DNA of 64,000 bases, taken from assembly GCA_018433085.1 (NCBI GenBank), contig JAHDRW010000012.1, positions 20,606-84,605 of the forward strand. The letters run 5' to 3'. Under the pieces are notes generated by a model. The model searched no databases and had not been told where the DNA came from. It was given only the letters and a program-made list of their open reading frames with translations. Origin of the DNA: Deltaproteobacteria bacterium (lineage in GTDB: Bacteria; Desulfobacterota; Desulfomonilia; UBA1062). Shown here piece by piece: positions 1 to 64,000 of the stretch (positions are counted from its first letter, which is position 1; each line of letters begins with the position of its first letter). Both the position numbers and the translations under genes were made by a program.

Positions 1-849
1 CTGGTCCCATGCATCCTTTATCCGCTGGCCGGAGATGAGCGGGATCAGCTGCTCGAGCCCGCCGCCGTTCTTCTCGACCTCAAGGACATCATTGACGACC
101 TTGTTCTTCAACGCCCTTCCCTGCAGCCCGATGCTCTTGCAGAACATGGTGGTTTCGAATTCCTGCCTTGCGGTGAGCTCCTTCTTGATATTCTCGTGGA
201 CCGTGCATTCCTCGGTCGCGATGAATCTGCTCGCCATCATCACGCCCTGGGCCCCCAGGGTAAGCGCCGCTGCCAGGGATCTCCCATCGGATACGCCGCC
301 CGCCGTGACCACCGGTATCTTGACTGAATCCACAATCCTGGGGGTGAGGACCATGGTGGTTACGTCATCGTCCAGGGGATGACCGCCCTCCTCGAAACCG
401 GCTGCATACACGCCGTCGTATCCGGCCTTTTCCGCGTGCAGGGCGTGGCGGACCGAGCCTACCTTGTGAAAAAGCCTCACCCCGGCGTTTTTGAGCCCTG
501 CTATCCCGTCTTTGCCTATCACCTTGTCCAGCGGGCTGCCCGAGACCTCGATGCCGGCCACCCGCTCCTCCGCACACACCCGGGCGTACATCATGTGGTG
601 CTCTCCGGTGATCCGGATGGAGGGAAGCAGGGTAAGCCCGACCATGAAGGGTTTGTTGGTGAGGGCCCTTACCTCGCGGATGGCCGCCCGGAAATCGTCC
701 TCTGTCTCGTAATTGCCGGCCGTCAGGTTCCCCATGCCCCCTGCCTCGGATATGGCGGCGCAAAGCTCCGGTTTGCACAGCCACATCATGGCCCCGCAGA
801 TAACAGGATACCGGATCCCGAACATCTCGGTGATAGCGGTCTGTATCAT
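1..849 (-). CDS. Nitronate monooxygenase / FabK-like enoyl-ACP reductase (NMO family), 3' part; gene runs off the window start
   Basis: Minus-strand translation from ATG at 849-847 (RBS ggagga) reads MIQTAITEMFGIRYPVICGAMMW...GGMGNL...VTAGGVSDGRSLAAALTLGAQGVMMASRF, the TIM-barrel FMN-binding pattern of 2-nitropropane dioxygenase/FabK. It is not in the ORF table because it has no stop codon inside the window. Confidence 0.65.
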   Translation of the reverse strand, partial: MIQTAITEMFGIRYPVICGAMMWLCKPELCAAISEAGGMGNLTAGNYETEDDFRAAIREVRALTNKPFMVGLTLLPSIRITGEHHMMYARVCAEERVAGIEVSGSPLDKVIGKDGIAGLKNAGVRLFHKVGSVRHALHAEKAGYDGVYAAGFEEGGHPLDDDVTTMVLTPRIVDSVKIPVVTAGGVSDGRSLAAALTLGAQGVMMASRFIATEECTVHENIKKELTARQEFETTMFCKSIGLQGRALKNKVVNDVLEVEKNGGGLEQLIPLISGQRIKDAWDQ

Positions 850-1060
850 GATTTCCTCCTTGAAAATTTCTGATCGGCTTATTAGTTTAAAGTAATACTT
901 TATGCTTTAGGTATACCCGTCCCGGTCCCTTGTCAACAGCTATCTCGTATCGAGACGGCATGCACATGATCAAAAAGGGAATTCCCTCATGCTCAACCTT
1001 GTTCTTTTCCCGTGCCTGTGATAGGAGATACCAGCTATTCCCGATGTAAGGAGATATATC

Positions 1061-2260
1061 GTGAAGTACCGTTTCCATGCGTATGATTATCTTGTCTATC
1101 TCATCAGTTATGTGTTTTTTGCCCTCTTCGTGGCCGATGCCGGAAACGCGCTGCCTTTCACCGAGCCCGTAGATCTCCCTTCCTGGGTCTACCTTATCAT
1201 CGCGGTCCTCCTGAACCTGTGGGTCCTCCCGATACCCGGGATCCACCCGAGGAACGTTCCCGAACAGGAAGAGGTGTCCCGCGTGGAAGAGATCGCGGTA
1301 GAGCCCGGGAAAAAAGCTGTCCCCAAGCCGGCGGCACCGCCCGCCCCCTCTCCCCGGGAGAAGCTGGAGAGGGGACTCTCCAAGACACACAAGGGGTTCG
1401 TTGAGAGGATATCATCCGTGTTCAGACGCTCCAGGACCATCGACGAGGCGCTCCTCACCGAGCTCGAAGAGACCCTCGTGGGCACGGACATCGGGGTGAG
1501 GACCGCCTACGCCGTCTTCGAGCATGTCCAGAAGAACGTAGGTAAGACCACTACCGCGGAGCAGGCCATGGAGTCGATCAGAACCGAGGTCGATTCCATC
1601 CTGGAGAAGCGGGAGGCCCCCCTGGTCATTCCCGAGGACGTGAAACCCTTCGTGATCATGGTCACCGGCGTCAACGGGTCGGGCAAGACCACCACCATCG
1701 CGAAGATCGCGCACCGGCTCAAAACCGAGGGCAAGTCAGTCATTATCGCATCGGGCGACACCTTCCGGGCCGCGGCCATCGAGCAACTCGAGCACTGGGC
1801 CCAGCGGGTAGGCGCCGACTTCATCAAGTCCCACGAAGGCGCAGATCCCTCCGCCGTTGCCTTTGACGGGCTTTCGGCAGCCATGTCGCGAGGGCACGAT
1901 GTCCTGATCATCGACACGGCCGGGCGACTGCACACCAAGGAAAATCTCATGGAAGAACTCAAGAAGACCAAGCGGGTTCTCGACAAAAAGTTTACCGGCG
2001 CCCCTCATGAAATTCTGCTTGTCTTGGACGCCACAATCGGGCAGAATGCCATCGAACAGACCAGACAGTTCGATCGCGCCCTGGATGTGACCGGTATCGC
2101 CATGACCAAGCTCGACGGGTCGTCCAAAGGCGGCGTGATTGTCGGAATCGCCAATGAATTTGAGATCCCCATCCGATATATCGGTGTCGGGGAGGATATG
2201 GACGATCTTCAGCCGTTCAGTGCACAAAACTTCGTAAATGCTCTTTTTCTTGACAATTAA
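1061..2260 (+). CDS. ftsY: Signal recognition particle receptor FtsY
   Basis: GTG start with AAGGAG RBS. C-terminal NG domain carries VTGVNGSGKTTTIAKIA, DTAGRLH and TKLDGSSKGG (the SRP GTPase G1-G4 motifs). N-terminal hydrophobic/acidic A-domain. Confidence 0.9.
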   Translation: MKYRFHAYDYLVYLISYVFFALFVADAGNALPFTEPVDLPSWVYLIIAVLLNLWVLPIPGIHPRNVPEQEEVSRVEEIAVEPGKKAVPKPAAPPAPSPREKLERGLSKTHKGFVERISSVFRRSRTIDEALLTELEETLVGTDIGVRTAYAVFEHVQKNVGKTTTAEQAMESIRTEVDSILEKREAPLVIPEDVKPFVIMVTGVNGSGKTTTIAKIAHRLKTEGKSVIIASGDTFRAAAIEQLEHWAQRVGADFIKSHEGADPSAVAFDGLSAAMSRGHDVLIIDTAGRLHTKENLMEELKKTKRVLDKKFTGAPHEILLVLDATIGQNAIEQTRQFDRALDVTGIAMTKLDGSSKGGVIVGIANEFEIPIRYIGVGEDMDDLQPFSAQNFVNALFLDN

Positions 2261-2284
2261 TTGATTTTTCCTCATAGTGTCCCA

Positions 2285-3301
2285 ATGCTGAAGATTGACC
2301 AGGGCAGGCTGGCTTCCATATTCGATGCCATGGGTTCCAAGACCATCATGGTCATCGGGGACCTCATGCTTGACCACTATATCTGGGGCAAGGTAGAACG
2401 GATTTCTCCCGAGGCCCCGGTGCCCGTGGTTGAGGTGCACGAGGAGAAATACAAGCTCGGCGGGGCCGGAAACGTTGCCAACAACCTCCTGAGCCTCGGG
2501 GCGTCGGTAATCATGAGCGGGGTGAGAGGCCTGGATGTCCATGGCGACATCCTGATCGACATCCTGAACCGGTCGGGCATCCCCACCTCAAAAATCCTGT
2601 CCGACCCCGGCAAGGGCACCATCGTCAAGACCCGGATCATCGCCCATACCCAGCAGATCGTCCGGCTCGACCGGGAGGACCGGTCGGCCATCCCCGATCA
2701 CATCCGCGAGGATATGATCCGCGAGATCCGGGGCTGCATACACGGCGTGGATGCAGTCATCATCTCAGATTACGCAAAGGGCGTGGTGAGCAGGGAGCTC
2801 ATCAGCGAGGTGGTGGATATCACCAGGGGAAACGGCGTGATCGTCTGCGTGGACCCCAAGGAGCGAAATTTTCCCTTCTACAAGAACATCGACGTCATCA
2901 CCCCCAACACCAAAGAGCTGAGCTTCGGCGCCGGGATCAAGATCGAGACGGGTCAGGATATCGTCGAGGCGGCCAGGAGGGTCAAATCGGCCCTTACGTG
3001 TGACACCGTGCTCGTCACCCGGGGAGAGCACGGCATGAGCCTCTTCGAAAAAGACCACGAGGCGGTGGATATCCCCACGACCGCCCGGGCCGTATACGAC
3101 GTGACCGGGGCCGGGGACACGGTCATTGCATGCTTTGCCCTCGCCCTCGTCGCGGGCGCCAGCCCCCGGGAGGCGGCGATCATAGCCAACACCGCCGCTG
3201 GACTGGTGGTTGCGGAAGTGGGCGCGGCGAGTGTGCCCAGGGAAAAACTCTACCGGGTATGCAGGGAGGAAGTCAGTGGGCACACCAGCCACTCCCTGTG
3301 A
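2285..3301 (+). CDS. PfkB-family sugar kinase resembling HldE/RfaE domain I (D-glycero-beta-D-manno-heptose-7-phosphate kinase)
   Basis: MVIGDLMLDHYIWGKVERISPEAPVPVV...KLGGAGNVANNL matches the HldE kinase N-terminus; DVTGAGDTV is the ribokinase-family ATP motif near the C-terminus. Start could be the TTG at 2261. Confidence 0.75.
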   Translation: MLKIDQGRLASIFDAMGSKTIMVIGDLMLDHYIWGKVERISPEAPVPVVEVHEEKYKLGGAGNVANNLLSLGASVIMSGVRGLDVHGDILIDILNRSGIPTSKILSDPGKGTIVKTRIIAHTQQIVRLDREDRSAIPDHIREDMIREIRGCIHGVDAVIISDYAKGVVSRELISEVVDITRGNGVIVCVDPKERNFPFYKNIDVITPNTKELSFGAGIKIETGQDIVEAARRVKSALTCDTVLVTRGEHGMSLFEKDHEAVDIPTTARAVYDVTGAGDTVIACFALALVAGASPREAAIIANTAAGLVVAEVGAASVPREKLYRVCREEVSGHTSHSL

Positions 3302-3305
3302 TGTC

Positions 3306-3809
3306 TTGCTCTTCTGCAGTGTCCTCTTCCACGATGCCGTTCCCGCCGGGCAGGCGATCGACGCGCTCAAGGATGTCTATGGCGACACGATCTACGAGTC
3401 CGGCTCCATGCCTTTCGGCTACACCTCATATTATGAAGGAGAACTGGGCTCCCCGTTATACCGCATCCTCATCGCCTTCCTTGATCCGGTGCCCAGAGAC
3501 TGCCTACCAGACTCAAAGCTGAGATCGAACGCCATCGAGGAGACCTTCACGGTACGGGGGAAGAGATCCGTCAACCTCGATCCCGGTATCCTGAGCCTGG
3601 AGAATATCTGTCTCGCCACCACCAAGCCCTACAGCCACCGCATCTACCTGGGAAGCGGCATCTGGGGCGAGGTGACCCTCATGTACCGGAAAGACTCGTA
3701 CCAGGCCTTGCCATGGACCTATCCGGACTATGCCTCGCCCGGAATGATAGAGATCTTCAATTCGCTCAGAGACCAGTACAAGGAGAAATCACGATGCCGC
3801 GAAGTATGA
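3306..3809 (+). CDS. Conserved hypothetical protein, DUF4416-like
   Basis: ORF in frame 3210..3809; the true start is probably a TTG/GTG just after the upstream stop. The sequence GILSLENICLATTKPYSHRIYLGSGIWGEV recalls the DUF4416 family. Both the start and the family are uncertain. Confidence 0.45.
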   Translation: MLFCSVLFHDAVPAGQAIDALKDVYGDTIYESGSMPFGYTSYYEGELGSPLYRILIAFLDPVPRDCLPDSKLRSNAIEETFTVRGKRSVNLDPGILSLENICLATTKPYSHRIYLGSGIWGEVTLMYRKDSYQALPWTYPDYASPGMIEIFNSLRDQYKEKSRCREV

Positions 3810-4657
3810 CAGGATTCGGCCAGGCCGACGAAAACGGCTATCATATCGAGATCAAGGGAGTCAACCACCGGTACCGCGACATCCGGGTACGGGTTCCAAA
3901 GGATCTGTCGTCTTTCGAAATACCCGTGCGCGACCTCGTTCAGGAATGTGTCACCAGGGGCAAGGTCGAGGTAAACATCACCCGGAGCGTATCACCTGAC
4001 GTTCAGGAGAGGCTCACCGTAAACTGGGATCTCGCCCGGCTCTATTCCGAGGATCTCGGCCGCATGGCCCGGGAATTCGGTGGAGAGGTGACCTTCCGGG
4101 ACATCCTGATGTTGCCCGGGATCCTCGGAGAAAGCGCCCGCAACATCGAAGAGCAGTGGCCCCTTTTACGGGAGGGCATCACAGAAGCGCTCACCTCCTT
4201 CTCCGCCGCAAAGACCGAAGAAGGCAAAAGACTCAAGACGGATATCTCGGAGCGACTCGAATCGCTTGTCCGGATGCACGGGGACATGAACCAGGCGGCC
4301 CAGGGCATGGTGGAAATATTCCGTGAAAGGCTTCGGTCGCGGCTGCAGGAACTGCTGGGAGACAAGGCGGACAAGGTGGACGAGACGCGCCTGGAGCAGG
4401 AAATCGCGCTTATGGCCGACCGGTCCGACATCACCGAGGAGCTCGTGAGGCTTCACAGTCACATCACATCCTTCCAAGGCGTCATCGACGCCCCCGACCC
4501 TTCCATAGGCAGACGGCTCGACTTCATGCTCCAGGAGATCAACCGCGAGCTCAACACCATCGGGTCCAAGAGCCAGATCATCACCCTGAGCCATATCGTG
4601 ATCGAGGCAAAGGCCGAGGTGGAGAAGATCCGCGAACAGGTTCAGAACATCGAATAA
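3795..4657 (+). CDS. yicC: YicC-family stress-induced protein (TIGR00255)
   Basis: MPRSMTGFGQA N-terminus (the classic YicC start) preceded by an aaggaga RBS; C-terminal DxxEELxRLxSH motif. Sits in the conserved yicC / DUF370 / gmk arrangement. Confidence 0.8.
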
Positions 4658-4690
4658 TTACTATAGAGAACACAATGAAAGGAGTGTTTT

Positions 4691-4975
4691 ATGGGCAAGC
4701 ATGATACGAAATTACTGAACATCGGGTTCAACAACGGGGTTGTGGCTTCTCGGATCATTGCTATCGTCAACCCGTCATCTTCCCCCATGAAACGTCTGAG
4801 AGAAGAGGCCAAGGAAAGGGGCCAGCTCATCGACGCCACCCAGGGAAGAAAAACAAGGTCCATCATCATCACCGACAGCTCGCATATCATTCTCAGCGCC
4901 ATCCAGGCCGAGACCATCTCCAACAGGCTTTCCGACGGGAATGGCCACAAGGAAAACTTCAAGGAGAAAGAGTAG
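4691..4975 (+). CDS. DUF370 / RemA-like small regulatory protein
   Basis: [65 protein letters not shown] is the DUF370 signature. Canonical position immediately upstream of gmk. Confidence 0.8.
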
Positions 4976-4998
4976 AGCTAAAAGGCAGGAGGAAGGAG

Positions 4999-5595
4999 TT
5001 GAGGATCTTTATTTCCGGCCCCTCGGGGGTCGGCAAGTCCACCATCATCACCGAGGTCCTGAAGCACAATCCGGATTTTGTGCTTTCGATATCGTATACC
5101 ACCAGGCCTCCCCGGCCCCGCGAGGTGGACGGAAAGGATTATTTCTTCACCACGCACGAGGTCTTCGAAGAGATGAAGGGCAGAAACGAGTTCCTCGAAT
5201 GGGCCCGGGTGCACGGCAATCTCTATGGGACCTCGCTCTCGTGGATGGAGAAGCGGGAGAGGCAGGGCAGACACATCCTTCTGGACATCGACGTGCAGGG
5301 GGTCAGACAGGCCCAGCAGAAAGACTCGCCGGGCGTCTATATCTTCATCCTCCCTCCGAGCATCGAGGAACTCGCCAGGCGCCTCGCCAGACGGGGTACC
5401 GAGGATGACGAGTCCTTCCGCATCCGGCTCAAGAACGCCAAGAGCGAGCTCAAATCGTGGGACATATACGATTACCTCGTGGTGAATGATGACGTTGCCA
5501 GGACGGTTCAGGACGTTCAGAGCATTGTCAGCGCTTCGCGGTGCTCGCGCACGGAAATCATAGAGAGGATTCCATGGCTGCGAGAGATAGAATAA
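4999..5595 (+). CDS. gmk: Guanylate kinase
   Basis: TTG start with ggaaggag RBS. P-loop ISGPSGVGKST, YTTRPPRPREVDGKDYFF and EW..VHGN.YGT motifs. Confidence 0.9.
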   Translation: MRIFISGPSGVGKSTIITEVLKHNPDFVLSISYTTRPPRPREVDGKDYFFTTHEVFEEMKGRNEFLEWARVHGNLYGTSLSWMEKRERQGRHILLDIDVQGVRQAQQKDSPGVYIFILPPSIEELARRLARRGTEDDESFRIRLKNAKSELKSWDIYDYLVVNDDVARTVQDVQSIVSASRCSRTEIIERIPWLREIE

Positions 5596-6296
5596 TCTTT
5601 GCCCTGGATGTGGGCGATCTGGATTCTGCCCGGAAATGGGTGGAGAAGATCGGCTCCCACGTCGGGTGGTTCAAGGTGGGTCTCGAGCTCTTCAGCGCGG
5701 CAGGCCCCGCGGTGGTCGATCTGATCACCTCTTCGGGCCTGAAGTGTTTTCTCGACCTGAAGTTCCACGACATCCCCAACACGGTCGCCGGGGCGGTGAG
5801 GTCCGCAGTGAGGCTCAACGCGCACATGGTGACCATACACATCTCCGGAGGACGGGCGATGGTCAGGGCGGCGCTCGCGGCGGCACGCGAGGAGTCGGAA
5901 TCGCTGAACATACCGAGGCCCCGGATCATCGGGGTGAGCGTGCTCACCTCCCTGGGCCGGGACGATCTTCCCGGCCTGGGGATCGCCAGGTCCGTACAGG
6001 AGCAGGTGAGCGGCCTCGTGGAGCTCGCCTGCGGTGAAGGTATCGACGGGATCGTGTGTTCTCCCGCCGACCTCCCCTTTGTCCGGCCCAAGGTGCCGGA
6101 ACCGTCGGTGATCATTACCCCGGGCATCAGACCCGGATGGTCGGAAAAGGGCGACCAGAAACGGATCGCAACCCCGGAAAGCGCCATAAGGGACGGGGCG
6201 GATCTCATGGTCGTCGGCAGGCCCATCAGCCAGGCAAAGGACCCTGTCCGGGCAATCGAGATGATCGTCCGGGAGATCGAGTCGGTCGGCAGCTGA
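5574..6296 (+). CDS. pyrF: Orotidine-5'-phosphate decarboxylase
   Basis: IIFALDV...KVGLELF...DLKFHDIPNTV (catalytic Asp-x-Lys-x-x-Asp region) and a C-terminal MVVGRPI motif. Start taken at MAARDRIIFALD; it overlaps the gmk 3' end. Confidence 0.85.
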   Translation: MAARDRIIFALDVGDLDSARKWVEKIGSHVGWFKVGLELFSAAGPAVVDLITSSGLKCFLDLKFHDIPNTVAGAVRSAVRLNAHMVTIHISGGRAMVRAALAAAREESESLNIPRPRIIGVSVLTSLGRDDLPGLGIARSVQEQVSGLVELACGEGIDGIVCSPADLPFVRPKVPEPSVIITPGIRPGWSEKGDQKRIATPESAIRDGADLMVVGRPISQAKDPVRAIEMIVREIESVGS

Positions 6297-6401
6297 TCCG
6301 TGTTCAGAGCTACGCCTGCTCACCGCATAAAACCCAGCAGACCGTGCATACCGGTCCCGGGCGATATCTGTTGACCATACGGTTTTTATCTCCTATTCTC
6401 G

Positions 6402-6935
6402 TTGGTCGTGTCTATCCGTGTATGTGCAGGATTATACCGTTCACGCAGGCTCGAGTGCCCGGCAAAAGGGGTGAGGCCCACCACCGACCGGGTGAAGCAG
6501 GCGATATTTTCCACCCTGCCCGTGTATCCAGACGGAATTTCAGTTCTGGATCTCTTCGCGGGGTGCGGGAACCTCGGCATCGAGGCCCTGAGCAGAGGCG
6601 CTCAAACAGTAACCTTTGTGGACGCATCTCCCCGGAGCATCCGGGCCATCGAGAAGAATATCGGTTCACTCAATGCCGGGGAGCACGCGAGAATCATACG
6701 GTCCGAGGCTGGTTCGTTCGTGAGGGGCTGCATTGAGGAGTTCGATGTCGTTTTCATGGATCCCCCCTATAACAAAGGACTTGCGTCAGAAATGGCGCCT
6801 CATGTATATAGGCTCGTTAAAACCGGGGGTGTCCTGGTAGTCGAGCACTCACCCGATGAGGCGATACCCGTTCAGCCGTGGAAAACCCGGACCTACGGAG
6901 ATACCATGATCACGTATTGTATAAAGGGGGCATAA
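6402..6935 (+). CDS. rsmD: 16S rRNA (guanine966-N2)-methyltransferase RsmD
   Basis: GLYRSRRLECPAKGVRPTTDRVKQAIFS matches the RsmD N-terminus; DLFAGCGNLGIEALSRGA is the SAM motif I; DPPY is the N6/N2-methyltransferase motif IV. The exact start (TTG 6402 or GTG 6408) is uncertain. Confidence 0.75.
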   Translation: MVVSIRVCAGLYRSRRLECPAKGVRPTTDRVKQAIFSTLPVYPDGISVLDLFAGCGNLGIEALSRGAQTVTFVDASPRSIRAIEKNIGSLNAGEHARIIRSEAGSFVRGCIEEFDVVFMDPPYNKGLASEMAPHVYRLVKTGGVLVVEHSPDEAIPVQPWKTRTYGDTMITYCIKGA

Positions 6936-7429
6936 TGAGGAAAAAAATTGCCGTCTGTCCCGGGTCGTTCGACCCCATCACCAACGGCCACTTGGATATC
7001 GTGTACCGGGGTCTGTGCGTGTTCGACAAGGTGATCATCGCCGTGGGCCACAATCCCTTGAAAACAGACCTCTTCACCACGGAGGAAAAGCTCGAGATGA
7101 TCCGGGAGTCCGTGGGGGAGGACCCCCGGATCGACGTGGACGTCTTCGAAGGGCTGCTCGTGGATTATCTCCAGAAGATCGGGGCATGCGCCATCCTGCG
7201 GGGCCTGCGGGTGGTGTCCGATTTCGAGATGGAGTTGCAGCTCGCCCTCATGAACCGGCGCCTGTGCAGCAAGGTCGAGACCTTTTTTCTGATGACCGAC
7301 TACAACCACCTTTTCGTGAGCTCCACCATTGTCAAGGCCACGGCTGCCGCCGGGGGATCGGTGGAAGGGCTCGTTCCGGACCCTGCTCTCGACAAGCTGC
7401 GGGAGAAATTCCCGAAAATGACCAAATAA
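6935..7429 (+). CDS. coaD: Phosphopantetheine adenylyltransferase
   Basis: MRKKIAVCPGSFDPITNGHLDIV carries the H/TxGH nucleotidyltransferase motif. The ATG overlaps the rsmD stop (taATG). Confidence 0.9.
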   Translation: MRKKIAVCPGSFDPITNGHLDIVYRGLCVFDKVIIAVGHNPLKTDLFTTEEKLEMIRESVGEDPRIDVDVFEGLLVDYLQKIGACAILRGLRVVSDFEMELQLALMNRRLCSKVETFFLMTDYNHLFVSSTIVKATAAAGGSVEGLVPDPALDKLREKFPKMTK

Positions 7430-7456
7430 CCGTTTTTTGCAGCGAGGAGGAATAGC

Positions 7457-8626
7457 ATGAAGATCTCTCAGGTCGTGTCCAAGATTCCCGGATCCCCTAC
7501 CCTGGCGCTCACCGCGAAGGTGAAGCAGCTCAAAGCCCAGGGGAAGAACGTCATCGGGTTCGGTGCCGGGGAGCCTGACTTCGATACGCCCGATCCCATA
7601 AAGGCATCCGCCATTGAGGCCCTGAGGAGGGGCACGACGAAGTACACCCCCGTGGATGGGCTGTCCGAGCTCAAAGATGCCATATGTGCGAACGTATATG
7701 TCGATTACGGTCTGAAGGCATTGCCCGAAAACGTCATCGTCTCGTGCGGTGCGAAGCACAGCCTCTACAACCTTTTTCTGACCCTGTTCGAGGGAGGCGA
7801 CGAGGTGCTCGTCCCCGCCCCGTACTGGGTCTCGTACCCCCCCATGATCGAGCTCACCGGGGCAAAGGCGGTGACCATCGACACCCGCGGAAACGACATG
7901 CAGCTCACCGCTGACATGGTCAAAGAGGCGATCACTCCCCGTTCGCGGGGCATCGTGCTCAATTCGCCATCCAACCCCACAGGAATGGTCTTCGACCCCC
8001 ATGAGCTGGAAAAGATTGCCGCTCTGTGCGTGGAGAACGACATGGCCATCATCTCGGACGACATCTATCGAAAGATCATCTTCGACGACGTCGAGTTCTT
8101 CTCCGTGGCAACCATCTCCCCCGAGGTGGCCAGCCGCACCTTCATCGTCGACGGGATGTCCAAGACCTATGCCATGACGGGCTGGAGGATCGGATACTGC
8201 GTCGGCGACAAGGACGTGATCAAGGCGATGAGCAGGCTCCAGAGCCAGAGCACCTCGAACCCGACCAGCTTCGCCCAGGTGGGGGCCGTCACCTCGCTCA
8301 CCGGGGACCAGTCCGCGGTGGAGGAAAGGAGAAAGGTATTCGAGAAACGCAGAGACCTCATCGTGTCCAAACTCAAAGAGATCCCCGGGTTCGAGATCGC
8401 CCCGCCCCAGGGATCGTTCTACTCCTTCCCCTCTGTCAGGGGTTATGTGGATCGATTCGGCGGCTCGGAGGGCCTTGCGGAGTATCTTATCACCAGCGCG
8501 CTCGTGGCGGTCGTACCGGGCGAAGGATTTGGCGCACCGGATCATATCCGGCTTTCGTTCGCTACCTCGGAGAAGAACATCATCGAGGGCGTCGACCGGA
8601 TCAGGGAGGCGCTGGCTGTCCTGTAG
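7457..8626 (+). CDS. Aspartate/aromatic aminotransferase (class I PLP-dependent)
   Basis: GFGAGEPDFDTP, LNSPSNPTGMV and SKTYAMTGWRIGY (the PLP-Lys region) are typical of AspB-type aminotransferases. Good RBS (gaggagg). Confidence 0.85.
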   Translation: MKISQVVSKIPGSPTLALTAKVKQLKAQGKNVIGFGAGEPDFDTPDPIKASAIEALRRGTTKYTPVDGLSELKDAICANVYVDYGLKALPENVIVSCGAKHSLYNLFLTLFEGGDEVLVPAPYWVSYPPMIELTGAKAVTIDTRGNDMQLTADMVKEAITPRSRGIVLNSPSNPTGMVFDPHELEKIAALCVENDMAIISDDIYRKIIFDDVEFFSVATISPEVASRTFIVDGMSKTYAMTGWRIGYCVGDKDVIKAMSRLQSQSTSNPTSFAQVGAVTSLTGDQSAVEERRKVFEKRRDLIVSKLKEIPGFEIAPPQGSFYSFPSVRGYVDRFGGSEGLAEYLITSALVAVVPGEGFGAPDHIRLSFATSEKNIIEGVDRIREALAVL

Positions 8627-8899
8627 AAACCGGTGCTCTGCAGGAGCCTGGTAAAAGAGGGTGTCGCCCAGAGTAACAAAGCGCACCGAAGATCGTGACA
8701 AAGATGCTGCCTTCCCGTCCGGGAGGACAGCATCTTGGCGAAAGAAAGACCCTTCGAACCGGGAACAGGGGATGTCATCTCGAGCGCCCGGGGGTCCCCG
8801 CTGTCGGATCGACGATATCGCCTTGACTGAAATCTTGCCTCAAGAAAAATATCGGGAATCCGATAAAACTCTTAGCATCTATTCCGGGGAGGAGCGGCA

Positions 8900-9277
8900 A
8901 TGAGCATCAATTCCATGGGCTATGAGGCATACAGGAAGACCCAGATCCAGACCGCGGATCAGGGAAGCCTTATTCTGATGTGCTACGAGGGTGCCATAAA
9001 CTTCTTGAAGAAGGCCGCAATGGCCCAGCGGGAACACGACGAACAGGCCAGAATCAAAGCCCTGGCCAAGGCACAGAACATCCTCTGGGAACTCACCAAC
9101 AGCCTGAATTACGATGCAGGAGAAATCGCGAACAATCTGGAGTCGCTGTACAACTACATGATACGCCGCATTGTGGATGCCGAGTACCATAACAGTCTCG
9201 ATGCAATGAACGAGGTGATTTCCTACCTCCAGGAGCTCAAAGGGTCATGGGAACAGATCATCAGAAGATCGTCCTGA
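8900..9277 (+). CDS. fliS: Flagellar export chaperone FliS
   Basis: Roughly 125 aa. AYRKTQIQTADQGSLILMCYEGAINFLKKA...LWELTNSLNYDAGEIANNLESLYNYMIRRIV follows the FliS consensus (AY...LMLYDGAI...II.EL..SLD...GEIA.NL..LY.YM..RL). ggggagga RBS. Confidence 0.75.
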   Translation: MSINSMGYEAYRKTQIQTADQGSLILMCYEGAINFLKKAAMAQREHDEQARIKALAKAQNILWELTNSLNYDAGEIANNLESLYNYMIRRIVDAEYHNSLDAMNEVISYLQELKGSWEQIIRRSS

Positions 9278-9615
9278 GCCTCCTGAAGAAGTGGCGCTCC
9301 CTGATCCTGGAACAGGGGGAGTCACTTTCCGAAGGAGACCTGGAAAAGTTCGAAAGGCTGACCCGGGATACCTCCGTGGTCCAGGCCAGGCTGGATGATA
9401 TCTTCTCGCGGCTGAAACCGGCAAAGCTCGACGAGGACACCCTGGACCTACTCAGGGAAATCGGGAGCCGCCATGCGGAGCTGCTCGCAGAGCTCAAGAG
9501 GGGCACCGACGATGTCTCGAATACCTTGGGCGACCTGAGGAAAAACAGGACATCTCTTCAGGGCTACCGTCAGACGAGGGCGTCCGGCCCCCGGTTCATG
9601 AACGAAAGAACCTGA
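9247..9615 (+). CDS. Small hypothetical protein downstream of fliS; possible FliT/FlgN-like flagellar chaperone
   Basis: The ATG overlaps the fliS 3' end. Predicted helical protein of 122 aa with no recognisable motif; the function is suggested only by position. Confidence 0.35.
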   Translation: MGTDHQKIVLSLLKKWRSLILEQGESLSEGDLEKFERLTRDTSVVQARLDDIFSRLKPAKLDEDTLDLLREIGSRHAELLAELKRGTDDVSNTLGDLRKNRTSLQGYRQTRASGPRFMNERT

Positions 9616-9671
9616 CCCCGCCAAACTCCTTGCATTGACAGATCATTCCGATTTGCATAGTGTATCCTACC

Positions 9672-10253
9672 ATGCAGATAGTACTCGCTTCGGCCTCGCC
9701 CAGAAGGCGGGAGCTTTTCTCGTGGCTTGGCCTCAAGTTCGAGGTGATCGTTCCCGAGGTGGACGAGACCATACTCCCGGGTGAAACCCCGGTCGAGTTC
9801 TGTGCCCGGGTCAGCAGGGAAAAGGCACTGTCCGTTTCGTCGCGAATGCCGGCCGCTCTGGTGATATCCGCAGACACCATCGTCGTCTCGGGCGGGCGGA
9901 TCCTCGGAAAACCGGTTGACGAGGCCCATGCCCGCGAACATCTCAGGCTTCTGAAGGGCACCGGGCACGAGGTCTATACCGGATATGCGATCATCCGGGG
10001 AAAAGAGCGCGTGAGCAGGGTCATCCGGACCCTGGTCCATTTCCGGGACATGAGCCCGGACGAGATCGACTGGTACGTTTCCACGAAAGAACCCATGGAC
10101 AAGGCCGGGTCATACGGCCTCCAGGGGATCGGGTCTCTCTTCATCAGCACGATCGAGGGATCGTATACGAACGTGATCGGACTCCCGTTGTCCGACCTCT
10201 ATCACGATCTCAAAGGTTTTGGCATTGCATTGCATACCGTTGAAGGAGGGTAG
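9672..10253 (+). CDS. maf: Maf-like nucleoside-triphosphate pyrophosphatase (septum formation protein Maf)
   Basis: IVLASASPRRRELF...ISADTIV...GKP...YTGYAI...SYGLQGIGSLFISTIEGSYTNVIGLPL is the Maf signature. An alternative ATG lies at 9660. Confidence 0.85.
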   Translation: MQIVLASASPRRRELFSWLGLKFEVIVPEVDETILPGETPVEFCARVSREKALSVSSRMPAALVISADTIVVSGGRILGKPVDEAHAREHLRLLKGTGHEVYTGYAIIRGKERVSRVIRTLVHFRDMSPDEIDWYVSTKEPMDKAGSYGLQGIGSLFISTIEGSYTNVIGLPLSDLYHDLKGFGIALHTVEGG

Positions 10254-10256
10254 CAC

Positions 10257-11741
10257 GTGAGCAGATATATCATGGCAATCGACCAGGGCACCACCGGAAC
10301 CCGGATCATGCTGGTGGACCGCACGGGAAAGATCGCCTCCATGGCGTATTCCGAATTCCCCCAGATCTATCCCCGGTCAGGCTGGGTCGAGCACGATCCG
10401 GAGGTGATCTGGAACACGACCGTGAGTATGATGAACCAGGCACTGGAAAAGATATCCGCCACTGCCTCGGATATCGCGGGCATCGGCATCACCAACCAGC
10501 GGGAAACCACGGTGCTGTGGGACCGCAGAACTCTAAAGCCCGCGCACAACGCCATCGTGTGGCAGTGCAGGCGCAGCGCCCCCATCTGTGACGAACTGAA
10601 AAGCAAGGGATACAGCGCCCTCTTCCAGAAGAAGACCGGGCTGATCATCGACGCCTATTTCTCCGGGACCAAGATCAGGTGGCTCCTCGACAATGTCCCG
10701 GGTTTGAGGTCGCGCGCGCTCAAAGGCGAGATTGCGTTCGGCACGATCGACACCTGGCTCATCGCCAAGCTCACCAGGGGAAGGATCCATGCCACGGACT
10801 ATACGAACGCCTCCAGGACCCTGATCTTCAACATCCACGACAAGTGCTGGGACCAGGAGCTTCTCGATCTCCTGGACATCCCGGCCGCCCTCCTGCCCGA
10901 GGTCGTGAATTCGGCGGAAATCGCGGGCACGACCGATCCGTCGATTCTCGGCACCGAGATTCCCATCGCCGGCATCGCGGGAGATCAGCAGGCGGCGCTC
11001 TTCGGCCAGGGCTGCTTCCGGCAGGGCGAGGCGAAGAACACCTATGGAACCGGATGCTTTCTCCTGCTCAATGTCGGAGACAAGGAAATCGAGCCCGGAA
11101 ACGGCCTCATCCTTACGCTTGCCTGTAGCGAAAACGGCAGGCCCTGCTATGCCCTGGAAGGCTCCATCTTTATCGCAGGCGCGGTGGTTCAGTGGCTCAG
11201 AGACGGGCTGTGCCTGATTCAAAACGCGGTCCAGAGCGGCGAGCTCGCCTCGAGCGTGGCAGACACAAACGGCGTGTACATGGTACCCGCCTTTGCCGGC
11301 CTCGGCGCACCGCACTGGGACATGTATGCACGGGGCGCGATCCTGGGCATCACCAGGGGCACCACCCGGGCCCACGTGGTCCGCGCCGCCCTGGAGGGCA
11401 TCGCCTACCAGGTAAAGGATCTGATCAGCGCCTTTGAAGAATCCACGGGCACCCCCTTTACCGAGCTCAAGGTCGACGGCGGCGCGAGCCTGAACGATTT
11501 CCTCATGCAGTTCCAGGCGGATATCGCCGGGTGCCCCATCGACCGCTCGAAGTATGTGGAGTCCACCGGCATGGGCGCCGCCTTTCTCGCGGGCATCGCC
11601 ACCGGCTTCTGGAAGCCGGGAGAGGAGATCAGGAGTTTGAGGATATCGGACAGGCGCTTTGTCCCGGGCATTCCCGGCCAGGAGAGGCAACGACTCTATA
11701 CCGGGTGGCTTGACGCGGTCAGCCGGGTGAAGGTAAAGTGA
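10257..11741 (+). CDS. glpK: Glycerol kinase
   Basis: GTG start with ggaggg RBS. YIMAIDQGTTGTR (FGGY N-terminal motif) and DGGAS C-terminal motif; 494 aa. Confidence 0.9.
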   Translation: MSRYIMAIDQGTTGTRIMLVDRTGKIASMAYSEFPQIYPRSGWVEHDPEVIWNTTVSMMNQALEKISATASDIAGIGITNQRETTVLWDRRTLKPAHNAIVWQCRRSAPICDELKSKGYSALFQKKTGLIIDAYFSGTKIRWLLDNVPGLRSRALKGEIAFGTIDTWLIAKLTRGRIHATDYTNASRTLIFNIHDKCWDQELLDLLDIPAALLPEVVNSAEIAGTTDPSILGTEIPIAGIAGDQQAALFGQGCFRQGEAKNTYGTGCFLLLNVGDKEIEPGNGLILTLACSENGRPCYALEGSIFIAGAVVQWLRDGLCLIQNAVQSGELASSVADTNGVYMVPAFAGLGAPHWDMYARGAILGITRGTTRAHVVRAALEGIAYQVKDLISAFEESTGTPFTELKVDGGASLNDFLMQFQADIAGCPIDRSKYVESTGMGAAFLAGIATGFWKPGEEIRSLRISDRRFVPGIPGQERQRLYTGWLDAVSRVKVK

Positions 11742-11755
11742 TTGGATAAGGGTGC

Positions 11756-12523
11756 ATGACATTCTTCGAATACATCGGGCGCACCGCCATCCGTCTGGTC
11801 GAGGAGATCGGCAGCCTCGCGATCTTCTGCTATGACTTCCTCTTCTGGCTGATCAGGCCCCCGTTCTTTTTCAGCCAGCTCTTCAAGCAGATGGAATTCA
11901 TCGGCGTGCGATCCGTGACCGTGGTCCTGCTCACCGGGGTGTTCACGGGCATGGTGGGTGCGCTCCAGACCCATTACGGGTTCAGCCTCTTCGGGGCGGA
12001 ATCCCTGGTTGGCTCCACCACCGCCCTGGGGCTCCTGCGCGAGCTGGGTCCCGTGCTCGCATCCCTCATGGTCACGGCAAGGGCGGGTTCGGCCATGACG
12101 GCGGAGATCGGCACCATGCGGGTGACCGAACAGATCGACGCGCTGACCGTGATGGGGGTCAATCCGTTCCAGTATCTCGTCAATCCCCGGATCATCGCGG
12201 CGATCATCATGATGCCCATGCTCACCCTGGTCTTCGACGGGATCGGCATCGTGGGCTCGTACCTGGTGGGGGTGAAATTTCTCGATATCGACTCCGGGGT
12301 CTTTATGGCCAGGATCGTGGAGTATGTGGACTACGAGGACCTCTTTACCGGCCTCATCAAGGCGACCTTTTTCGGGGTGATCCTCTCGGTGGTGGGCTGC
12401 TACAAGGGCTTCACCACCACCGGAGGGGCGGAGGGGGTCGGGAAAGCCACCACCAGTTCGGTGGTCATCTCGTCGGTGAGCATTCTGGTCGCCGACTATT
12501 TCCTGACCGCTGTCATGTACTGA
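11756..12523 (+). CDS. mlaE: MlaE/Ttg2B-family ABC transporter permease (phospholipid transport)
   Basis: 255 aa with about 5 TM segments. LGPVLASLMVTARAGSAMTAEIGTMRVTEQIDAL is the MlaE/YrbE conserved core. Confidence 0.75.
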   Translation: MTFFEYIGRTAIRLVEEIGSLAIFCYDFLFWLIRPPFFFSQLFKQMEFIGVRSVTVVLLTGVFTGMVGALQTHYGFSLFGAESLVGSTTALGLLRELGPVLASLMVTARAGSAMTAEIGTMRVTEQIDALTVMGVNPFQYLVNPRIIAAIIMMPMLTLVFDGIGIVGSYLVGVKFLDIDSGVFMARIVEYVDYEDLFTGLIKATFFGVILSVVGCYKGFTTTGGAEGVGKATTSSVVISSVSILVADYFLTAVMY

Positions 12524-12640
12524 CCCGGATCTTCAGGACAGCCTGCAGCCGTCTGCAGGAACCCTCCCCAGTCTGTTGCCGGGATATGCCGTTTCTCCTT
12601 CCTCCGAAGTCGGGGGACTGGTCTTCCGCCACCCGACCTC

Positions 12641-13120
12641 TCAGGAAGCGGCCCGGGAGGCTGTCTTTGCTGCCGGCTTTGTCTTCTTCGGTGTTTCTTG
12701 CTGAACCGGGACGACCATGGTGACAGCCCCGACCGGGCACTCTGCCTCGCAGAAGCCGCAGCCGATGCATGCCTTTTCCTCTTTCAGATAGGGATACCCG
12801 TGAAGGTCCTTGGGGCCTTTCGCCTCGGACAGATCGAGGCAGTGCACGGGGCAGGCATCGATGCACATGGAGCACGACATGCACAAATCGCCGGCAAAGG
12901 CCGGCCTTTTCCACTGGGAGCGTTTGACCATGACGCAAACATGGCCGAACTGGTCCTTTACTGCAGCACTCGGGCATACCCTGCCGCACGCGCCGCACTC
13001 GATGCAGAGATCCCCGTCGATCTTGTGGACGTCCTTCTTCTTTCCGGTGATGGCCCGGGCAGGGCATATCCTTACGCACGCCCCGCAGCCTGTGCAGGTC
13101 TCGATTATGGTATACGACAT
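12641..13120 (-). CDS. Poly-ferredoxin with four [4Fe-4S] cluster motifs; electron-transfer partner of the adjacent AOR
   Basis: Four CxxCxxCxxxCP motifs (CTGCGACVRICP, CIECGACGRVCP, CMSCSMCIDACP, CIGCGFCEAECP). Start at MSYTII with ggaggg RBS, 11 bp downstream of the AOR stop. Confidence 0.8.
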   Translation of the reverse strand: MSYTIIETCTGCGACVRICPARAITGKKKDVHKIDGDLCIECGACGRVCPSAAVKDQFGHVCVMVKRSQWKRPAFAGDLCMSCSMCIDACPVHCLDLSEAKGPKDLHGYPYLKEEKACIGCGFCEAECPVGAVTMVVPVQQETPKKTKPAAKTASRAAS

Positions 13121-13131
13121 CGCTTTCCCTC

Positions 13132-15078
13132 CTATTCCCCAGATAGCCCCAGCCTGGCCAGTGTCTCGCCGGTGGGCGCGCCGGTAGACGGATCCCACCC
13201 GAACTGACTCCAGTAGTCCGCCATCATCTTCTCGATGGGGACCGTCCGGCCCTTGTTGGCGCCTTGCGGCTGGGGAGGTATGCCCAATGCACGGTCGCTC
13301 AGCCTGTTCGCCCGAGGATCGATGCCGTGCCTGATATTGAACGCCTGTTTGAGGGTCTGGATCCTCATCCCGATCTCCATGTACTCTTCAGGGGTCTTGT
13401 TCCAGCCCGTGGCTGCATTGAGCCAGTCAAAGGTGGGGGTCCTCTTGATGCCGAGGAAGGTGCCGAACATGCACAGTCCCGCCCCGTTGACCACGTTCAT
13501 GTATTTGCTGCAGGCCGCGGTCTCCAGGGCGTGATTTTCCGTGGCCCGGTACTTGGAATTCTTGTGATAGATCTGAAACGGCAGTTTCTTCGGGAGGCCC
13601 CTGACCCTTTTCCAGAGCTGGAACATCTCGTAATAGAGCTGGGCCCCGATCGTATGCCTGCCCGGCGTGGGTTCTACACTATAGTGTACGGCGAACCCCG
13701 GGTCCTGCCTGCCGTCGTGCATGGCCGGCTCCTGGCCCCCTGCGTGCACGGTGTACTTCTCGGACCCGCGGCCGATCTTCTCTGCGGCGGCCCGTGAACC
13801 GTCCGCCAGAATATCGCCGATGCCTTCCCGGTCGATCATCTTGTGGATCAATGCGACCATGGCGCTCGCGTTACCCCAGCCCAGGTCAAGCCCGTCGGTA
13901 TCGTCAAGGGTGAGAATCCCCTGTTCGAAGCACTCCATGGCCCAGGCCACGGTGGCCCCCGCGGAGATGGTGTCCATGCCTGCCCGGTTGAGAAGCTCGT
14001 TGAGGTAGAACAGGCTGTCCGTGTCCTCGTTCATGCACAGGCCGCCCAGTGCCAGCACGGACTCGTACTCGGGCTTGTGGGTCTCGGAATATTTTCCGGT
14101 CATCGAGCACTTGCCGCCGCACCCGAGCGGGCACGAGTAGCAGTGATACTTGACGTACTCCGATTTCTTGACGAGATCCGGGTCTGCCGACTTCGATTTC
14201 TTCAGCGGCCAGTCGACGCTGCTGCCCTTCCAGTTCTTGACCGGAGAATCCCCCCATTCGGGCGACATCTGGTTCATGCCCCCGGTCCCCCACTGCCGGA
14301 GAATCATCTTGTAGACCATGCCGTCCATGGCCATGGCCGTGGGGAGAATCCTCAGGAGCGCCCCTATCAGGGCCGTGCCGATGCTCGGGCCGAGCGGAGG
14401 CTGGAACTGCACCCACTTGTTGCACGTCCTGCTGAGCTTATGGACGGTTTTCCGGTCATAGGGGACGATTCGCTTTTTCCCGTCGAGAACGAGGGCCTTG
14501 AGCCTTTTCGATCCCATGACCGCACCGAGACCGGACCGCGCGGCGATGCGCCCCTTGTCGTTACAGATGCCCGAGATGAGGGAAAGCCGCTCGCCCGCGG
14601 GGCCGATGACCGCGATCCTGGCACCCGGACCGTGCTGATCCTGGAGCATTTCCTCGGTCTCGATGGCGTCCTTGCCCCAGAGGTGCGAGGCGTCCCTGAG
14701 TTGAGGCTTCCGATCCCCGATATACAGATAAACCGGCGTTTCGCTCATTCCGGTAAAGAAGATGCCGTCGTAACCGCAGCGTTTGATGGCCGGGGAGAAC
14801 GAGCCGCCGCAGTTGGCATCGCCCCAGGTGCCGGTGAGCGGCGACTTGCCGGCGACCATCCACCTCCCGGAAAACAGGCTTCCCGTGCCGGTGAGCAGCC
14901 CGGAGACAAAACCGAGGATATTCTCGGGCCCCAGCGGGTCGGCCTCCCGTGGTATCCTGTCATACAGGAGGTACGCCGCAAGGCCGATTCCCGAGAGATA
15001 TTTCTCATAGACCTCGTCAGGAATTGTCTCTTCCCGGAATTCTCCTTTTGAAAGGTCGACTATCAATACCTTGCCCAT
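13132..15078 (-). CDS. Tungsten-type aldehyde:ferredoxin oxidoreductase family protein (AOR/BamB-like), about 650 aa
   Basis: N-terminal MGKVLIVDLSKG...YLGG/SGIGLAAYLL...GPENILGF..GLLTGT...SPLTG is the AOR N-domain signature. Internal CxxC/ExxH pterin/FeS-binding regions. Its length matches the BamB/GAPOR-size members of the family. Confidence 0.85.
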   Translation of the reverse strand: MGKVLIVDLSKGEFREETIPDEVYEKYLSGIGLAAYLLYDRIPREADPLGPENILGFVSGLLTGTGSLFSGRWMVAGKSPLTGTWGDANCGGSFSPAIKRCGYDGIFFTGMSETPVYLYIGDRKPQLRDASHLWGKDAIETEEMLQDQHGPGARIAVIGPAGERLSLISGICNDKGRIAARSGLGAVMGSKRLKALVLDGKKRIVPYDRKTVHKLSRTCNKWVQFQPPLGPSIGTALIGALLRILPTAMAMDGMVYKMILRQWGTGGMNQMSPEWGDSPVKNWKGSSVDWPLKKSKSADPDLVKKSEYVKYHCYSCPLGCGGKCSMTGKYSETHKPEYESVLALGGLCMNEDTDSLFYLNELLNRAGMDTISAGATVAWAMECFEQGILTLDDTDGLDLGWGNASAMVALIHKMIDREGIGDILADGSRAAAEKIGRGSEKYTVHAGGQEPAMHDGRQDPGFAVHYSVEPTPGRHTIGAQLYYEMFQLWKRVRGLPKKLPFQIYHKNSKYRATENHALETAACSKYMNVVNGAGLCMFGTFLGIKRTPTFDWLNAATGWNKTPEEYMEIGMRIQTLKQAFNIRHGIDPRANRLSDRALGIPPQPQGANKGRTVPIEKMMADYWSQFGWDPSTGAPTGETLARLGLSGE

Positions 15079-15389
15079 GTAACCTCTGTTCATACCCCCT
15101 CCTTCTCTTCTTCATGAAAAAATAGAGAGTAAGAGCTCTCCCTGAGGTTGTCTCTCTTCAGTCACGGCAAACTGCTTCTCGAAGTATTTTGCGGCTCCGG
15201 CACCGGGCTTACAGAGACTATCCTAAAAATTGCCGCAATAGACGAGAAAAACAGCTGCCGCACTCTCCGCTCCAGGCCCGGCTCAGGCATCCGGAATCGA
15301 ATACAACCGGGCGGCCTGCCCTCAACAACCCCCTGCGGCTTTTCCCGAATTTCACTCACCCCTTGACTTCAGGGTTTGACATATTTAAT

Positions 15390-15416
15390 ATAACACTGTT
15401 AAGTTAACAGTGTTAT
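15390..15416. promoter_or_regulatory. Perfect 13-bp inverted repeat (ATAACACTGTTAA-g-TTAACAGTGTTAT); candidate TetR operator
   Basis: Seen directly in the sequence, 20 bp upstream of the TetR start codon, inside the divergent intergenic region between the AOR operon (minus) and the TetR/GRE genes (plus). A TTGACA hexamer lies at 15376. Confidence 0.6.
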
Positions 15417-15435
15417 TGTTTATAAAGGTATTTAT

Positions 15436-16131
15436 ATGCCAAAGGTACGGCGGAGTCAAGAAGACAGAGACATCATCCGGGAGAAAATCCTCGACGAGGC
15501 GCTGGGCCTCATCTCCGAACACGGCTTTGCCGCCTTCAGCATGAGAAAGCTCGCATCCCGCCTGGGGATGACCGCCACCACGATCTATCATTACTACGCG
15601 AGCAAGGACGAGCTCTACCTCATGATCCTCACCAAGGGATTCGACATGCTCTATCAGCGCCTTGCAGAGATCTACGAGACAAAGGGCGACCCGGCCGGCA
15701 AAATCCGGGACATGGTGGGCGCCTATATCGATTTCGGCATCCGCAAGGCGAATTACTATAACATCATGTTTACCTCGGACGCCCCCAAGTATCGTGATTA
15801 CATCGGCACCGAGATCGAGCCCGTTGCCTTCTTCGAGAAGCAGACCGCATTGAAACTCGCGGACATCACCTCTCAGGCCCTTCAAGACCTGAACCGGGGC
15901 GTGAGGCGTTTCACGCCGGAAGAAATCCGGTATTTCGTCATCCGGCTCTGGAGCACCCTCCACGGAATCATCGCCCTGTACAACAGCAGGGTTCTCCAGG
16001 AGGTGGATGAGAACGCGGCAGCGGTTATCGAACAGGTGGCGCAGGACCTGGTGAACCAGGTCCTTTCCCGGATGGGCGCATCCCCTCCCGATGTTCGCAT
16101 CCCGGCCAGGCAGGGCGGCACCCGGCGATGA
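15436..16131 (+). CDS. TetR/AcrR-family transcriptional regulator
   Basis: N-terminal HTH ILDEALGLISEHGFAAFSMRKLASRLGMTATTIYHYYASKDEL is the TetR_N signature. 231 aa with a helical C-terminal ligand-binding domain. Confidence 0.85.
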   Translation: MPKVRRSQEDRDIIREKILDEALGLISEHGFAAFSMRKLASRLGMTATTIYHYYASKDELYLMILTKGFDMLYQRLAEIYETKGDPAGKIRDMVGAYIDFGIRKANYYNIMFTSDAPKYRDYIGTEIEPVAFFEKQTALKLADITSQALQDLNRGVRRFTPEEIRYFVIRLWSTLHGIIALYNSRVLQEVDENAAAVIEQVAQDLVNQVLSRMGASPPDVRIPARQGGTRR

Positions 16132-16180
16132 ACCGGTGAATAATCAGGCTTCTTTCGCCTGAGAATCATAGGGGGACGAT

Positions 16181-19141
16181 ATGTTTCAGCGGAATTTGGC
16201 GGATGCCATCACCCACGTGGCGTTACAGACCATGGCGTTTCATTTCAATTATCTCCCGAATTTCAGAAAATACCTTCGCTCGGACGATGGCTGGATCAAC
16301 TTCTCGCTCGGCATGCGAACCGAGCAGGGGAACGTGCGGCAGTGCATATCCTTCCGCGACGGCAGGGTGCGGGTGAGCTCGGATATCCCCGGGGATGTGG
16401 ATACCGAGATGGTGTTCTCCGATAACGGCATCCTGAAGGACATGGCCTCTCTGCCTCCGAACGAGGTGCTCAACCTCGTTCTCAAGAACAGGCTGATCGT
16501 CCGGGGCAACCTCGTGTTCGCCCAGCTCTTCAGCTTCTTCATCACCCTGTTCGTCAAGGGAAAGATCATCAACATGATGAAGAAACAGGCCCGGCAATGT
16601 CCGGGAGATTCCTGCTCCCACAACGCGCAGCCCGTTACCGCCCGTGCGCCCAGGATCAGACCGCAGCTCACGGCGCCCTCGCGCGATCCGGGTGTGGTTT
16701 ATCTCGACGATCCCTACCTCTCCGGCTATTCTCTTGCCGATTTCCCCAGGCTGAAGAAGTTCCTCGATATCCACTTCACTCAAAAGCCCGTCATCTGCCA
16801 CGAGCGGCCCCTGCTTCTCACCCAATGGTTCAGAAAAAACGGCTTCGAAAGGCGTCCGGACGGGAGCCCCTGGGTTCCCGAGCTCAGGCAGGGCCACGCG
16901 TTCAAGCATCTCATGGAGCACCGCAAGCCCATCATCAGGAAAGACGACCTCATCGCGGGGACGACCACCGCGCAGGAAATCGGGGTCGTGCTCTATCCGG
17001 ACTCCCACGGAACCATGATCTGGGGCGAGCTCTTCACGACTCCCTTCAGGCAACTCTTCCCCTACGACATAGGCGACGATACCAGGGAGATCCTGCACCA
17101 CTCGGTCTTTCCCTTCTGGGTTCACCGGAACTTCAAGGAGTGGGTGAGGGAAAAGTACGGCAATCCCTTAAGCCAGAGCCTCGACGACCGGTTCGCGGTG
17201 TACTTCCTCTGGAAGACCGCGGCCCTGTCCCACACCGTGATCGACTACCCCAGGCTGCTCAAGCTCGGCGCACGGGGGATCATCGAGGAAATCCGGCGGG
17301 AGCTCAGGGAAGACACCGGTGCAGATCAGACCAAGAAGGATACGCTTCAGGCCATGATCTTCTGCTATGAGGGCATCATCGCCTATGCCCGCAATCTCTC
17401 GGCACAGGCCGCGCGCGAGGCCCGTGTCGAATCGGATGAGCGGCGGCAGGCGGAGCTCGAGCGCCTCGCCGAGATCTGCGCCCGGGTGCCCGAGCACCCC
17501 AGCACCACCCTGGAGGAGGCCCTGAACGCCATCTGGATCCACTGGGTGGGCGTGCACATGGAAAACACCAATGCCGGGTTCTCCCTGGGCAGGATGGACC
17601 AGTGGCTCCAGCCATTCTTTACTGCAGACCTGAAAAAGATCCGCGGCAGGAAAAAGCGCCAGGAATACATCAAACGCGCCGTCGAGCTCGTGGGATGTTT
17701 CTATATGCGTTGCACCGACCACCTCCCGCTGATTCCGGACATCGGCAACTACCTGTTCGGCGGGAGCTCCTCCGATCAGGCCATCACCCTGGGAGGCGTC
17801 ACCCCTGAAGGCAAGGACGCGGTCAACGACATGACCTATATCTTTCTGAAGATCACCGAGATGCTCGGGATCCGGGATCCCAACGTCAATGCCCGCTACC
17901 ACGGGGGAATCAACAGCGAGTCCTATCTGCGCCGGCTGTGTGAGGTCAATGTCAACACCACCTCCACCCCCTCCATCCACAACGACGGGATGGTCATGGC
18001 CTCGCTCCGGGAGTTCGACTATCCGCCCGAGCACCTGAGAGACTGGGCCGCGACAGGCTGCGTGGAGCCGACCCTGTCCGGAAGGCACATCGGCCACACC
18101 AACTGCATGATGTTCAACATGGTGGCCGCCCTGGAGATGGCCATGTACAACGGCCGCCACCCCCTGATGCGATGGGACGTGGGCCCCCGGACCGGCCGCG
18201 CGGACAACGGCTCGTTTCCAACCTTCGATGACTTCTTCCAGGCCTTCTGCACCCAGCTCGACTTCCTCATGGACAACTCCTGCGAATACAACCGACTGCT
18301 GGGAGAGGCCCACAGCGTGCTGCGTCCCACACCCTTTATCTCGGGCCTCATCGAAGGGTGTGTCGTCAAGGGCAGAGACGCCACCAAGGGAGGGGCCCTC
18401 TACAACTCCTCGGGCACGGCCTGCATCGGGCTTGCGGATATCACGGATTCACTCATGGCCATCAAGAAACTCGTGTACGACGAGCAGAAAGCGACGCTTC
18501 AGGAGATGCGCGAGGCCATGGAGTCCAATTTCGCCCAAAACAGCCGCCTCCATGCCCTGGTGCTCAACAAGGTTCCACTCTTCGGCTCCGGAAGCCCGGA
18601 AGCCGTGGACATGGCCAACCGGGTGATTCGGTTCATCCACGACCGCTTCGGCGCACACACGAACTTCCGGGGCGGCAGGTATACCGCCGGGTTCTGGTCC
18701 ATGTCCAACCACGTTGCCTTCGGAACCCTCACCGGGGCCCTGCCCTCTGGCAGGCTTGCCGGCAAGCCCTTCACCCCCGGCCTCACGCCCGAGGCGCATG
18801 CGTCGAAGAGCCTGCTGGACAATATCCGCGATGTCTCCCGGCTCGAGCCCGGGAACATGAACAACAACATCGCCTTCAACGTCAAGGTGGTGCCGTCGGC
18901 CAAGGAGAGTCATCAGGAGGCGGTGGACCATGTCTATTCATATGCCAGGGCCTACTGTGACCTGGGCGGCATGCAGATGCAGTTCAACGTGGTCTCGTCC
19001 GCCACCCTCAGGGATGCCATGGCCCACCCCGAGAACTACCGCGATCTCATGGTGCGCATATCGGGGTACAACGCCTACTTTGTGACCTTGAACAGGGACA
19101 TGCAGACGGAGCTCATCGAGCGCGCGGAATACGGCCTCTGA
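16181..19141 (+). CDS. Glycyl radical enzyme (PFL-like family) with an N-terminal SCP2-like extension; substrate unknown
   Basis: C-terminal glycyl-radical motif MVRISGYNAYFVTLNRDMQTELIERAEY and catalytic loop TGCVEPT (Cys-x-Glu). Residues 1-125 resemble an SCP2 sterol-carrier fold (DTEMVFSDNGILKDMASLPPNEVLNLVLKNRLIVRGNLVFAQLF). 986 aa in total; strong agggggacgat RBS at 16181. Confidence 0.85.
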   Translation: MFQRNLADAITHVALQTMAFHFNYLPNFRKYLRSDDGWINFSLGMRTEQGNVRQCISFRDGRVRVSSDIPGDVDTEMVFSDNGILKDMASLPPNEVLNLVLKNRLIVRGNLVFAQLFSFFITLFVKGKIINMMKKQARQCPGDSCSHNAQPVTARAPRIRPQLTAPSRDPGVVYLDDPYLSGYSLADFPRLKKFLDIHFTQKPVICHERPLLLTQWFRKNGFERRPDGSPWVPELRQGHAFKHLMEHRKPIIRKDDLIAGTTTAQEIGVVLYPDSHGTMIWGELFTTPFRQLFPYDIGDDTREILHHSVFPFWVHRNFKEWVREKYGNPLSQSLDDRFAVYFLWKTAALSHTVIDYPRLLKLGARGIIEEIRRELREDTGADQTKKDTLQAMIFCYEGIIAYARNLSAQAAREARVESDERRQAELERLAEICARVPEHPSTTLEEALNAIWIHWVGVHMENTNAGFSLGRMDQWLQPFFTADLKKIRGRKKRQEYIKRAVELVGCFYMRCTDHLPLIPDIGNYLFGGSSSDQAITLGGVTPEGKDAVNDMTYIFLKITEMLGIRDPNVNARYHGGINSESYLRRLCEVNVNTTSTPSIHNDGMVMASLREFDYPPEHLRDWAATGCVEPTLSGRHIGHTNCMMFNMVAALEMAMYNGRHPLMRWDVGPRTGRADNGSFPTFDDFFQAFCTQLDFLMDNSCEYNRLLGEAHSVLRPTPFISGLIEGCVVKGRDATKGGALYNSSGTACIGLADITDSLMAIKKLVYDEQKATLQEMREAMESNFAQNSRLHALVLNKVPLFGSGSPEAVDMANRVIRFIHDRFGAHTNFRGGRYTAGFWSMSNHVAFGTLTGALPSGRLAGKPFTPGLTPEAHASKSLLDNIRDVSRLEPGNMNNNIAFNVKVVPSAKESHQEAVDHVYSYARAYCDLGGMQMQFNVVSSATLRDAMAHPENYRDLMVRISGYNAYFVTLNRDMQTELIERAEYGL

Positions 19142-19158
19142 GCAGGCAGGAAGAACCG

Positions 19159-20088
19159 ATGTACAACACGAGCCAAACAGCGGAAAACGACAAGGCCCTC
19201 ATTCTCGAGGTCAAGGGCAACTCGCTTGACGATGGCCCGGGAATCCGGACCGTGGTTTTCTTCAAGGGCTGCCCGTTGAACTGCCTGTGGTGCCACAACC
19301 CGGAGAGCAAAAAGGCGCTCCCCGAGATCTCCTTCGACCCGGAGAAGTGTGTGGGATGCGACTCGTGCATTGACGTCTGCCCCGAGGGCGCTTTGGACAG
19401 GGCCAACCCCCTGTTTGTGGACAGAACCCGTTGCACGCTGTGCATGGAGTGTACACGGGTGTGCCCGGGCACGGCCCTTTCCCCGGTGGGCAGATATCTG
19501 GGCGTCGACGAGGTCGTGAGAGAGATCGAGAAGGATCTGCCCTTTTTCCAGGCATCAGCCGGCGGGGTCACACTCTCCGGGGGAGAGCCGACCCTGTTCA
19601 TGGGCTTTGCCTCGCGGCTCCTGGCCAGGCTAAAGAAAAAGAGGATTCACACCCTGCTGGAGACCTGCGGGTTCTTCGACTACGCTAGATTCATGGAGCT
19701 TCTCTATCCCCATCTCGATGCGATCTATTACGACCTCAAGCTCTTCGACCCCGGTGAGCACAAACGCTTCTGCGGGGTCTCCAGCGAGACGATCCTGAAG
19801 AACTTTACGGAGCTGAGCGCGGCGTGCGCCCGGGACAACAGGGAGATCCTCCCCAGAATACCGCTGGTTCCCGGGGTTACCGCCACCCGGGAGAACCTTG
19901 GCTCAATCGCCCGTTTCCTGAAAGACCTGAATGTCATGAGAGTCGCACTACTCCCGTACAATCCCCTGTGGTTGTCCAAGCTCCCCATGCTCGGGCAGAC
20001 CCGGCGGACCGACCTCTCCGGAGAATGGATGGCAGGCGGAGAGATCGAGGAATGCAGAAGGATATTCTCGGACTTTTATATCGTCTGA
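19159..20088 (+). CDS. Glycyl radical enzyme activating enzyme (radical SAM), with a ferredoxin-like insert
   Basis: CPLNCLWCHNPES (the CxxxCxxC radical-SAM motif) plus two extra Cys clusters (CVGCDSCIDVCP, CTLCMECTRVCP), as in CutD/DhaB2/HpdA-type activases. GGEP SAM motif. 18 bp downstream of the GRE gene. Confidence 0.85.
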   Translation: MYNTSQTAENDKALILEVKGNSLDDGPGIRTVVFFKGCPLNCLWCHNPESKKALPEISFDPEKCVGCDSCIDVCPEGALDRANPLFVDRTRCTLCMECTRVCPGTALSPVGRYLGVDEVVREIEKDLPFFQASAGGVTLSGGEPTLFMGFASRLLARLKKKRIHTLLETCGFFDYARFMELLYPHLDAIYYDLKLFDPGEHKRFCGVSSETILKNFTELSAACARDNREILPRIPLVPGVTATRENLGSIARFLKDLNVMRVALLPYNPLWLSKLPMLGQTRRTDLSGEWMAGGEIEECRRIFSDFYIV

Positions 20089-20348
20089 CCGCGGGCGTCC
20101 CCCTTTTCCAAGGGACGCTCTCGATTCTCCTGTATTCCGAATCAATGGTGCTGACCTTTGAACGGCAAGTCCTGGATCCAGCTTCAAACCGCAATATTGA
20201 AGGGGAACGTGCTCCCACCTTCTCAGATCCTCCAAGAAGTGAACTTGAAAAGAAGGACTCACCAGCGTTCGTTCCCGACCCTACTGCACGCTTCCGATTC
20301 CCTGGTATTTCCGATTTCCCGGTAGGGCTTCTTCATCCTTATAAAAAA

Positions 20349-20375
20349 GCCAGGCCGTCTTTCAGGCCGCCTGGA
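20349..20375 (-). terminator. Hairpin plus T-run overlapping the stop codon of the EEP gene
   Basis: Read on the minus strand: CCAGGCGGCC-tgaaaga-CGGCCTGGC followed by TTTTTTAT. Confidence 0.45.
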
Positions 20376-21186
20376 TCTTGCGGCCCGCTGATACTCCCGG
20401 CAGCAGGACCTCTGTCGGCAGGATAACCTCCATGGTGATCGGGAGATGGTCGGAAAGGGCGTAGTTGAGCACCTCGGCCGGACCCGTGGTGATGGTGGGC
20501 GATACCAGGATGTGATCGAGATGTTTTTTCGGGTTCCAGCTCGGGTAGGTGAACAGGTCGGAATACGGCATACGGAGGTTCGTCTCGTGGAGAAACCGGG
20601 ACAGCTCCCTGCTGTCGGGACTGCAGTTCAGGTCGCCCATGAGTATCACGTGCTTGTAGCCCCTGATCAGCCCGCTCAGATATTCCATCTGGAAACCCCG
20701 GGCCTTTCTGCTCAGAGACAGGTGCGCGAGGACAAGCACCAGGGGATTTTCCCGGTTCCCGAAACTGACCACCAGCGCGCCCCTGCCAGGCAGCCGGGCG
20801 GGAAGGTCGTGGCGGCTGATGCCGGTGGGGGCATATCTGCTGAGCAGACCCATGCTGTGCCGGGCCACCTTCCAGAGCTTTCGGTTTGTCTTGTCGCACC
20901 AGTGGGGAAACAACGCCTCCCTTGCCAGGTACTCGGCGTAATTGATGAAACCGCTCCTGAGCGACCCACTGTCGAGCTCTTGGAGGCCCACCATATCAAA
21001 GCCCCTGATCATCCGGGCGATGCGGTGGAGATTTCTGAGTCTCTGGCTACAGGGCAGAAGATGCTTCCACCCGTGAAACACGTAATCGCGGAAACCGGCA
21101 GCCGCTATGCCTACCTGGATATTGTAGCTGAGCAGACGGAGTCTGGAACCTGCGGTAATATCATGAAACGGCACAACTGCATGCAT
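20362..21186 (-). CDS. Endonuclease/exonuclease/phosphatase (EEP) family protein
   Basis: LLSYNIQVG (N-terminal Asn/Glu catalytic region), GDLN and SDHLPI C-terminal motifs, as in Exo-endo-phos (PF03372). Confidence 0.7.
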   Translation of the reverse strand: MHAVVPFHDITAGSRLRLLSYNIQVGIAAAGFRDYVFHGWKHLLPCSQRLRNLHRIARMIRGFDMVGLQELDSGSLRSGFINYAEYLAREALFPHWCDKTNRKLWKVARHSMGLLSRYAPTGISRHDLPARLPGRGALVVSFGNRENPLVLVLAHLSLSRKARGFQMEYLSGLIRGYKHVILMGDLNCSPDSRELSRFLHETNLRMPYSDLFTYPSWNPKKHLDHILVSPTITTGPAEVLNYALSDHLPITMEVILPTEVLLPGVSAGRKIQAA

Positions 21187-21499
21187 GGTTTGTCCCTATT
21201 GCTTCTTCAAAAGAAATGCCCAAGGAATCCGGTGGATATTCACCTTCATTTCCGATGCGGGAACGGAGGAACAGGACCCGCGCAAAGGGCTCTCCCGTCT
21301 CTCCTCACCTGATAGAGCGAGAACGATCACCCATGCATACTAGGCACGTATGCCGGCCGTACGCAAGCAGGAAAAATCACCGTTGCCGTTGCCTCCACCT
21401 GCCGATGTTCCAGATGCAGACAATACTGAAGAGTATTCAGTACCTCGGAAAACTGCCTCCTGAAAACATCTCCGCCTGCCGTACCTGGCGGACTTTCTC

Positions 21500-21958
21500 C
21501 TAGAGAACGGACTGCACCTGTCTCTTGAGCTCATCTTTCGGGAGGGCGCCTGTGACGGTATTCACCAGGGACCCGTTCTTGAAGAACAGTAGGCTCGGGA
21601 TGGAGCGTATGCCGTAGCGCGACGAGGTAATGGGATTCTCGTCCACATTGAGCTTGGCAACCTTTATCCTGCCGGAGAATTCCTGAGCCAGTTGATCGAG
21701 AACCGGCGTGACCATCCTGCATGCCCCGCACCAGGATGCCCAGAAATCCACCAGCACGGTTCCCGGACTTTCCAGCACCTCCTGCTGAAAACTTGCATCG
21801 GTCACCTTTACGGGATGTTCAGGCGCCCGGGCGGAAGACCCAATGCCAAGCGGCATGTGGCACTTGCCACAGCGGGCGTTCCTGCCCTTCTTCTCGGCAG
21901 GAATCCGGTTCCTTGCCCCACATCTCGGACACTGGACAATCACGTCTTCCTGATTCAT
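21500..21958 (-). CDS. Thioredoxin with N-terminal zinc-ribbon (TrxC/Trx2-like)
   Basis: WASWCGACR active site. Preceded by CPRCGARN...CGKCH (a 4-Cys zinc-finger). Start chosen at the second Met, which has a ggagaggaaagggg RBS; an alternative ATG lies at 22012. Confidence 0.8.
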   Translation of the reverse strand: MNQEDVIVQCPRCGARNRIPAEKKGRNARCGKCHMPLGIGSSARAPEHPVKVTDASFQQEVLESPGTVLVDFWASWCGACRMVTPVLDQLAQEFSGRIKVAKLNVDENPITSSRYGIRSIPSLLFFKNGSLVNTVTGALPKDELKRQVQSVL

Positions 21959-22715
21959 CTCATCACCCCTTTCCTCTCCAAAGAGATCTCGTGTTTCCAT
22001 TCCCTGGTTCAATGCTCATTTCATAGGGTCACGGTTCCCTGTTTCCAAGAAGAGCCCGAAAGGAGACCTGTTCTTTCCCTGTTCCCGAAATCCGGTTCGC
22101 CGGGTGATCGATTTGGTCCATGATGGCAGATCTTTCATCGTGTCAAGAATCCGGAACGCTCACCGAACAGGGCATCTTCGGGACACTTCCTGCCTTCCTA
22201 TCCACGCCCCCACGTCTGTGCCATGGATCCTGGATCCCGGGGCAGTACGCTCAGCCTGTTCCCCCGACATCACGATCGGGTCTGGGCAGCTTCTTGCCGC
22301 CTGGATATGCGTTTCCATCCCCTGATTCACACCGGTCCCGGTGCTTGTAACGGCTCGGCCTCTGGAAATTTGCTATGATAATTATTATAGCAATTACCGG
22401 TAATTATAAGCCGTAAATTCTGGTAAATTTTCCGGCAACTGTCATTACTGGTTCTTACACATTAATATTGACAGCCTGATCAAAATTATGTATCTGTTAG
22501 GGTTGATTGACATGACTGTCAAATTATAAGATGTAGAATTCTTGTGGTGCAACACGGAGAGTATTGGTATTCTATTGAAACCTTCTTCTAAGTCCGCTTC
22601 GGAGGACTTTGAAGGCGGGGTCACATTCCCCGCCGCTTGCGGCGTAAGAGGGTCCAGGGCTTGCCCTGGGATTCATACCATTGACGGCACGAAAAGGACA
22701 AAAGGAGAGTTCTCG

Positions 22716-24356
22716 ATGGAAGAGTTTCGCGAGATAACGATGGGAGAGCTCATCAGAGAGACAGCCTCCCGGTATCCCGACCGTGAGGCACTGATATTCC
22801 CGGCGGCATCGTTGAGGCTTACCTATTCGGAGTTCGAGCAGAAATGCAGGGAAACAGCCAAGGGTTTCATGGCCTTGGGGGTCAAGAAGGGGGATCATGT
22901 CTCGGTATGGGCCACCAATATCCCCCAGTGGGTATATCTGCAGTTCGGCCTGGGCATGATCGGCGCCGTACTGGTGACAGTGAACACGAACTACAAGTCG
23001 AGCGAGTTGAATTATATTCTCAATCAGTCGGACTCCACGACTCTGGTCCTCATCGAGGAGTACCGTGACACGAACTACCGTGACATGCTCAGCGTGGTGG
23101 TCCCCGGGCTGAACTCCATGGAGGCCGGCAAGATACGGTCAGACAGTCTCCCGCTCTTGAAAAACATCGTCTATATCGGCGGCAGGAGCGAGACGCCAGG
23201 CATGTTCTCCTTCGATCAGGTCATGGGCCTGGGCAGGAAAATCTCCGATGCCGAGCTTGCTGAGAGGGAGGAATCCATCGACTTCCATGATGTGGTGAAC
23301 ATGCAGTATACCTCAGGCACCACCGGTTTCCCCAAGGGGGTCATGCTCACCCACTATAACGTGATCAACAATGCACGGATGGTCGGAGACGTGATGGGAA
23401 TGACGGAGAAAGACCGTCTTCTTATCCAGGTTCCCCTGTTCCACTGCTTCGGCTGCGTGATGAGCTCGCTCAACTGCGTCGTGCACGGGTCGACCATGGT
23501 CATGATGGAATATTTCGACGCGATCAAGGCCCTGAAATATATCCAGGACGAAAAATGCACGGCTATCAACGGCGTGCCTACGATGTTCATCTCGATCCTG
23601 AGCCACGAGGACTTTTCAGAGTACGATATGTCGTCTCTCAGGACAGGCATCATGGCCGGCGCCCCCTGCCCCGAGGAAACCATGAGACAGGTGATGGAAA
23701 GGATGCACTGCCCGGAGGTGGTCATCGCCTTCGGCCAGACCGAGAGCTCTCCGGTCATGAACATGACGCGCAGGGACGACCCTGTGGATGTCCGGGTAAC
23801 CACGGTGGGAAGGCTGCTCCCGGGTATCCTGGGAAAGATCGTGGACCCCGCCACCGGCGAAGAGCTGCCGCCGAACGTTCAGGGCGAAATCGTGACCAAG
23901 AGTCCCTGTGTCATGAAAGGCTACTACAAGATGCCCGATGACACGGAAAAGGCCATCGATGCGGACGGCTGGCTCCACACCGGCGATCTGGGAATCGTTG
24001 ACGAACAGGGAAACTTCAAGATCACCGGCAGAATCAAGGAAATGATTATCCGGGGCGGCGAGAATATCTATCCGCGGGAAATCGAAGAGTACCTTCACAA
24101 GCACTCCAAGATACGGGACGTCTATGTGGTGGGCGTGCCTGACAAGAAGTATGGAGAGCAGGTCCTGGCCGTGGTCATCCCCGAGCCGGGCGAGAAGATC
24201 ACCGAAGAAGAGCTCGTTGAATACTGCACCAACCGGATCGCCCGGCACAAGATACCCAGATACTGGCAGTTCACCGACGAGGTGCCCATGACGGCAAGCG
24301 GCAAGGTCCAGAAATACAAGATCGTGGAACAGTATTCGCTGAGGCTCACCGGGTAA
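22716..24356 (+). CDS. AMP-forming acyl-CoA synthetase (fatty-acid/medium-chain CoA ligase family)
   Basis: YTSGTTGFPKGV (AMP-binding motif), GEIVTKSPCVMKGYY and GDLG...RxKExIIRGGENIYPREIE C-terminal motifs. aaaggagag RBS at 22705. Confidence 0.85.
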   Translation: MEEFREITMGELIRETASRYPDREALIFPAASLRLTYSEFEQKCRETAKGFMALGVKKGDHVSVWATNIPQWVYLQFGLGMIGAVLVTVNTNYKSSELNYILNQSDSTTLVLIEEYRDTNYRDMLSVVVPGLNSMEAGKIRSDSLPLLKNIVYIGGRSETPGMFSFDQVMGLGRKISDAELAEREESIDFHDVVNMQYTSGTTGFPKGVMLTHYNVINNARMVGDVMGMTEKDRLLIQVPLFHCFGCVMSSLNCVVHGSTMVMMEYFDAIKALKYIQDEKCTAINGVPTMFISILSHEDFSEYDMSSLRTGIMAGAPCPEETMRQVMERMHCPEVVIAFGQTESSPVMNMTRRDDPVDVRVTTVGRLLPGILGKIVDPATGEELPPNVQGEIVTKSPCVMKGYYKMPDDTEKAIDADGWLHTGDLGIVDEQGNFKITGRIKEMIIRGGENIYPREIEEYLHKHSKIRDVYVVGVPDKKYGEQVLAVVIPEPGEKITEEELVEYCTNRIARHKIPRYWQFTDEVPMTASGKVQKYKIVEQYSLRLTG

Positions 24357-24481
24357 GCGCTGCCGGCGCATACGGTGTGGGTCCGCACAGGCCGGGCAGT
24401 CCCGTGACCCGCTCGGGCCCGGCCGCTCAGGCCCTTAGCCCTGGATGGGACGAATGCCCGCCTGTTCACCCCACTGTCCTC

Positions 24482-26587
24482 CTAGACACCTGAAATCCGG
24501 GCCCGAGCATCCAGGGCCACGACGCCCCTGCCTTCCGGGAGCACCCTCACCGGATTGATATCGAGCTCCTGAATCTGCGGGAATGCGGCCAGGAGATGAG
24601 AAACCCGGACCGCCAGGTCGACGAAGGCCGCCACATCCCCGGGGGCCTTCCCCCGCATACCCCGGAGCACGGGGAAGGACTTCAGGCGTGCAAGTCTTGC
24701 GGATATGGTGGATGCGGCCGCCGGGCACAGCGCATTGGCCACGTCCCGGAACACCTCCACATAGATGCCTCCCATGCCGAACAGCAACACGGGCCCGAAT
24801 GACGGATCGTTTTTTCCGCCCACGAACATGTCGTAACCCTCAGGCGCCATCCTCTGAATCCTCACCCCGTCGAAACGGGCATCAGGCCGGTATTTTTTAA
24901 GGTTACCGCGGATGGTTTCGAAGGTCTCGGCCGCCTCGTCCGCCGTGCTCACCCCCACGAACACGCCTCCCGCATCCGTCTTGTGCAGGGCATCGGGCGA
25001 GACCACCTTCATGACCACCGGATAGCCCGCCTCCTCTGCATACGACCTGGCCTCGCTGATATCGGACGCCACCCTCGACCAGGCGACAGGAATCTGAAAC
25101 AGGGAGAGCAGGTCAAGGAGCTCCTCGCCCATATCTCCCGCCTTCCCGCTCATCCAAGCCCGTGCGGCATCCACGTCGATACCGGGAGGCGGGGCTTCTT
25201 CCTTCCGGGGCTCCATCCTGTGCGCATAGTAGTTCATCTGCACCGCCATGGCATTCACCATTTCTTCGGGGCTGTTGAAAATGGGGAACTCGACCGATTT
25301 CTTGGTCTGCTGTATCATCCGGGCAGGGCCGAAGAGACACACACCCAGCGGCTTGCCCGAGGAGAGGATCGTCCCCCAGGTCTCCTTGGACAGATCTGAA
25401 AGAAACATCTTGTGGAACACGTCTTCTCCCTGGGGCATCTGGGGCCGCTGGCTCACGAACATCGCACCGTCCACCTCGTTCGAGTGCATGACCGAGTAGA
25501 TCACGTGGGCCGTGAACTTCGGGTCATAGATGTCGCCCATGTCCAGGGGATTGGAAAACTTGATAACGCCCGCATTGTTGAACTGCTGCAGGCTGTCGTA
25601 GAAATCGCGGCCCATGTCGGCAAACGCAAACCCCTCCTTTTCGCAGAGGTCCGCGGTGATGACCGAGAAACCTCCGGCCGGGCTCATCACCATAACCCGC
25701 CTTCCCTTCATGGGCGGCAGATGGAAGGCCTTGGCCACCTCGATAAAATCCAGAAAGTTTTGTATGCGAATAATCCCGGCCTCTTCGAACGCCGCATCGA
25801 TGATGTCCTCGTCGTTGCTTACTGCAGCCGTATGGCTCATGGCAGCCTTTTTACCGGCAGAGGTGGTGTTCGCCTTGTACACGACCACGGGCTTGTCCAC
25901 GGCCCGCGCCGCCTCGATGAAGTCCCTGCCCCGGGGCATGCTCTCCAGGTAGAGGCAGATGATCCTGGTCTGCGGGTCCTCACCGAAGTAGCGGAGAAAG
26001 TCCACCTCGTCCAGATCGAGCTTGTTTCCGATACTGGCGAACTTGGCCAGCCCCACCTGCTCGTCCAGGAGAAAGTTCAGCATCATCAGCGACACCCCGC
26101 CGCTCTGGGAAATGATGGACATCTCTCCCTTGGGCGCCTTGAACAGCGGAACGAAGGGCAGGCACAGGCCGTTGTCCGTGTTGGCCACGGTCACGCCGTT
26201 CGGCCCCACGAAGCGGACCCCCTGCTCGCGGGCGTTCTCTAGGGTCAGGCGCGCGAGCCTCTCGCCCTCTTCACTGAACTCGGCAAAGCCGCCCGATGGA
26301 ATGGCCATACGCTTGATGCCGAACTCCCCGCAGCGCCTGACCATATCGGGAACGAACCTGGCCGGGATCAGGCAATACGCCAGGTCGGGAACCTCGGGGA
26401 GATCCTCGATCTCCCTGAACATCTTGATCCCATCCACGTGGAGATCGTCGCTGCGCGGATTGACGCCGAAGATCCTCCCCCGGTAACCCCAGCGGAGCAG
26501 GTTCTCCAGGGTGATCCGGGGAATGTTGGACGGCTTGGAGGAAAGGCCGATGATCGCGATGGAATCGGGATAAAACAGCTTGTACAT
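24482..26587 (-). CDS. ADP-forming acetyl/acyl-CoA synthetase (NDP-forming, fused alpha-beta)
   Basis: N-terminal CoA-binding domain (IAIIGLSSKPSN...GYRGRIFGVNPR), a ligase-CoA domain and a C-terminal ATP-grasp domain (PVVMKVVSPDALHKTDAGGV). About 700 aa. Confidence 0.8.
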   Translation of the reverse strand: MYKLFYPDSIAIIGLSSKPSNIPRITLENLLRWGYRGRIFGVNPRSDDLHVDGIKMFREIEDLPEVPDLAYCLIPARFVPDMVRRCGEFGIKRMAIPSGGFAEFSEEGERLARLTLENAREQGVRFVGPNGVTVANTDNGLCLPFVPLFKAPKGEMSIISQSGGVSLMMLNFLLDEQVGLAKFASIGNKLDLDEVDFLRYFGEDPQTRIICLYLESMPRGRDFIEAARAVDKPVVVYKANTTSAGKKAAMSHTAAVSNDEDIIDAAFEEAGIIRIQNFLDFIEVAKAFHLPPMKGRRVMVMSPAGGFSVITADLCEKEGFAFADMGRDFYDSLQQFNNAGVIKFSNPLDMGDIYDPKFTAHVIYSVMHSNEVDGAMFVSQRPQMPQGEDVFHKMFLSDLSKETWGTILSSGKPLGVCLFGPARMIQQTKKSVEFPIFNSPEEMVNAMAVQMNYYAHRMEPRKEEAPPPGIDVDAARAWMSGKAGDMGEELLDLLSLFQIPVAWSRVASDISEARSYAEEAGYPVVMKVVSPDALHKTDAGGVFVGVSTADEAAETFETIRGNLKKYRPDARFDGVRIQRMAPEGYDMFVGGKNDPSFGPVLLFGMGGIYVEVFRDVANALCPAAASTISARLARLKSFPVLRGMRGKAPGDVAAFVDLAVRVSHLLAAFPQIQELDINPVRVLPEGRGVVALDARARISGV

Positions 26588-26776
26588 GAAAGACACCTCC
26601 TTAAAACAGGAACAACGCGTGTATGAATAAACCTTTCCGGCTGAAAAGCAAGCTCGGCTCTTCTCCCTTCCTGCCGGAAGAGCGAATGAAGACGGCGATC
26701 CGTTTCCTGTTCCTCATTGAGCAACAGGAAAGCCGCCGGACGGAAGGGACACGGCTCTCCCGTCCGGTGACACGGA

Positions 26777-28645
26777 TCAGGAGAAGACAAAACTCTCTTC
26801 CGGGATCTCCAGGATTGACATGTCTTCGTTCTTGATTCCGACTGCCGCGGCATCCACCTCGGGCAGCACGTTCTTGGCGAAAAACCTGGCCGAATAAACC
26901 TTGCCGGTATAGAAGGCGGCATTCTTGTTGCCCTTGACGAACCGGGCCCAGGCCGAGGCATCACCCTGGTCCACGCCGTGGGCCTTTGCCAGCTCATTCA
27001 GCTTCTGCTGGGCCACGCCCGCCTCCCAGAAGAGTAACCAGCCCGACACCACCTTGCCCATCATCATGAGGAACGGGTAGGAATTATTGATGGGAACCAG
27101 GAACTTGCCCTGCTTGCCGCAGGTGGCGAGGTAAAGGCCCATCTCGGCGAGCGTGTTCACGGCCTTCTGCACATCGGGGGCAAAGTCCTTGACGCTGTTC
27201 AAGTCCTTGTATCTGGCGATGGCATTGTTCATCTCGCCCAGCAGGGTCATGAAATAGGCGCCCTTCTTCATACCCAGCTTTCTGCCGATGAGGTCGAGGG
27301 CCTGGATACCGTTCGCACCTTCGTAGATGGACGCGATCTTCTCGTCGCGCAGGAACTGTTCCACCGGGTACTCGCAGCAGAACCCGTACCCTCCGTAGCA
27401 CTGCATGGCAGTCTCCGTGACCCGGAATCCGATATCCGATAAATATGCCTTGACAATGGGGGTCAGAACCTCGGCCAGCCCCAGCCACTTATCCTTTTCC
27501 ACCTCGTCGGCGGCAACATGCTCCATGTCGAAGCAGTAGGCGGTGAAATAGGCGAGCGCCCTCATGCCGTCCACGGCGGACTTCATCCACAAGAGCATCC
27601 TCCGGACATCCGGGTGCTGGATTATGGAGACACGCGGTGCCTCCGGGTTTTTGAACTCCATGAGGGACGACCCCTGGAGCCGGTCTTTGGTGTATTGCAG
27701 TGCATGCAGATAGGCGATCGATCCGCTTGCCAGCCCCTGCATGCCCACGGCGAGGCGCGCCTCGTTCATCATCTGGAACATGATCTTCATGCCCTGACGT
27801 TCTTCTCCCAGCAGTTCGGCATAGCATTCGTTGTTGTCTCCGAAGTTGATGAGGCAGGTTGCGCTGCCCTTGATGCCCATCTTGTGCTCGATGTTGGCGA
27901 TCTCGTAGTCGTTGCGCCTGCCCAGGGAGCCGTCCTCGTTGACCAGATACTTGGGCACGAGGAAGATGGAGATGCCCTTGGTCCCGGCGGGGTCGCCCTC
28001 GATCCGCGCAAGCACGGGATGCACGATGTTTTCCACCAGGTCGTGGTCGCCGCCGGTGATGAATATCTTGGTGCCCTGGATCTTGAAGGTGCCGTCGGGC
28101 TGGCGGATGGCCCTGGTGCTCATGTTGCCCAGATCGGACCCGGCATTGGGCTCGGTGAGCGCCATGGTGCCGCCCCAGATGCCCTGAACCATATTGTCCA
28201 TGTATTTCCTCTTCTGTTCCTCGGTGCCATAGGTCATGATCAGGTGAGCGGCGCCCTCGGTGGCAAAGGGATAGGCCACGAAGGCGAAGTTGTGGTAGAA
28301 CCATTCGATTGCGGCCGTCTTCACGCTCTCGGGCAGGCCCTGCCCCCCCTCTTCCGGCGGGAAAGACATGCCTATCCATCCGCCCTCGCGGAAGAGCTTG
28401 AACGCCCGCTGATAGCACGCAGGAACCCTCACCTCGCCGCCGTTGAGCGTGCAGCCCTCCTTGTCGCCCTCGGCCAGAGTGGGCAGGATCTCCTCCACCG
28501 CAATCTTCTGGGCCTCGGTGAGGATCATGTCGAACATGTCCCGGGAAAAGTCCGCATATTTCTCATATCCGCAGAGCTTCTCCACATCGAGCATCTCATA
28601 GAGGATAAACTGCTGATCCCTTTCATCTAAAATCAGATTCGCCAT
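26777..28645 (-). CDS. Acyl-CoA dehydrogenase, long form (about 620 aa) with C-terminal extension
   Basis: GGTMALTEPNAGSDLG, FITGGDHD and the ACAD fold motifs (CYGGYGF-like region: QCYGGYGFCCEY). N-terminal MANLILDERDQQF. Confidence 0.85.
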   Translation of the reverse strand: MANLILDERDQQFILYEMLDVEKLCGYEKYADFSRDMFDMILTEAQKIAVEEILPTLAEGDKEGCTLNGGEVRVPACYQRAFKLFREGGWIGMSFPPEEGGQGLPESVKTAAIEWFYHNFAFVAYPFATEGAAHLIMTYGTEEQKRKYMDNMVQGIWGGTMALTEPNAGSDLGNMSTRAIRQPDGTFKIQGTKIFITGGDHDLVENIVHPVLARIEGDPAGTKGISIFLVPKYLVNEDGSLGRRNDYEIANIEHKMGIKGSATCLINFGDNNECYAELLGEERQGMKIMFQMMNEARLAVGMQGLASGSIAYLHALQYTKDRLQGSSLMEFKNPEAPRVSIIQHPDVRRMLLWMKSAVDGMRALAYFTAYCFDMEHVAADEVEKDKWLGLAEVLTPIVKAYLSDIGFRVTETAMQCYGGYGFCCEYPVEQFLRDEKIASIYEGANGIQALDLIGRKLGMKKGAYFMTLLGEMNNAIARYKDLNSVKDFAPDVQKAVNTLAEMGLYLATCGKQGKFLVPINNSYPFLMMMGKVVSGWLLFWEAGVAQQKLNELAKAHGVDQGDASAWARFVKGNKNAAFYTGKVYSARFFAKNVLPEVDAAAVGIKNEDMSILEIPEESFVFS

Positions 28646-28666
28646 ACTCCCGCTCCTTTATAAAGT

Positions 28667-29138
28667 TTATTGTTTATTCTCCTGAAATCTCCTCATTTGC
28701 CAGGTTCCGTGCACCATGCTGCATACCTCTCCATGGGCGTCCTTAAGCTCGAGGTCTATGGTCCAGTCTTTCTTGCCTTCTTTCTGCGTCGCCCGCTGGA
28801 TTGCCTCCACCTCGCCGGGCTCGAGAGAAACCTCCGGGGTCAGATCGGTGGAGGCCGGCCTGGGGTACCTGATGGAAACCTCTTTGACAATGGGATAGAA
28901 CTTCGCGGAATCGAACGAGACATAATACATGACGCCCCCCGAGGACTCGGCCGGGATAAAGAGCGACCTCCCCGTACACGATCCCGATGCGGTTGACGTT
29001 GGGGACGTTGGGCTCGAAGGGCATGACGACCCGAACGAAACGGCCCTTAAGATCGACAATTCTCACCCCGGTTTTCTCTATGGGAGGCACGGCCTTTTCG
29101 AGCAAAGGGACAGCGTCACGATATTTCTCTTCTATCAT
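28667..29138 (-). pseudogene. Hot-dog-fold thioesterase-like gene (DUF4442/PaaI-like) interrupted by a frameshift in a C/G homopolymer near 28970
   Basis: Frame A (29138 downward) reads ...NVNRIGIVYGE. Frame B then continues ...GGRSLFIPAESSGGV..., which together reconstitute the hot-dog N..G.vHGG...lAD..GG motif. The junction is in the gggg run (cccc at 28970-28973). Confidence 0.4.
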
Positions 29139-30044
29139 CTTGCTCTTCCTCCCTTGGCCGCACTTGTATGCCGGCGCATCTTATCGCTTATCGCTAACGA
29201 ACTCACCCGCCTGCAGTCGCGTTCCAGACCGCCTTTCCATGGAATAAAGACGAAAACGCCGTGGAACACCTCGCTCTTCTGAATTTCATCATCAGGGGAC
29301 TCTTGGTAACCGCCAGCCACCTGTCCCCTTTTCAACACGGCAACTCAGGCATCATTCATTTACTTTTTAACAAAATATATTCTGAGAAAATATCTGTCAA
29401 GATGATTCAGATCGATTTGATGACTGATGACAGATTACGCACGATGAGCACACCAGAGGTGGCGGTCACCACCTCGCAAACCTATCCGGGCATGAAACAC
29501 CCTGTATCGTTATCAAACAGGGTTGTTTCATATTGTTACAAGAACTTGGAACAGAATCATCCCGGCTATCCATGTGTCTATTTTATCAAGCTATTTTACC
29601 GCCGGCTTCCTGGTATAGTGCTTGCTTAACTCCGACAGATACAATGGACCCACACTTTTTTTGAAGAGCACATTGAAGGGGAAGCCTTCATTCAGATTTG
29701 TTTTTCGTTCGGATGATAAAAAGAAGATCCCTTGTTTCACAAGGTTTCTGGTCCGGGATGAGAGCGTGTTTTCCCGGTGCGAAGAATTGGTGATCATCGG
29801 CACCAGAGGGAGGAGAGAGGCATGAGGTGACCATGGTTTATGGGGTACCGGGGGAGGTATTCGGGTACTTGTCCCACGCCGTGCGGCGAGAGCCGGACGG
29901 TTGTACGGGGGCGATATCCGGACGTTACGCTATGGGAGAGAGGAGGTGCCCGGTATCCGGCGAATCTCCCATCAACTTCAGATATCTTGGCGGGAAATAT
30001 GAACCCGTCGGGAGGTACAAACAAATTAAAGGGGGAATTTACGT

Positions 30045-31169
30045 ATGCAGAAACTCTGGGCTTGTCTTTTAACAATTGGTTTGGTCTTTGTCCTTTCCGC
30101 TCCGGCACCGGCTGCTGATAAATCAATCGAGGACCGGGTAAAGGCGCTGGAGGACACCATCGGGAACTGGACGATCTATGGCAGCGCGCGCTACCAGACC
30201 TTCTATAACAGCACCAATCTCGATGCCGACACCGACGACAAGGATCTTAAATGGGATTCGGCGGCCAATGCCAGGCTGGGCGGCAAGATGGTCAAGGACA
30301 AGATCACCGGCGTTTACGAGGTCGGCCTGGACGACGATGCCGGCACCTATACCCGTCTGATCTACGGGGCCTATGACTTCGGCGCCGGCACCCTGGTTGT
30401 CGGTCAGGACTATACCCCGCTGGGAAGCATGTTCTACAGCTGCCAGGTAGTGGGCGACGACACCGCCCTGCTCGGCTGGGGTGCGATGTACGGACACAGG
30501 GTCCCGCAGATCAAGGTGAAGTTGAAGAGCGGCCTGGAAGTCGCTCTGGTGGAGAACAAATCATCCTCGATGCTCAATGCCTTCAGCGGTGATGTCGACG
30601 TTCTCCTGCCCAAGCTCGAGGTGCGGTATAACCTCAAGTCCGGTGCATTCTTTGCGGACCTGTTCGGCGGATACAGCACCTTCAAGGTAGAAGATGTGGT
30701 CATGACTGATGGCGGTACCAACTACGGCGACGAGACCGTGAACTCCTGGTCGGTGGGTGCCGGCGGCGGGATCAATCTTGACCCTGCCTTCATCAGGGCA
30801 CAGGTCTACATGGCCCAGAACATCACGGACGCCGGCCTTTGGCATACCGACAGCGACGGCGCCAAGTTCGACGCACAGGGCGGCATCGTCGACGAGGACA
30901 ACTTCGGCGCGCATATCGTGGTGGGAACGAAACTCGCCAGCAAGTACACGGTAGAGGCAGGCTTCGGTTATGTCTCCTCCGAGTATGACGAGAGCGGTGC
31001 CGACGCGGATACCGCCATGTCGTACTACCTCAACGCCACGATCCCGGTCTACGGCTCCTTCATAGTCGTGCCCGAGATCGGCGTGTTCGACTATGCAGAC
31101 GATGAAACCGGCGAAGACGAAGACAAGGATACCACCTACTTCGGCGCCAAATGGCAGATTAACTTCTAG
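30045..31169 (+). CDS. Outer-membrane beta-barrel porin
   Basis: Signal peptide MQKLWACLLTIGLVFVLSAPAPAA. Alternating amphipathic beta-strand pattern, Asp/Gly-rich loops and a C-terminal ...KWQINF aromatic terminus. 374 aa. Confidence 0.65.
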   Translation: MQKLWACLLTIGLVFVLSAPAPAADKSIEDRVKALEDTIGNWTIYGSARYQTFYNSTNLDADTDDKDLKWDSAANARLGGKMVKDKITGVYEVGLDDDAGTYTRLIYGAYDFGAGTLVVGQDYTPLGSMFYSCQVVGDDTALLGWGAMYGHRVPQIKVKLKSGLEVALVENKSSSMLNAFSGDVDVLLPKLEVRYNLKSGAFFADLFGGYSTFKVEDVVMTDGGTNYGDETVNSWSVGAGGGINLDPAFIRAQVYMAQNITDAGLWHTDSDGAKFDAQGGIVDEDNFGAHIVVGTKLASKYTVEAGFGYVSSEYDESGADADTAMSYYLNATIPVYGSFIVVPEIGVFDYADDETGEDEDKDTTYFGAKWQINF

Positions 31170-31195
31170 AAGAAATCCATATATACACTATACCT

Positions 31196-31230
31196 CTGGG
31201 GGCCGGGAGCACTACCCGCCCCCCTTTTTA
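31196..31230 (+). terminator. Probable intrinsic terminator of the porin gene
   Basis: GC-rich imperfect hairpin GGGGGCCGGG-agcactac-CCGCCCCCC followed by TTTTT. Confidence 0.45.
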
Positions 31231-31475
31231 TGCTCCCGCCCTTCGAATAACCGCGTTCACGAGGTACGAAATACGCATCAGTGCAAAGAGGAATTCCCAT
31301 GAAGGAAAGATGGGCCGGAGACATTGCACCAGCCGGGATCGAACTGGAATGATGCCGGGGCACTCATACCGGTGTTGAGCCGGTAACAGGTTCATTGCCG
31401 CCGCAAGCTCGCCACTCCGGTTTTGTCACCGGGCTGACCTTATCACCCAACCCGGGGACACGGGCAGCAGGGGGG

Positions 31476-32354
31476 TCAGGATCGGAAAGACCGGGCACAG
31501 GCTGCCCGATAGAGCTCGCCCGCCCGATAAGAACTGCGTGCAAACGGTGACGCGACCACCGCCTTGAACCCCCTCCTTTGTGCCTCGTCTTCATAGGCGG
31601 AAAAGGCATCGGGGTGGACGTATTCCTTTACGGGATAATGGTTCAAGCCGGGTCTGAGATATTGCCCGATGGTCAAGATATCGCATCCGGCACCGATCAG
31701 ATCGTCCATAACCGAGAAAACCTCTTCTTTTGTTTCACCCAGACCTACCATAAGGCCTGATTTCGTGATCATATCGTTCCTGATGGTTTTGACCCGCGCG
31801 AGAAGATCGAGAGAGCGGCGGTAGCCTGCCTGGGGCCTCACGTGCCGGTAGAGCCGGGGTATTGTCTCGACATTATGGTTCAGCACGTCGGGCCGGGCGG
31901 AGAGGACCGTGGCCAGTGATGAACCTGACCCCTGGAAGTCGGGAATCAGCACCTCGACGCCGACACCCGGGCAATCACGCCTCAGGCTCTCGATCACCCG
32001 GGCATAATGATCTGCACCCCCGTCAGAGAGATCATCGCGGGTGACAGAGGTGACTACCACATGATCCAGCCCCAGCTCCAGCACTTCGGCAGCGAGCCTC
32101 TCGGGTTCTTCGGGATCAAGAGGCCCGGGCTCTCCGGATTCCACAGCGCAAAACCTGCAATTACGCGTACACACCCGGCCCATGATCAGAAAGGAGGCCT
32201 CTCTTTTCGCAAAGCATTCGCCTTGATTCGGGCAGCACCCTTCCTGACAGATCGTATGGAGCTTTCTCGCAAGCAGGCTCGATTCCATCTGTGCGTGAGC
32301 GCTCCCGAGAGGGAGGCGCTTCTTCAACCACTGTGGCTTCTCTATCATATCCAT
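31476..32354 (-). CDS. lipA: Lipoyl synthase
   Basis: CEGCCPNQGEC (auxiliary cluster) and CTRNCRFCAV (radical SAM CxxxCxxC), followed by the LipA core. The start is at one of the two adjacent ATGs, 32354 or 32348. Confidence 0.85.
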   Translation of the reverse strand: MDMIEKPQWLKKRLPLGSAHAQMESSLLARKLHTICQEGCCPNQGECFAKREASFLIMGRVCTRNCRFCAVESGEPGPLDPEEPERLAAEVLELGLDHVVVTSVTRDDLSDGGADHYARVIESLRRDCPGVGVEVLIPDFQGSGSSLATVLSARPDVLNHNVETIPRLYRHVRPQAGYRRSLDLLARVKTIRNDMITKSGLMVGLGETKEEVFSVMDDLIGAGCDILTIGQYLRPGLNHYPVKEYVHPDAFSAYEDEAQRRGFKAVVASPFARSSYRAGELYRAACARSFRS

Positions 32355-33097
32355 GTCTTGTCCGACACCTTCCCGGCAGACTGCGGATTGGCTGAAGCTG
32401 CCACCTGGACTCCGGCTATAAGGTATTGTTCCTCGTAGGAGTTCTTGTCCATAAGATCCGGAATCTCCTCGTTGAAGGCCCGGGCAAAATGGGTAAGAAA
32501 CGATGCTTTGACGGATTCCATGGATATGGGGAACCCTGACGGACATACCTTTTCCAGAAAGGTTACCCCCTTGTCTCGGATGCCGCAGGGGACGAACATG
32601 CGATACAGTCTCAAGTCCTCGCGGACATTCAGTGATATCCCGTGCAGGGTCACACGGTCCCTTATTTCGATTCCTATGGAGGCGATCTTGTCCGTGCCCA
32701 CAAAGACGCCGCGGTGCTCGGGGATTCTCCCGCCCTGAACTTCGAAATCAGCGAGGGTCTGGATGATCACCCCTTCAAGGATGGTAACGAATCGCGGCAC
32801 ATCACCCTGAAACTTTTCCATTCCGATCACCGGATACGCCACGAGCTGCCCGGGATAGTGACAGGTGATCTTCCCCCCCCTGCTCAGTCGATAGAGCGGC
32901 ACTCCCCTGTCAGCCAGTTCGGACTCGGTCACCAGCAAATCATCATGCCCGCCCCTCCTGCCCATGGTGAGAACCGGCTCATGCTCCAGGACAAAGAGTA
33001 TATCCTCATCCCATGACCCGGCCCTGAGGTCGTGGGCAAGGGTCTGAATATCCAGGGCGGTTCCATAATCGATTACCCCCAGATCTACGGCTTTCAT
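32345..33097 (-). CDS. lipB: Octanoyltransferase LipB
   Basis: VLEHEPVLTMGRRG, RGGKITCHYPGQLVAYP, KIASIGI (the PxxK/C catalytic region). ggaagg RBS. The 3' end overlaps the lipA start. Confidence 0.8.
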   Translation of the reverse strand: MKAVDLGVIDYGTALDIQTLAHDLRAGSWDEDILFVLEHEPVLTMGRRGGHDDLLVTESELADRGVPLYRLSRGGKITCHYPGQLVAYPVIGMEKFQGDVPRFVTILEGVIIQTLADFEVQGGRIPEHRGVFVGTDKIASIGIEIRDRVTLHGISLNVREDLRLYRMFVPCGIRDKGVTFLEKVCPSGFPISMESVKASFLTHFARAFNEEIPDLMDKNSYEEQYLIAGVQVAASANPQSAGKVSDKTWI

Positions 33098-33443
33098 GAG
33101 ACATTTACCTTCCAATGGAAGAGAAAAAGGTTTGTTCTTTCAAGGAAGACTACTCCTTTCGCTACACCAGCTGTCGGCACCGGCACCTGTGCGCCCCGGC
33201 TCGGCACGGCCCGGGGAACGTCCGGAGACGCAAAGGGAGACCGACTCGACATCGGTCTCCCCAGAGCAAGGGGACATATTCTTATTATTGGATGATCGTA
33301 TCCTCTGTTTCCTGATCGTACAACATCCATCGGGTTTCCGCCCTGCTGTATTCCCGTCACGTGCCCGCGATTCATCTCATCGATCCCCGGCGAAATCCTC
33401 GCCTCGTGCCGTTTTAAGGCTGCTCTCCTGCCCGAAAGGGGGC

Positions 33444-35171
33444 TCACGGCATATGGATGCAGCCTCCGGCCAGGGTCTGGCCCGCCTCCATGATCGCCTC
33501 GGACAGGGTGGGATGCGGGTGGACGGCATGAGCCAGTTCCTCGGTCGTCATCTCCAGCATCATCCCCAGCACGGCCTCGGATATCATGTCCGTTGCATGA
33601 GGCCCGATGATGTGCACGCCCAGGATCTCCCCGTATTTCTTCTCGGCGATGATCTTGACCATGCCCTCGGTTTCGCCCAGCACCATGGCCTTGCCGTTAC
33701 CCTTGAAGGGAAACTGTCCCACCTGCACATCGGCTATCTTCTCTGCCTGCTCTTCGGAGAGCCCTACCGATGCGATCTCCGGGCTGGTGTAGATGCAGGC
33801 CGGAACAACGCGATAGCTCATGCTGCAGGCATCGCCCATGATGTTTCTGGCCGCGCATTCGGCCTCGGCCGTCGCCAGGTGCGCCAGCATGATGCCCCCG
33901 ACAATGTCGCCTGCCGCATATACCCCAGGCACACTGGTCTCCATGTGCTCGTTCACCGCTACGGCCCCCTTCTCGCAGGCAATCCCCAGGACATCGAGAT
34001 TCAGCGCGTCGAGCGCGGGCTTTCTCCCCACCGTGGCCAGCACCTTCTCGGCCTTTGCGCTCCGCTCCACGCCGTCCACCGCGTAGGTGACGATGTTGTT
34101 CCCCTTCTTCTTGTGCCCGATCCTCTTCACCTGAGCATTGGTGAGGATCTTGACTCCGGAAGCCTCGAGGGATTTATGGAGAATCGAGCTCATGGTCTTG
34201 TCCATCTCCGGGATGATCGTGGGCATCAGCTCCAGTATGGTGACATCCGTTCCCATGGTCGAGAGTATCTGTGCAAACTCGCAGCTGATGACCCCGCCCC
34301 CGATGATCACCACCGACTTGGGGATCGCCTCAAGGGAGAGCGCCCCGTTGCTGTCCAGGACATCAGGGCCGTCGATCCCCTCGATGGGGAGCACGACCGG
34401 CTTCGATCCTATGGCGATGAGCACGGCATCCGACGCGATCCGCTCACCGGTCTCCTCGACCCGGACCGTCCGGGGATCCACCAGCTGCGCCGTGCCCTGG
34501 ATCACCTTTACCTTCTTCGCTCCCAGAAGGCCCTTCACCCCGTTCCTGAGCTGTTCGCTCACCGCGGCCTTCCTCGCCATGATCGCCGCAAGGTCGATGC
34601 TGAAGCCATCGCACTTCACACCGAAGGCGGCCGAGGTCTTCATGGTGTCGACCACCCGGGCGGACTGGAGCAGGGTCTTGGTCGGTATGCAGCCGCGGTT
34701 CAGGCAGACGCCCCCGAGGTGCTCCTTCTCGATGAGCGTTACCTCGGCGCCCAGCCGTGCCGCCCTGATGGCGGCAGGATAGCCTCCCGTGCCGCCGCCG
34801 ATGATGGTGAGCCTGACCTTGCCCGCCGGCTTCCTGGTCGTGCCGGCGGCCGGGGCCTTCGCCGCAACCGCTGCCGGGGCCTGAGCCTTCGCTTCCCCGC
34901 CGCGCGCCCCGGGGATATCCGCGGCGCTCTCACCGGATCTGAGGATATACGCGACCACCGCCCCCACCGGGACCGCCTGCTGCTCCTGCACCAGGACCTT
35001 GCCCAGTGTCCCGTCCTCGGGGGCCTCCACATCGTAGGTGACCTTCTCGGTCTCCAGAACGAAGAGCACCTCGCCCCTGGTGACCGCGTCTCCTTCCTTC
35101 TTTTTCCATTCGACTATGAGCCCTTCGGTCATGGTCAGACCGAGCTTGGGCATTACGACTTCAGCTGGCAT
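33444..35171 (-). CDS. lpdA: Dihydrolipoyl dehydrogenase (E3) with N-terminal lipoyl domain (AcoL-like)
   Basis: N-terminal lipoyl domain VVMPKLGLTMTEG...ETEKVTYDVEAPEDG. IIGGGTGGYPAAIRAARLG (FAD-binding) and GGVCLNRGCIPTK (redox-active disulfide). Confidence 0.85.
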   Translation of the reverse strand: MPAEVVMPKLGLTMTEGLIVEWKKKEGDAVTRGEVLFVLETEKVTYDVEAPEDGTLGKVLVQEQQAVPVGAVVAYILRSGESAADIPGARGGEAKAQAPAAVAAKAPAAGTTRKPAGKVRLTIIGGGTGGYPAAIRAARLGAEVTLIEKEHLGGVCLNRGCIPTKTLLQSARVVDTMKTSAAFGVKCDGFSIDLAAIMARKAAVSEQLRNGVKGLLGAKKVKVIQGTAQLVDPRTVRVEETGERIASDAVLIAIGSKPVVLPIEGIDGPDVLDSNGALSLEAIPKSVVIIGGGVISCEFAQILSTMGTDVTILELMPTIIPEMDKTMSSILHKSLEASGVKILTNAQVKRIGHKKKGNNIVTYAVDGVERSAKAEKVLATVGRKPALDALNLDVLGIACEKGAVAVNEHMETSVPGVYAAGDIVGGIMLAHLATAEAECAARNIMGDACSMSYRVVPACIYTSPEIASVGLSEEQAEKIADVQVGQFPFKGNGKAMVLGETEGMVKIIAEKKYGEILGVHIIGPHATDMISEAVLGMMLEMTTEELAHAVHPHPTLSEAIMEAGQTLAGGCIHMP

Positions 35172-35235
35172 CTTCTCGTCCCCTTTGGTTTCTTTCCGTC
35201 CCGTGGCTCTCTCTTCCCGCCGGCCCCGGCACCCG

Positions 35236-36501
35236 TCAGAGCGCGAACAGCGGATTTTCGATGTACGACTTGAGCGTCATCATGAATTTCCCGGCCTCTG
35301 CGCCGTCAATGGTCCGGTGATCGTAGGTCAGGCTCACGTTCATCATCGGTCTGATCACGATCTCACCGCCTACCACCATGGGCTTGTCGATGATCGCCGC
35401 AGCGGCGAGAATGGCGTTCTCCGGCTGGTTGATCACTGCCGTGAAATGTTCGATCCCGAACATTCCCAGGGCCGAGAAGGTGAAGGTACCGCCCCTGATG
35501 TCATCCGGCAGGAAGGTTCCCTCCTTGCCCTTCTTGATCAGGGCCACGCGTTCTTTGGCGACCTGGGCAATGCTCTTGGAGTTGATGTTTCTGATGACCG
35601 GAACGATCAGGCCGTTATCCAGCGCCATGGCCATGCCCATGTGAACCTCAGGCAGAAACAGCACGCCATCGTCCGTCCACCGGGTGTTGATCACCGGGTG
35701 CTCGCGGATGGCCGCGGCCGTGATCTTCATGAGGATGTCCGTGATGGTCACCCTCACCCCGTCCTTTTTCTCGACGTATGGCAGCATCTTTTTCCGATAT
35801 TCCTGGATTCCACTCGCGTCACAGGTGTTGTCCATATAGGCCTGCGCCGCCTGGACCTTGCTGGCGAGCATGTTCGCGGCTATCGCCCTTCTCATGCCCG
35901 TGAACTTCTCCAGCCGCGCACCCTCCGGAAGTCCTGCCGGAGCGGCAGCCGCGGGAGCCCCCGAAGACGCAGGCAAAGAAGCCTGAGCAGGAGCTGCGGC
36001 GGGCTTGTCTGCCAGTGATGCCTGTGCCTTTTCTACGTCTTCTTTGACAATTCTGCCACCGGGTCCGGTGCCCTTCACTGCGGAGATGTCGACGTTGTTT
36101 TCCCGGGCATACTTCTTTGCCAGGGGGGTCGCCCTCACCCGCTGTCCAGAACTGTCGTTCTGAGGAGATATGGATGGTGTCTTCGGGGTATCAGCAGCTT
36201 TCGTAGATATCTGGGATGCGGAATCTTGCACCGCAGCTCCTGCTATGTCAGCCGCGCTCTCCCCTGCCTTGAGGAGATACGCGACAACGGCTCCGACAGG
36301 AACGCTCTCCTGTTCCTGTACCAGAATTTTCCCCAGCACGCCGTCTTCCGGGGATTCCACGTCATACGTGACCTTTTCCGTTTCCAGAACGAAGAGGACC
36401 TCTCCCTTTTTGATCTCTTCGCCTTCTTTTTTCTTCCATTCGACTATGAGCCCTTCGGTCATGGTCAGACCGAGCTTCGGCATTACCACGTCAACCGGCA
36501 T
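35236..36501 (-). CDS. Dihydrolipoamide acyltransferase (E2) of a 2-oxo-acid/acetoin dehydrogenase complex (AcoC-like)
   Basis: Lipoyl domain (ETEKVTYDVESPEDG), an Ala/Pro linker, a peripheral-subunit-binding domain and the catalytic DHRTIDGAEAGKF motif. Confidence 0.85.
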   Translation of the reverse strand: MPVDVVMPKLGLTMTEGLIVEWKKKEGEEIKKGEVLFVLETEKVTYDVESPEDGVLGKILVQEQESVPVGAVVAYLLKAGESAADIAGAAVQDSASQISTKAADTPKTPSISPQNDSSGQRVRATPLAKKYARENNVDISAVKGTGPGGRIVKEDVEKAQASLADKPAAAPAQASLPASSGAPAAAAPAGLPEGARLEKFTGMRRAIAANMLASKVQAAQAYMDNTCDASGIQEYRKKMLPYVEKKDGVRVTITDILMKITAAAIREHPVINTRWTDDGVLFLPEVHMGMAMALDNGLIVPVIRNINSKSIAQVAKERVALIKKGKEGTFLPDDIRGGTFTFSALGMFGIEHFTAVINQPENAILAAAAIIDKPMVVGGEIVIRPMMNVSLTYDHRTIDGAEAGKFMMTLKSYIENPLFAL

Positions 36502-36528
36502 CTTCTTGTCCTCTCTATCTTGCGAATG

Positions 36529-37311
36529 TTATTTCCCCTTGAAGTTCGCCTTCCGTTTCTCGACAAAGGCAGTGGTGCCCTCTTTCATGTCTTCCGTGCT
36601 GAAACAGGTTATGCAGTTTTTCTGGGCATACTGGAGGCCGTGCTCCATGGGCAGGTCCATCCCGATCTCCACGGCGTCCTTGCAGAGCTCCACGGCGATG
36701 GGAGCATTCGCCATGATCCTGCCGGCAATTTCCTCGGCCGCAGCCACGGCCTGCCCTCTGGGAACCACCCGGCTCACCAGACCGATCCGGTAAGCCTCTT
36801 CGGCGTCGATGGGATCGCCGGTAAGCAGCATCTCGTGTGCCCGTGCCTTGCCGACAATCAGGGAGAGCCGCTGGGTCCCGCCGGCCCCGGGGATGATGCC
36901 CAGCTTCACCTCGGGCAATCCGAGCTTGGCGCCTTCGACGGCGACACGGATCTGGCAGGAGAGGGCAAGCTCCAGGCCACCGCCCATTGCCACCCCGTTG
37001 ATGGCGGCGATGACCGGCTGACGGAGTTTTTCTATTGCCGCGGTGATCCTGACGAGCCCGTTATTCCACCGCAGGATGTCCATGGGCTTGAGCGTGCTCA
37101 GCTCCCTGATGTCTGCGCCCGCCTGAAATCCTTTGCCGGCACCCGTGATGATGAGCACCCTGATCTCCTCGTCCGTGTTCACCCTCGCCAGGGCGTCCGT
37201 CACCTCTTCGATCAGCTTCCCGCTGATTGCGTTGAGCACCTCCGGGCGATTGAGCACCAGGTAGCCGATGTTGTTTTTCTTCTCGAGAATGATGGTTTCG
37301 TAACGATGCAT
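36529..37311 (-). CDS. Enoyl-CoA hydratase/isomerase (crotonase family)
   Basis: [23 protein letters not shown] and [16 protein letters not shown] oxyanion-hole motifs. ggagga RBS before the second ATG. Confidence 0.85.
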
Positions 37312-37418
37312 GGCCTTTTCCTCCATTGTAGAATGCCCTCTTCACCGGCATGTCTGCCTGTCGCACATCATGGCAGCCTGGCCGGCCGCCGGGCGCGAGC
37401 CCTCGATGATTGTCCTCA

Positions 37419-38471
37419 TCAGGGATGCACCAGTATCTTCACATGCCTGTCAGGATGCTCCTTCAGCTCCTTGATTCCGCCCTCGACCAGATCGTCCAGG
37501 GGAATGTGCCCGGTTATCAGATCGTCAACCCGGACCCGGCCGTCCTCCAGATAGGCGATGGCCGTGGAGAACTCATCCTGGTACCCGCTGGAGAATCTGA
37601 TCTGCTTTTCATGGCCCCACAGGCGGATAAAGGGCACCTCTATGGGCTTGAGGGCCAGACCCACCACACAGATCGTGGCCCGGCGGCCCGTCACCTTCAC
37701 CGCGGTGTCGAACGACGCCTGGTTCCCCACACAATCGAATGCGACGTCGGCTCGCAGCCCACCGGTGAGGCCGGCTATCCCCTTTCCCGCATCCACCGCC
37801 GTGGGATCGAACACCGCATGGGCGCCCGTCCGGGACGCGGTCTCAAGCCTGGCCTTCATGGGTTCGACCACGTATACATGCACGGCTCCAGCCGCCTTGC
37901 ACGCCTGCAGAACAAAGAGCCCGATAGGGCCTGCCCCGATGATCGCCACGCTGTCACCGGTCTTCATCCCGCTCCGGTTCACCGCATGGATGGCAACCGC
38001 CAGCGGTTCGATCGTCGCCCCCATGTCGTCCGTTACCGAATCCGGAAGTTTCAGAGCGCCGTATTCCGGGAACACCCCATACTCGGCAAAGGCCCCATCC
38101 CAGGCAAACCCCACAGTGCCGAGCTTCGTGCACATGATGTTTTCACCTTTTCTGCAGTAATGGCACTCTCCGCAGTAGATGAGCGGGTTTAGGGTTACCC
38201 GGTCGCCGGCAGCAAAGCGCTTCACTCCTTCTCCCACCTTTACCACCTCACCGGAGAACTCATGGCCGAGTATGACGGGGCCTCCCGATTTGCCGGTTAA
38301 GGGATGCGGCCGTGCCGGAATGATAAAGGGCCCGCTGTAATACTCGTGCAGGTCCGAACCGCAGATCCCGCATGCCCTGATCCTGACCCCGATCTGCCCG
38401 GGTGCGACCTCGGGCTCCTGCACGTCTTCTATCCGGATATCCTCTTTCCCGTACCAAACCGCCGCCTTCAT
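37419..38471 (-). CDS. Zn-dependent (R,R)-2,3-butanediol dehydrogenase / acetoin reductase (MDR family)
   Basis: MKAAVWYGKEDIRIEDV...CGICGSDLHEY...GHEFSGEVV...GAGPIGL closely parallels BdhA-type butanediol dehydrogenases. Confidence 0.8.
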   Translation of the reverse strand: MKAAVWYGKEDIRIEDVQEPEVAPGQIGVRIRACGICGSDLHEYYSGPFIIPARPHPLTGKSGGPVILGHEFSGEVVKVGEGVKRFAAGDRVTLNPLIYCGECHYCRKGENIMCTKLGTVGFAWDGAFAEYGVFPEYGALKLPDSVTDDMGATIEPLAVAIHAVNRSGMKTGDSVAIIGAGPIGLFVLQACKAAGAVHVYVVEPMKARLETASRTGAHAVFDPTAVDAGKGIAGLTGGLRADVAFDCVGNQASFDTAVKVTGRRATICVVGLALKPIEVPFIRLWGHEKQIRFSSGYQDEFSTAIAYLEDGRVRVDDLITGHIPLDDLVEGGIKELKEHPDRHVKILVHP

Positions 38472-38489
38472 CAGAGGCTTCTCCTTTCT

Positions 38490-39473
38490 CTACAGTGTCC
38501 TCTCCATGGTGCTCTTCACCGCGGCAACCACATCGTCCGCACTGGGGACATAGTATTTTTCCAGGCTGTAGGATGCCGGCGCAAACGGGGCGCCTACCCG
38601 CACGATCGGGGCGTCGAGCTCGTCCAGGATCTCCTCGGCCGCCGCCGCCGCTATCTCCGCCCCGAACCCGAACTGCTTGACCGCCTCATGGGCGATCACC
38701 AGCCGGTGGGTCCTGGCCACGGATTCGAACACGGTCTGGCGGTCCCAGGGTTGAATCGTCATGAGGTCCACCACCTCCGCGCCGATCCCCTCCTGTTCGA
38801 GGATCTTGGCCGCCTTCAATGACTCGTGCACCATCCGCGACGCAGTCACGATCGTGACATCGCCGCCCCGGAGCTTCACATCCGCCTTCCCCAGCGGCAG
38901 CACCACGTCCTCGTCCGCCTCGGCGGCCATGCCCTTCATGGCGTGAAGAGTCTTGTTCTCGATAAAGATCACCGGGTTGTCATCCCGGATGGATGCCTTA
39001 AGAAGGCCTTTGACGTCGTGCGGGGTCGCCGCCATGACCACCTTGAGCCCCGGCACATGGGCGAACCAGGCCTCCAGGCACTGGGAATGCTGCGGACCGG
39101 CGTTGAGGCCTCCGCCCTCGGGCATCCTCACCACGACCGGCACCGTGTACTGATTGCCGAACATATAGCGCATCTTGGCGATCTGGTTCACGATGCTGTC
39201 CATGGCGCAGGTCACGAAGTCCATGAACATGATCTCTACGATGGGCCTCAGCCCGCAGCTCGCCGCTCCCGCGGCCAGCGACGTGAAGCCGAGCTCGCTG
39301 ATGGGCGTGTCGACCACCCGCTCCGGACCGAACTTCTCATAGAGCCCCTTGCTGGCGCCGAAGGAGCCTCCGGCCAACCCGACGTCCTCCCCGATGAGGA
39401 ACACGTTCTCGTCGCGCTCCATCTCTTCTTCCATGGCCTCTTTTATCGCAAATATGTATCGCGTCTCTTTCAT
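38490..39473 (-). CDS. Acetoin dehydrogenase / 2-oxo-acid dehydrogenase E1 beta subunit (AcoB-like)
   Basis: Transketolase-like C-terminal fold. FLIGEDVG...GG.F and PISE..F motifs. 327 aa. Confidence 0.85.
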   Translation of the reverse strand: MKETRYIFAIKEAMEEEMERDENVFLIGEDVGLAGGSFGASKGLYEKFGPERVVDTPISELGFTSLAAGAASCGLRPIVEIMFMDFVTCAMDSIVNQIAKMRYMFGNQYTVPVVVRMPEGGGLNAGPQHSQCLEAWFAHVPGLKVVMAATPHDVKGLLKASIRDDNPVIFIENKTLHAMKGMAAEADEDVVLPLGKADVKLRGGDVTIVTASRMVHESLKAAKILEQEGIGAEVVDLMTIQPWDRQTVFESVARTHRLVIAHEAVKQFGFGAEIAAAAAEEILDELDAPIVRVGAPFAPASYSLEKYYVPSADDVVAAVKSTMERTL

Positions 39474-39488
39474 CCGTCGATCCTCTTT

Positions 39489-40481
39489 TTACACGTAGAG
39501 TCCTTCCAGCATCTCCGATACGTCCGGATAGGTGCACTGGCGGGCGAAGTTCACGGCATCTTCCACCTCCGCGCTCACCTCCGCCTGAATCCGATCGAGG
39601 TCCTTCCGCTTGAGCACCCTGCCCTTGATGAGCTCAGCCTCGAAGTCGGCTATGCAGTCCTCTGCCATCGCCTCCTCGACCTTCTCCTTGCCGCGGTACT
39701 TCTGCGCATCGCCCACATAGTGTCCGTGCCAGCGGTTGCACCTGATTTCCAGAAGGCTCGGACCCTTTCCTTCCCTGGCCCGCCTGACCGCCTCACCCGC
39801 GGCCTCGTAGATCTCCACCACACGATTGGATACCGATACCGCCGGGATATCATAGGCAAGGGCGCGGGAGGTTACGGACTCCACGGGCATATGGACCGTC
39901 CTGGGGGAAAATTCCGCCCAGCCGTTGTTCTCGCACACGAACACCAGGGGCAGCTTCCTGATGGCGGCAAGATTCATGGTTTCGTGAAACGCCCCTTCGC
40001 CCGTGGCGCCCTCTCCGAAGGTGGCGACGGCCACATGGTCCGTCTTCTTGTACTGAGCGGCAAAGGCGGCGCCCGCTGCGATGGGTATCCCGCCTCCCAC
40101 GATCCCGTTGGCGCCCATGATGCCGATGCCGGCGTCCGCCAGATGCATGGAACCCGAGCGACCCAGGCAGAAACCTTCCTTTTTTCCGAACAGCTCCGCC
40201 ATTGCCCGCCTGATCTCGATCCCCTTGGCGACAGCCCACCCATGCCCCCGGTGAGTCGTGCTGATGGAATCATTCGCGTTCAGGTGTGCGCATACCGCGG
40301 CCGGCGCCGCCTCCTGTCCGATGCTCACATGCAGGAAGCCCAGGATCTCGCCCCGGGAAAAGACTTCCATGAGCATCTCCTCGACCTTGCGGATCCGAAC
40401 CATCATGGTGTAAAAATCAGTCAGCATATCCTTCGATGGTCTGTTCATATTCTCGGTCCCCTTTTTCTCGGATATTCCCAT
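39489..40481 (-). CDS. Acetoin dehydrogenase / 2-oxo-acid dehydrogenase E1 alpha subunit (TPP-binding, AcoA-like)
   Basis: GFLHVSIGQEA, the GDG.xxEG TPP motif (FGEGATGEGAFHETMNLA) and VFVCENNGWA. An alternative start at 40448 has an RBS. Confidence 0.85.
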   Translation of the reverse strand: MGISEKKGTENMNRPSKDMLTDFYTMMVRIRKVEEMLMEVFSRGEILGFLHVSIGQEAAPAAVCAHLNANDSISTTHRGHGWAVAKGIEIRRAMAELFGKKEGFCLGRSGSMHLADAGIGIMGANGIVGGGIPIAAGAAFAAQYKKTDHVAVATFGEGATGEGAFHETMNLAAIRKLPLVFVCENNGWAEFSPRTVHMPVESVTSRALAYDIPAVSVSNRVVEIYEAAGEAVRRAREGKGPSLLEIRCNRWHGHYVGDAQKYRGKEKVEEAMAEDCIADFEAELIKGRVLKRKDLDRIQAEVSAEVEDAVNFARQCTYPDVSEMLEGLYV

Positions 40482-40688
40482 CTTCTTGAATGCGTACCAT
40501 CTGTTACCGCCTCTGAAGGGCTTGCCCGATCAGTCCTTCCGGCTACTGTCCGGCTCTCGTGTGTTCGGTCCGTGTTTCGTCCCCTGTCGGAAAAACCTGC
40601 CCTGAAATTTCTTTTTTACGGTTTACCCGAACAAAGCAACAAGCGTACCAATAAAAAATACGTTTCATTCTTCTTTTATTATCAATGT

Positions 40689-40706
40689 ATTGCATCTTTT
40701 GGCCCA
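40689..40706 (-). promoter_or_regulatory. Candidate sigma-54 (-24/-12) promoter for the aco operon
   Basis: Minus-strand read TGGGCC-aaaag-aTGCA; the GG and GC are correctly spaced. About 200 nt upstream of acoA. Confidence 0.45.
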
Positions 40707-40739
40707 CCCTATTCCTCCTGTTCGCCCAAAGGGGTTCTC

Positions 40740-40770
40740 CAATATTGAACAAGGCGATTGTTCAATATTG
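40740..40770. promoter_or_regulatory. Perfect 12-bp inverted repeat CAATATTGAACAA-ggcgat-TGTTCAATATTG upstream of the aco promoter
   Basis: Seen directly in the sequence; located 35-65 bp upstream of the putative -24 element. Confidence 0.5.
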
Positions 40771-41117
40771 AAACACCTTTATTTTCCCTTTCCCCACAGG
40801 TCCGTAAGCCGGATGGATCAGCGGTATGCAAGGGGTGGGGTATCCAGCCAACACATGAGATTCTTTTCTCGTCCTGTCCCTGGGACGACCGGCCCTCCGG
40901 TACTCGGGAAGGGCAGAAAGCGACGATACGCAGACCGTGCGCCGTGAATATTTTTTTAAGGGAATCTTACCGGTTTCATGGTGACGGCCGGCCGGGAATC
41001 CGCGATCCACGGCCGGCCCTGAAGGCCCGGGGCGAAACTCCCGGCCCGGCGGGCTCATTGCGCCGCCCGGGATGAGGCTGCAAGAATCCGCAGCACACCG
41101 GGCGGCGGCCTCTCCGC

Positions 41118-41423
41118 TCAGCGGTTATCGGGAACGATGAACTCGTTCACCTCGAAGATGTTTCTCTCAAGATCACCGATAAAGAGCGGGATAATATCTT
41201 CGGCCAGTTTCTTATGCTCCCCGTTGGCTGCCCACGCCTCATCGTTTTCCCTGGTTTCCCAGAACTTGAGCACTATCCATTCGCCGTTGGACTTGGACAT
41301 ATAATAGGTGCCGCGATGGCCGGGCTGCTCGGATATCAGCTTGATCCATGGGCCTCTGATCCAGCTTTCGTACTTCGACAGGTTTTTGGGGTCGACACAT
41401 CCCCTGGTAAGACTGCAGATCAT
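41118..41423 (-). CDS. Small ABM-domain (antibiotic biosynthesis monooxygenase-like) protein
   Basis: 101 aa. PGHRGTYYM...WIVLKFWETRENDEAWAANGEHKKL fits the ABM ferredoxin-like fold pattern. Last gene of the minus-strand cluster. Confidence 0.45.
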   Translation of the reverse strand: MICSLTRGCVDPKNLSKYESWIRGPWIKLISEQPGHRGTYYMSKSNGEWIVLKFWETRENDEAWAANGEHKKLAEDIIPLFIGDLERNIFEVNEFIVPDNR

Positions 41424-41547
41424 GGGAATATCCTCCTTGTTCTCATGCTCGATCGTTGAAGGGGCTGCTGAACCAGCCCGCCCCCGCCGGGATACGATGC
41501 GCCCCCGGCTGTTCCGGTCTCCGGCACAGCCGGGGGCGGCAACTCTC

Positions 41548-43233
41548 CTATGCCTTTTCCATCTTCGCGAGCTCTTCTTCCTTGAGAACCCGTCTCAACA
41601 CCTCGCCCTTGTTACTGATGGGGAGCGAATCGCGGATTTCCACGACCGGGACCTTGTACGCGGCGACATTGTTCTTGAACCACTGCCTCAGCTCCTCTGC
41701 CGTCAGGCTGTATCCGGGCTTCAGGGTGATGAACACCTTCGGCTCTTCCATCTTCTTCGGGTGCGGTATCCCGATAGCCACGATCTTGTCGATGGCCGGA
41801 TTCGCCAGGCCGAGGACCTCAAGCTCCCTCGGGGCCATGATATAGCCGGTGACCTTGATGATGTCCCGGTGACGGCCGTAGTAGTACACCATGCCGTCTT
41901 CCTTGAGCGCCCCGATGTCGCCGGAGTACATCCATCCGTCCACGATTTCCTTTGCGTTGATCTCGGGCTTGTTCCAATAACACTTCACCTGGGATGGGCA
42001 CTTGACCACGATCTCTCCCCGCTGCCCGAGAGGCAACTCTTTCCTCGTCTCGAAGTCCACGATCTTGATCTTGGTGCCCGGGGCCAGGGTGCCCACGCCT
42101 ACGGCACCGGGGTCTTCAAAGGGGTCTTCGATTCCCAGGCCTCCGCACGCGCAGTAGTTGAAGCTCTCGGTTCCGAGGGCGTATCCGAAGTTGTCCAGCC
42201 TGCAGCCGGTGATCTCGCGCCACTTGTCGGCGACTTCCCGGGTAAAGGGGATGGCGAAGGGAACCGTGTTGCAGGTGGTGAAGCTCGTGAGATCGTATTT
42301 GTCCCTGTCGGGATGGTTTATGATGCTGGCGACACAAGGCATGGGCCACGAGAACTTGGTCACCCGATATTTATGTATGGCTTCCAGAGCGGCCGTGGTA
42401 TCCCACCTCGCCAGGATGAGAATGGTGTATCCGCAGTAGAAGGACCCGGCGATCCCGGTTGACAGCCCGTACATGTGGGTGTGGGGCACCGGCGTCAGCA
42501 GGACGTCGTCCTTTGTCGTGTCCAGCAGGAGGTGGGCGATACCCGCTCCTCCGAGAAGGGTGGTGAAGTGCGTGTGGAGGCACCCCTTCGGAAACCCGCT
42601 CGTGCCTCCCGTATAGAGGATCCAGGCATCATCGTGCAGATCGACCTTGACGTCAGGCGGCGTATCCGGATACTTCGCAAGGAGATCGAGGTATTCATAG
42701 GTGCCGGGGAAGGTCTGCTTTTCCGCCAGCATCATGGGGTGCAGCGGGAAGGCCGGCTCTTCGGGCATGAAATCGTGGAAGCTCGTTACGATGATATCCT
42801 TGATGCCGCATTTATCCTTCACGTTTTTGACGACCGGATACAGCTGGTCGAGAACGATCATGAAATTCGCCTGAGAGTCGTTCAGGGCGTATTCGAGCTC
42901 CAGCTCCTTGTGCATCGGATCGATCGGCACGCTCACCAGACCCAGCTTGAACGCCGCGAGATAGATAACATAGCATTGGGGGCAGCTCTGGATGAAGACC
43001 GCGACCCGATCGCCCTTCTTGTAGCCCATCGCCGAGAAGGCGTTTGCCAGCCTGTTGCTCCAGTCTTCAAGCTGTCTCCACGTCAGCTCCTTCCCGTAAT
43101 AGTTCACGACTGCCTTATCAGGATTTTCCCTGGTGTGAATCTTTACGTATTCCGCCAACGGCATTTCGCCGTGCAGCAGGTCAACGTGATCCATCTTCGC
43201 CCTCTCGCCGTGCAGAAGGTCAACGTGCTCCAT
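41548..43233 (-). CDS. AMP-forming aryl/acyl-CoA ligase (benzoate-CoA-ligase-like class I adenylating enzyme)
   Basis: YTGGTSGFPKGCLHTH and YGRHRDIIKVTGYIMAPRELE... motifs. The N-terminus contains a tandem duplication (MEHVDLLHGERAK / MDHVDLLHGEMPL). Confidence 0.85.
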   Translation of the reverse strand: MEHVDLLHGERAKMDHVDLLHGEMPLAEYVKIHTRENPDKAVVNYYGKELTWRQLEDWSNRLANAFSAMGYKKGDRVAVFIQSCPQCYVIYLAAFKLGLVSVPIDPMHKELELEYALNDSQANFMIVLDQLYPVVKNVKDKCGIKDIIVTSFHDFMPEEPAFPLHPMMLAEKQTFPGTYEYLDLLAKYPDTPPDVKVDLHDDAWILYTGGTSGFPKGCLHTHFTTLLGGAGIAHLLLDTTKDDVLLTPVPHTHMYGLSTGIAGSFYCGYTILILARWDTTAALEAIHKYRVTKFSWPMPCVASIINHPDRDKYDLTSFTTCNTVPFAIPFTREVADKWREITGCRLDNFGYALGTESFNYCACGGLGIEDPFEDPGAVGVGTLAPGTKIKIVDFETRKELPLGQRGEIVVKCPSQVKCYWNKPEINAKEIVDGWMYSGDIGALKEDGMVYYYGRHRDIIKVTGYIMAPRELEVLGLANPAIDKIVAIGIPHPKKMEEPKVFITLKPGYSLTAEELRQWFKNNVAAYKVPVVEIRDSLPISNKGEVLRRVLKEEELAKMEKA

Positions 43234-43330
43234 CTCTATGCTCCTTTCTCCTGTATAAGTATTTTATTTGCCTTTAAGGATCGAACCGATCCCGGATATT
43301 GGTGCTTCCCTGTCTATCCGTTGCTCCCCC

Positions 43331-44575
43331 CTATTTGTTTTCCAGCATCTCGAAGAAGGCGTCCAGACGCTGCTGGACCTGCCCGTCGGCATAGGTCCTT
43401 TCATCTGCTTGATCGACATCGATGAGGACCACCGGCAGATGGAATCTCTCGTGGATGAGGTTGGCAACATCGAGGGCGCCTGTGGACATGATCTTGCAAC
43501 TCTTGTTGATAGCGACCACGGCGCCGTCGATCTTGAACTCCTTGATATCCCGGGCCAGTCTGTCGCCGATGCAGCCGTAGAGCGTCTCGGCGATCGTGGA
43601 GCCGCACCCGCCTTCAAGGCCGAAGCTGAGCCCTTTCTTCGCGAAGTACTCGATCGGCTCGCTGTCTTCGAAGTCCTGGGTATACCAGAGGTAACGGTTA
43701 TAGTCGCCGAACGGGAAAACACATCCCCTCTGTGCGAAATAATTCACGAACCCGAGGCGATACCACGGCGGGATATTGAACATCACGAGCCGGTGCCGCT
43801 CATCCTGGATCGCACCTTCCCGATTCTTGATCCGCTCTTTGATTTCCGCAGTCGCCAGCTTCAGGAGATCGACCCCGTGCTGGGTGCCCGAGAGCGAGCT
43901 GGGGACGAATATCAGATTCGCCAGATCGGAGAGATTCATCGGGGCAGGCACCGCCTTGTTCAGATCGAGCAGCTCGCGCCAGTATTTACCCTGCTCACGG
44001 GAGAGGCGGGCGGTTTCCTTCAGTTTCTGATCCGTCACCTTGTTCCCGCTGATCTTTTCGAGCTGTCCGATGCACTCTTCCATCTCCCGCGCAACGTACC
44101 GGATGTAGTAGTCGGGCACCTCGTGATCGAACATGCGGTGGGGGGTGTTCAGGACCACGTACGGCTTGTCGAAGAAGAGTCGCAGGGCATCGAACCACTT
44201 CAGGTAGTTCAGGCATGCGTTCGAGACCACCATCAGAAGGTCCGGCTTCGGTATCCCCCCGAGCGGATGATCGTTATCCTGCGCCAACAGGTATCCGAAG
44301 TTGTTCCGGATATAAGAACAGAGCTCGGGCTTGTAGTTGTTCGCCTCGGCGATCGTGCAGTATTTTTCCGAAAAATGCTGCGCAGCGCAGACACACGCAT
44401 AGTTTTCGGGATACGCCACCCGGATTCCGAGCATCCGGCAGATATCGTTCAGCGGATTCGAGCTCACTACCGACCATGCGAGAGGATGACCGGCCCAGAT
44501 ATCTTCATAATATTGACGAAGAGCTGCACTGACGGCCTTTGCCGATTCCAAGCGTTTAGGTTTATTCTCAGACAT
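43331..44575 (-). CDS. 2-hydroxyacyl-CoA dehydratase / benzoyl-CoA reductase family subunit (HgdB/BcrB-like), pair 1
   Basis: About 415 aa. HGDH_B-type conserved Cys pattern (CAAQHF..., GGCGST). aaggagag RBS. 20 bp downstream of the alpha-like partner. Confidence 0.75.
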   Translation of the reverse strand: MSENKPKRLESAKAVSAALRQYYEDIWAGHPLAWSVVSSNPLNDICRMLGIRVAYPENYACVCAAQHFSEKYCTIAEANNYKPELCSYIRNNFGYLLAQDNDHPLGGIPKPDLLMVVSNACLNYLKWFDALRLFFDKPYVVLNTPHRMFDHEVPDYYIRYVAREMEECIGQLEKISGNKVTDQKLKETARLSREQGKYWRELLDLNKAVPAPMNLSDLANLIFVPSSLSGTQHGVDLLKLATAEIKERIKNREGAIQDERHRLVMFNIPPWYRLGFVNYFAQRGCVFPFGDYNRYLWYTQDFEDSEPIEYFAKKGLSFGLEGGCGSTIAETLYGCIGDRLARDIKEFKIDGAVVAINKSCKIMSTGALDVANLIHERFHLPVVLIDVDQADERTYADGQVQQRLDAFFEMLENK

Positions 44576-44595
44576 GGTATCTCTCCTTGCAGATG

Positions 44596-45702
44596 TTATT
44601 TCATGATGGATTCGATAAATCCTTCGATGCGAGTCTGAACTGGGGCCATATCGCACATATACTCCGTCTCGACAAAGCCAACCGGCACGCCCTTTTTGCG
44701 CAGCTCTCTCTCCAGATACGGAAAGTCCATTACTTCCGACTCACATGCCCTCTCTATGGCAAAGATCACCCCGTCGACGGCGTATTCCTGAACCAGATCG
44801 ATCAGATAGCTCATCCGATACTCGGCGGATATCGAGAATGGACAGGGGAGATTCGCATAGCTCCTGGCAATGGCCAGCAGCGGATCCTCGCCACTGTCGC
44901 TCTGGCCGGCCAGGGACCTCAGCCCCATGTTGGTGTCGTCACAGACTACGGTCGCGCCTGCGGCCTGGATGGTCTCGTAGATCCTCCCGTCGGTAAGGCA
45001 GGGCCCAGACACCAGGAGACGGGCTTTGGGCCTTTCTCCTGCAGGAAGATCCCGTATCTCGGAAAACAGCTTTTCCAGGAGGCGGTTGTTCTCCTCCTTA
45101 TCCATCACATGAGACACCATGAAAACATCGAACAGGTCTACACCGTTCAGGGGGGGCCTCTCCTGTTTCATCAAACTGCAGATATTCCCCAGCAGCTCTC
45201 TGTTCCGGTTATACACATCGATCGCATAGGTGAGCGCCTCTTCGAAGATTTTCCGGCCGGTGAATTCTTCCAGCTCCTTCTTGAGATTTTCCAGATCGTC
45301 CCTGAAAAAGGTCAGCGCGTTCTTCGTCTTGTTGAATCTCAGGCCCGCCATGGTCGCCACAAAGTCATTCTTCCGGTGATACCGCCATCCGCGGGCGAAA
45401 TATGTAACGGTCTCACACGACTCGGGCAGAACGACCCCGTCGAGAAAAGGATACTGGCCTTTGAGAACCTGGTCCCAGATGGCCCGGAAGATCGATGAGG
45501 TATAGACATGCAAATGCGCGTGCGCCATGTTGGTCTGTTCTCCGGGAAAGGGGAAGAGCCTGAATGGATGGAGACCTGCCGCGTGAATGACTTCTTGCGG
45601 AACAATCGGGTGCATGACGCCAATAAACTTTTTTTCAGACCGGCTGGAGGCTTCTGAAAGATACGCCCTCATATCCCTGGCGATTTGATTGATTTGTTCC
45701 AT
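44596..45702 (-). CDS. 2-hydroxyacyl-CoA dehydratase / benzoyl-CoA reductase family subunit (HgdA/BcrC-like), pair 1
   Basis: About 370 aa. FIGVMHPIVPQEVIHAAGLHPFRLF N-terminus and Cys residues typical of HgdA-type [4Fe-4S] subunits. Confidence 0.75.
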   Translation of the reverse strand: MEQINQIARDMRAYLSEASSRSEKKFIGVMHPIVPQEVIHAAGLHPFRLFPFPGEQTNMAHAHLHVYTSSIFRAIWDQVLKGQYPFLDGVVLPESCETVTYFARGWRYHRKNDFVATMAGLRFNKTKNALTFFRDDLENLKKELEEFTGRKIFEEALTYAIDVYNRNRELLGNICSLMKQERPPLNGVDLFDVFMVSHVMDKEENNRLLEKLFSEIRDLPAGERPKARLLVSGPCLTDGRIYETIQAAGATVVCDDTNMGLRSLAGQSDSGEDPLLAIARSYANLPCPFSISAEYRMSYLIDLVQEYAVDGVIFAIERACESEVMDFPYLERELRKKGVPVGFVETEYMCDMAPVQTRIEGFIESIMK

Positions 45703-45779
45703 GGCCGTCATTGGTGTTTTCCTCCTTGATAAACTTTCTTCCGTTTCTGTTTTGCAACAGTATCATCATTGATAACCGG

Positions 45780-46583
45780 TTACTTCTTGTCTCCGGGAAA
45801 CGTCGAAGGGAATCTGGGCTCCCGTTTCTCCTTGAACGCGGCAATGCCCTCCTGCATATCGTCCGAGAGCATCGTCATGACGTGTCCTCTGGCCTCATAC
45901 TCTACGGCCGTCGCCAGATCCATGGTGAGGCACTGGTACAGCGCCCTCTTGGCCATTCCCATCGCGAACGCCGGCCCTTTCGCCAACCGCCGGGCCAGCT
46001 TCATGGTTTCGTCTTCGAGCTGATCCGGCGGGACCACCCGGTTGACCAGGCCGATATCCCTCGCCTCGAAGGCATCGACGACCCTGCCGGAAAAGACCAG
46101 CTCCGCCGCCCTGGCCACGCCGATGAGGCGCGGGAGAAAGTAAATCGCCCCCGTATCGCTCTGAACCCCGATGTTCAGGTACACGTGGCCCAGCTTGGCC
46201 TTTTCGGAGGCGATCAGGATATCGGCGGCCAGGGCCAGGCCGAATCCGCCTCCGGCAGCCGCACCGTTGATCATCGCGATCACCGGTTTGGGCATGTTCC
46301 TGAGGTTGACCGCGACCTGTCCGAATGTCTGGACGACCTTTTCCAACTCGCCTGGGTCCTTGATATGGTACATGGGGGAGCTGAGATCCCCTCCCACGCA
46401 GAACGCCTTGCCCATGCCTGTGATGATGACCACCCGTGTATCCCTGTCTTCTGCCGCGTGCCTGGTGGCTTCTATGAGCTCACGGCACATGTCCATGGTC
46501 ATCCCGTTGAGGCTTTCCGGACGGTTCAGAGATATTCGGGTTATCCCGTCCTGCTGCTCACAGATGATATTCTGGTAATCCAT
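45780..46583 (-). CDS. Enoyl-CoA hydratase/isomerase (crotonase family)
   Basis: LNRPESLNG, ITGMGKAFCVGGDL and INGAAAGGGFGLALAADI. gagggagaag RBS before MDYQNII. Confidence 0.85.
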   Translation of the reverse strand: MDYQNIICEQQDGITRISLNRPESLNGMTMDMCRELIEATRHAAEDRDTRVVIITGMGKAFCVGGDLSSPMYHIKDPGELEKVVQTFGQVAVNLRNMPKPVIAMINGAAAGGGFGLALAADILIASEKAKLGHVYLNIGVQSDTGAIYFLPRLIGVARAAELVFSGRVVDAFEARDIGLVNRVVPPDQLEDETMKLARRLAKGPAFAMGMAKRALYQCLTMDLATAVEYEARGHVMTMLSDDMQEGIAAFKEKREPRFPSTFPGDKK

Positions 46584-46651
46584 CTTTCTTCTCCCTCTCA
46601 TGGTTCGATTGCCGTATGTTTGTTTCCCTGTCCTCTTGTGCCGGATATCCT

Positions 46652-48047
46652 TTATCCGTACGCGATCGAAGGCAGCCACGTGGCCAGCTCGGGCCAGAAC
46701 ATGACGGCTAGCAGACCAAGGACCTGAATGATGACAAAGGGAATGATCCCCTTGTAGATATCCACCAGCTGTACCTCAGGAGGGCATGCACCCTTCAGAT
46801 AGAATATCGCGAAGCCGACCGGAGGTGTGAGAAAGGACGTCTGGAGACAGATGGCGATGAGGATCGTGAACCAGATCAGGTCCGGATTGTCCAGCACGCC
46901 GAAGCCCTCTATGCCCAGAGCCAGCTTGCCGATGACCGGCCCCACGAGGGGGAGAATGATGAAGGTGATCTCGATCCAGTCGAGGAAAAACCCGAGCAGG
47001 AACACCCCGAGCAGTATCACGGTCAGGATACCGTACGGTCCGAAGGGCAGGCCCAGAAGAAACGATTCGATCACCTCGTCGCCGCCGAGCATGCGCATCA
47101 CCAGAGCAAAACAGCTCGCCGCTATGAGGATAGCGAAGATATAGGCGATCGTGCCGAAGGTCTGGTGCAGCACATCCTTGAATATCTGGAGATTCAGCTT
47201 CCGGTTGATGAGGGCGATCAGCGTGGCCCCGAACGCGCCGACGCCGCTCGCCTCCGTGATCGTGGCCATACCGGTGAAGATGGAACCGAGCACCGCGACC
47301 ATCAGCCCGAGGGGCGGCAGGATGGTCTTGAACACATCCCATACCACTTTCATCTGGAAGGGCTGCCGGTCTTCGCTCAGCGGGGCTTCCCGGGGCCTCA
47401 TAAAGGCATAAATCAGGATAAAGATCAGATACATCACGCCCAGGAGAATACCGGGGATAAAGGCCGCCATGAAGAGATCGCCGACCGCGAGTTGGAGCTG
47501 CTCCCCCATCATGACGAGCATGACGCTCGGAGGAATCAGGATACCCAGGGTGCCAGCCGCGCACACGGTGCCGGTGGCGAGGGACCGTGAATACCCCTGA
47601 TGGATCATGGCCGGCAGGGACAACAACCCGAGCAGGACGACCGAAGCCCCGATGATCCCCGTAGACGCCGCCAAGAGGATGCCGATAATGGCCACCGAGA
47701 CCGCGAGACCGCCGCGCACCTTGCCGAACAGATTCTGCATGGAATGCAGCATATTCTCGGCAATGCCCGAGCGGTCGAGCATCAGCCCCATGTACACGAA
47801 CATGGGCAGGGCGACCATCACCCAGTTCTCGAGAACACTGTATATGCGGTTGACAACCATCCCGAAAGAATTGAAGTCCAGAAAGGTCATAGTGCCCATA
47901 TATTGGTCAGCCAGATACCCGATTAGGGTGAACACCACCGAGATGCCGCCCAGAATGAACGCAATGGGATAACCGGTGAAAAGGAGAGCGATAAAGCTTA
48001 TGAACATCAGTATTATCAATATGGTATTTATTTCCACCTTACTGCTC
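46652..48047 (-). CDS. dctM: TRAP transporter large permease subunit (DctM family)
   Basis: About 465 aa, 12+ TM segments. YPIAFILGG N-terminus and the conserved GILIPPS motif. GTG start with aaggag RBS. Confidence 0.85.
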
Positions 48048-48566
48048 CTTCTTGATAAGCAATGCAAGGGATCGAACCATGCGGCTTAGAATGGCGACCC
48101 CCAGCAACCCGAATCCCAGCGGGATGAACAGCTTGATCAGCCATCGGTATGGCAGACCCATCGGGGCTGCCGAACACTCGCTGATCATCCAGGAATTATG
48201 GAAAAAGGCCCATCCGTGCACCATGATGATGATCCCCCAGGGAAAAACTAGGAAAAGGGATCCGAAAAGCTCGATCTTTTCCCTGGTGCGGGACCGGAAC
48301 CTGCTGCTCATAACGTCAAGCCGGATATGGGTATCCTTCGCCACCGCATACGCAAGGCCGAACATGACGTTCACCGAATAGAGGTACCATTCCATTTCAT
48401 CCAGAACGACGAGACCGTTCGAGAAAAAATAGCGCAGAATCACCTGGGTAATGATCAGCACCAGCAGCACGCCATTCAACCACGCAAGCGTGTTGCCTAT
48501 GCGGACGATGCCCCTGTCGGTGAAATCACTGATGGTGAGGAGAGACGAGGAAATGTCATTCATCAT
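48039..48566 (-). CDS. dctQ: TRAP transporter small permease subunit (DctQ family)
   Basis: 175 aa with 4 TM segments. Its 3' end overlaps the dctM start by 9 nt. Confidence 0.75.
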   Translation of the reverse strand: MMNDISSSLLTISDFTDRGIVRIGNTLAWLNGVLLVLIITQVILRYFFSNGLVVLDEMEWYLYSVNVMFGLAYAVAKDTHIRLDVMSSRFRSRTREKIELFGSLFLVFPWGIIIMVHGWAFFHNSWMISECSAAPMGLPYRWLIKLFIPLGFGLLGVAILSRMVRSLALLIKKEQ

Positions 48567-48693
48567 ACTATCCGTCCACGTTTGATGATGGTGATCCGGA
48601 GGATGCCGGGCAAGAACCCCGGCACCGTCCAGATCGTGAATTTATGGTTCTCTTTAAGCCTCTTACAGTCGTATTGAAGCCTGCCGCAGCCGA

Positions 48694-49770
48694 TTACTTT
48701 TCCGGTTCCGGCCTGGGAAGAGTCCCGTACGCCAGCCAGTAATTGTAATCCGGGAAGAACTCCTGCATGTCGTCCCATACCTTCTTGAAGCTGGGATCCT
48801 GCTCTCTCAGATCCTTCACCACGTCCATCCATGCGGCATGAATGGAATCGAGCATGTCCTCCGACCACCGCTTGTTGATAACACCACGCTTCTTGGCGTT
48901 GTTCTTGATGATCGGGCCTTGGATACTTTCCACATAGGAAATACCCTCAAGCGTCGCGGCCCGGCAGGTCAGCTCGATCATGGTTCTCTGGGTCTCACTC
49001 ATCTTGTTCCATACATCCTTGTTGATCAGCAGCTCGATGATGGTCGAAGGCTGGTGCCACCCGGGGAAATAATTGTACTTCACGACCTTGTACAGCCCGG
49101 ACGGCTCGTCAATGGCGGGCGATCCGTTTTCCACGGCATCGATGGCCTTTTTCTCGAGCGCCGAGAACACCTCGCCGACAGGTACCAGCGTAACGTTGAC
49201 CCCGAGCTTCTCCAGGGCGCGACCACCGTGGCCTGCGATCCTCATCTTGAGCCCATTGAAGTCTTCCGGCTTCTCGACGGGTTTTGCAAACCAGCCGCCG
49301 CTGTCCGGACCCAGGATTCCGCAGACCAGAACCTTCACGTTATAGCCGTTCTGGTCGTAGAGCTCCTGATAGAGCTTCATGCCGTTGCCGTGATAGAGCC
49401 ACGCGAGGTATCCGTTTATCTCGGGCCCGAACGGCACGCTTCCAAACAGCGGGGCAGCCGGCATCTTGCCCTGCCAGTAGTTTGCGCAGGAATATCCGGC
49501 CTGGATCTTCCCGTTGGAGACGGCGTCCAGGACCTCGAACGGCGGTACAAGCTTCCCGGGATCATAGACCATCATCTGAATCGAGCCGTCACTCACCGCC
49601 TTGAGATTCTCCGCTGTCCACGAGATGGTGGTGCCAAGGCCCGGAGTCTGCATCCCGAAACAGCTCTGGACACGCATGCGCACATCGCCCGCTATCGCCG
49701 GAACCGCTGAAGCCACCAGGAAAAATGCCGAAAGAATCACCGTACAGATCGTTGTTGCAACCTTACTCAT
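48694..49770 (-). CDS. dctP: TRAP transporter periplasmic solute-binding protein (DctP family)
   Basis: Signal peptide plus a DctP-type fold (GSVPFGPE..., RIAGHGG motifs). gaaggggg RBS. Confidence 0.8.
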   Translation of the reverse strand: MSKVATTICTVILSAFFLVASAVPAIAGDVRMRVQSCFGMQTPGLGTTISWTAENLKAVSDGSIQMMVYDPGKLVPPFEVLDAVSNGKIQAGYSCANYWQGKMPAAPLFGSVPFGPEINGYLAWLYHGNGMKLYQELYDQNGYNVKVLVCGILGPDSGGWFAKPVEKPEDFNGLKMRIAGHGGRALEKLGVNVTLVPVGEVFSALEKKAIDAVENGSPAIDEPSGLYKVVKYNYFPGWHQPSTIIELLINKDVWNKMSETQRTMIELTCRAATLEGISYVESIQGPIIKNNAKKRGVINKRWSEDMLDSIHAAWMDVVKDLREQDPSFKKVWDDMQEFFPDYNYWLAYGTLPRPEPEK

Positions 49771-50295
49771 CGTTTCCCCCTTCCGCTCTTATATGATTCA
49801 TTTCCAAGTCCACCGAAACGCCCTCCTATTAGGGTGTTCCCTGATAAACGATCTCCTTCCGCAGAGGAGAATTTATCCTCGCTCACCCACCAGATGCGGC
49901 CTATGACGCCAGTGATGCCCGGCTATCCTGAAGCCAGAGCCGGCCAGTGATCGGTTTTATGGTTCTGTTCCCGACAAGGTCTATTGGATTTCGTATGATT
50001 TCGTAGCTGCCTCACTGTGCTGTTTTTTATGAACGTGACTGCCGGCTGCAACAGCTGGCAGACGCTCGCCAGTTTCTCACAATATTCCACATATATCAAC
50101 TCGACCTTATAGTCCGGCCTGGGATGTACCTGCTCCGGTTCGTTTATTTTCTCATTTTGTACTATTCCAACTGACCATGTTTTCTTCATGCTTTTTGTAA
50201 CCGCTCTATCTCTCGTCATCTCTCCTTTGGCGGCGCTTCCCCCTACCAGATTATCATTCGCTTTCTGAAAGGCCCATGCAGTCTGCATACCCTTC

Positions 50296-51555
50296 CTAGA
50301 AAACGACCTTCCCGACAGACGGCTTGTTTGATTCGAGGGCTTCGGCAAAGGTTTCCAGCCTGATCCCCGTTTTCTCTTCGTCGAAAAAGGTGTCGTCCAC
50401 GAGGTCGCCTTCGATGATGGTAGACAGGACACCGAGCTTTTTCTGAACATAGTCCGCGATGTAGTGCATGGTGATGGAGAACGGCTTGCAGGTCATTGCA
50501 TATGCGAAGATCCCGGCCTCCATGTCATAATCCCTGTATAACTGCTCCGTGTACTCCGCCTTGTACCTGACATCTCTGTTGAGATAGAAGTAGGCGGTGT
50601 TCTCGGCAACGCTGTCCAGAGGTCGCTCCGGGTCGCTCCGGTCAAAGGCAAACAACTGGGAGTACGCACTCGTAACGAGGCAGATTCCCAGGCTTTGCAG
50701 TTTCTTCGACAGGAATCTCATGGCAAACCAGTACGGAATGCCGTCCCAGTACACCCTGTGCTTCATGTTCTCGAAGGGGACGATCCCTTCCCTGATCCTC
50801 TCGTTCATCTCCTGTTTCATCAGCCGGTAATGGTCTGCCACCTCGGGTTTGTATCTGAGCACGAGGTTCGGGAAATTATGGGGCATCAGGTCGAAGTAGG
50901 TTGACGGCGAGGGTTTGTGCTTGTTTATCTTTATCATGTCCGTATATCCCTTCGCACTCTCGCTGCCGTTCCTCACGACCTCCCTGAGCCTGTCGAGATC
51001 GAACTTCTTTCCGGTAAACTCCTCGAGGAAACGAATGAGATCCCCTATCTGGCCCTTGATATGACCGATGACATCCTTTTCCTGTATTCCCGGGATGATA
51101 TAGGGCGTATCGATGTGTATCATGGGGACGTCCCAGTAGTGACTGAGATGCTCCCACCACTTGGTGATGAGGCTGCAGCTGTTGTTGGCGACCAGCAGGA
51201 GATCGGGCGCGGGCAGCGGGTCGAACGGGTCCAGGCCTTCAATATCAGCCAGGGTCGACCCGAGACCGTTGCGGCAATAGGTGCACAGATGATGCTCGTA
51301 CCCCTTGTCTTCAGTGATCTTGCAGTGCCGGTAAGCCGCGTGCCGCGCCCCGCATGTGGCTGCATACGCCTCCGGGAACAGCACGCAGAAGTCCATCGCC
51401 CACAGTATCTCGTTGGGAGCGGCCGTAGTGGTCCACACGATCGGCTTCCGTTTCGACTCCTTGATCTCGCGGGCTTCCCGGTAATGATCGACAATCAACT
51501 TGCCAAGCCGATTCTGGGATTCCAACCTGTTGCCGATTTTCACCTCTGTTCCCAT
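50296..51555 (-). CDS. 2-hydroxyacyl-CoA dehydratase / benzoyl-CoA reductase family subunit (HgdB-like), pair 2
   Basis: 419 aa paralog of 43331..44575 (shared LLLVANNSC / LLMVVSNAC and Cys positions). aaggag RBS. Confidence 0.75.
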   Translation of the reverse strand: MGTEVKIGNRLESQNRLGKLIVDHYREAREIKESKRKPIVWTTTAAPNEILWAMDFCVLFPEAYAATCGARHAAYRHCKITEDKGYEHHLCTYCRNGLGSTLADIEGLDPFDPLPAPDLLLVANNSCSLITKWWEHLSHYWDVPMIHIDTPYIIPGIQEKDVIGHIKGQIGDLIRFLEEFTGKKFDLDRLREVVRNGSESAKGYTDMIKINKHKPSPSTYFDLMPHNFPNLVLRYKPEVADHYRLMKQEMNERIREGIVPFENMKHRVYWDGIPYWFAMRFLSKKLQSLGICLVTSAYSQLFAFDRSDPERPLDSVAENTAYFYLNRDVRYKAEYTEQLYRDYDMEAGIFAYAMTCKPFSITMHYIADYVQKKLGVLSTIIEGDLVDDTFFDEEKTGIRLETFAEALESNKPSVGKVVF

Positions 51556-51569
51556 TCACAACTCCTTTT

Positions 51570-52355
51570 TTATTCGGATCCAAGCCTGGATTTTGCGACA
51601 AGGGCAGCACCAAAGGCAGTGACAATCTGTGGATCTTCAGGCACGGTTATTTCACGTTTCATCGTACTGGCAAGAAGCGAAACGATCGCATCGTTTCTCG
51701 CGACCCCGCCAGTCATCACTACCCTTCCTGTGTCCCCGGGACCGATCGAGTTGATCAGCCCGTAAACACGGCTGACAATCGATTCGTGCAGCCCTGCGGC
51801 AATGTCTTCCTGCGGTGTCCTGCGAGCGATGAGGGATACGATCTCGGTCTGGGCAAACACGGTGCACGTACTGCTTATTCTGATCCTGTTTCCGGATCTC
51901 CTCGATAATGCTGCCAGCTCGGCAACGCTCACTCCGAGGGTCTCTGCGGCCACCTCCAGGAATCTACCTGTTCCGGCTGCACACTTATCGTTCATGGCGA
52001 AGTTGACCACCTTACCCTCGTCGTTTATCTTGATCGCCTTGCTGTCCTGGCCGCCGATATCCACGACCAGCCTTGCATCGGGATAGAAGTGGTAGGCACC
52101 CACGGCGTTGCAGGTGATTTCCGACATCGTGTCCGCTGCGAAAGGCACACTGACCCGCCCATACCCTGTCGCAACTATGCGTTGAATGTCATCGAAGGTG
52201 TGGCCGAGCTCCTGTGCCGCATTTTCGACAACCTTCCGGGCCACTGCATACAGATCCGTACCAGTCGGGAATAATGCTGACCGGAAGACATGATCCTCCT
52301 TGAGAACAACGGCTTTCGATGTCTGCGATCCGATATCAACACCAGCTACTATCAT
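51570..52355 (-). CDS. HgdC/BcrAD-type ATPase 'activase' of 2-hydroxyacyl-CoA dehydratases (CoA-substrate-specific enzyme activase)
   Basis: MIVAGVDIGSQTSKAVVL (ASKHA-fold N-terminus) and NDKCAAGTGRFLE (cluster-bridging Cys motif), about 262 aa, as in HgdC. It is the only such ATPase in the cluster. Confidence 0.85.
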   Translation of the reverse strand: MIVAGVDIGSQTSKAVVLKEDHVFRSALFPTGTDLYAVARKVVENAAQELGHTFDDIQRIVATGYGRVSVPFAADTMSEITCNAVGAYHFYPDARLVVDIGGQDSKAIKINDEGKVVNFAMNDKCAAGTGRFLEVAAETLGVSVAELAALSRRSGNRIRISSTCTVFAQTEIVSLIARRTPQEDIAAGLHESIVSRVYGLINSIGPGDTGRVVMTGGVARNDAIVSLLASTMKREITVPEDPQIVTAFGAALVAKSRLGSE

Positions 52356-52377
52356 GGCTTCACCCTCATTCGTTGTT

Positions 52378-53532
52378 TTAGAGACTGAGCATTTCCAGAT
52401 ATCCCTGTATCCTCGTTCTCTGCGTCTCCAAAGATCCGGCTTCATGCCCTGTATTGAGCGTGATGTGGGCGATGTTCTGCTCTTCCAGCCTTTTTTTCAG
52501 CATGACGAACTCCAGATCAAAGGGGTCGCAGTACATTTCTCTCAATAGGATGACTCCCTGGATCCCGTTCTCCAGCACATAGTCCGCAACATAGTCGCCG
52601 TAGGTGGAAAGGGATCTGTCCTGTTCAATCCAGTTTTGGGGGTAGTGGTAGGTTGTACAGGGAGTGAGGCCCAGGTAGAAATCGGCATATGCCTCGACCG
52701 GGTCTCCGGAACAGGGCACATCGACCGAGAAATAGCGCGACCCGGTGAAAAAATCGTCCCCAACGATCACTGCACCCATCTCTTCGATCAGGTCCAGGAT
52801 CTCCTCTTCCGGCATGCCGCAGGGGTGTCCACAGACCATAATCTTCGGTTTTTCACCGGGCTCGCACTCCAGATCTTGGGCCTGAACGAGAAGCTTCTTC
52901 AGAAGCGAATTATACTCTTCCTTGGGCATGATCATCCCGGCGGCGATCGCCTTTGCCAGATCAGAGGACTTCAATAATCCGGGCCTGGTTTTCCTGATGT
53001 CATTCAATGCCCTCATAAGGGAACGTGTTTCATTGAAAAGACGAATGCTCTCACGGAGCTTATCCGGTGTTATGGCCTTGCCGGCGAACTCCTCGAGCCC
53101 GGATTTCAGCCTCTTGAGTTCGTTCAGCAGAAACGGGCGCGAGGCCTCGCTCATATTGAAGGGACGCCACATCTGATGAAAAAAGGCGAACTCATGATCC
53201 AGGCTCCAGACCTGAAAAAAGAACCTGACCTGGTCACAGATCAGCACCGCGGCAACCCCGTCCAGGGCATCATACTTCCCGGACAGCAAGTCTTCGAAGG
53301 TGCTCCGGACCGCCCCGCACGCATTGGTCATGAGGTGTCGGTTCGCATGGGTGATCGGCCCGTTGCCGCCGAAGAGCGTGACAGGCAGCAGACCTGCAGC
53401 ATGGACGAATTCTTCCGGAAAATACATGGGGAGGCAGCCGATGACCTTTCCCCCTGTATCATCTTTCCATTTTACTATTTCACTGTTCCGCCGAGAGTAA
53501 CGAAGCTTAAGATTATCCAAAATCGATTGCAT
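52378..53532 (-). CDS. 2-hydroxyacyl-CoA dehydratase / benzoyl-CoA reductase family subunit (HgdA-like), pair 2
   Basis: About 385 aa paralog of 44596..45702 (VIGCLPMYFPEEFVHAAGLLPVTLF versus FIGVMHPIVPQEVIHAAGLHPFRLF). First gene after the sigma-54 promoter. Confidence 0.75.
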   Translation of the reverse strand: MQSILDNLKLRYSRRNSEIVKWKDDTGGKVIGCLPMYFPEEFVHAAGLLPVTLFGGNGPITHANRHLMTNACGAVRSTFEDLLSGKYDALDGVAAVLICDQVRFFFQVWSLDHEFAFFHQMWRPFNMSEASRPFLLNELKRLKSGLEEFAGKAITPDKLRESIRLFNETRSLMRALNDIRKTRPGLLKSSDLAKAIAAGMIMPKEEYNSLLKKLLVQAQDLECEPGEKPKIMVCGHPCGMPEEEILDLIEEMGAVIVGDDFFTGSRYFSVDVPCSGDPVEAYADFYLGLTPCTTYHYPQNWIEQDRSLSTYGDYVADYVLENGIQGVILLREMYCDPFDLEFVMLKKRLEEQNIAHITLNTGHEAGSLETQRTRIQGYLEMLSL

Positions 53533-53597
53533 ATGTTTGCCCACCTGTCGTGATGATTAAAAGGCCTTATCTTTTTGCGTCGACATTTCAGGTGTAA

Positions 53598-53613
53598 GGC
53601 AAGAACAGTACCA
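53598..53613 (-). promoter_or_regulatory. Sigma-54 promoter (TGGTAC-tgttc-TTGCC) of the HAD operon
   Basis: Minus-strand read of ggcaagaacagtacca. GG/GC spacing is canonical. 55-65 nt upstream of the first gene. A near-identical copy lies at 58631. Confidence 0.7.
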
Positions 53614-53720
53614 CCATCCCGGGCAGGACGATATTTGGGCTGGATTTATCAGATTAATCAAAAGGTTGTAAACAATTTGCCGAATCGGCGCATCATGGCC
53701 GGAATTTATCTCCCTCAGGG

Positions 53721-53770
53721 GCCTGTAACAATATCTAACAAACCATGCTCCATTATGCTACATGTCACAG
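53721..53770. promoter_or_regulatory. Conserved about 50-bp upstream activating sequence (copy 1) roughly 107 bp upstream of the sigma-54 promoter
   Basis: gcctgtaacaatatctaaca-aacc-atgctccattatgctacat-gt-cacag. 45/50 identical to 58753..58802. Contains helical-phased direct repeats TAACA(N6)TAACA and ATGCT(N5)ATGCT. Confidence 0.65.
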
Positions 53771-54027
53771 GCCGGGCCTTTTGTGACAGGACGGTAGGCG
53801 GTAAAAGGCTGCTTGACGGCGTAAATGCCGACTGTGCTGATCCATAGGGGAGGCTTTCTGCGAAGACAGTGGTCGTGTGCCTGGCTAATATTGATATTTC
53901 CGGCTTTTCCCAAGGGTATCTCGTCGCTTCGAACGCGACCGGCACGTCCGGTCACGCGCCTTGGATATACATGACACGGTGCAGCCGGGCGCTTACCTAC
54001 CTGCGCACGGCCGCACCCCTTATCCAG

Positions 54028-54528
54028 TTACTCGCCGAGATGCACGATGAGAACGGGTTTCGTGCACTTGCGGACAACATGCCTGGCGGTATAGTCCAGC
54101 AGGGCCTTCCCCACGGAGGTCACGGAATGCGCGCCCACAATGACCAGGTCGAACCCCTGCTCGTCGACCATGGTGAGGATGGTCTTCTCTGCATTCCCGA
54201 GGACAACGGTCACATTTTCGACAAACTCATCGAATTCGGCACCTTCGCACATTCGGGTGCAGGTGTCCTGAAGCCGCCTCTGAATGACTTCCAGGGCCTC
54301 CTGCTGATTTTTCTTCAGCAGTTCTTCCCACTTTTTTTCTCCCACGACAGAGCTCACCAGGGAAGACGTACTCTGAGACATTTTCTCGATGACATGCAGC
54401 GCGGTAATCTTTGCCTGAAATCGTTTGGCAATGCTGAGCGCATACCCGAATGCATGTTCCGCCCTCTCGGACAAGTCGGTCACATACAGGACCCGTTTGA
54501 AATCATAGTTCATGATCATTCCTTTCAT
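54028..54528 (-). CDS. Universal stress protein (UspA family)
   Basis: RVLYVTDLSE N-terminus and VIVGAHSVTSVGKALLDYTARHVVRKCTKPVLIV (ATP-binding G-2x-G-9x-G(S/T) region). Confidence 0.8.
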   Translation of the reverse strand: MKGMIMNYDFKRVLYVTDLSERAEHAFGYALSIAKRFQAKITALHVIEKMSQSTSSLVSSVVGEKKWEELLKKNQQEALEVIQRRLQDTCTRMCEGAEFDEFVENVTVVLGNAEKTILTMVDEQGFDLVIVGAHSVTSVGKALLDYTARHVVRKCTKPVLIVHLGE

Positions 54529-54745
54529 GCTTTATCAACAGTGACTTTCGTGCATCCCGGGACCGGTCACGCGCGCTTGCACGCAACGGACCCCGAGACG
54601 CTTCAAGATTCTTTCCCCGGAGAATTCACGCATGCCTCACGTATAACAGCCTCTCGGACGTGACGTCCATGGATCGTATCGTCGGCTATTCCCGGGCACG
54701 AGCCGTCCTTCCTCCCCTCTTCTCAAGAGGCCTGTTCTCGTGAGC

Positions 54746-56653
54746 CTACGGACGGATATCGTCCAGTCCCAGTTCGGCCAGTTTTTCCTTTGTGGGTATG
54801 CCGGTTTTCTTGTCCCATCCCCGGCACTCGTAGTAATCGTCCAGGGCATCCTGGACATCTTCTTTCCGAAGAAGTTTCTTCTTGTAGTAATCTTTCATCA
54901 CGTGTTCTTTGTCATCGGCTGTCTTGAGCGCCTTGAACCACTGCTGGGGTATCTGGCTATCGTCTCTCAACACGCCTTCCCTGACATTCGTCATCCTCGA
55001 TATGGTCCATACGCGTTCGACCGCCTTCATCACCGAAGGCACGTCGATATCGTGCCCGGTCGCCGCTGAATAAAGCTCGGCCAGCAGCCCCGCCGAATAA
55101 TACCGGTCGTTCCCTGCCCGGTTGCACACCCCCATGCAGCTCATGAGACAGACCCAGTCCTCGAAACACCGGGTGAAGCTGCCCAGTCTGAATCCGTCAT
55201 CAACAGCGAAGATCCGCTCCATGAGCTCGGGCGATCCTCCTACCCGTCCGCAATGACGCTTCATGGCATCGGGCGGAAGGTTCGGTACGGTCGTAGGCGA
55301 CCCGCCGTATGCGGAATACGGGCCCCTGGGGCTTACCAGCTGCTCGAATTCCATGGTGCCCAAAGCCCACAACCGCGGCTCCCAGATCACGTTGATTCCG
55401 TTAATCGTGTAGGCGTGCCCTTTGGCCTTCTCGCCCACAAACTCGATCATTCCTTCCCATCCCTCCGCCATGGCGTCCCCGAAGCCCTCGCGCGCCATCA
55501 TCATGTCCACGAGCCGGTTCACGCTCTCGTAGTCCCGCTTCAGCTCAAAGCCGATGTCTTCCTTCTTCAGCAGCCCCGCCTCGTAGAGATCGAAGGGAAA
55601 GTCCAGCAGCCCTTCCATTGTCTGGCCGCATAGCCCCAACCGGTCAAACTTATTGTAAATATATGCCGCCTGCTTGATATCGTTGATGGCAAATCTGGTC
55701 GCAAAAGCCGGTATGTTGATGAACGAGGTGATCCCCATGGTGAACCTGGAACACTCACCATCGTCAAACTCCAGTAGATCCTTGCACCCAACCAGACACG
55801 ACGTGCAGGCTACCCGAGACTTCTTGATGCTCTTGTACGAGGGAATGCCGAATGTCTTTGTCACCTCCTCGGGGGTCAGATGCTCGGTACTGAAATACTC
55901 AGTTATCAACCCTTCCCAACCTGCCATCATACCCAGATCCACCACCTGGTTCCGGGCCTTGAACTCCATCATCCGCTTGACCAGACCGGACACGCTCTTT
56001 TCGAACCGTTTGGGGTCGGCTATAGTCATGCCTTTTGTCCCGTACGCGACTACCGCCTTTAAATTCTTGGATCCCATTACGGCCCCAAGACCTCCCCTGC
56101 CAAGAGAGGATATGCCGTCAACATTGGCTTGCGCATTGGTCACCTGCTGCTCTCCTGCAGGCCCTACGCAAATCGTCCCCGCCCCGTCGTAGACGGTCTT
56201 CAGCTCCGCGGTCACCTCATACACGTCGCGGCCCCAGAGATGACGCGCATCCTCAACCGTTATCGTATCGTCGGTGATCACCACCATAACCGGGCTCTCG
56301 GATTTGCCTGTCAGTACGATATGATCATACCCAGCCCATTTCATCATGCTCGCAAAGCTCATGCTCCCCGCAGAGCTTCCTACCATCTTGCCGATCGGAA
56401 ACTTCGTGGTCGCAAATATCTTGGACGCTCCCGGAACCGATGTCCCCACAAGGGCTCCTGCCCCGAATACGATCGGATTCTCAGGCGCCCGGGGGTCTGT
56501 CCCCGGGATCATCGCGTCATACGCAAGCTTGTGATTGATCCCGTAACCCCCCAAAAACGACTCGACCATGCTCTCCTGTATAGGCTCCTCGCTCACCCGC
56601 CGATTCGTCAGATCCACGTATGCGACCTTCCCGCCAAATCCGTGCTTACTCAT
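54746..56653 (-). CDS. Aldehyde:ferredoxin oxidoreductase family protein (tungsten/molybdopterin), second copy
   Basis: MSKHGFGGKVAYVDLTN...FLGGYGINHKLAYDA...PENPIVFGAG...AAGSMS is the AOR N-domain; 635 aa. The start overlaps the stop of the upstream oxidoreductase gene. Confidence 0.85.
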   Translation of the reverse strand: MSKHGFGGKVAYVDLTNRRVSEEPIQESMVESFLGGYGINHKLAYDAMIPGTDPRAPENPIVFGAGALVGTSVPGASKIFATTKFPIGKMVGSSAGSMSFASMMKWAGYDHIVLTGKSESPVMVVITDDTITVEDARHLWGRDVYEVTAELKTVYDGAGTICVGPAGEQQVTNAQANVDGISSLGRGGLGAVMGSKNLKAVVAYGTKGMTIADPKRFEKSVSGLVKRMMEFKARNQVVDLGMMAGWEGLITEYFSTEHLTPEEVTKTFGIPSYKSIKKSRVACTSCLVGCKDLLEFDDGECSRFTMGITSFINIPAFATRFAINDIKQAAYIYNKFDRLGLCGQTMEGLLDFPFDLYEAGLLKKEDIGFELKRDYESVNRLVDMMMAREGFGDAMAEGWEGMIEFVGEKAKGHAYTINGINVIWEPRLWALGTMEFEQLVSPRGPYSAYGGSPTTVPNLPPDAMKRHCGRVGGSPELMERIFAVDDGFRLGSFTRCFEDWVCLMSCMGVCNRAGNDRYYSAGLLAELYSAATGHDIDVPSVMKAVERVWTISRMTNVREGVLRDDSQIPQQWFKALKTADDKEHVMKDYYKKKLLRKEDVQDALDDYYECRGWDKKTGIPTKEKLAELGLDDIRP

Positions 56654-58346
56654 GATCCTCTCCTTCCCCAGAAATCCCGTGTGGAAGATCTTCCTTTACC
56701 CGCAAAAAATCGTCCGCCCTCGTCAAGGCCCCGTACGGACAGTACCGGGCACAAATCCCGCAGTCTTCGCACTCCTGCGTAAACGATATCTCGTTGAGCT
56801 TGCCGAAAACCGTGTTCACCCTGACCTTGATGTTCGCCTTCAGCGGGTTGAAATAACCCAGCTTGGCCAACGAGCAGTAGTACGCGCAGGTCTGGCACCC
56901 CGTGCACTTCGAGGCGTCAATGAGTATCGGCACATCACACCTCAGGCACTGGTTCGACTCCCCTCTCGCTGTCTCGCAGTCAAATCCCTTGTCCACCTCT
57001 TGGAAATTGCCGATCCTCTCTTCCACGCTCAGAAGATTGTGCGGCCTCTTTCCCCGCAGGTGATGACCCTGCAAGGGTCGCGTCCTGAGATCCTCTCTCA
57101 GACGTGTCTCATCCTGTACAGAGGAGCCTCCCAGAAACCGGACAATGCCCTCGGCAGCCCTTCTCCCCTGCGCGATCGCCTCGGTCACCGAAGACGTGTA
57201 CAGCACGTCGCCTCCGGCAAACACCCCCTTGACCGAGGTCTGAAGCGTCCCCTCGTCAACCTGGAGAAACCCGTTCCGGTTGAACCTCAACTCAGAGGAC
57301 CCCGCCTGGAGATCGGGCATCTGCCCTGTGGCAACGATGACCGTATCCGCCGAAAAACTCAGCTTCGAACCCTGCCTGGCAACGGGCCGTCTCCTCCCGC
57401 TCTCGTCGGGCTCGCCCAGCTCCATCTCACAGCACTCCACACAGGTGATAACCTCTCCTTCGCGCACCACCGCGGTCGGCGCCACCAGATACATCACCTC
57501 GATCCCTTCCTGCTCCGCGCTTACAATCTCCTCTTCGGTCGCCGGCATCTCGTTCCTGGTGCGCCGGTAGAGAATATGAACCTCTTTGGCACCCAGCCTC
57601 AGGGCAGAGCGGGCCGCGTCGATCGCCGCGTTCCCACCACCGATCACCGCCACCTTCCCGCCCATGCTCACCGGCCGGTTCGCCCGCACCTTCTTCAGAA
57701 AATCCAGCGCGGTCATCACGCCCTCGCCCTCGATGCCCGGCACGTCGATCTCTGCAGACTTGTGCGCGCCCGTGGCAAGAAAAACCGCGCTGTATCCCTC
57801 ATCGAACAGACCCGAAATCGTGATGTCTTTCCCCAGCTCCGTGTTCAGATGAATCGGCACCCCGGAGAGCTCGATGTCCCTGATCTCCCTGCTCACGATA
57901 TCCAGCGGCAGCCGGTACTCCGGAATGCACGCCGTCATCATGCCGCCCGGAACGGATTCCCGCTCGAAGACACTCACACCGTATCCCCTCTCACGCAGGC
58001 AAACCGCTGCGGTCAGCCCCGCAGGACCCGATCCGATGACGGCGATCTTCTCCTTCTTCGTGGGCTCACCAAACTTCCTCGGCACAATCCCGGCCGTGTC
58101 GCTCGCATACCGCTTCACCCCATTGATCGATATCGAATCGGCCAGCTGCCGACAGTTGCACTTGTCCTCGCACGGCCTGAAACAAACCCTGCCCACCGTC
58201 TCCGGAAAGGGTATGACCTCCCGAATCACCGCAACAGCAGCCTCCGCATCGCCAATGGCCACGTACCTCAAATACCGCGGTATATCCACACGCGCAGGAC
58301 ACGCTTCCCTGCATGGCGCCATCCTCTTGGGCTCCTTGAACCTCAT
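56646..58346 (-). CDS. GltD/NfnB/SudA-like FAD- and NAD(P)H-binding oxidoreductase fused to a C-terminal 2x[4Fe-4S] ferredoxin domain; predicted electron-transfer subunit of the adjacent AOR
   Basis: N-terminal CREACP...GRVCFRPCEDKC (GltD-type FeS), IAVIGSGPAGL (FAD) and VAVIGGGNAAID (NAD(P)) motifs. C-terminal CTGCQTCAYYC...CEDCGICARYCP. Confidence 0.8.
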   Translation of the reverse strand: MRFKEPKRMAPCREACPARVDIPRYLRYVAIGDAEAAVAVIREVIPFPETVGRVCFRPCEDKCNCRQLADSISINGVKRYASDTAGIVPRKFGEPTKKEKIAVIGSGPAGLTAAVCLRERGYGVSVFERESVPGGMMTACIPEYRLPLDIVSREIRDIELSGVPIHLNTELGKDITISGLFDEGYSAVFLATGAHKSAEIDVPGIEGEGVMTALDFLKKVRANRPVSMGGKVAVIGGGNAAIDAARSALRLGAKEVHILYRRTRNEMPATEEEIVSAEQEGIEVMYLVAPTAVVREGEVITCVECCEMELGEPDESGRRRPVARQGSKLSFSADTVIVATGQMPDLQAGSSELRFNRNGFLQVDEGTLQTSVKGVFAGGDVLYTSSVTEAIAQGRRAAEGIVRFLGGSSVQDETRLREDLRTRPLQGHHLRGKRPHNLLSVEERIGNFQEVDKGFDCETARGESNQCLRCDVPILIDASKCTGCQTCAYYCSLAKLGYFNPLKANIKVRVNTVFGKLNEISFTQECEDCGICARYCPYGALTRADDFLRVKEDLPHGISGEGEDHE

Positions 58347-58630
58347 ACGCTTACCCCCTTGATGTTTTTTGTAAACCTTTCACCTTCGACATCTCAATGC
58401 AGCTGTGCCCGTTGGAGTTATGGTATTTTTTCCCACAAGCAATGAATCCGATTTCTTCATTCTTGCTGCAATTGCCTCAGCCATGGTCTTTGAAGCCTCA
58501 CGCGCTCGATGCGTCCCTGGCTGGAATCAGTCGGGCAGGGCTCACATGGTCTGTAAGTTCTTCTGCCGGGAGCACATTGTTGGTTTTTCGATAATCTTCC
58601 CCAAGCGACTGAGCCCTGCGGATATTCTCA

Positions 58631-58646
58631 GGCAAAAACAGTACCA
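58631..58646 (-). promoter_or_regulatory. Sigma-54 promoter (TGGTAC-tgttt-TTGCC) of the oxidoreductase-AOR-usp operon
   Basis: Minus-strand read of ggcaaaaacagtacca; the flanking bases are also conserved with the copy at 53598. Confidence 0.7.
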
Positions 58647-58752
58647 TCATACCGGGGAGGACGCTTATTCAGTTATATCGACTATAGAATTGGTTACTTA
58701 TAGGGTATTTGCCAAGTTTCTCACCGCCATGGCCTTCAAGAAGGACACCGGC

Positions 58753-58802
58753 GCCTGTAACAATATCTAACAGGTAATGCTCCATTATGCTACATACCAC
58801 AG
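58753..58802. promoter_or_regulatory. Conserved about 50-bp upstream activating sequence (copy 2)
   Basis: gcctgtaacaatatctaaca-ggta-atgctccattatgctacat-ac-cacag. Same 107-bp spacing to its sigma-54 promoter as copy 1. Confidence 0.65.
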
Positions 58803-59068
58803 ACAACACCCATCGGGTTCTCTGGAGACGGGGCATCCCGTGCCGTTTCGAAACTCAATAGGTGAATGAGAAACGAGAATCGATCACTCGCCTGTCAGAC
58901 TCTTTCCCGGACGCACCGAAACGACAAAAGTCCCTGAGCCTGGAGCGCCCGTTCCCGTGTATCTCCCCTCCGGTAAGGCTACCGACACCGGATACAGCGG
59001 GCTCGGCACGGGAACGTGCTCACTCCCCGGACGTCTCTTTGCTCCCGGGCATACGAGAACGTAGGCAT

Positions 59069-61075
59069 TCAGTACGGCAGATTGTACTTCACCATCTTCC
59101 GGTATAACGTGTTCCGGGAGATATTCAGATGACTGGCTATCTTTGACTTGGATATATTTGATTGTATCAGATCGCAGATGATTTTCTTTTCCATGTCCTC
59201 CAGTGTCGGGTAGTTCTCGAAAACAGGTTCCTTCTGTTCCACCGCCGCGCATGCGGCCCGCTGCTCGGACCCGGAATGGATTATCTCCTGAGGAATATCA
59301 TCACTCGTGATGGTTTCTCCTTCGGCTATGTTATACGACCTCTCCAGTATGTTCTGAAGCTCTCGTACGTTCCCGGGCCAGGGATATCTCTCGAGCATTT
59401 CCAGAACGTTTTTGTCGACCTTTGTTATCCCCCTGTTGTTACATTTATTCAATTTCTTCAGAATATTGATGACCAGAAGGGGTATGTCTTCGGTCCTTTC
59501 CCGCAGAGGAAAAAGCTCGATGGAAAAGACGTTCAGGCGATAGTAAAGATCTTCCCGGAAATTTCTCTTGAGGATCTCTTCTTTCAGGTCTTTATTTGTC
59601 GCTGCGATTATCTTGACATCGACAGGAATGATGTTTTTCCCGCCGATCCTCATGATCTCCTTGTTCTCGATGACCCTTAGCAGAATCGACTGCAGTTCGA
59701 GCGGCATTTCTCCGATTTCGTCCAGGAATATCGTGCCACCGTCGGCAAGCTCGAACTTGCCGGGATTCCCGCCCCTGACCGATCCGGTAAACGCCCCCTC
59801 GGCATACCCGAAAAGCTCGCTCGCGATAAGCTCCCGGGGTATCGCAGAGCAGTTGATGGCCACGAAGGGCTTGCCGGACCGCATGCCCTCGTTGTGGATC
59901 GCCTGGGCAAAAATATCTTTGCCGGTACCGCTCTCTCCAAAGAGCAGCACGTTTGAATCGGTCTTCGATGCGATCTTGGCGATTTCTATCAGTTTCAAAA
60001 ATCTAGGATTGCGTGATACAATATGAGAAAAGGTGAATTTTGCTTTGGCCCCGATCATATCCGCCACCAGTTTCTTGGCTCTCTTTATCTCACTGAAGAT
60101 GATCACCTTTCCGTAGATTTCGTTATTGCACGTCTTGATTGTCTGGGTGGTTAACATATAATTCGCCCACCTGCTGTTTATGAACAGCGGGACCTGCTTG
60201 TCGATGACGTTCGTCCCGTTCATCAGATAGGGAAACAGCTTTTCGTTTTCGCTCCCCAGGAACTCCTTGATGTTACGCCCCACGATATCCTCTTCTACCT
60301 GGAACATGCTCCGGGCGTTTTCATTGGTGAAGATGATATCTCCCTGGTTGTCGACTGCAACAAGTGCCTCGGGAATGGAGCAGATCACGGCGTTCTTTAG
60401 GTTCTCGGCGATCTGGGTCTCGCGATAGGCCTTCTGGATCTGCAGGTTCTTTTCGATTGCATTCGCTGCGGCAACGACCATCCCCAGGGTGTGGGAATGT
60501 GCATTGGGACAGGGACATACCATGTTCAGCACCCCCAGGATGTTCCCCTCATAGTCGTGAATGGGAGCCGAGGAACAGGTATATTTGTGGAACATCAGGC
60601 AGTAGTGCTCGCTGCCGAATATCTGCACGGGCTTGTCCAATCGGATCACCGCGCCCACCCCGTTCGTGCCGATATATTTTTCCTGCATGCAGGCCCCGGG
60701 GCGATAGTTCCAGGAAGAGAGCGTTTCCATGACCTCGGGATTGCCGAGGGTGAAAATCAGGGTGCCCTCCGAATCCGACAGGGAGCAGATATACCTCGAG
60801 CCGAACCCGGCCGTTATTACGAAATTATACAAGTTCTCCAGAAAAGGATAGCTGGTCTTTATGAGATGATCGTGCTTTTCCTGGACCTTTCGCAACTCAT
60901 CCTCAGACAGGATCTGCGGTATTTCGCTGAGGTAGGGATCGATGCCCCGTTTCCTCGCTTCTTCCCAGGATGCCAGAACATGCCCGTGAATGACCTTTTT
61001 ATTCACCAGGTTGCCAGAGACAAAATTCTCCCACTCCTTGAGCATCGCTTCATACTTGTCTTTGATTTTGCTCAT
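59069..61075 (-). CDS. Sigma-54-dependent transcriptional activator (bacterial enhancer-binding protein) with N-terminal GAF/PAS sensory region, AcoR/PrpR-like
   Basis: GESGTGKDIFAQAIH (Walker A), GAFTGS (the GAFTGA sigma-54 contact motif), DGGTIFLDEIGEM (Walker B), the arginine-finger region and a C-terminal Fis-type HTH (ISRNTLYRKM). About 670 aa from MSKIKDK with aaggagcag RBS. Confidence 0.9.
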   Translation of the reverse strand: MSKIKDKYEAMLKEWENFVSGNLVNKKVIHGHVLASWEEARKRGIDPYLSEIPQILSEDELRKVQEKHDHLIKTSYPFLENLYNFVITAGFGSRYICSLSDSEGTLIFTLGNPEVMETLSSWNYRPGACMQEKYIGTNGVGAVIRLDKPVQIFGSEHYCLMFHKYTCSSAPIHDYEGNILGVLNMVCPCPNAHSHTLGMVVAAANAIEKNLQIQKAYRETQIAENLKNAVICSIPEALVAVDNQGDIIFTNENARSMFQVEEDIVGRNIKEFLGSENEKLFPYLMNGTNVIDKQVPLFINSRWANYMLTTQTIKTCNNEIYGKVIIFSEIKRAKKLVADMIGAKAKFTFSHIVSRNPRFLKLIEIAKIASKTDSNVLLFGESGTGKDIFAQAIHNEGMRSGKPFVAINCSAIPRELIASELFGYAEGAFTGSVRGGNPGKFELADGGTIFLDEIGEMPLELQSILLRVIENKEIMRIGGKNIIPVDVKIIAATNKDLKEEILKRNFREDLYYRLNVFSIELFPLRERTEDIPLLVINILKKLNKCNNRGITKVDKNVLEMLERYPWPGNVRELQNILERSYNIAEGETITSDDIPQEIIHSGSEQRAACAAVEQKEPVFENYPTLEDMEKKIICDLIQSNISKSKIASHLNISRNTLYRKMVKYNLPY

Positions 61076-62072
61076 AGCTGCTCCTTCGATAGGCATTATT
61101 ATGTCGGCAAGCCATCTCCCTTTCCCGTGATCGGGGACCGCGGGAATAGAGCTGGTCAAAACCGGTCCGGATGTGCTCGCGCCGGTTGACGCCACCGTCC
61201 GGTACATGATGTACAGAAATTTCACGGTCTCCCGGCAGATGGTCACCTGCATGGCGAGAACCCTTGAGAGTCAGTACAGAAAGGTCTCCACCCTCTTGGA
61301 TGTACGGGATGAGCGTCAATACAGAAAGATCGCCGAACGGCCCGGAACATGCGGAGAAAAGGCCGCATCCAGGCGCTTCTCCTCCTGTTTTCCGGGGGCG
61401 AATCATGACGTGCGTGTGATCGTGCCGAGAAAGAAACTCCCTGTCACCCGCAGGCATGCGTTCCGCAACAAGGCAGCTTTGTTCGTGAACGTGCCGGAAG
61501 CAAGACTGCATCATTCGAGAAGCTTCCTCCTTCTCTGGGTGCTTACCTATTCAAGAATTCACAGGTGTCCGCCGGTACAAAACTGGTTTGCCATTCTGCT
61601 TACCGTGAGCCCTCCCCCCTCTCACGCGTATTCAGGGAAGACACTCACTACAGTGTCTCAACATAAAACAATTGACGATATTGATTAATAGATCATGTTT
61701 GACCAGCATTTGCAAGAGACAAATACCGTTGCAGGGGCAACCCTGCTCCCGGGAACACCCTTGCACGCCATAGCAATGAGGACCAGGCGGCGACGATTCT
61801 TCCGTGGTCTGGCCCGCGTATCGTTCCGAGGAGTCATCAGGGCAGCACCGGACACAGACTGCAAGATACCTGGTACAATATGAAACGTAGTGTATTGTTA
61901 TGAAACAATCCCTCAGACCACCCGCTCGGGACGGTAGAGGATCTTTTATTTCATAAGGTTTTGTTATTTCACCATATTTAAAATTGTTCCCCGAATTGGT
62001 TCGGTCCTTGCTAAATAAAGGGCAATCAGGAAAACCTGACTCTCACTCCCATAAAGTGAGAACCCTCCTCTT

Positions 62073-62106
62073 ACGCTGGTGGCCGTAACCGGCCACCAGA
62101 TTTTTT
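62073..62106 (+). terminator. Intrinsic terminator (perfect 10-bp stem CTGGTGGCCG-taac-CGGCCACCAG followed by T6)
   Basis: Seen directly in the sequence. It has no protein-coding gene upstream on the + strand and is preceded by a C/U-rich stretch ccctcctct. Confidence 0.7.
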
Positions 62107-62176
62107 CCTGATGGTGCGCCATTTGCTGGAAAAGAAGAGAACGCACACTCATTCATATCTTGATACTTCCTCAAGG

Positions 62177-62216
62177 GCCGGTACGCACCGATCATGCGCG
62201 TACCGGCATTTTTTTC
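62177..62216 (+). terminator. Second intrinsic terminator (GCCGGTACGCG stem, T7 tail)
   Basis: Seen directly in the sequence, 100 bp after the first. Preceded by a small hairpin with a CUUCC loop. Confidence 0.7.
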
Positions 62217-62341
62217 AGCAGGGCGGGGTGACCTCAGCGGGCGATTCGGGCAGGTCATGTGATGAGTAGCCTTTAAGGGAAACCGGAAAGGGCTGAATGC
62301 CTCGGGGACTTCGCCGGTTCCGGGCTCATGGCGAACCGCTT

Positions 62342-63361
62342 CTATGCGACAAGATCCAGCTGCTGAACCGTGCCGGCCGTTCCGTCTTCCCTCAGATAGA
62401 TACCGGTGGTGCGAACCCGACCGAGGAGCTCGTTGGTGGAGCCCATGCGCACATCGAACAGGGTGGACGCCCTGCCCAGATATACGGCCCCGATCCCGTG
62501 GTCATCAAGGGTGCTCAGGGACTGAGCTCCCTGGCTGTCTACGGCCATGATCCGGAGCCGGTGGAATATTTCGTCATTCTCGTCGATCCAGGCGTTGCCG
62601 TCCGCGTCATGGGATGCAAGCTCGTCGAACCCGTTCCCCGTGGTCGGCCCGAAGAGCTCGGAACCGTTGCTGATCATCCCGTCGTTGTTCAGGTCGATGG
62701 CCAGAAACCCCCTGCCGGATACGGGTATGGGGATCTCTTCAGACATACCGTCGGCATCCAGATCGAACTCGAATTTCATGGAGGTGAGATCCGCTGCCTT
62801 GCCGTCAAGGTTGATCACCAGAGGGTCGACGGGGGCATCACCTGCCCTGATGGAAAGCATGTTCTTTTCCATGTACTCCCGGCCCATATCGAGCTCGAGC
62901 GAAAAAGCCAGTTCCTTGCCGTCCGCCGTCCGGATGATCCCCTGGGCCTGGAAGCCCACATCTTCCCTTTCACGATGTGTATGTTCGAACTCGTACTCCA
63001 ACCCCCAGCCATGCCGCTGCTCATCCTCCTGGCGAACTCCTTCGTGGTCCGTCGCCAGGTCCTGGTTCTCGACCTTCTCGATTCGAAGGAATCTGATCTC
63101 TCTGCCTGAGAGAAGCTCCGCGATGAGCTTTCTGAGGAATCCCTCCCGGCAGCTTCCTGCCGCGAGATCGTCTTCACCGTGCCCGCACCCGCATTCCTGG
63201 AACATCGACCGGGCATCGGCTGATATGGTTACCCGATCGGCCGGCCCGGTCCCTGCCGCAGACTCACGTCCTACCCACACCCGCAGGCTCTGTCTTTCTT
63301 CGTTCTCTTCCCGGTACGTCCGGGAAGACTTCATGAGCATGTCCGCATCGAGAACCTTCAT
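62342..63361 (-). CDS. Hypothetical protein with Asp-rich calcium-binding-like repeats (DxDxDG/DxNxDG)
   Basis: DLDADGMSEE, DLNNDGMISNGSE and DADGNAWIDENDE resemble EF-hand/dockerin/TSP3-type Ca-binding loops. The start is either ATG 63361 (RBS gaggtgg) or GTG 63373. Confidence 0.45.
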   Translation of the reverse strand: MKVLDADMLMKSSRTYREENEERQSLRVWVGRESAAGTGPADRVTISADARSMFQECGCGHGEDDLAAGSCREGFLRKLIAELLSGREIRFLRIEKVENQDLATDHEGVRQEDEQRHGWGLEYEFEHTHREREDVGFQAQGIIRTADGKELAFSLELDMGREYMEKNMLSIRAGDAPVDPLVINLDGKAADLTSMKFEFDLDADGMSEEIPIPVSGRGFLAIDLNNDGMISNGSELFGPTTGNGFDELASHDADGNAWIDENDEIFHRLRIMAVDSQGAQSLSTLDDHGIGAVYLGRASTLFDVRMGSTNELLGRVRTTGIYLREDGTAGTVQQLDLVA

Positions 63362-63563
63362 CCGGAAATCCACCTCATTCTTTTTTCATCGGCTCCATAC
63401 ACGGTTTGCTTGACAGCGGTCCCTGAACCCCCCGGTCAATTACCCCTTTGACGGGAAGGCTTTTTGAGTCGTTGTTCCAGCCGGTTATTTATATAGTTAT
63501 ACAAAAGTCCTTTAAGGCATGAACATCGGAGGATTCGTTCCCGCAATACCGGAGGGTAATGAA

Positions 63564-64000
63564 TGGACGTCAGGGAAAAGATCGTGAGAATTGCGGCTGT
63601 GGGTGATATCCACTGCAACGAAAGCCACCGGGACGTAGTGCATGCCCTTCTCGCCCATATCACCGAAGCCGCCGATGTGCTCCTGCTGTGCGGCGACCTG
63701 ACAGATACCGGACTCGTTGAAGAGGCGCACATTCTCGCCCGGGAGATCACCACCACGGTCAAGATTCCGGTCGTAGGGGTCCTGGGAAACCATGATTATG
63801 AATCAGGCAAGCACCTGGAGATCAGGCATATCCTGTGTGATGCAGGGGTGTCTCTCCTGGATGGAGAAACCGTGGAGGTCCACGGGATAGGTTTTGCAGG
63901 GGTGAAGGGTTTCGCGGGCGGGTTCGGCAGATATCAACTCGAGGCGTGGGGGGAGCTGGTAATCAAGGAATTCGTGCAGGAGGCAATGGATGAGGCCCTG
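63564..64000 (+). CDS. Calcineurin-like metallophosphoesterase, 5' part; continues beyond the window
   Basis: RIAAVGDIHCNESH, LLLCGDLTDTG and GVLGNHDYE are metallophosphatase motifs I-III. ggaggg RBS. Confidence 0.75.

Follow-up and report, generated by a model that had tools for sequence, protein, structure and literature searches.

A fused flavoprotein-ferredoxin gene paired with a non-canonical AOR/WOR-family gene: a candidate NADP(H)-linked tungsten/molybdenum-pterin oxidoreductase

The two genes considered here lie on the minus strand of a 64,000-nucleotide stretch of deltaproteobacterial DNA (the window). The upstream gene (56646..58346) encodes a fused flavoprotein-ferredoxin of 566 aa, identified by Pfam domains, motifs, an AlphaFold model and structural matches, and the downstream gene (54746..56653) a non-canonical AOR/WOR-family pterin subunit of 635 aa (AOR2), identified by Pfam domains, alignments and an AlphaFold model. 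An ORF check placed both on the minus strand, exactly at the coordinates given in the initial annotation, and reproduced the reported overlap between the stop of the first gene and the start of the second, which amounts to 8 nt (ATGAGTAA). The GGAGAGG Shine-Dalgarno sequence of the AOR gene falls within the 3' end of the flavoprotein gene, and the exact 566-aa and 635-aa proteins are likewise called as genes in public assemblies. The third gene of the operon codes for a universal stress protein (54028..54528, minus strand; Pfam Usp, 4.2e-28) and occupies the equivalent position in loci L001 (87-92% identical) and L131.

Beyond the pair, the minus strand carries a gene for a sigma-54-dependent activator of GAF-PAS-AAA+-HTH_8 architecture (59069..61252; Pfam Sigma54_activat 2.3e-66, GAF, PAS, HTH_8), which is called in another assembly as a 668-aa protein with a MimR_N domain and whose top NCBIfam match, DhaR, scores under the cut-off of that model. 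This activator probably regulates both the flavoprotein-AOR operon and a neighboring dehydratase-like operon. Upstream of the flavoprotein gene, a putative sigma-54-type -24/-12 promoter (TGGTACTGTTTTTGCC; 58631..58646, minus strand) sits in a 34-nt block that shares 88% identity with the one at 53597-53630, where a second predicted sigma-54-type promoter (TGGTACTGTTCTTGCC; 53598..53613, minus strand) precedes the dehydratase-like operon. The two regions also harbor copies of a 53-nt element resembling an upstream activator site (58750..58802 and 53718..53770, minus strand; 87% identical), the exact 18-mer and 19-mer cores of which occur at these two sites only, with a chance expectation of 0.01-0.03. 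That the same kind of sigma-54 promoter, with its upstream element, precedes both the pair and the dehydratase-like operon is in agreement with the HAD regulon proposed initially. A third sigma-54-like site, upstream of the E1 alpha gene, lacks the shared upstream element, and a search for intrinsic terminators returned no convincing candidate.

The dehydratase-like operon encodes a 2-hydroxyacyl-CoA-dehydratase-like trio (50296..53544, minus strand; Pfam HGD-D and BcrAD_BadFG, NCBIfam HadC/HadB and CoA_E_activ), composed of a beta-like subunit (52378-53544), an ATP-dependent activase (51570-52445) and an alpha-like subunit (50296-51555). Its closest solved relative is the alpha subunit of 2-hydroxyisocaproyl-CoA dehydratase (5e-48, versus 1e-17 to 1e-22 for benzoyl-CoA-reductase subunits). 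The remaining same-strand cluster (41548..49770) comprises a DctPQM TRAP transporter (46652-49770), an enoyl-CoA hydratase (45780-46679), a second HGD-D pair (43331-45711) and an AMP-forming CoA ligase (41548-43233). It is followed, on the same strand and 14 kb from the flavoprotein-AOR pair, by an acetoin-dehydrogenase-type gene set (31476..40481) coding for E1 alpha, E1 beta, a Zn-ADH, an enoyl-CoA hydratase, E2 and an E3 with an N-terminal lipoyl domain, together with a lipoate ligase and a lipoyl-synthase-like radical SAM protein. Neither a tungstate transporter nor a MoaD-like gene was found in the window.

The initial description of the upstream gene product as a GltD-like flavoprotein with FeS, FAD and NAD(P) motifs and a C-terminal two-cluster ferredoxin is upheld by its Pfam domains and motifs. 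Along the minus strand, the gene encodes an N-terminal two-cluster Fer4_20 domain (58092-58319; residues 10-85, 1.5e-15), FAD and NAD(P)H domains (57117-58064; Pyr_redox_2, residues 100-394, 4.5e-33), a linker with an invariant C467xxC470 (56931-57041) and a 2x[4Fe-4S] ferredoxin domain (56712-56927; Fer4/Fer4_9, residues 474-542), with the motifs GSGPAG at residue 105, GGGNAAID with YRR at 260 and FAGGD at 378. All 15 of its cysteines (12/16/55/59/63, 467/470, 481/484/487/491 and 526/529/532/536) are invariant across 43 family members, and their number suffices for four [4Fe-4S] clusters. The AlphaFold model (pLDDT 88.2, pTM 0.88) has NfnA (9bov_A), StnC, NfnL, NfnB, GltD and DPD as top structural matches. 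In particular, the flavin module, which retains the YRR motif, superimposes with a TM-score of 0.76 on NfnA, the FAD of which oxidizes NADPH, and its sequence matches NfnA (2e-110), NfnB (6e-88) and GltD (about 1e-64). The protein scores 440 bits against NCBIfam NF009410, a family of the same architecture with a 516-bit cut-off. It possesses the two-cluster Fer4_20 domain and the FAD and NADPH dinucleotide-binding domains characteristic of NfnL, NfnB, GltD and DPD, and its flavin module is a member of the NfnA/NfnL/GltD/DPD family and not of the AorC type. Since GltD-type modules often act as NADPH input modules, this homology does not set the direction of the reaction. No bifurcation partner is encoded beside the pair, and neither the operon nor its annotated neighbors include an NfnS partner (FAD plus [2Fe-2S], the high-potential branch), for which reason a bifurcating Nfn reading was rejected.

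The C-terminal domain of the fusion is, by sequence comparison, the small ferredoxin subunit that belongs to the AOR. Among proteins encoded beside AOR genes, it has homologs in small ferredoxins and in the four-cluster WorS, in the latter over the N-terminal half, and it has in common with WorS N-terminal halves and with AOR-adjacent ferredoxins of 74-96 aa the motif CxxCxxCxxxCS...FNPxK(A/S)xI. At one locus (L126), a stand-alone 89-aa ferredoxin, which aligns collinearly with the fused domain and closely resembles it, is encoded beside an AOR 77% identical to AOR2. The fusion itself recurs in tens of sequence clusters; an AOR gene adjoins it in 3/3 of the first contexts inspected and then in 26 of 32 testable metagenome loci (about 80%), and the flavoprotein-ferredoxin and AOR genes constitute a conserved two-gene module. 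Orthologs of the dehydratase trio (51-70% identity) adjoin AOR2 orthologs in L126-L130, a linkage seen in four lineages with varying gene order, and acetoin-dehydrogenase-type genes do so in two. A compact arrangement is that of L129, in which flavoprotein, AOR and dehydratase trio are directly followed by E1a-E1b-ADH-ECH-E2-E3 in one operon, with AOR and HGD-D genes tightly linked and even overlapping. Canonical AORs elsewhere likewise adjoin E1 alpha/beta genes. The literature searched contained nothing relevant on a link of AORs to dehydratases or to GltD-type proteins, and the papers on ketone degradation mention dehydratase-like subunits and no AOR.

AOR2 presents the AFOR_N (1.1e-62) and AFOR_C (2.5e-55) domains, with E-values far from anything expected by chance, and the WOR fold that define the AOR/WOR superfamily, its AlphaFold model (pLDDT 92.5) matching all nine solved family members with TM-scores of 0.80-0.85 at 22-26% identity. 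The GRGGLGAVMGSKNLK-type motif is retained and all four [4Fe-4S] ligands are present (Cys283/286/290/510, corresponding to PfAOR Cys288/291/295/494), the third being Cys in AOR2 versus Asp in 99 of 120 clade members. By alignment, the second-shell residues Thr243, Glu313, Tyr427 and His448 (PfAOR numbering), which are conserved across all characterized aldehyde-oxidizing members and of which even GAPOR retains Thr and Glu, are absent from AOR2, the aligned residues being Gly/Met/Glu (position 243 is poorly aligned), Ile, Trp and Ser. The characterized members without these residues are BamB, which performs other chemistry, and YdhV and CsWOR41, with no known or detectable aldehyde activity. 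The Cys ligand of the BamB/YdhV type (BamB Cys322) is absent as well: 120 homologs have Phe/Tyr at the aligned position, with a conserved Ser before it, and the nearby Cys301 of AOR2 is not conserved. A BamB-like arene reductase was rejected as a candidate on the absence of this ligand and of Bam-type partner genes. Another AOR in the same window (AOR1, 13132-15093) keeps Thr, Glu and His; it was discarded as a BamB proxy because it proved to be a canonical AOR. The matches listed in a scan of the genome collection with the AOR alignment were mostly from other AOR clades (26-31% identity), and their use was limited to that of a control set and to the collection of partner ferredoxins. On sequence grounds, AOR2 falls in a large, uncharacterized superclade that extends from Thermodesulfobacteriota and Chloroflexota to Asgard archaea.

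Taken as a module, the fused flavoprotein-ferredoxin most likely links AOR2 to NADP(H). We postulate that the product of the two genes is a two-subunit, NADP(H)-linked tungsten/molybdenum-pterin enzyme of the AOR/WOR family. Its large subunit would carry one [4Fe-4S] cluster beside the bis-pterin metal site, while its usual small two-cluster ferredoxin partner would form the C-terminal part of an NfnL/GltD-type flavoprotein that itself contributes FAD, a site for NADPH and two further [4Fe-4S] clusters. Electrons would then run from the metal site through its [4Fe-4S] cluster, the two ferredoxin clusters, the two flavoprotein clusters and FAD to NADP+; in the relatives with a small ferredoxin only, they would be delivered to ferredoxin instead. 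The sigma-54 activator may turn on the pair together with the dehydratase-like operon, as part of a conserved catabolic gene set that would include the acetoin-dehydrogenase-type complex. Our preferred reading, to which we assign a probability of roughly 45%, is that the pair is an NADP+-reducing oxidoreductase that would convert an aldehyde made by the pathway to the acid, with acyloin cleavage to acyl-CoA and aldehyde as a candidate source. Relatives of the pair are found among acid-activating or beta-oxidation genes, contexts in which an acid product would be consumed. Against this reading stand the missing second shell of aldehyde oxidizers, the distance of the acetoin-type genes and the third promoter without the shared element.

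A serious, though less probable, rival proposal is that the enzyme is an NADPH-driven reductase, or another redox catalyst, acting on a non-aldehyde substrate of moderate potential at a pterin site in an aprotic pocket, as in BamB. The acid-base second-shell residues are all four replaced, mostly by hydrophobic or small ones (Ile, Trp, Ser, Gly/Met), BamB sets a precedent for other chemistry within the family, and modules of the GltD, DPD and NfnA kind supply FeS chains with electrons from NADPH. The tight linkage of AOR and HGD-D genes and the CoA-ester enzymes around other flavoprotein-AOR pairs point in the same direction, and a likely candidate substrate would be a CoA thioester handled by the neighboring dehydratase-like radical enzyme. 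We give a similar probability to a new, non-aldehyde reaction paired with this ATP-dependent enzyme, with NADPH entering via the fused flavoprotein-ferredoxin. On the other side of the balance for the rival proposal, the Cys ligand of BamB and YdhV is lacking, no specific substrate can be named, the dehydratase-like subunits are closer to true dehydratases than to reductases, and an acid-producing step fits the same contexts equally well.

More improbable still is a primary role of AOR and its ferredoxin (domain) in feeding low-potential electrons to the dehydratase activase, with the flavoprotein coupling this pool to NADP(H). Activases such as HgdC and HadI require a one-electron, low-potential donor, the aldehyde/acid couple has a very low potential and the ferredoxin-AOR unit adjoins HGD-D/activase/HGD-D genes in four lineages. 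However, the homologs of this ferredoxin are fixed WorS-type subunits instead of free carriers, a diffusible carrier is hard to reconcile with the fusion to the flavoprotein, a dehydratase is missing from the surroundings of many pairs and ferredoxin-AOR units, and activation takes only catalytic amounts of electrons.

Taken literally, the initial annotation would make the pair a member of the AorABC family with AorA and AorC fused, an identity that now appears highly improbable. NAD-linked WORs are an established class, and the cofactor count of five [4Fe-4S] clusters, FAD and a pterin site is indeed alike, as is the NAD(P) logic. Nevertheless, direct comparison refutes a fusion of AorA and AorC as a claim of homology: an AorC-type protein from another locus (6.5e-55 to 8c0z_E) yields a BLASTP E-value of 0.32 against the flavoprotein, AorC (8c0z) is not among the 60 best sequence or 50 best fold matches of the latter, and the ferredoxin holds two clusters, not the four of AorA. 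The supposed likeness of the AOR to AorB fares no better. AOR2 is equidistant from all solved members, AorB (1.4e-38, N-terminal domain only) ranking sixth of nine by sequence and seventh by fold, and a neighbor-joining tree places AOR2 in a separate superclade, outside the canonical clade of AorB and PfAOR (clade 87). Moreover, AOR orthologs at 77% and 56% identity are accompanied by a small ferredoxin only, without flavoprotein. What survives is an AorABC-like wiring of pterin site, FeS chain, FAD and NAD(P), which is reasonable because of the conserved module, the partner-type ferredoxin, the NAD(P)H-type flavin module and the shared regulon.

The acid-to-aldehyde direction suggested at the outset has hardly any likelihood: CoA ligase genes lie nearby, but with the acid/aldehyde couple at about -500 to -580 mV and NADP+/NADPH at about -320 mV, NAD(P)H would have to drive it about 200-260 mV uphill, which is thermodynamically implausible, and the operon encodes no second high-potential branch or NfnS-type bifurcation partner. 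Published values are -500 and -280 mV, respectively. AORs can work in both directions when the donor has a very low potential (PMC9295118).

NAD(P)-linked tungsten oxidoreductases are of biotechnological interest and count one characterized enzyme, AorABC. The present locus would represent a second, independently assembled pyridine-nucleotide wiring of the AOR/WOR family, and it draws attention to a widespread AOR clade in which the catalytic residues of known aldehyde oxidizers are missing, as well as to a conserved association with 2-hydroxyacyl-CoA-dehydratase-like enzymes that is not described in the literature searched. If AOR2 is active on aldehydes, the 'universal' second shell is dispensable; if it has no such activity, the family harbors a third kind of chemistry, and a non-aldehyde reaction would make the pair a new functional class of tungsten/molybdenum enzyme.

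Several known systems share parts of this arrangement. The neighboring genes match the families of the HadBC/HadI and HgdAB/HgdC dehydratases and of acetoin dehydrogenase systems, although no match attains an equivalog cut-off, and no AOR-family link of either kind of system was found in the literature searched. Like AOR2, BamB (class II benzoyl-CoA reductase) and YdhV are AOR-family proteins without the Glu/His/Tyr/Thr second shell; they differ in the Cys ligand to the metal, where AOR2 has Phe/Ser, and in their partner subunits. NfnA of the Bfu-type NfnABC, StnC, NfnL, NfnB, GltD and DPD all have the two-cluster Fer4_20, FAD and NADPH domains in common with the fusion, and for NfnA and StnC the alignment extends to the CxxC segment after the flavin domains and to the downstream ferredoxin-type clusters. 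The partner of the fusion, however, is an AOR-family subunit and not BfuBC, NfnS, the glutamate synthase alpha subunit or the DPD FMN domain. Class II WORs (WorL and WorS) and small-ferredoxin/AOR pairs possess the same ferredoxin domain motif, but in the window this domain is part of the same polypeptide as an NADPH flavoprotein. Finally, AorABC of Aromatoleum aromaticum (Class III or type N WOR: WorL, WorS and WorN) differs in its AorC, an FeS-free flavoprotein of the ferredoxin-reductase/NADH-oxidase type, whereas the NfnL/GltD-type flavoprotein of the window has two clusters of its own; in its AorA, a separate four-cluster, filament-forming polyferredoxin, in contrast to a fused two-cluster domain whose homology to WorS is confined to the N-terminal half of the latter; in its AorB, 22% identical to AOR2, which lacks the catalytic second-shell residues; in its use of NAD, where NADP is likely for the fusion; and in the MoaD-like aorDE genes, absent beside the pair. 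The pair is an independent build, not a fused AorABC, that has in common with the latter a pterin subunit with one [4Fe-4S] cluster, four further [4Fe-4S] clusters leading to one FAD and, putatively, to a pyridine nucleotide, co-transcribed genes and what may be an aldehyde-generating catabolic context.

The two open reading frames of the pair, both on the minus strand, coincide exactly with those of the initial annotation: a 566-aa flavoprotein-ferredoxin fusion, here termed FLAVO (56646-58346), and AOR2, a 635-aa pterin subunit of the AOR/WOR family (54746-56653). The stop of the former overlaps the start of the latter (ATGAGTAA). A short distance 5' of the AOR2 start there is a ribosome-binding site, GGAGAGG. 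Pfam assigns Fer4_20 (residues 10-85), Pyr_redox_2 (100-394) and Fer4 dicluster (474-542) regions to FLAVO, and AFOR_N (1.1e-62) and AFOR_C (2.5e-55) to AOR2, so the description of a flavoprotein with a C-terminal ferredoxin overlapping an AOR start holds far beyond chance.

The same annotation had likened FLAVO to a fusion of AorA and AorC, the ferredoxin and flavoprotein of Aromatoleum aromaticum AorABC, and had proposed comparing it with AorC, NfnB and GltD. By sequence, the closest solved relative of FLAVO is NfnA of the Bfu-type NfnABC (9bov_A, 2e-110), the NADPH-oxidising subunit of the Caldicellulosiruptor complex, followed by a second NfnA (1.3e-89), Thermotoga NfnB (6e-88) and StnC (1.1e-86), with GltD at ~1e-64 and NfnL and DPD also among the best. 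A confident AlphaFold model (pLDDT 88.2, pTM 0.88; 43 family members as input) returned the same top-ranked proteins in Foldseek, where NfnA and StnC also aligned with the linker and FeS part (TM-score 0.76). As a proxy for AorC we used the AorC-type gene of a WorS-AOR-AorC locus (L071) in a Pseudomonadota MAG, the product of which matches AorC (8c0z_E) at 6.5e-55 and is otherwise related to BphA4, rubredoxin and putidaredoxin reductases and NADH oxidases. Its BLASTP E-value against FLAVO is 0.32, which places FLAVO outside the AorC family; the flavoprotein thus sides with NfnA/NfnB/GltD and is not an AorC equivalent. AorC is a 46-kDa subunit carrying only FAD, and AorA a polyferredoxin with four clusters; what survives of the proposed fusion is a ferredoxin domain homologous to AOR partner ferredoxins, with two clusters instead of four, joined to a flavin module outside the AorC family.

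Fifteen cysteines are invariant in the FLAVO family alignment (12, 16, 55, 59, 63, 467, 470, 481, 484, 487, 491, 526, 529, 532 and 536), a set that would suffice for two Fer4_20-type and two ferredoxin clusters, the former probably with seven cysteines and one non-cysteine ligand, as in NfnB and DPD. The CxxC pair that usually opens Fer4_20 is absent from the N-terminus, and an invariant C467xxC470 lies in the linker (residues 436-472, window 56931-57041) C-terminal to the flavin domains, as in NfnA and StnC. By appearance, this displacement gives the cluster ligands a circular-permutation-like arrangement. A YRR motif behind the second Rossmann fold is shared with relatives that use NADPH, and homology suggests that FLAVO is specific for NADP.

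The ferredoxin domain matches both 74-96-aa two-cluster ferredoxins encoded immediately next to AOR-family genes and the N-terminal half of ~160-aa four-cluster WorS-type proteins; the stand-alone 89-aa ferredoxin beside a 77%-identical AOR (locus L126) is collinear with it and closely similar. These matches clearly indicate fusion or fission of the AOR's own small subunit, and on sequence grounds the domain is a genuine AOR partner. In the first three contexts examined (FLAVO homologues of 92%, 46% and 45% identity) an AOR gene lies immediately 3' in all three. When the fusion-specific region (linker plus ferredoxin) was aligned and used to scan metagenome contigs, 36 loci emerged, with an AOR directly downstream of the fusion gene in 24, directly upstream in two and ~3 kb away in two (one sequence in two copies); four showed 0.8-2.2 kb of flank without an AOR, and four lay too near a contig end to be judged. 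An adjacent AOR gene is therefore present in 26 of the 32 testable loci, and these partners are 26-40% identical to AOR2 and, with one exception, non-canonical. The same region has 642 matches at E<=1e-3 among 1.84 billion cluster representatives, all of which were searched; among the best 52, about 30 are of the fusion type and the remainder are small ferredoxins.

AOR2 orthologues, in turn, can occur without a flavoprotein. Relatives of AOR2 in L126 (77%), L127 (56%) and L132 (47%) are accompanied by a small ferredoxin only, as is a Desulfatiglans homologue, and a Freyrarchaeum homologue has no partner. The flavoprotein is thus an exchangeable accessory, and the core consists of ferredoxin and AOR. 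In L133 (6210-8953) a 91-aa Fer4_20-only ORF precedes a 92-aa ferredoxin and an AOR (42% identity to AOR2), an array that looks like the fusion split or deprived of its flavin domains.

The AOR2 model (pLDDT 92.5) adopts the WOR fold, and all solved members are equally remote from it (TM-score 0.80-0.85, identity 22-26%); AorB ranks seventh and reaches only 1.4e-38 by sequence. A rough NJ tree unites AOR2 and almost every AOR with a small-ferredoxin or fusion partner in one superclade (including Desulfatiglans, Chloroflexota, Abyssubacteria and several Asgard lineages), separate from BamB and from the canonical group of PfAOR, Acetomicrobium WorL, the AorB-like L071 protein and AOR1, the second AOR of the window. 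Hence, the proposed AorB-like nature of AOR2 is not borne out. Its [4Fe-4S] ligands are kept (Cys283/286/290/510). Alignments show that it lacks the second-shell residues Thr243, Glu313, Tyr427 and His448 (PfAOR numbering), conserved in all characterised aldehyde-oxidising members: Ile, Trp and Ser occupy 313, 427 and 448, and position 243, poorly aligned, is never Thr. Among the 120 best AOR2 homologues, Glu313 never occurs, Glu311 is replaced by Ser in 104, and position 448 carries mostly Ser (70), with His and Val in 21 and 20. The third cluster ligand (PfAOR Cys295) is Asp in 99, whereas AOR2 (residue 290, window ~55784-55786) and the relatives closest to it have Cys. After the position of His448 comes a GGSPT loop specific to the clade.

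The minus-strand gene order runs from a sigma-54 activator through FLAVO, AOR2 and Usp to a trio of two 2-hydroxyacyl-CoA-dehydratase-like (HGD-D) subunits flanking an activase, and then to DctPQM, enoyl-CoA hydratase, a second HGD-D pair, CoA ligase, acetoin-dehydrogenase-type E1 alpha and E1 beta, Zn-ADH, enoyl-CoA hydratase, E2, E3, lipoate ligase and a lipoyl-synthase-like protein. Putative sigma-54-type promoters precede FLAVO (TGGTACTGTTTTTGCC, 58631-58646) and the first HGD-D gene (TGGTACTGTTCTTGCC, 53598-53613), both ~110-125 bp 3' of a common 53-nt element; its cores of 18 and 19 nt have no further exact copy in the window (0.01-0.03 expected by chance). The two promoters and the common element, if functional as their sequences suggest, support one regulon with two operons, in agreement with the regulon of dehydratase-like genes envisaged initially. 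On the plus strand, a sigma-54-like site (TGGTATAGTGCTTGCT, 29611-29626) lies ~80 bp 3' of a three-mismatch copy of the element (29524-29541) and 5' of an ORF without Pfam match (30045-31169), possibly a third member of the regulon. Another such site (TGGTACGCTTGTTGCT, 40635-40650) lies ~155 bp 5' of E1 alpha and lacks the common element.

Synteny is the most informative result on context. Orthologues of the trio (51-70% identity) flank AOR2 orthologues in L126, L127/128 and L129/130, and L129 presents a compact array (MarR, FLAVO-like, AOR, HGD-D, activase, HGD-D, E1a, E1b, ADH, ECH, E2, E3) that equals the gene set of the window minus the transporter and ligase insert. The alpha-like trio subunit matches 2-hydroxyisocaproyl-CoA dehydratase (5e-48) far more closely than benzoyl-CoA-reductase subunits. 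The second HGD-D pair (43331-45711) has no activase of its own, is missing from the compact L129 operon and is only 24-28% identical to orthologues of the first pair elsewhere. Other fusion-AOR pairs adjoin genes of acid and CoA-ester metabolism, namely family III CoA-transferases, acyl-CoA dehydrogenases, enoyl-CoA hydratases, old-yellow-enzyme-type reductases, ETF and beta-oxidation genes.

Within 31476-35171, the gene for the E3 component (33444-35171), which bears an N-terminal lipoyl domain, precedes those for a lipoate-protein ligase and a lipoyl-synthase-like radical-SAM protein. The complex thus apparently has lipoylation genes of its own, a feature of anaerobic acetoin dehydrogenase systems. 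In two MAGs, one of Syntrophaceae and one of Acidobacteriota (L033, L037), canonical AORs lie <2 kb from E1 alpha/beta (and E2) genes of the PDH/acetoin type, which hints at a wider link of AORs with TPP/lipoate C-C cleavage complexes. AOR1 (13132-15093, minus) is canonical, with PEYES and His448 kept and PfAOR as best match (7e-97); its neighbours are a TetR gene and the genes of a glycyl-radical enzyme (16181-19141; 986 aa, extended N-terminally by ~190 aa) and of the cognate activating enzyme (19159-20088), and the region 13132-20088 looks like a separate aldehyde-generating module.

We favor, with a probability of roughly 45%, a role for FLAVO/AOR2 in NADP+-reducing oxidation of a pathway aldehyde, in which five [4Fe-4S] clusters and FAD would carry electrons from the pterin site to NADP(H). 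Acetoin-dehydrogenase-type systems cleave acyloins to acyl-CoA and aldehyde, and the E3 lipoyl domain, dedicated lipoylation genes and AcoR/MimR-like activator suggest such cleavage as the aldehyde source; we speculate that an acyl part with a 2-hydroxy group would be the dehydratase substrate. At ~-500 to -580 mV, the acid/aldehyde couple is far more negative than NADP+/NADPH (~-320 mV). Oxidation of the aldehyde therefore runs downhill, whereas NAD(P)H would have to drive acid reduction uphill, and the acid-to-aldehyde direction suggested initially finds no backing. AorABC itself requires H2 or donors of very low potential to reduce acids (PMC9295118), and no NfnS-type partner able to support bifurcation is encoded. 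The main argument against aldehyde oxidation is the second shell missing from AOR2, which also keeps in play a serious, though less probable, rival, namely a non-aldehyde reaction coupled to that of the radical enzyme. The same absence leaves room for low-potential electron supply to the dehydratase activase, which we deem improbable.

In the 2026 WOR classification, as far as its main text goes, Class III comprises WorL, WorS and WorN, with AorABC as sole characterised case, and GltD/Nfn-type or fused partners receive no mention; no account of an AOR combined with a GltD-type fusion, or with dehydratase-like enzymes, emerged from our literature searches. We file FLAVO/AOR2 as an NAD(P)-linked WOR in which a non-canonical large subunit is attached to an NfnL-type flavoprotein that carries a fused WorS of half size. 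FLAVO belongs by sequence and fold with the NfnL/NfnB/GltD/DPD-type flavoproteins, and AOR2 homologues do not share the cysteine of BamB/YdhV, all 120 having Phe or Tyr there. Whereas Class III enzymes have separate WorS and WorN, here the half-size WorS is joined to the flavoprotein; the electron-wire logic and cofactor count match those of AorABC, but the proteins used differ.
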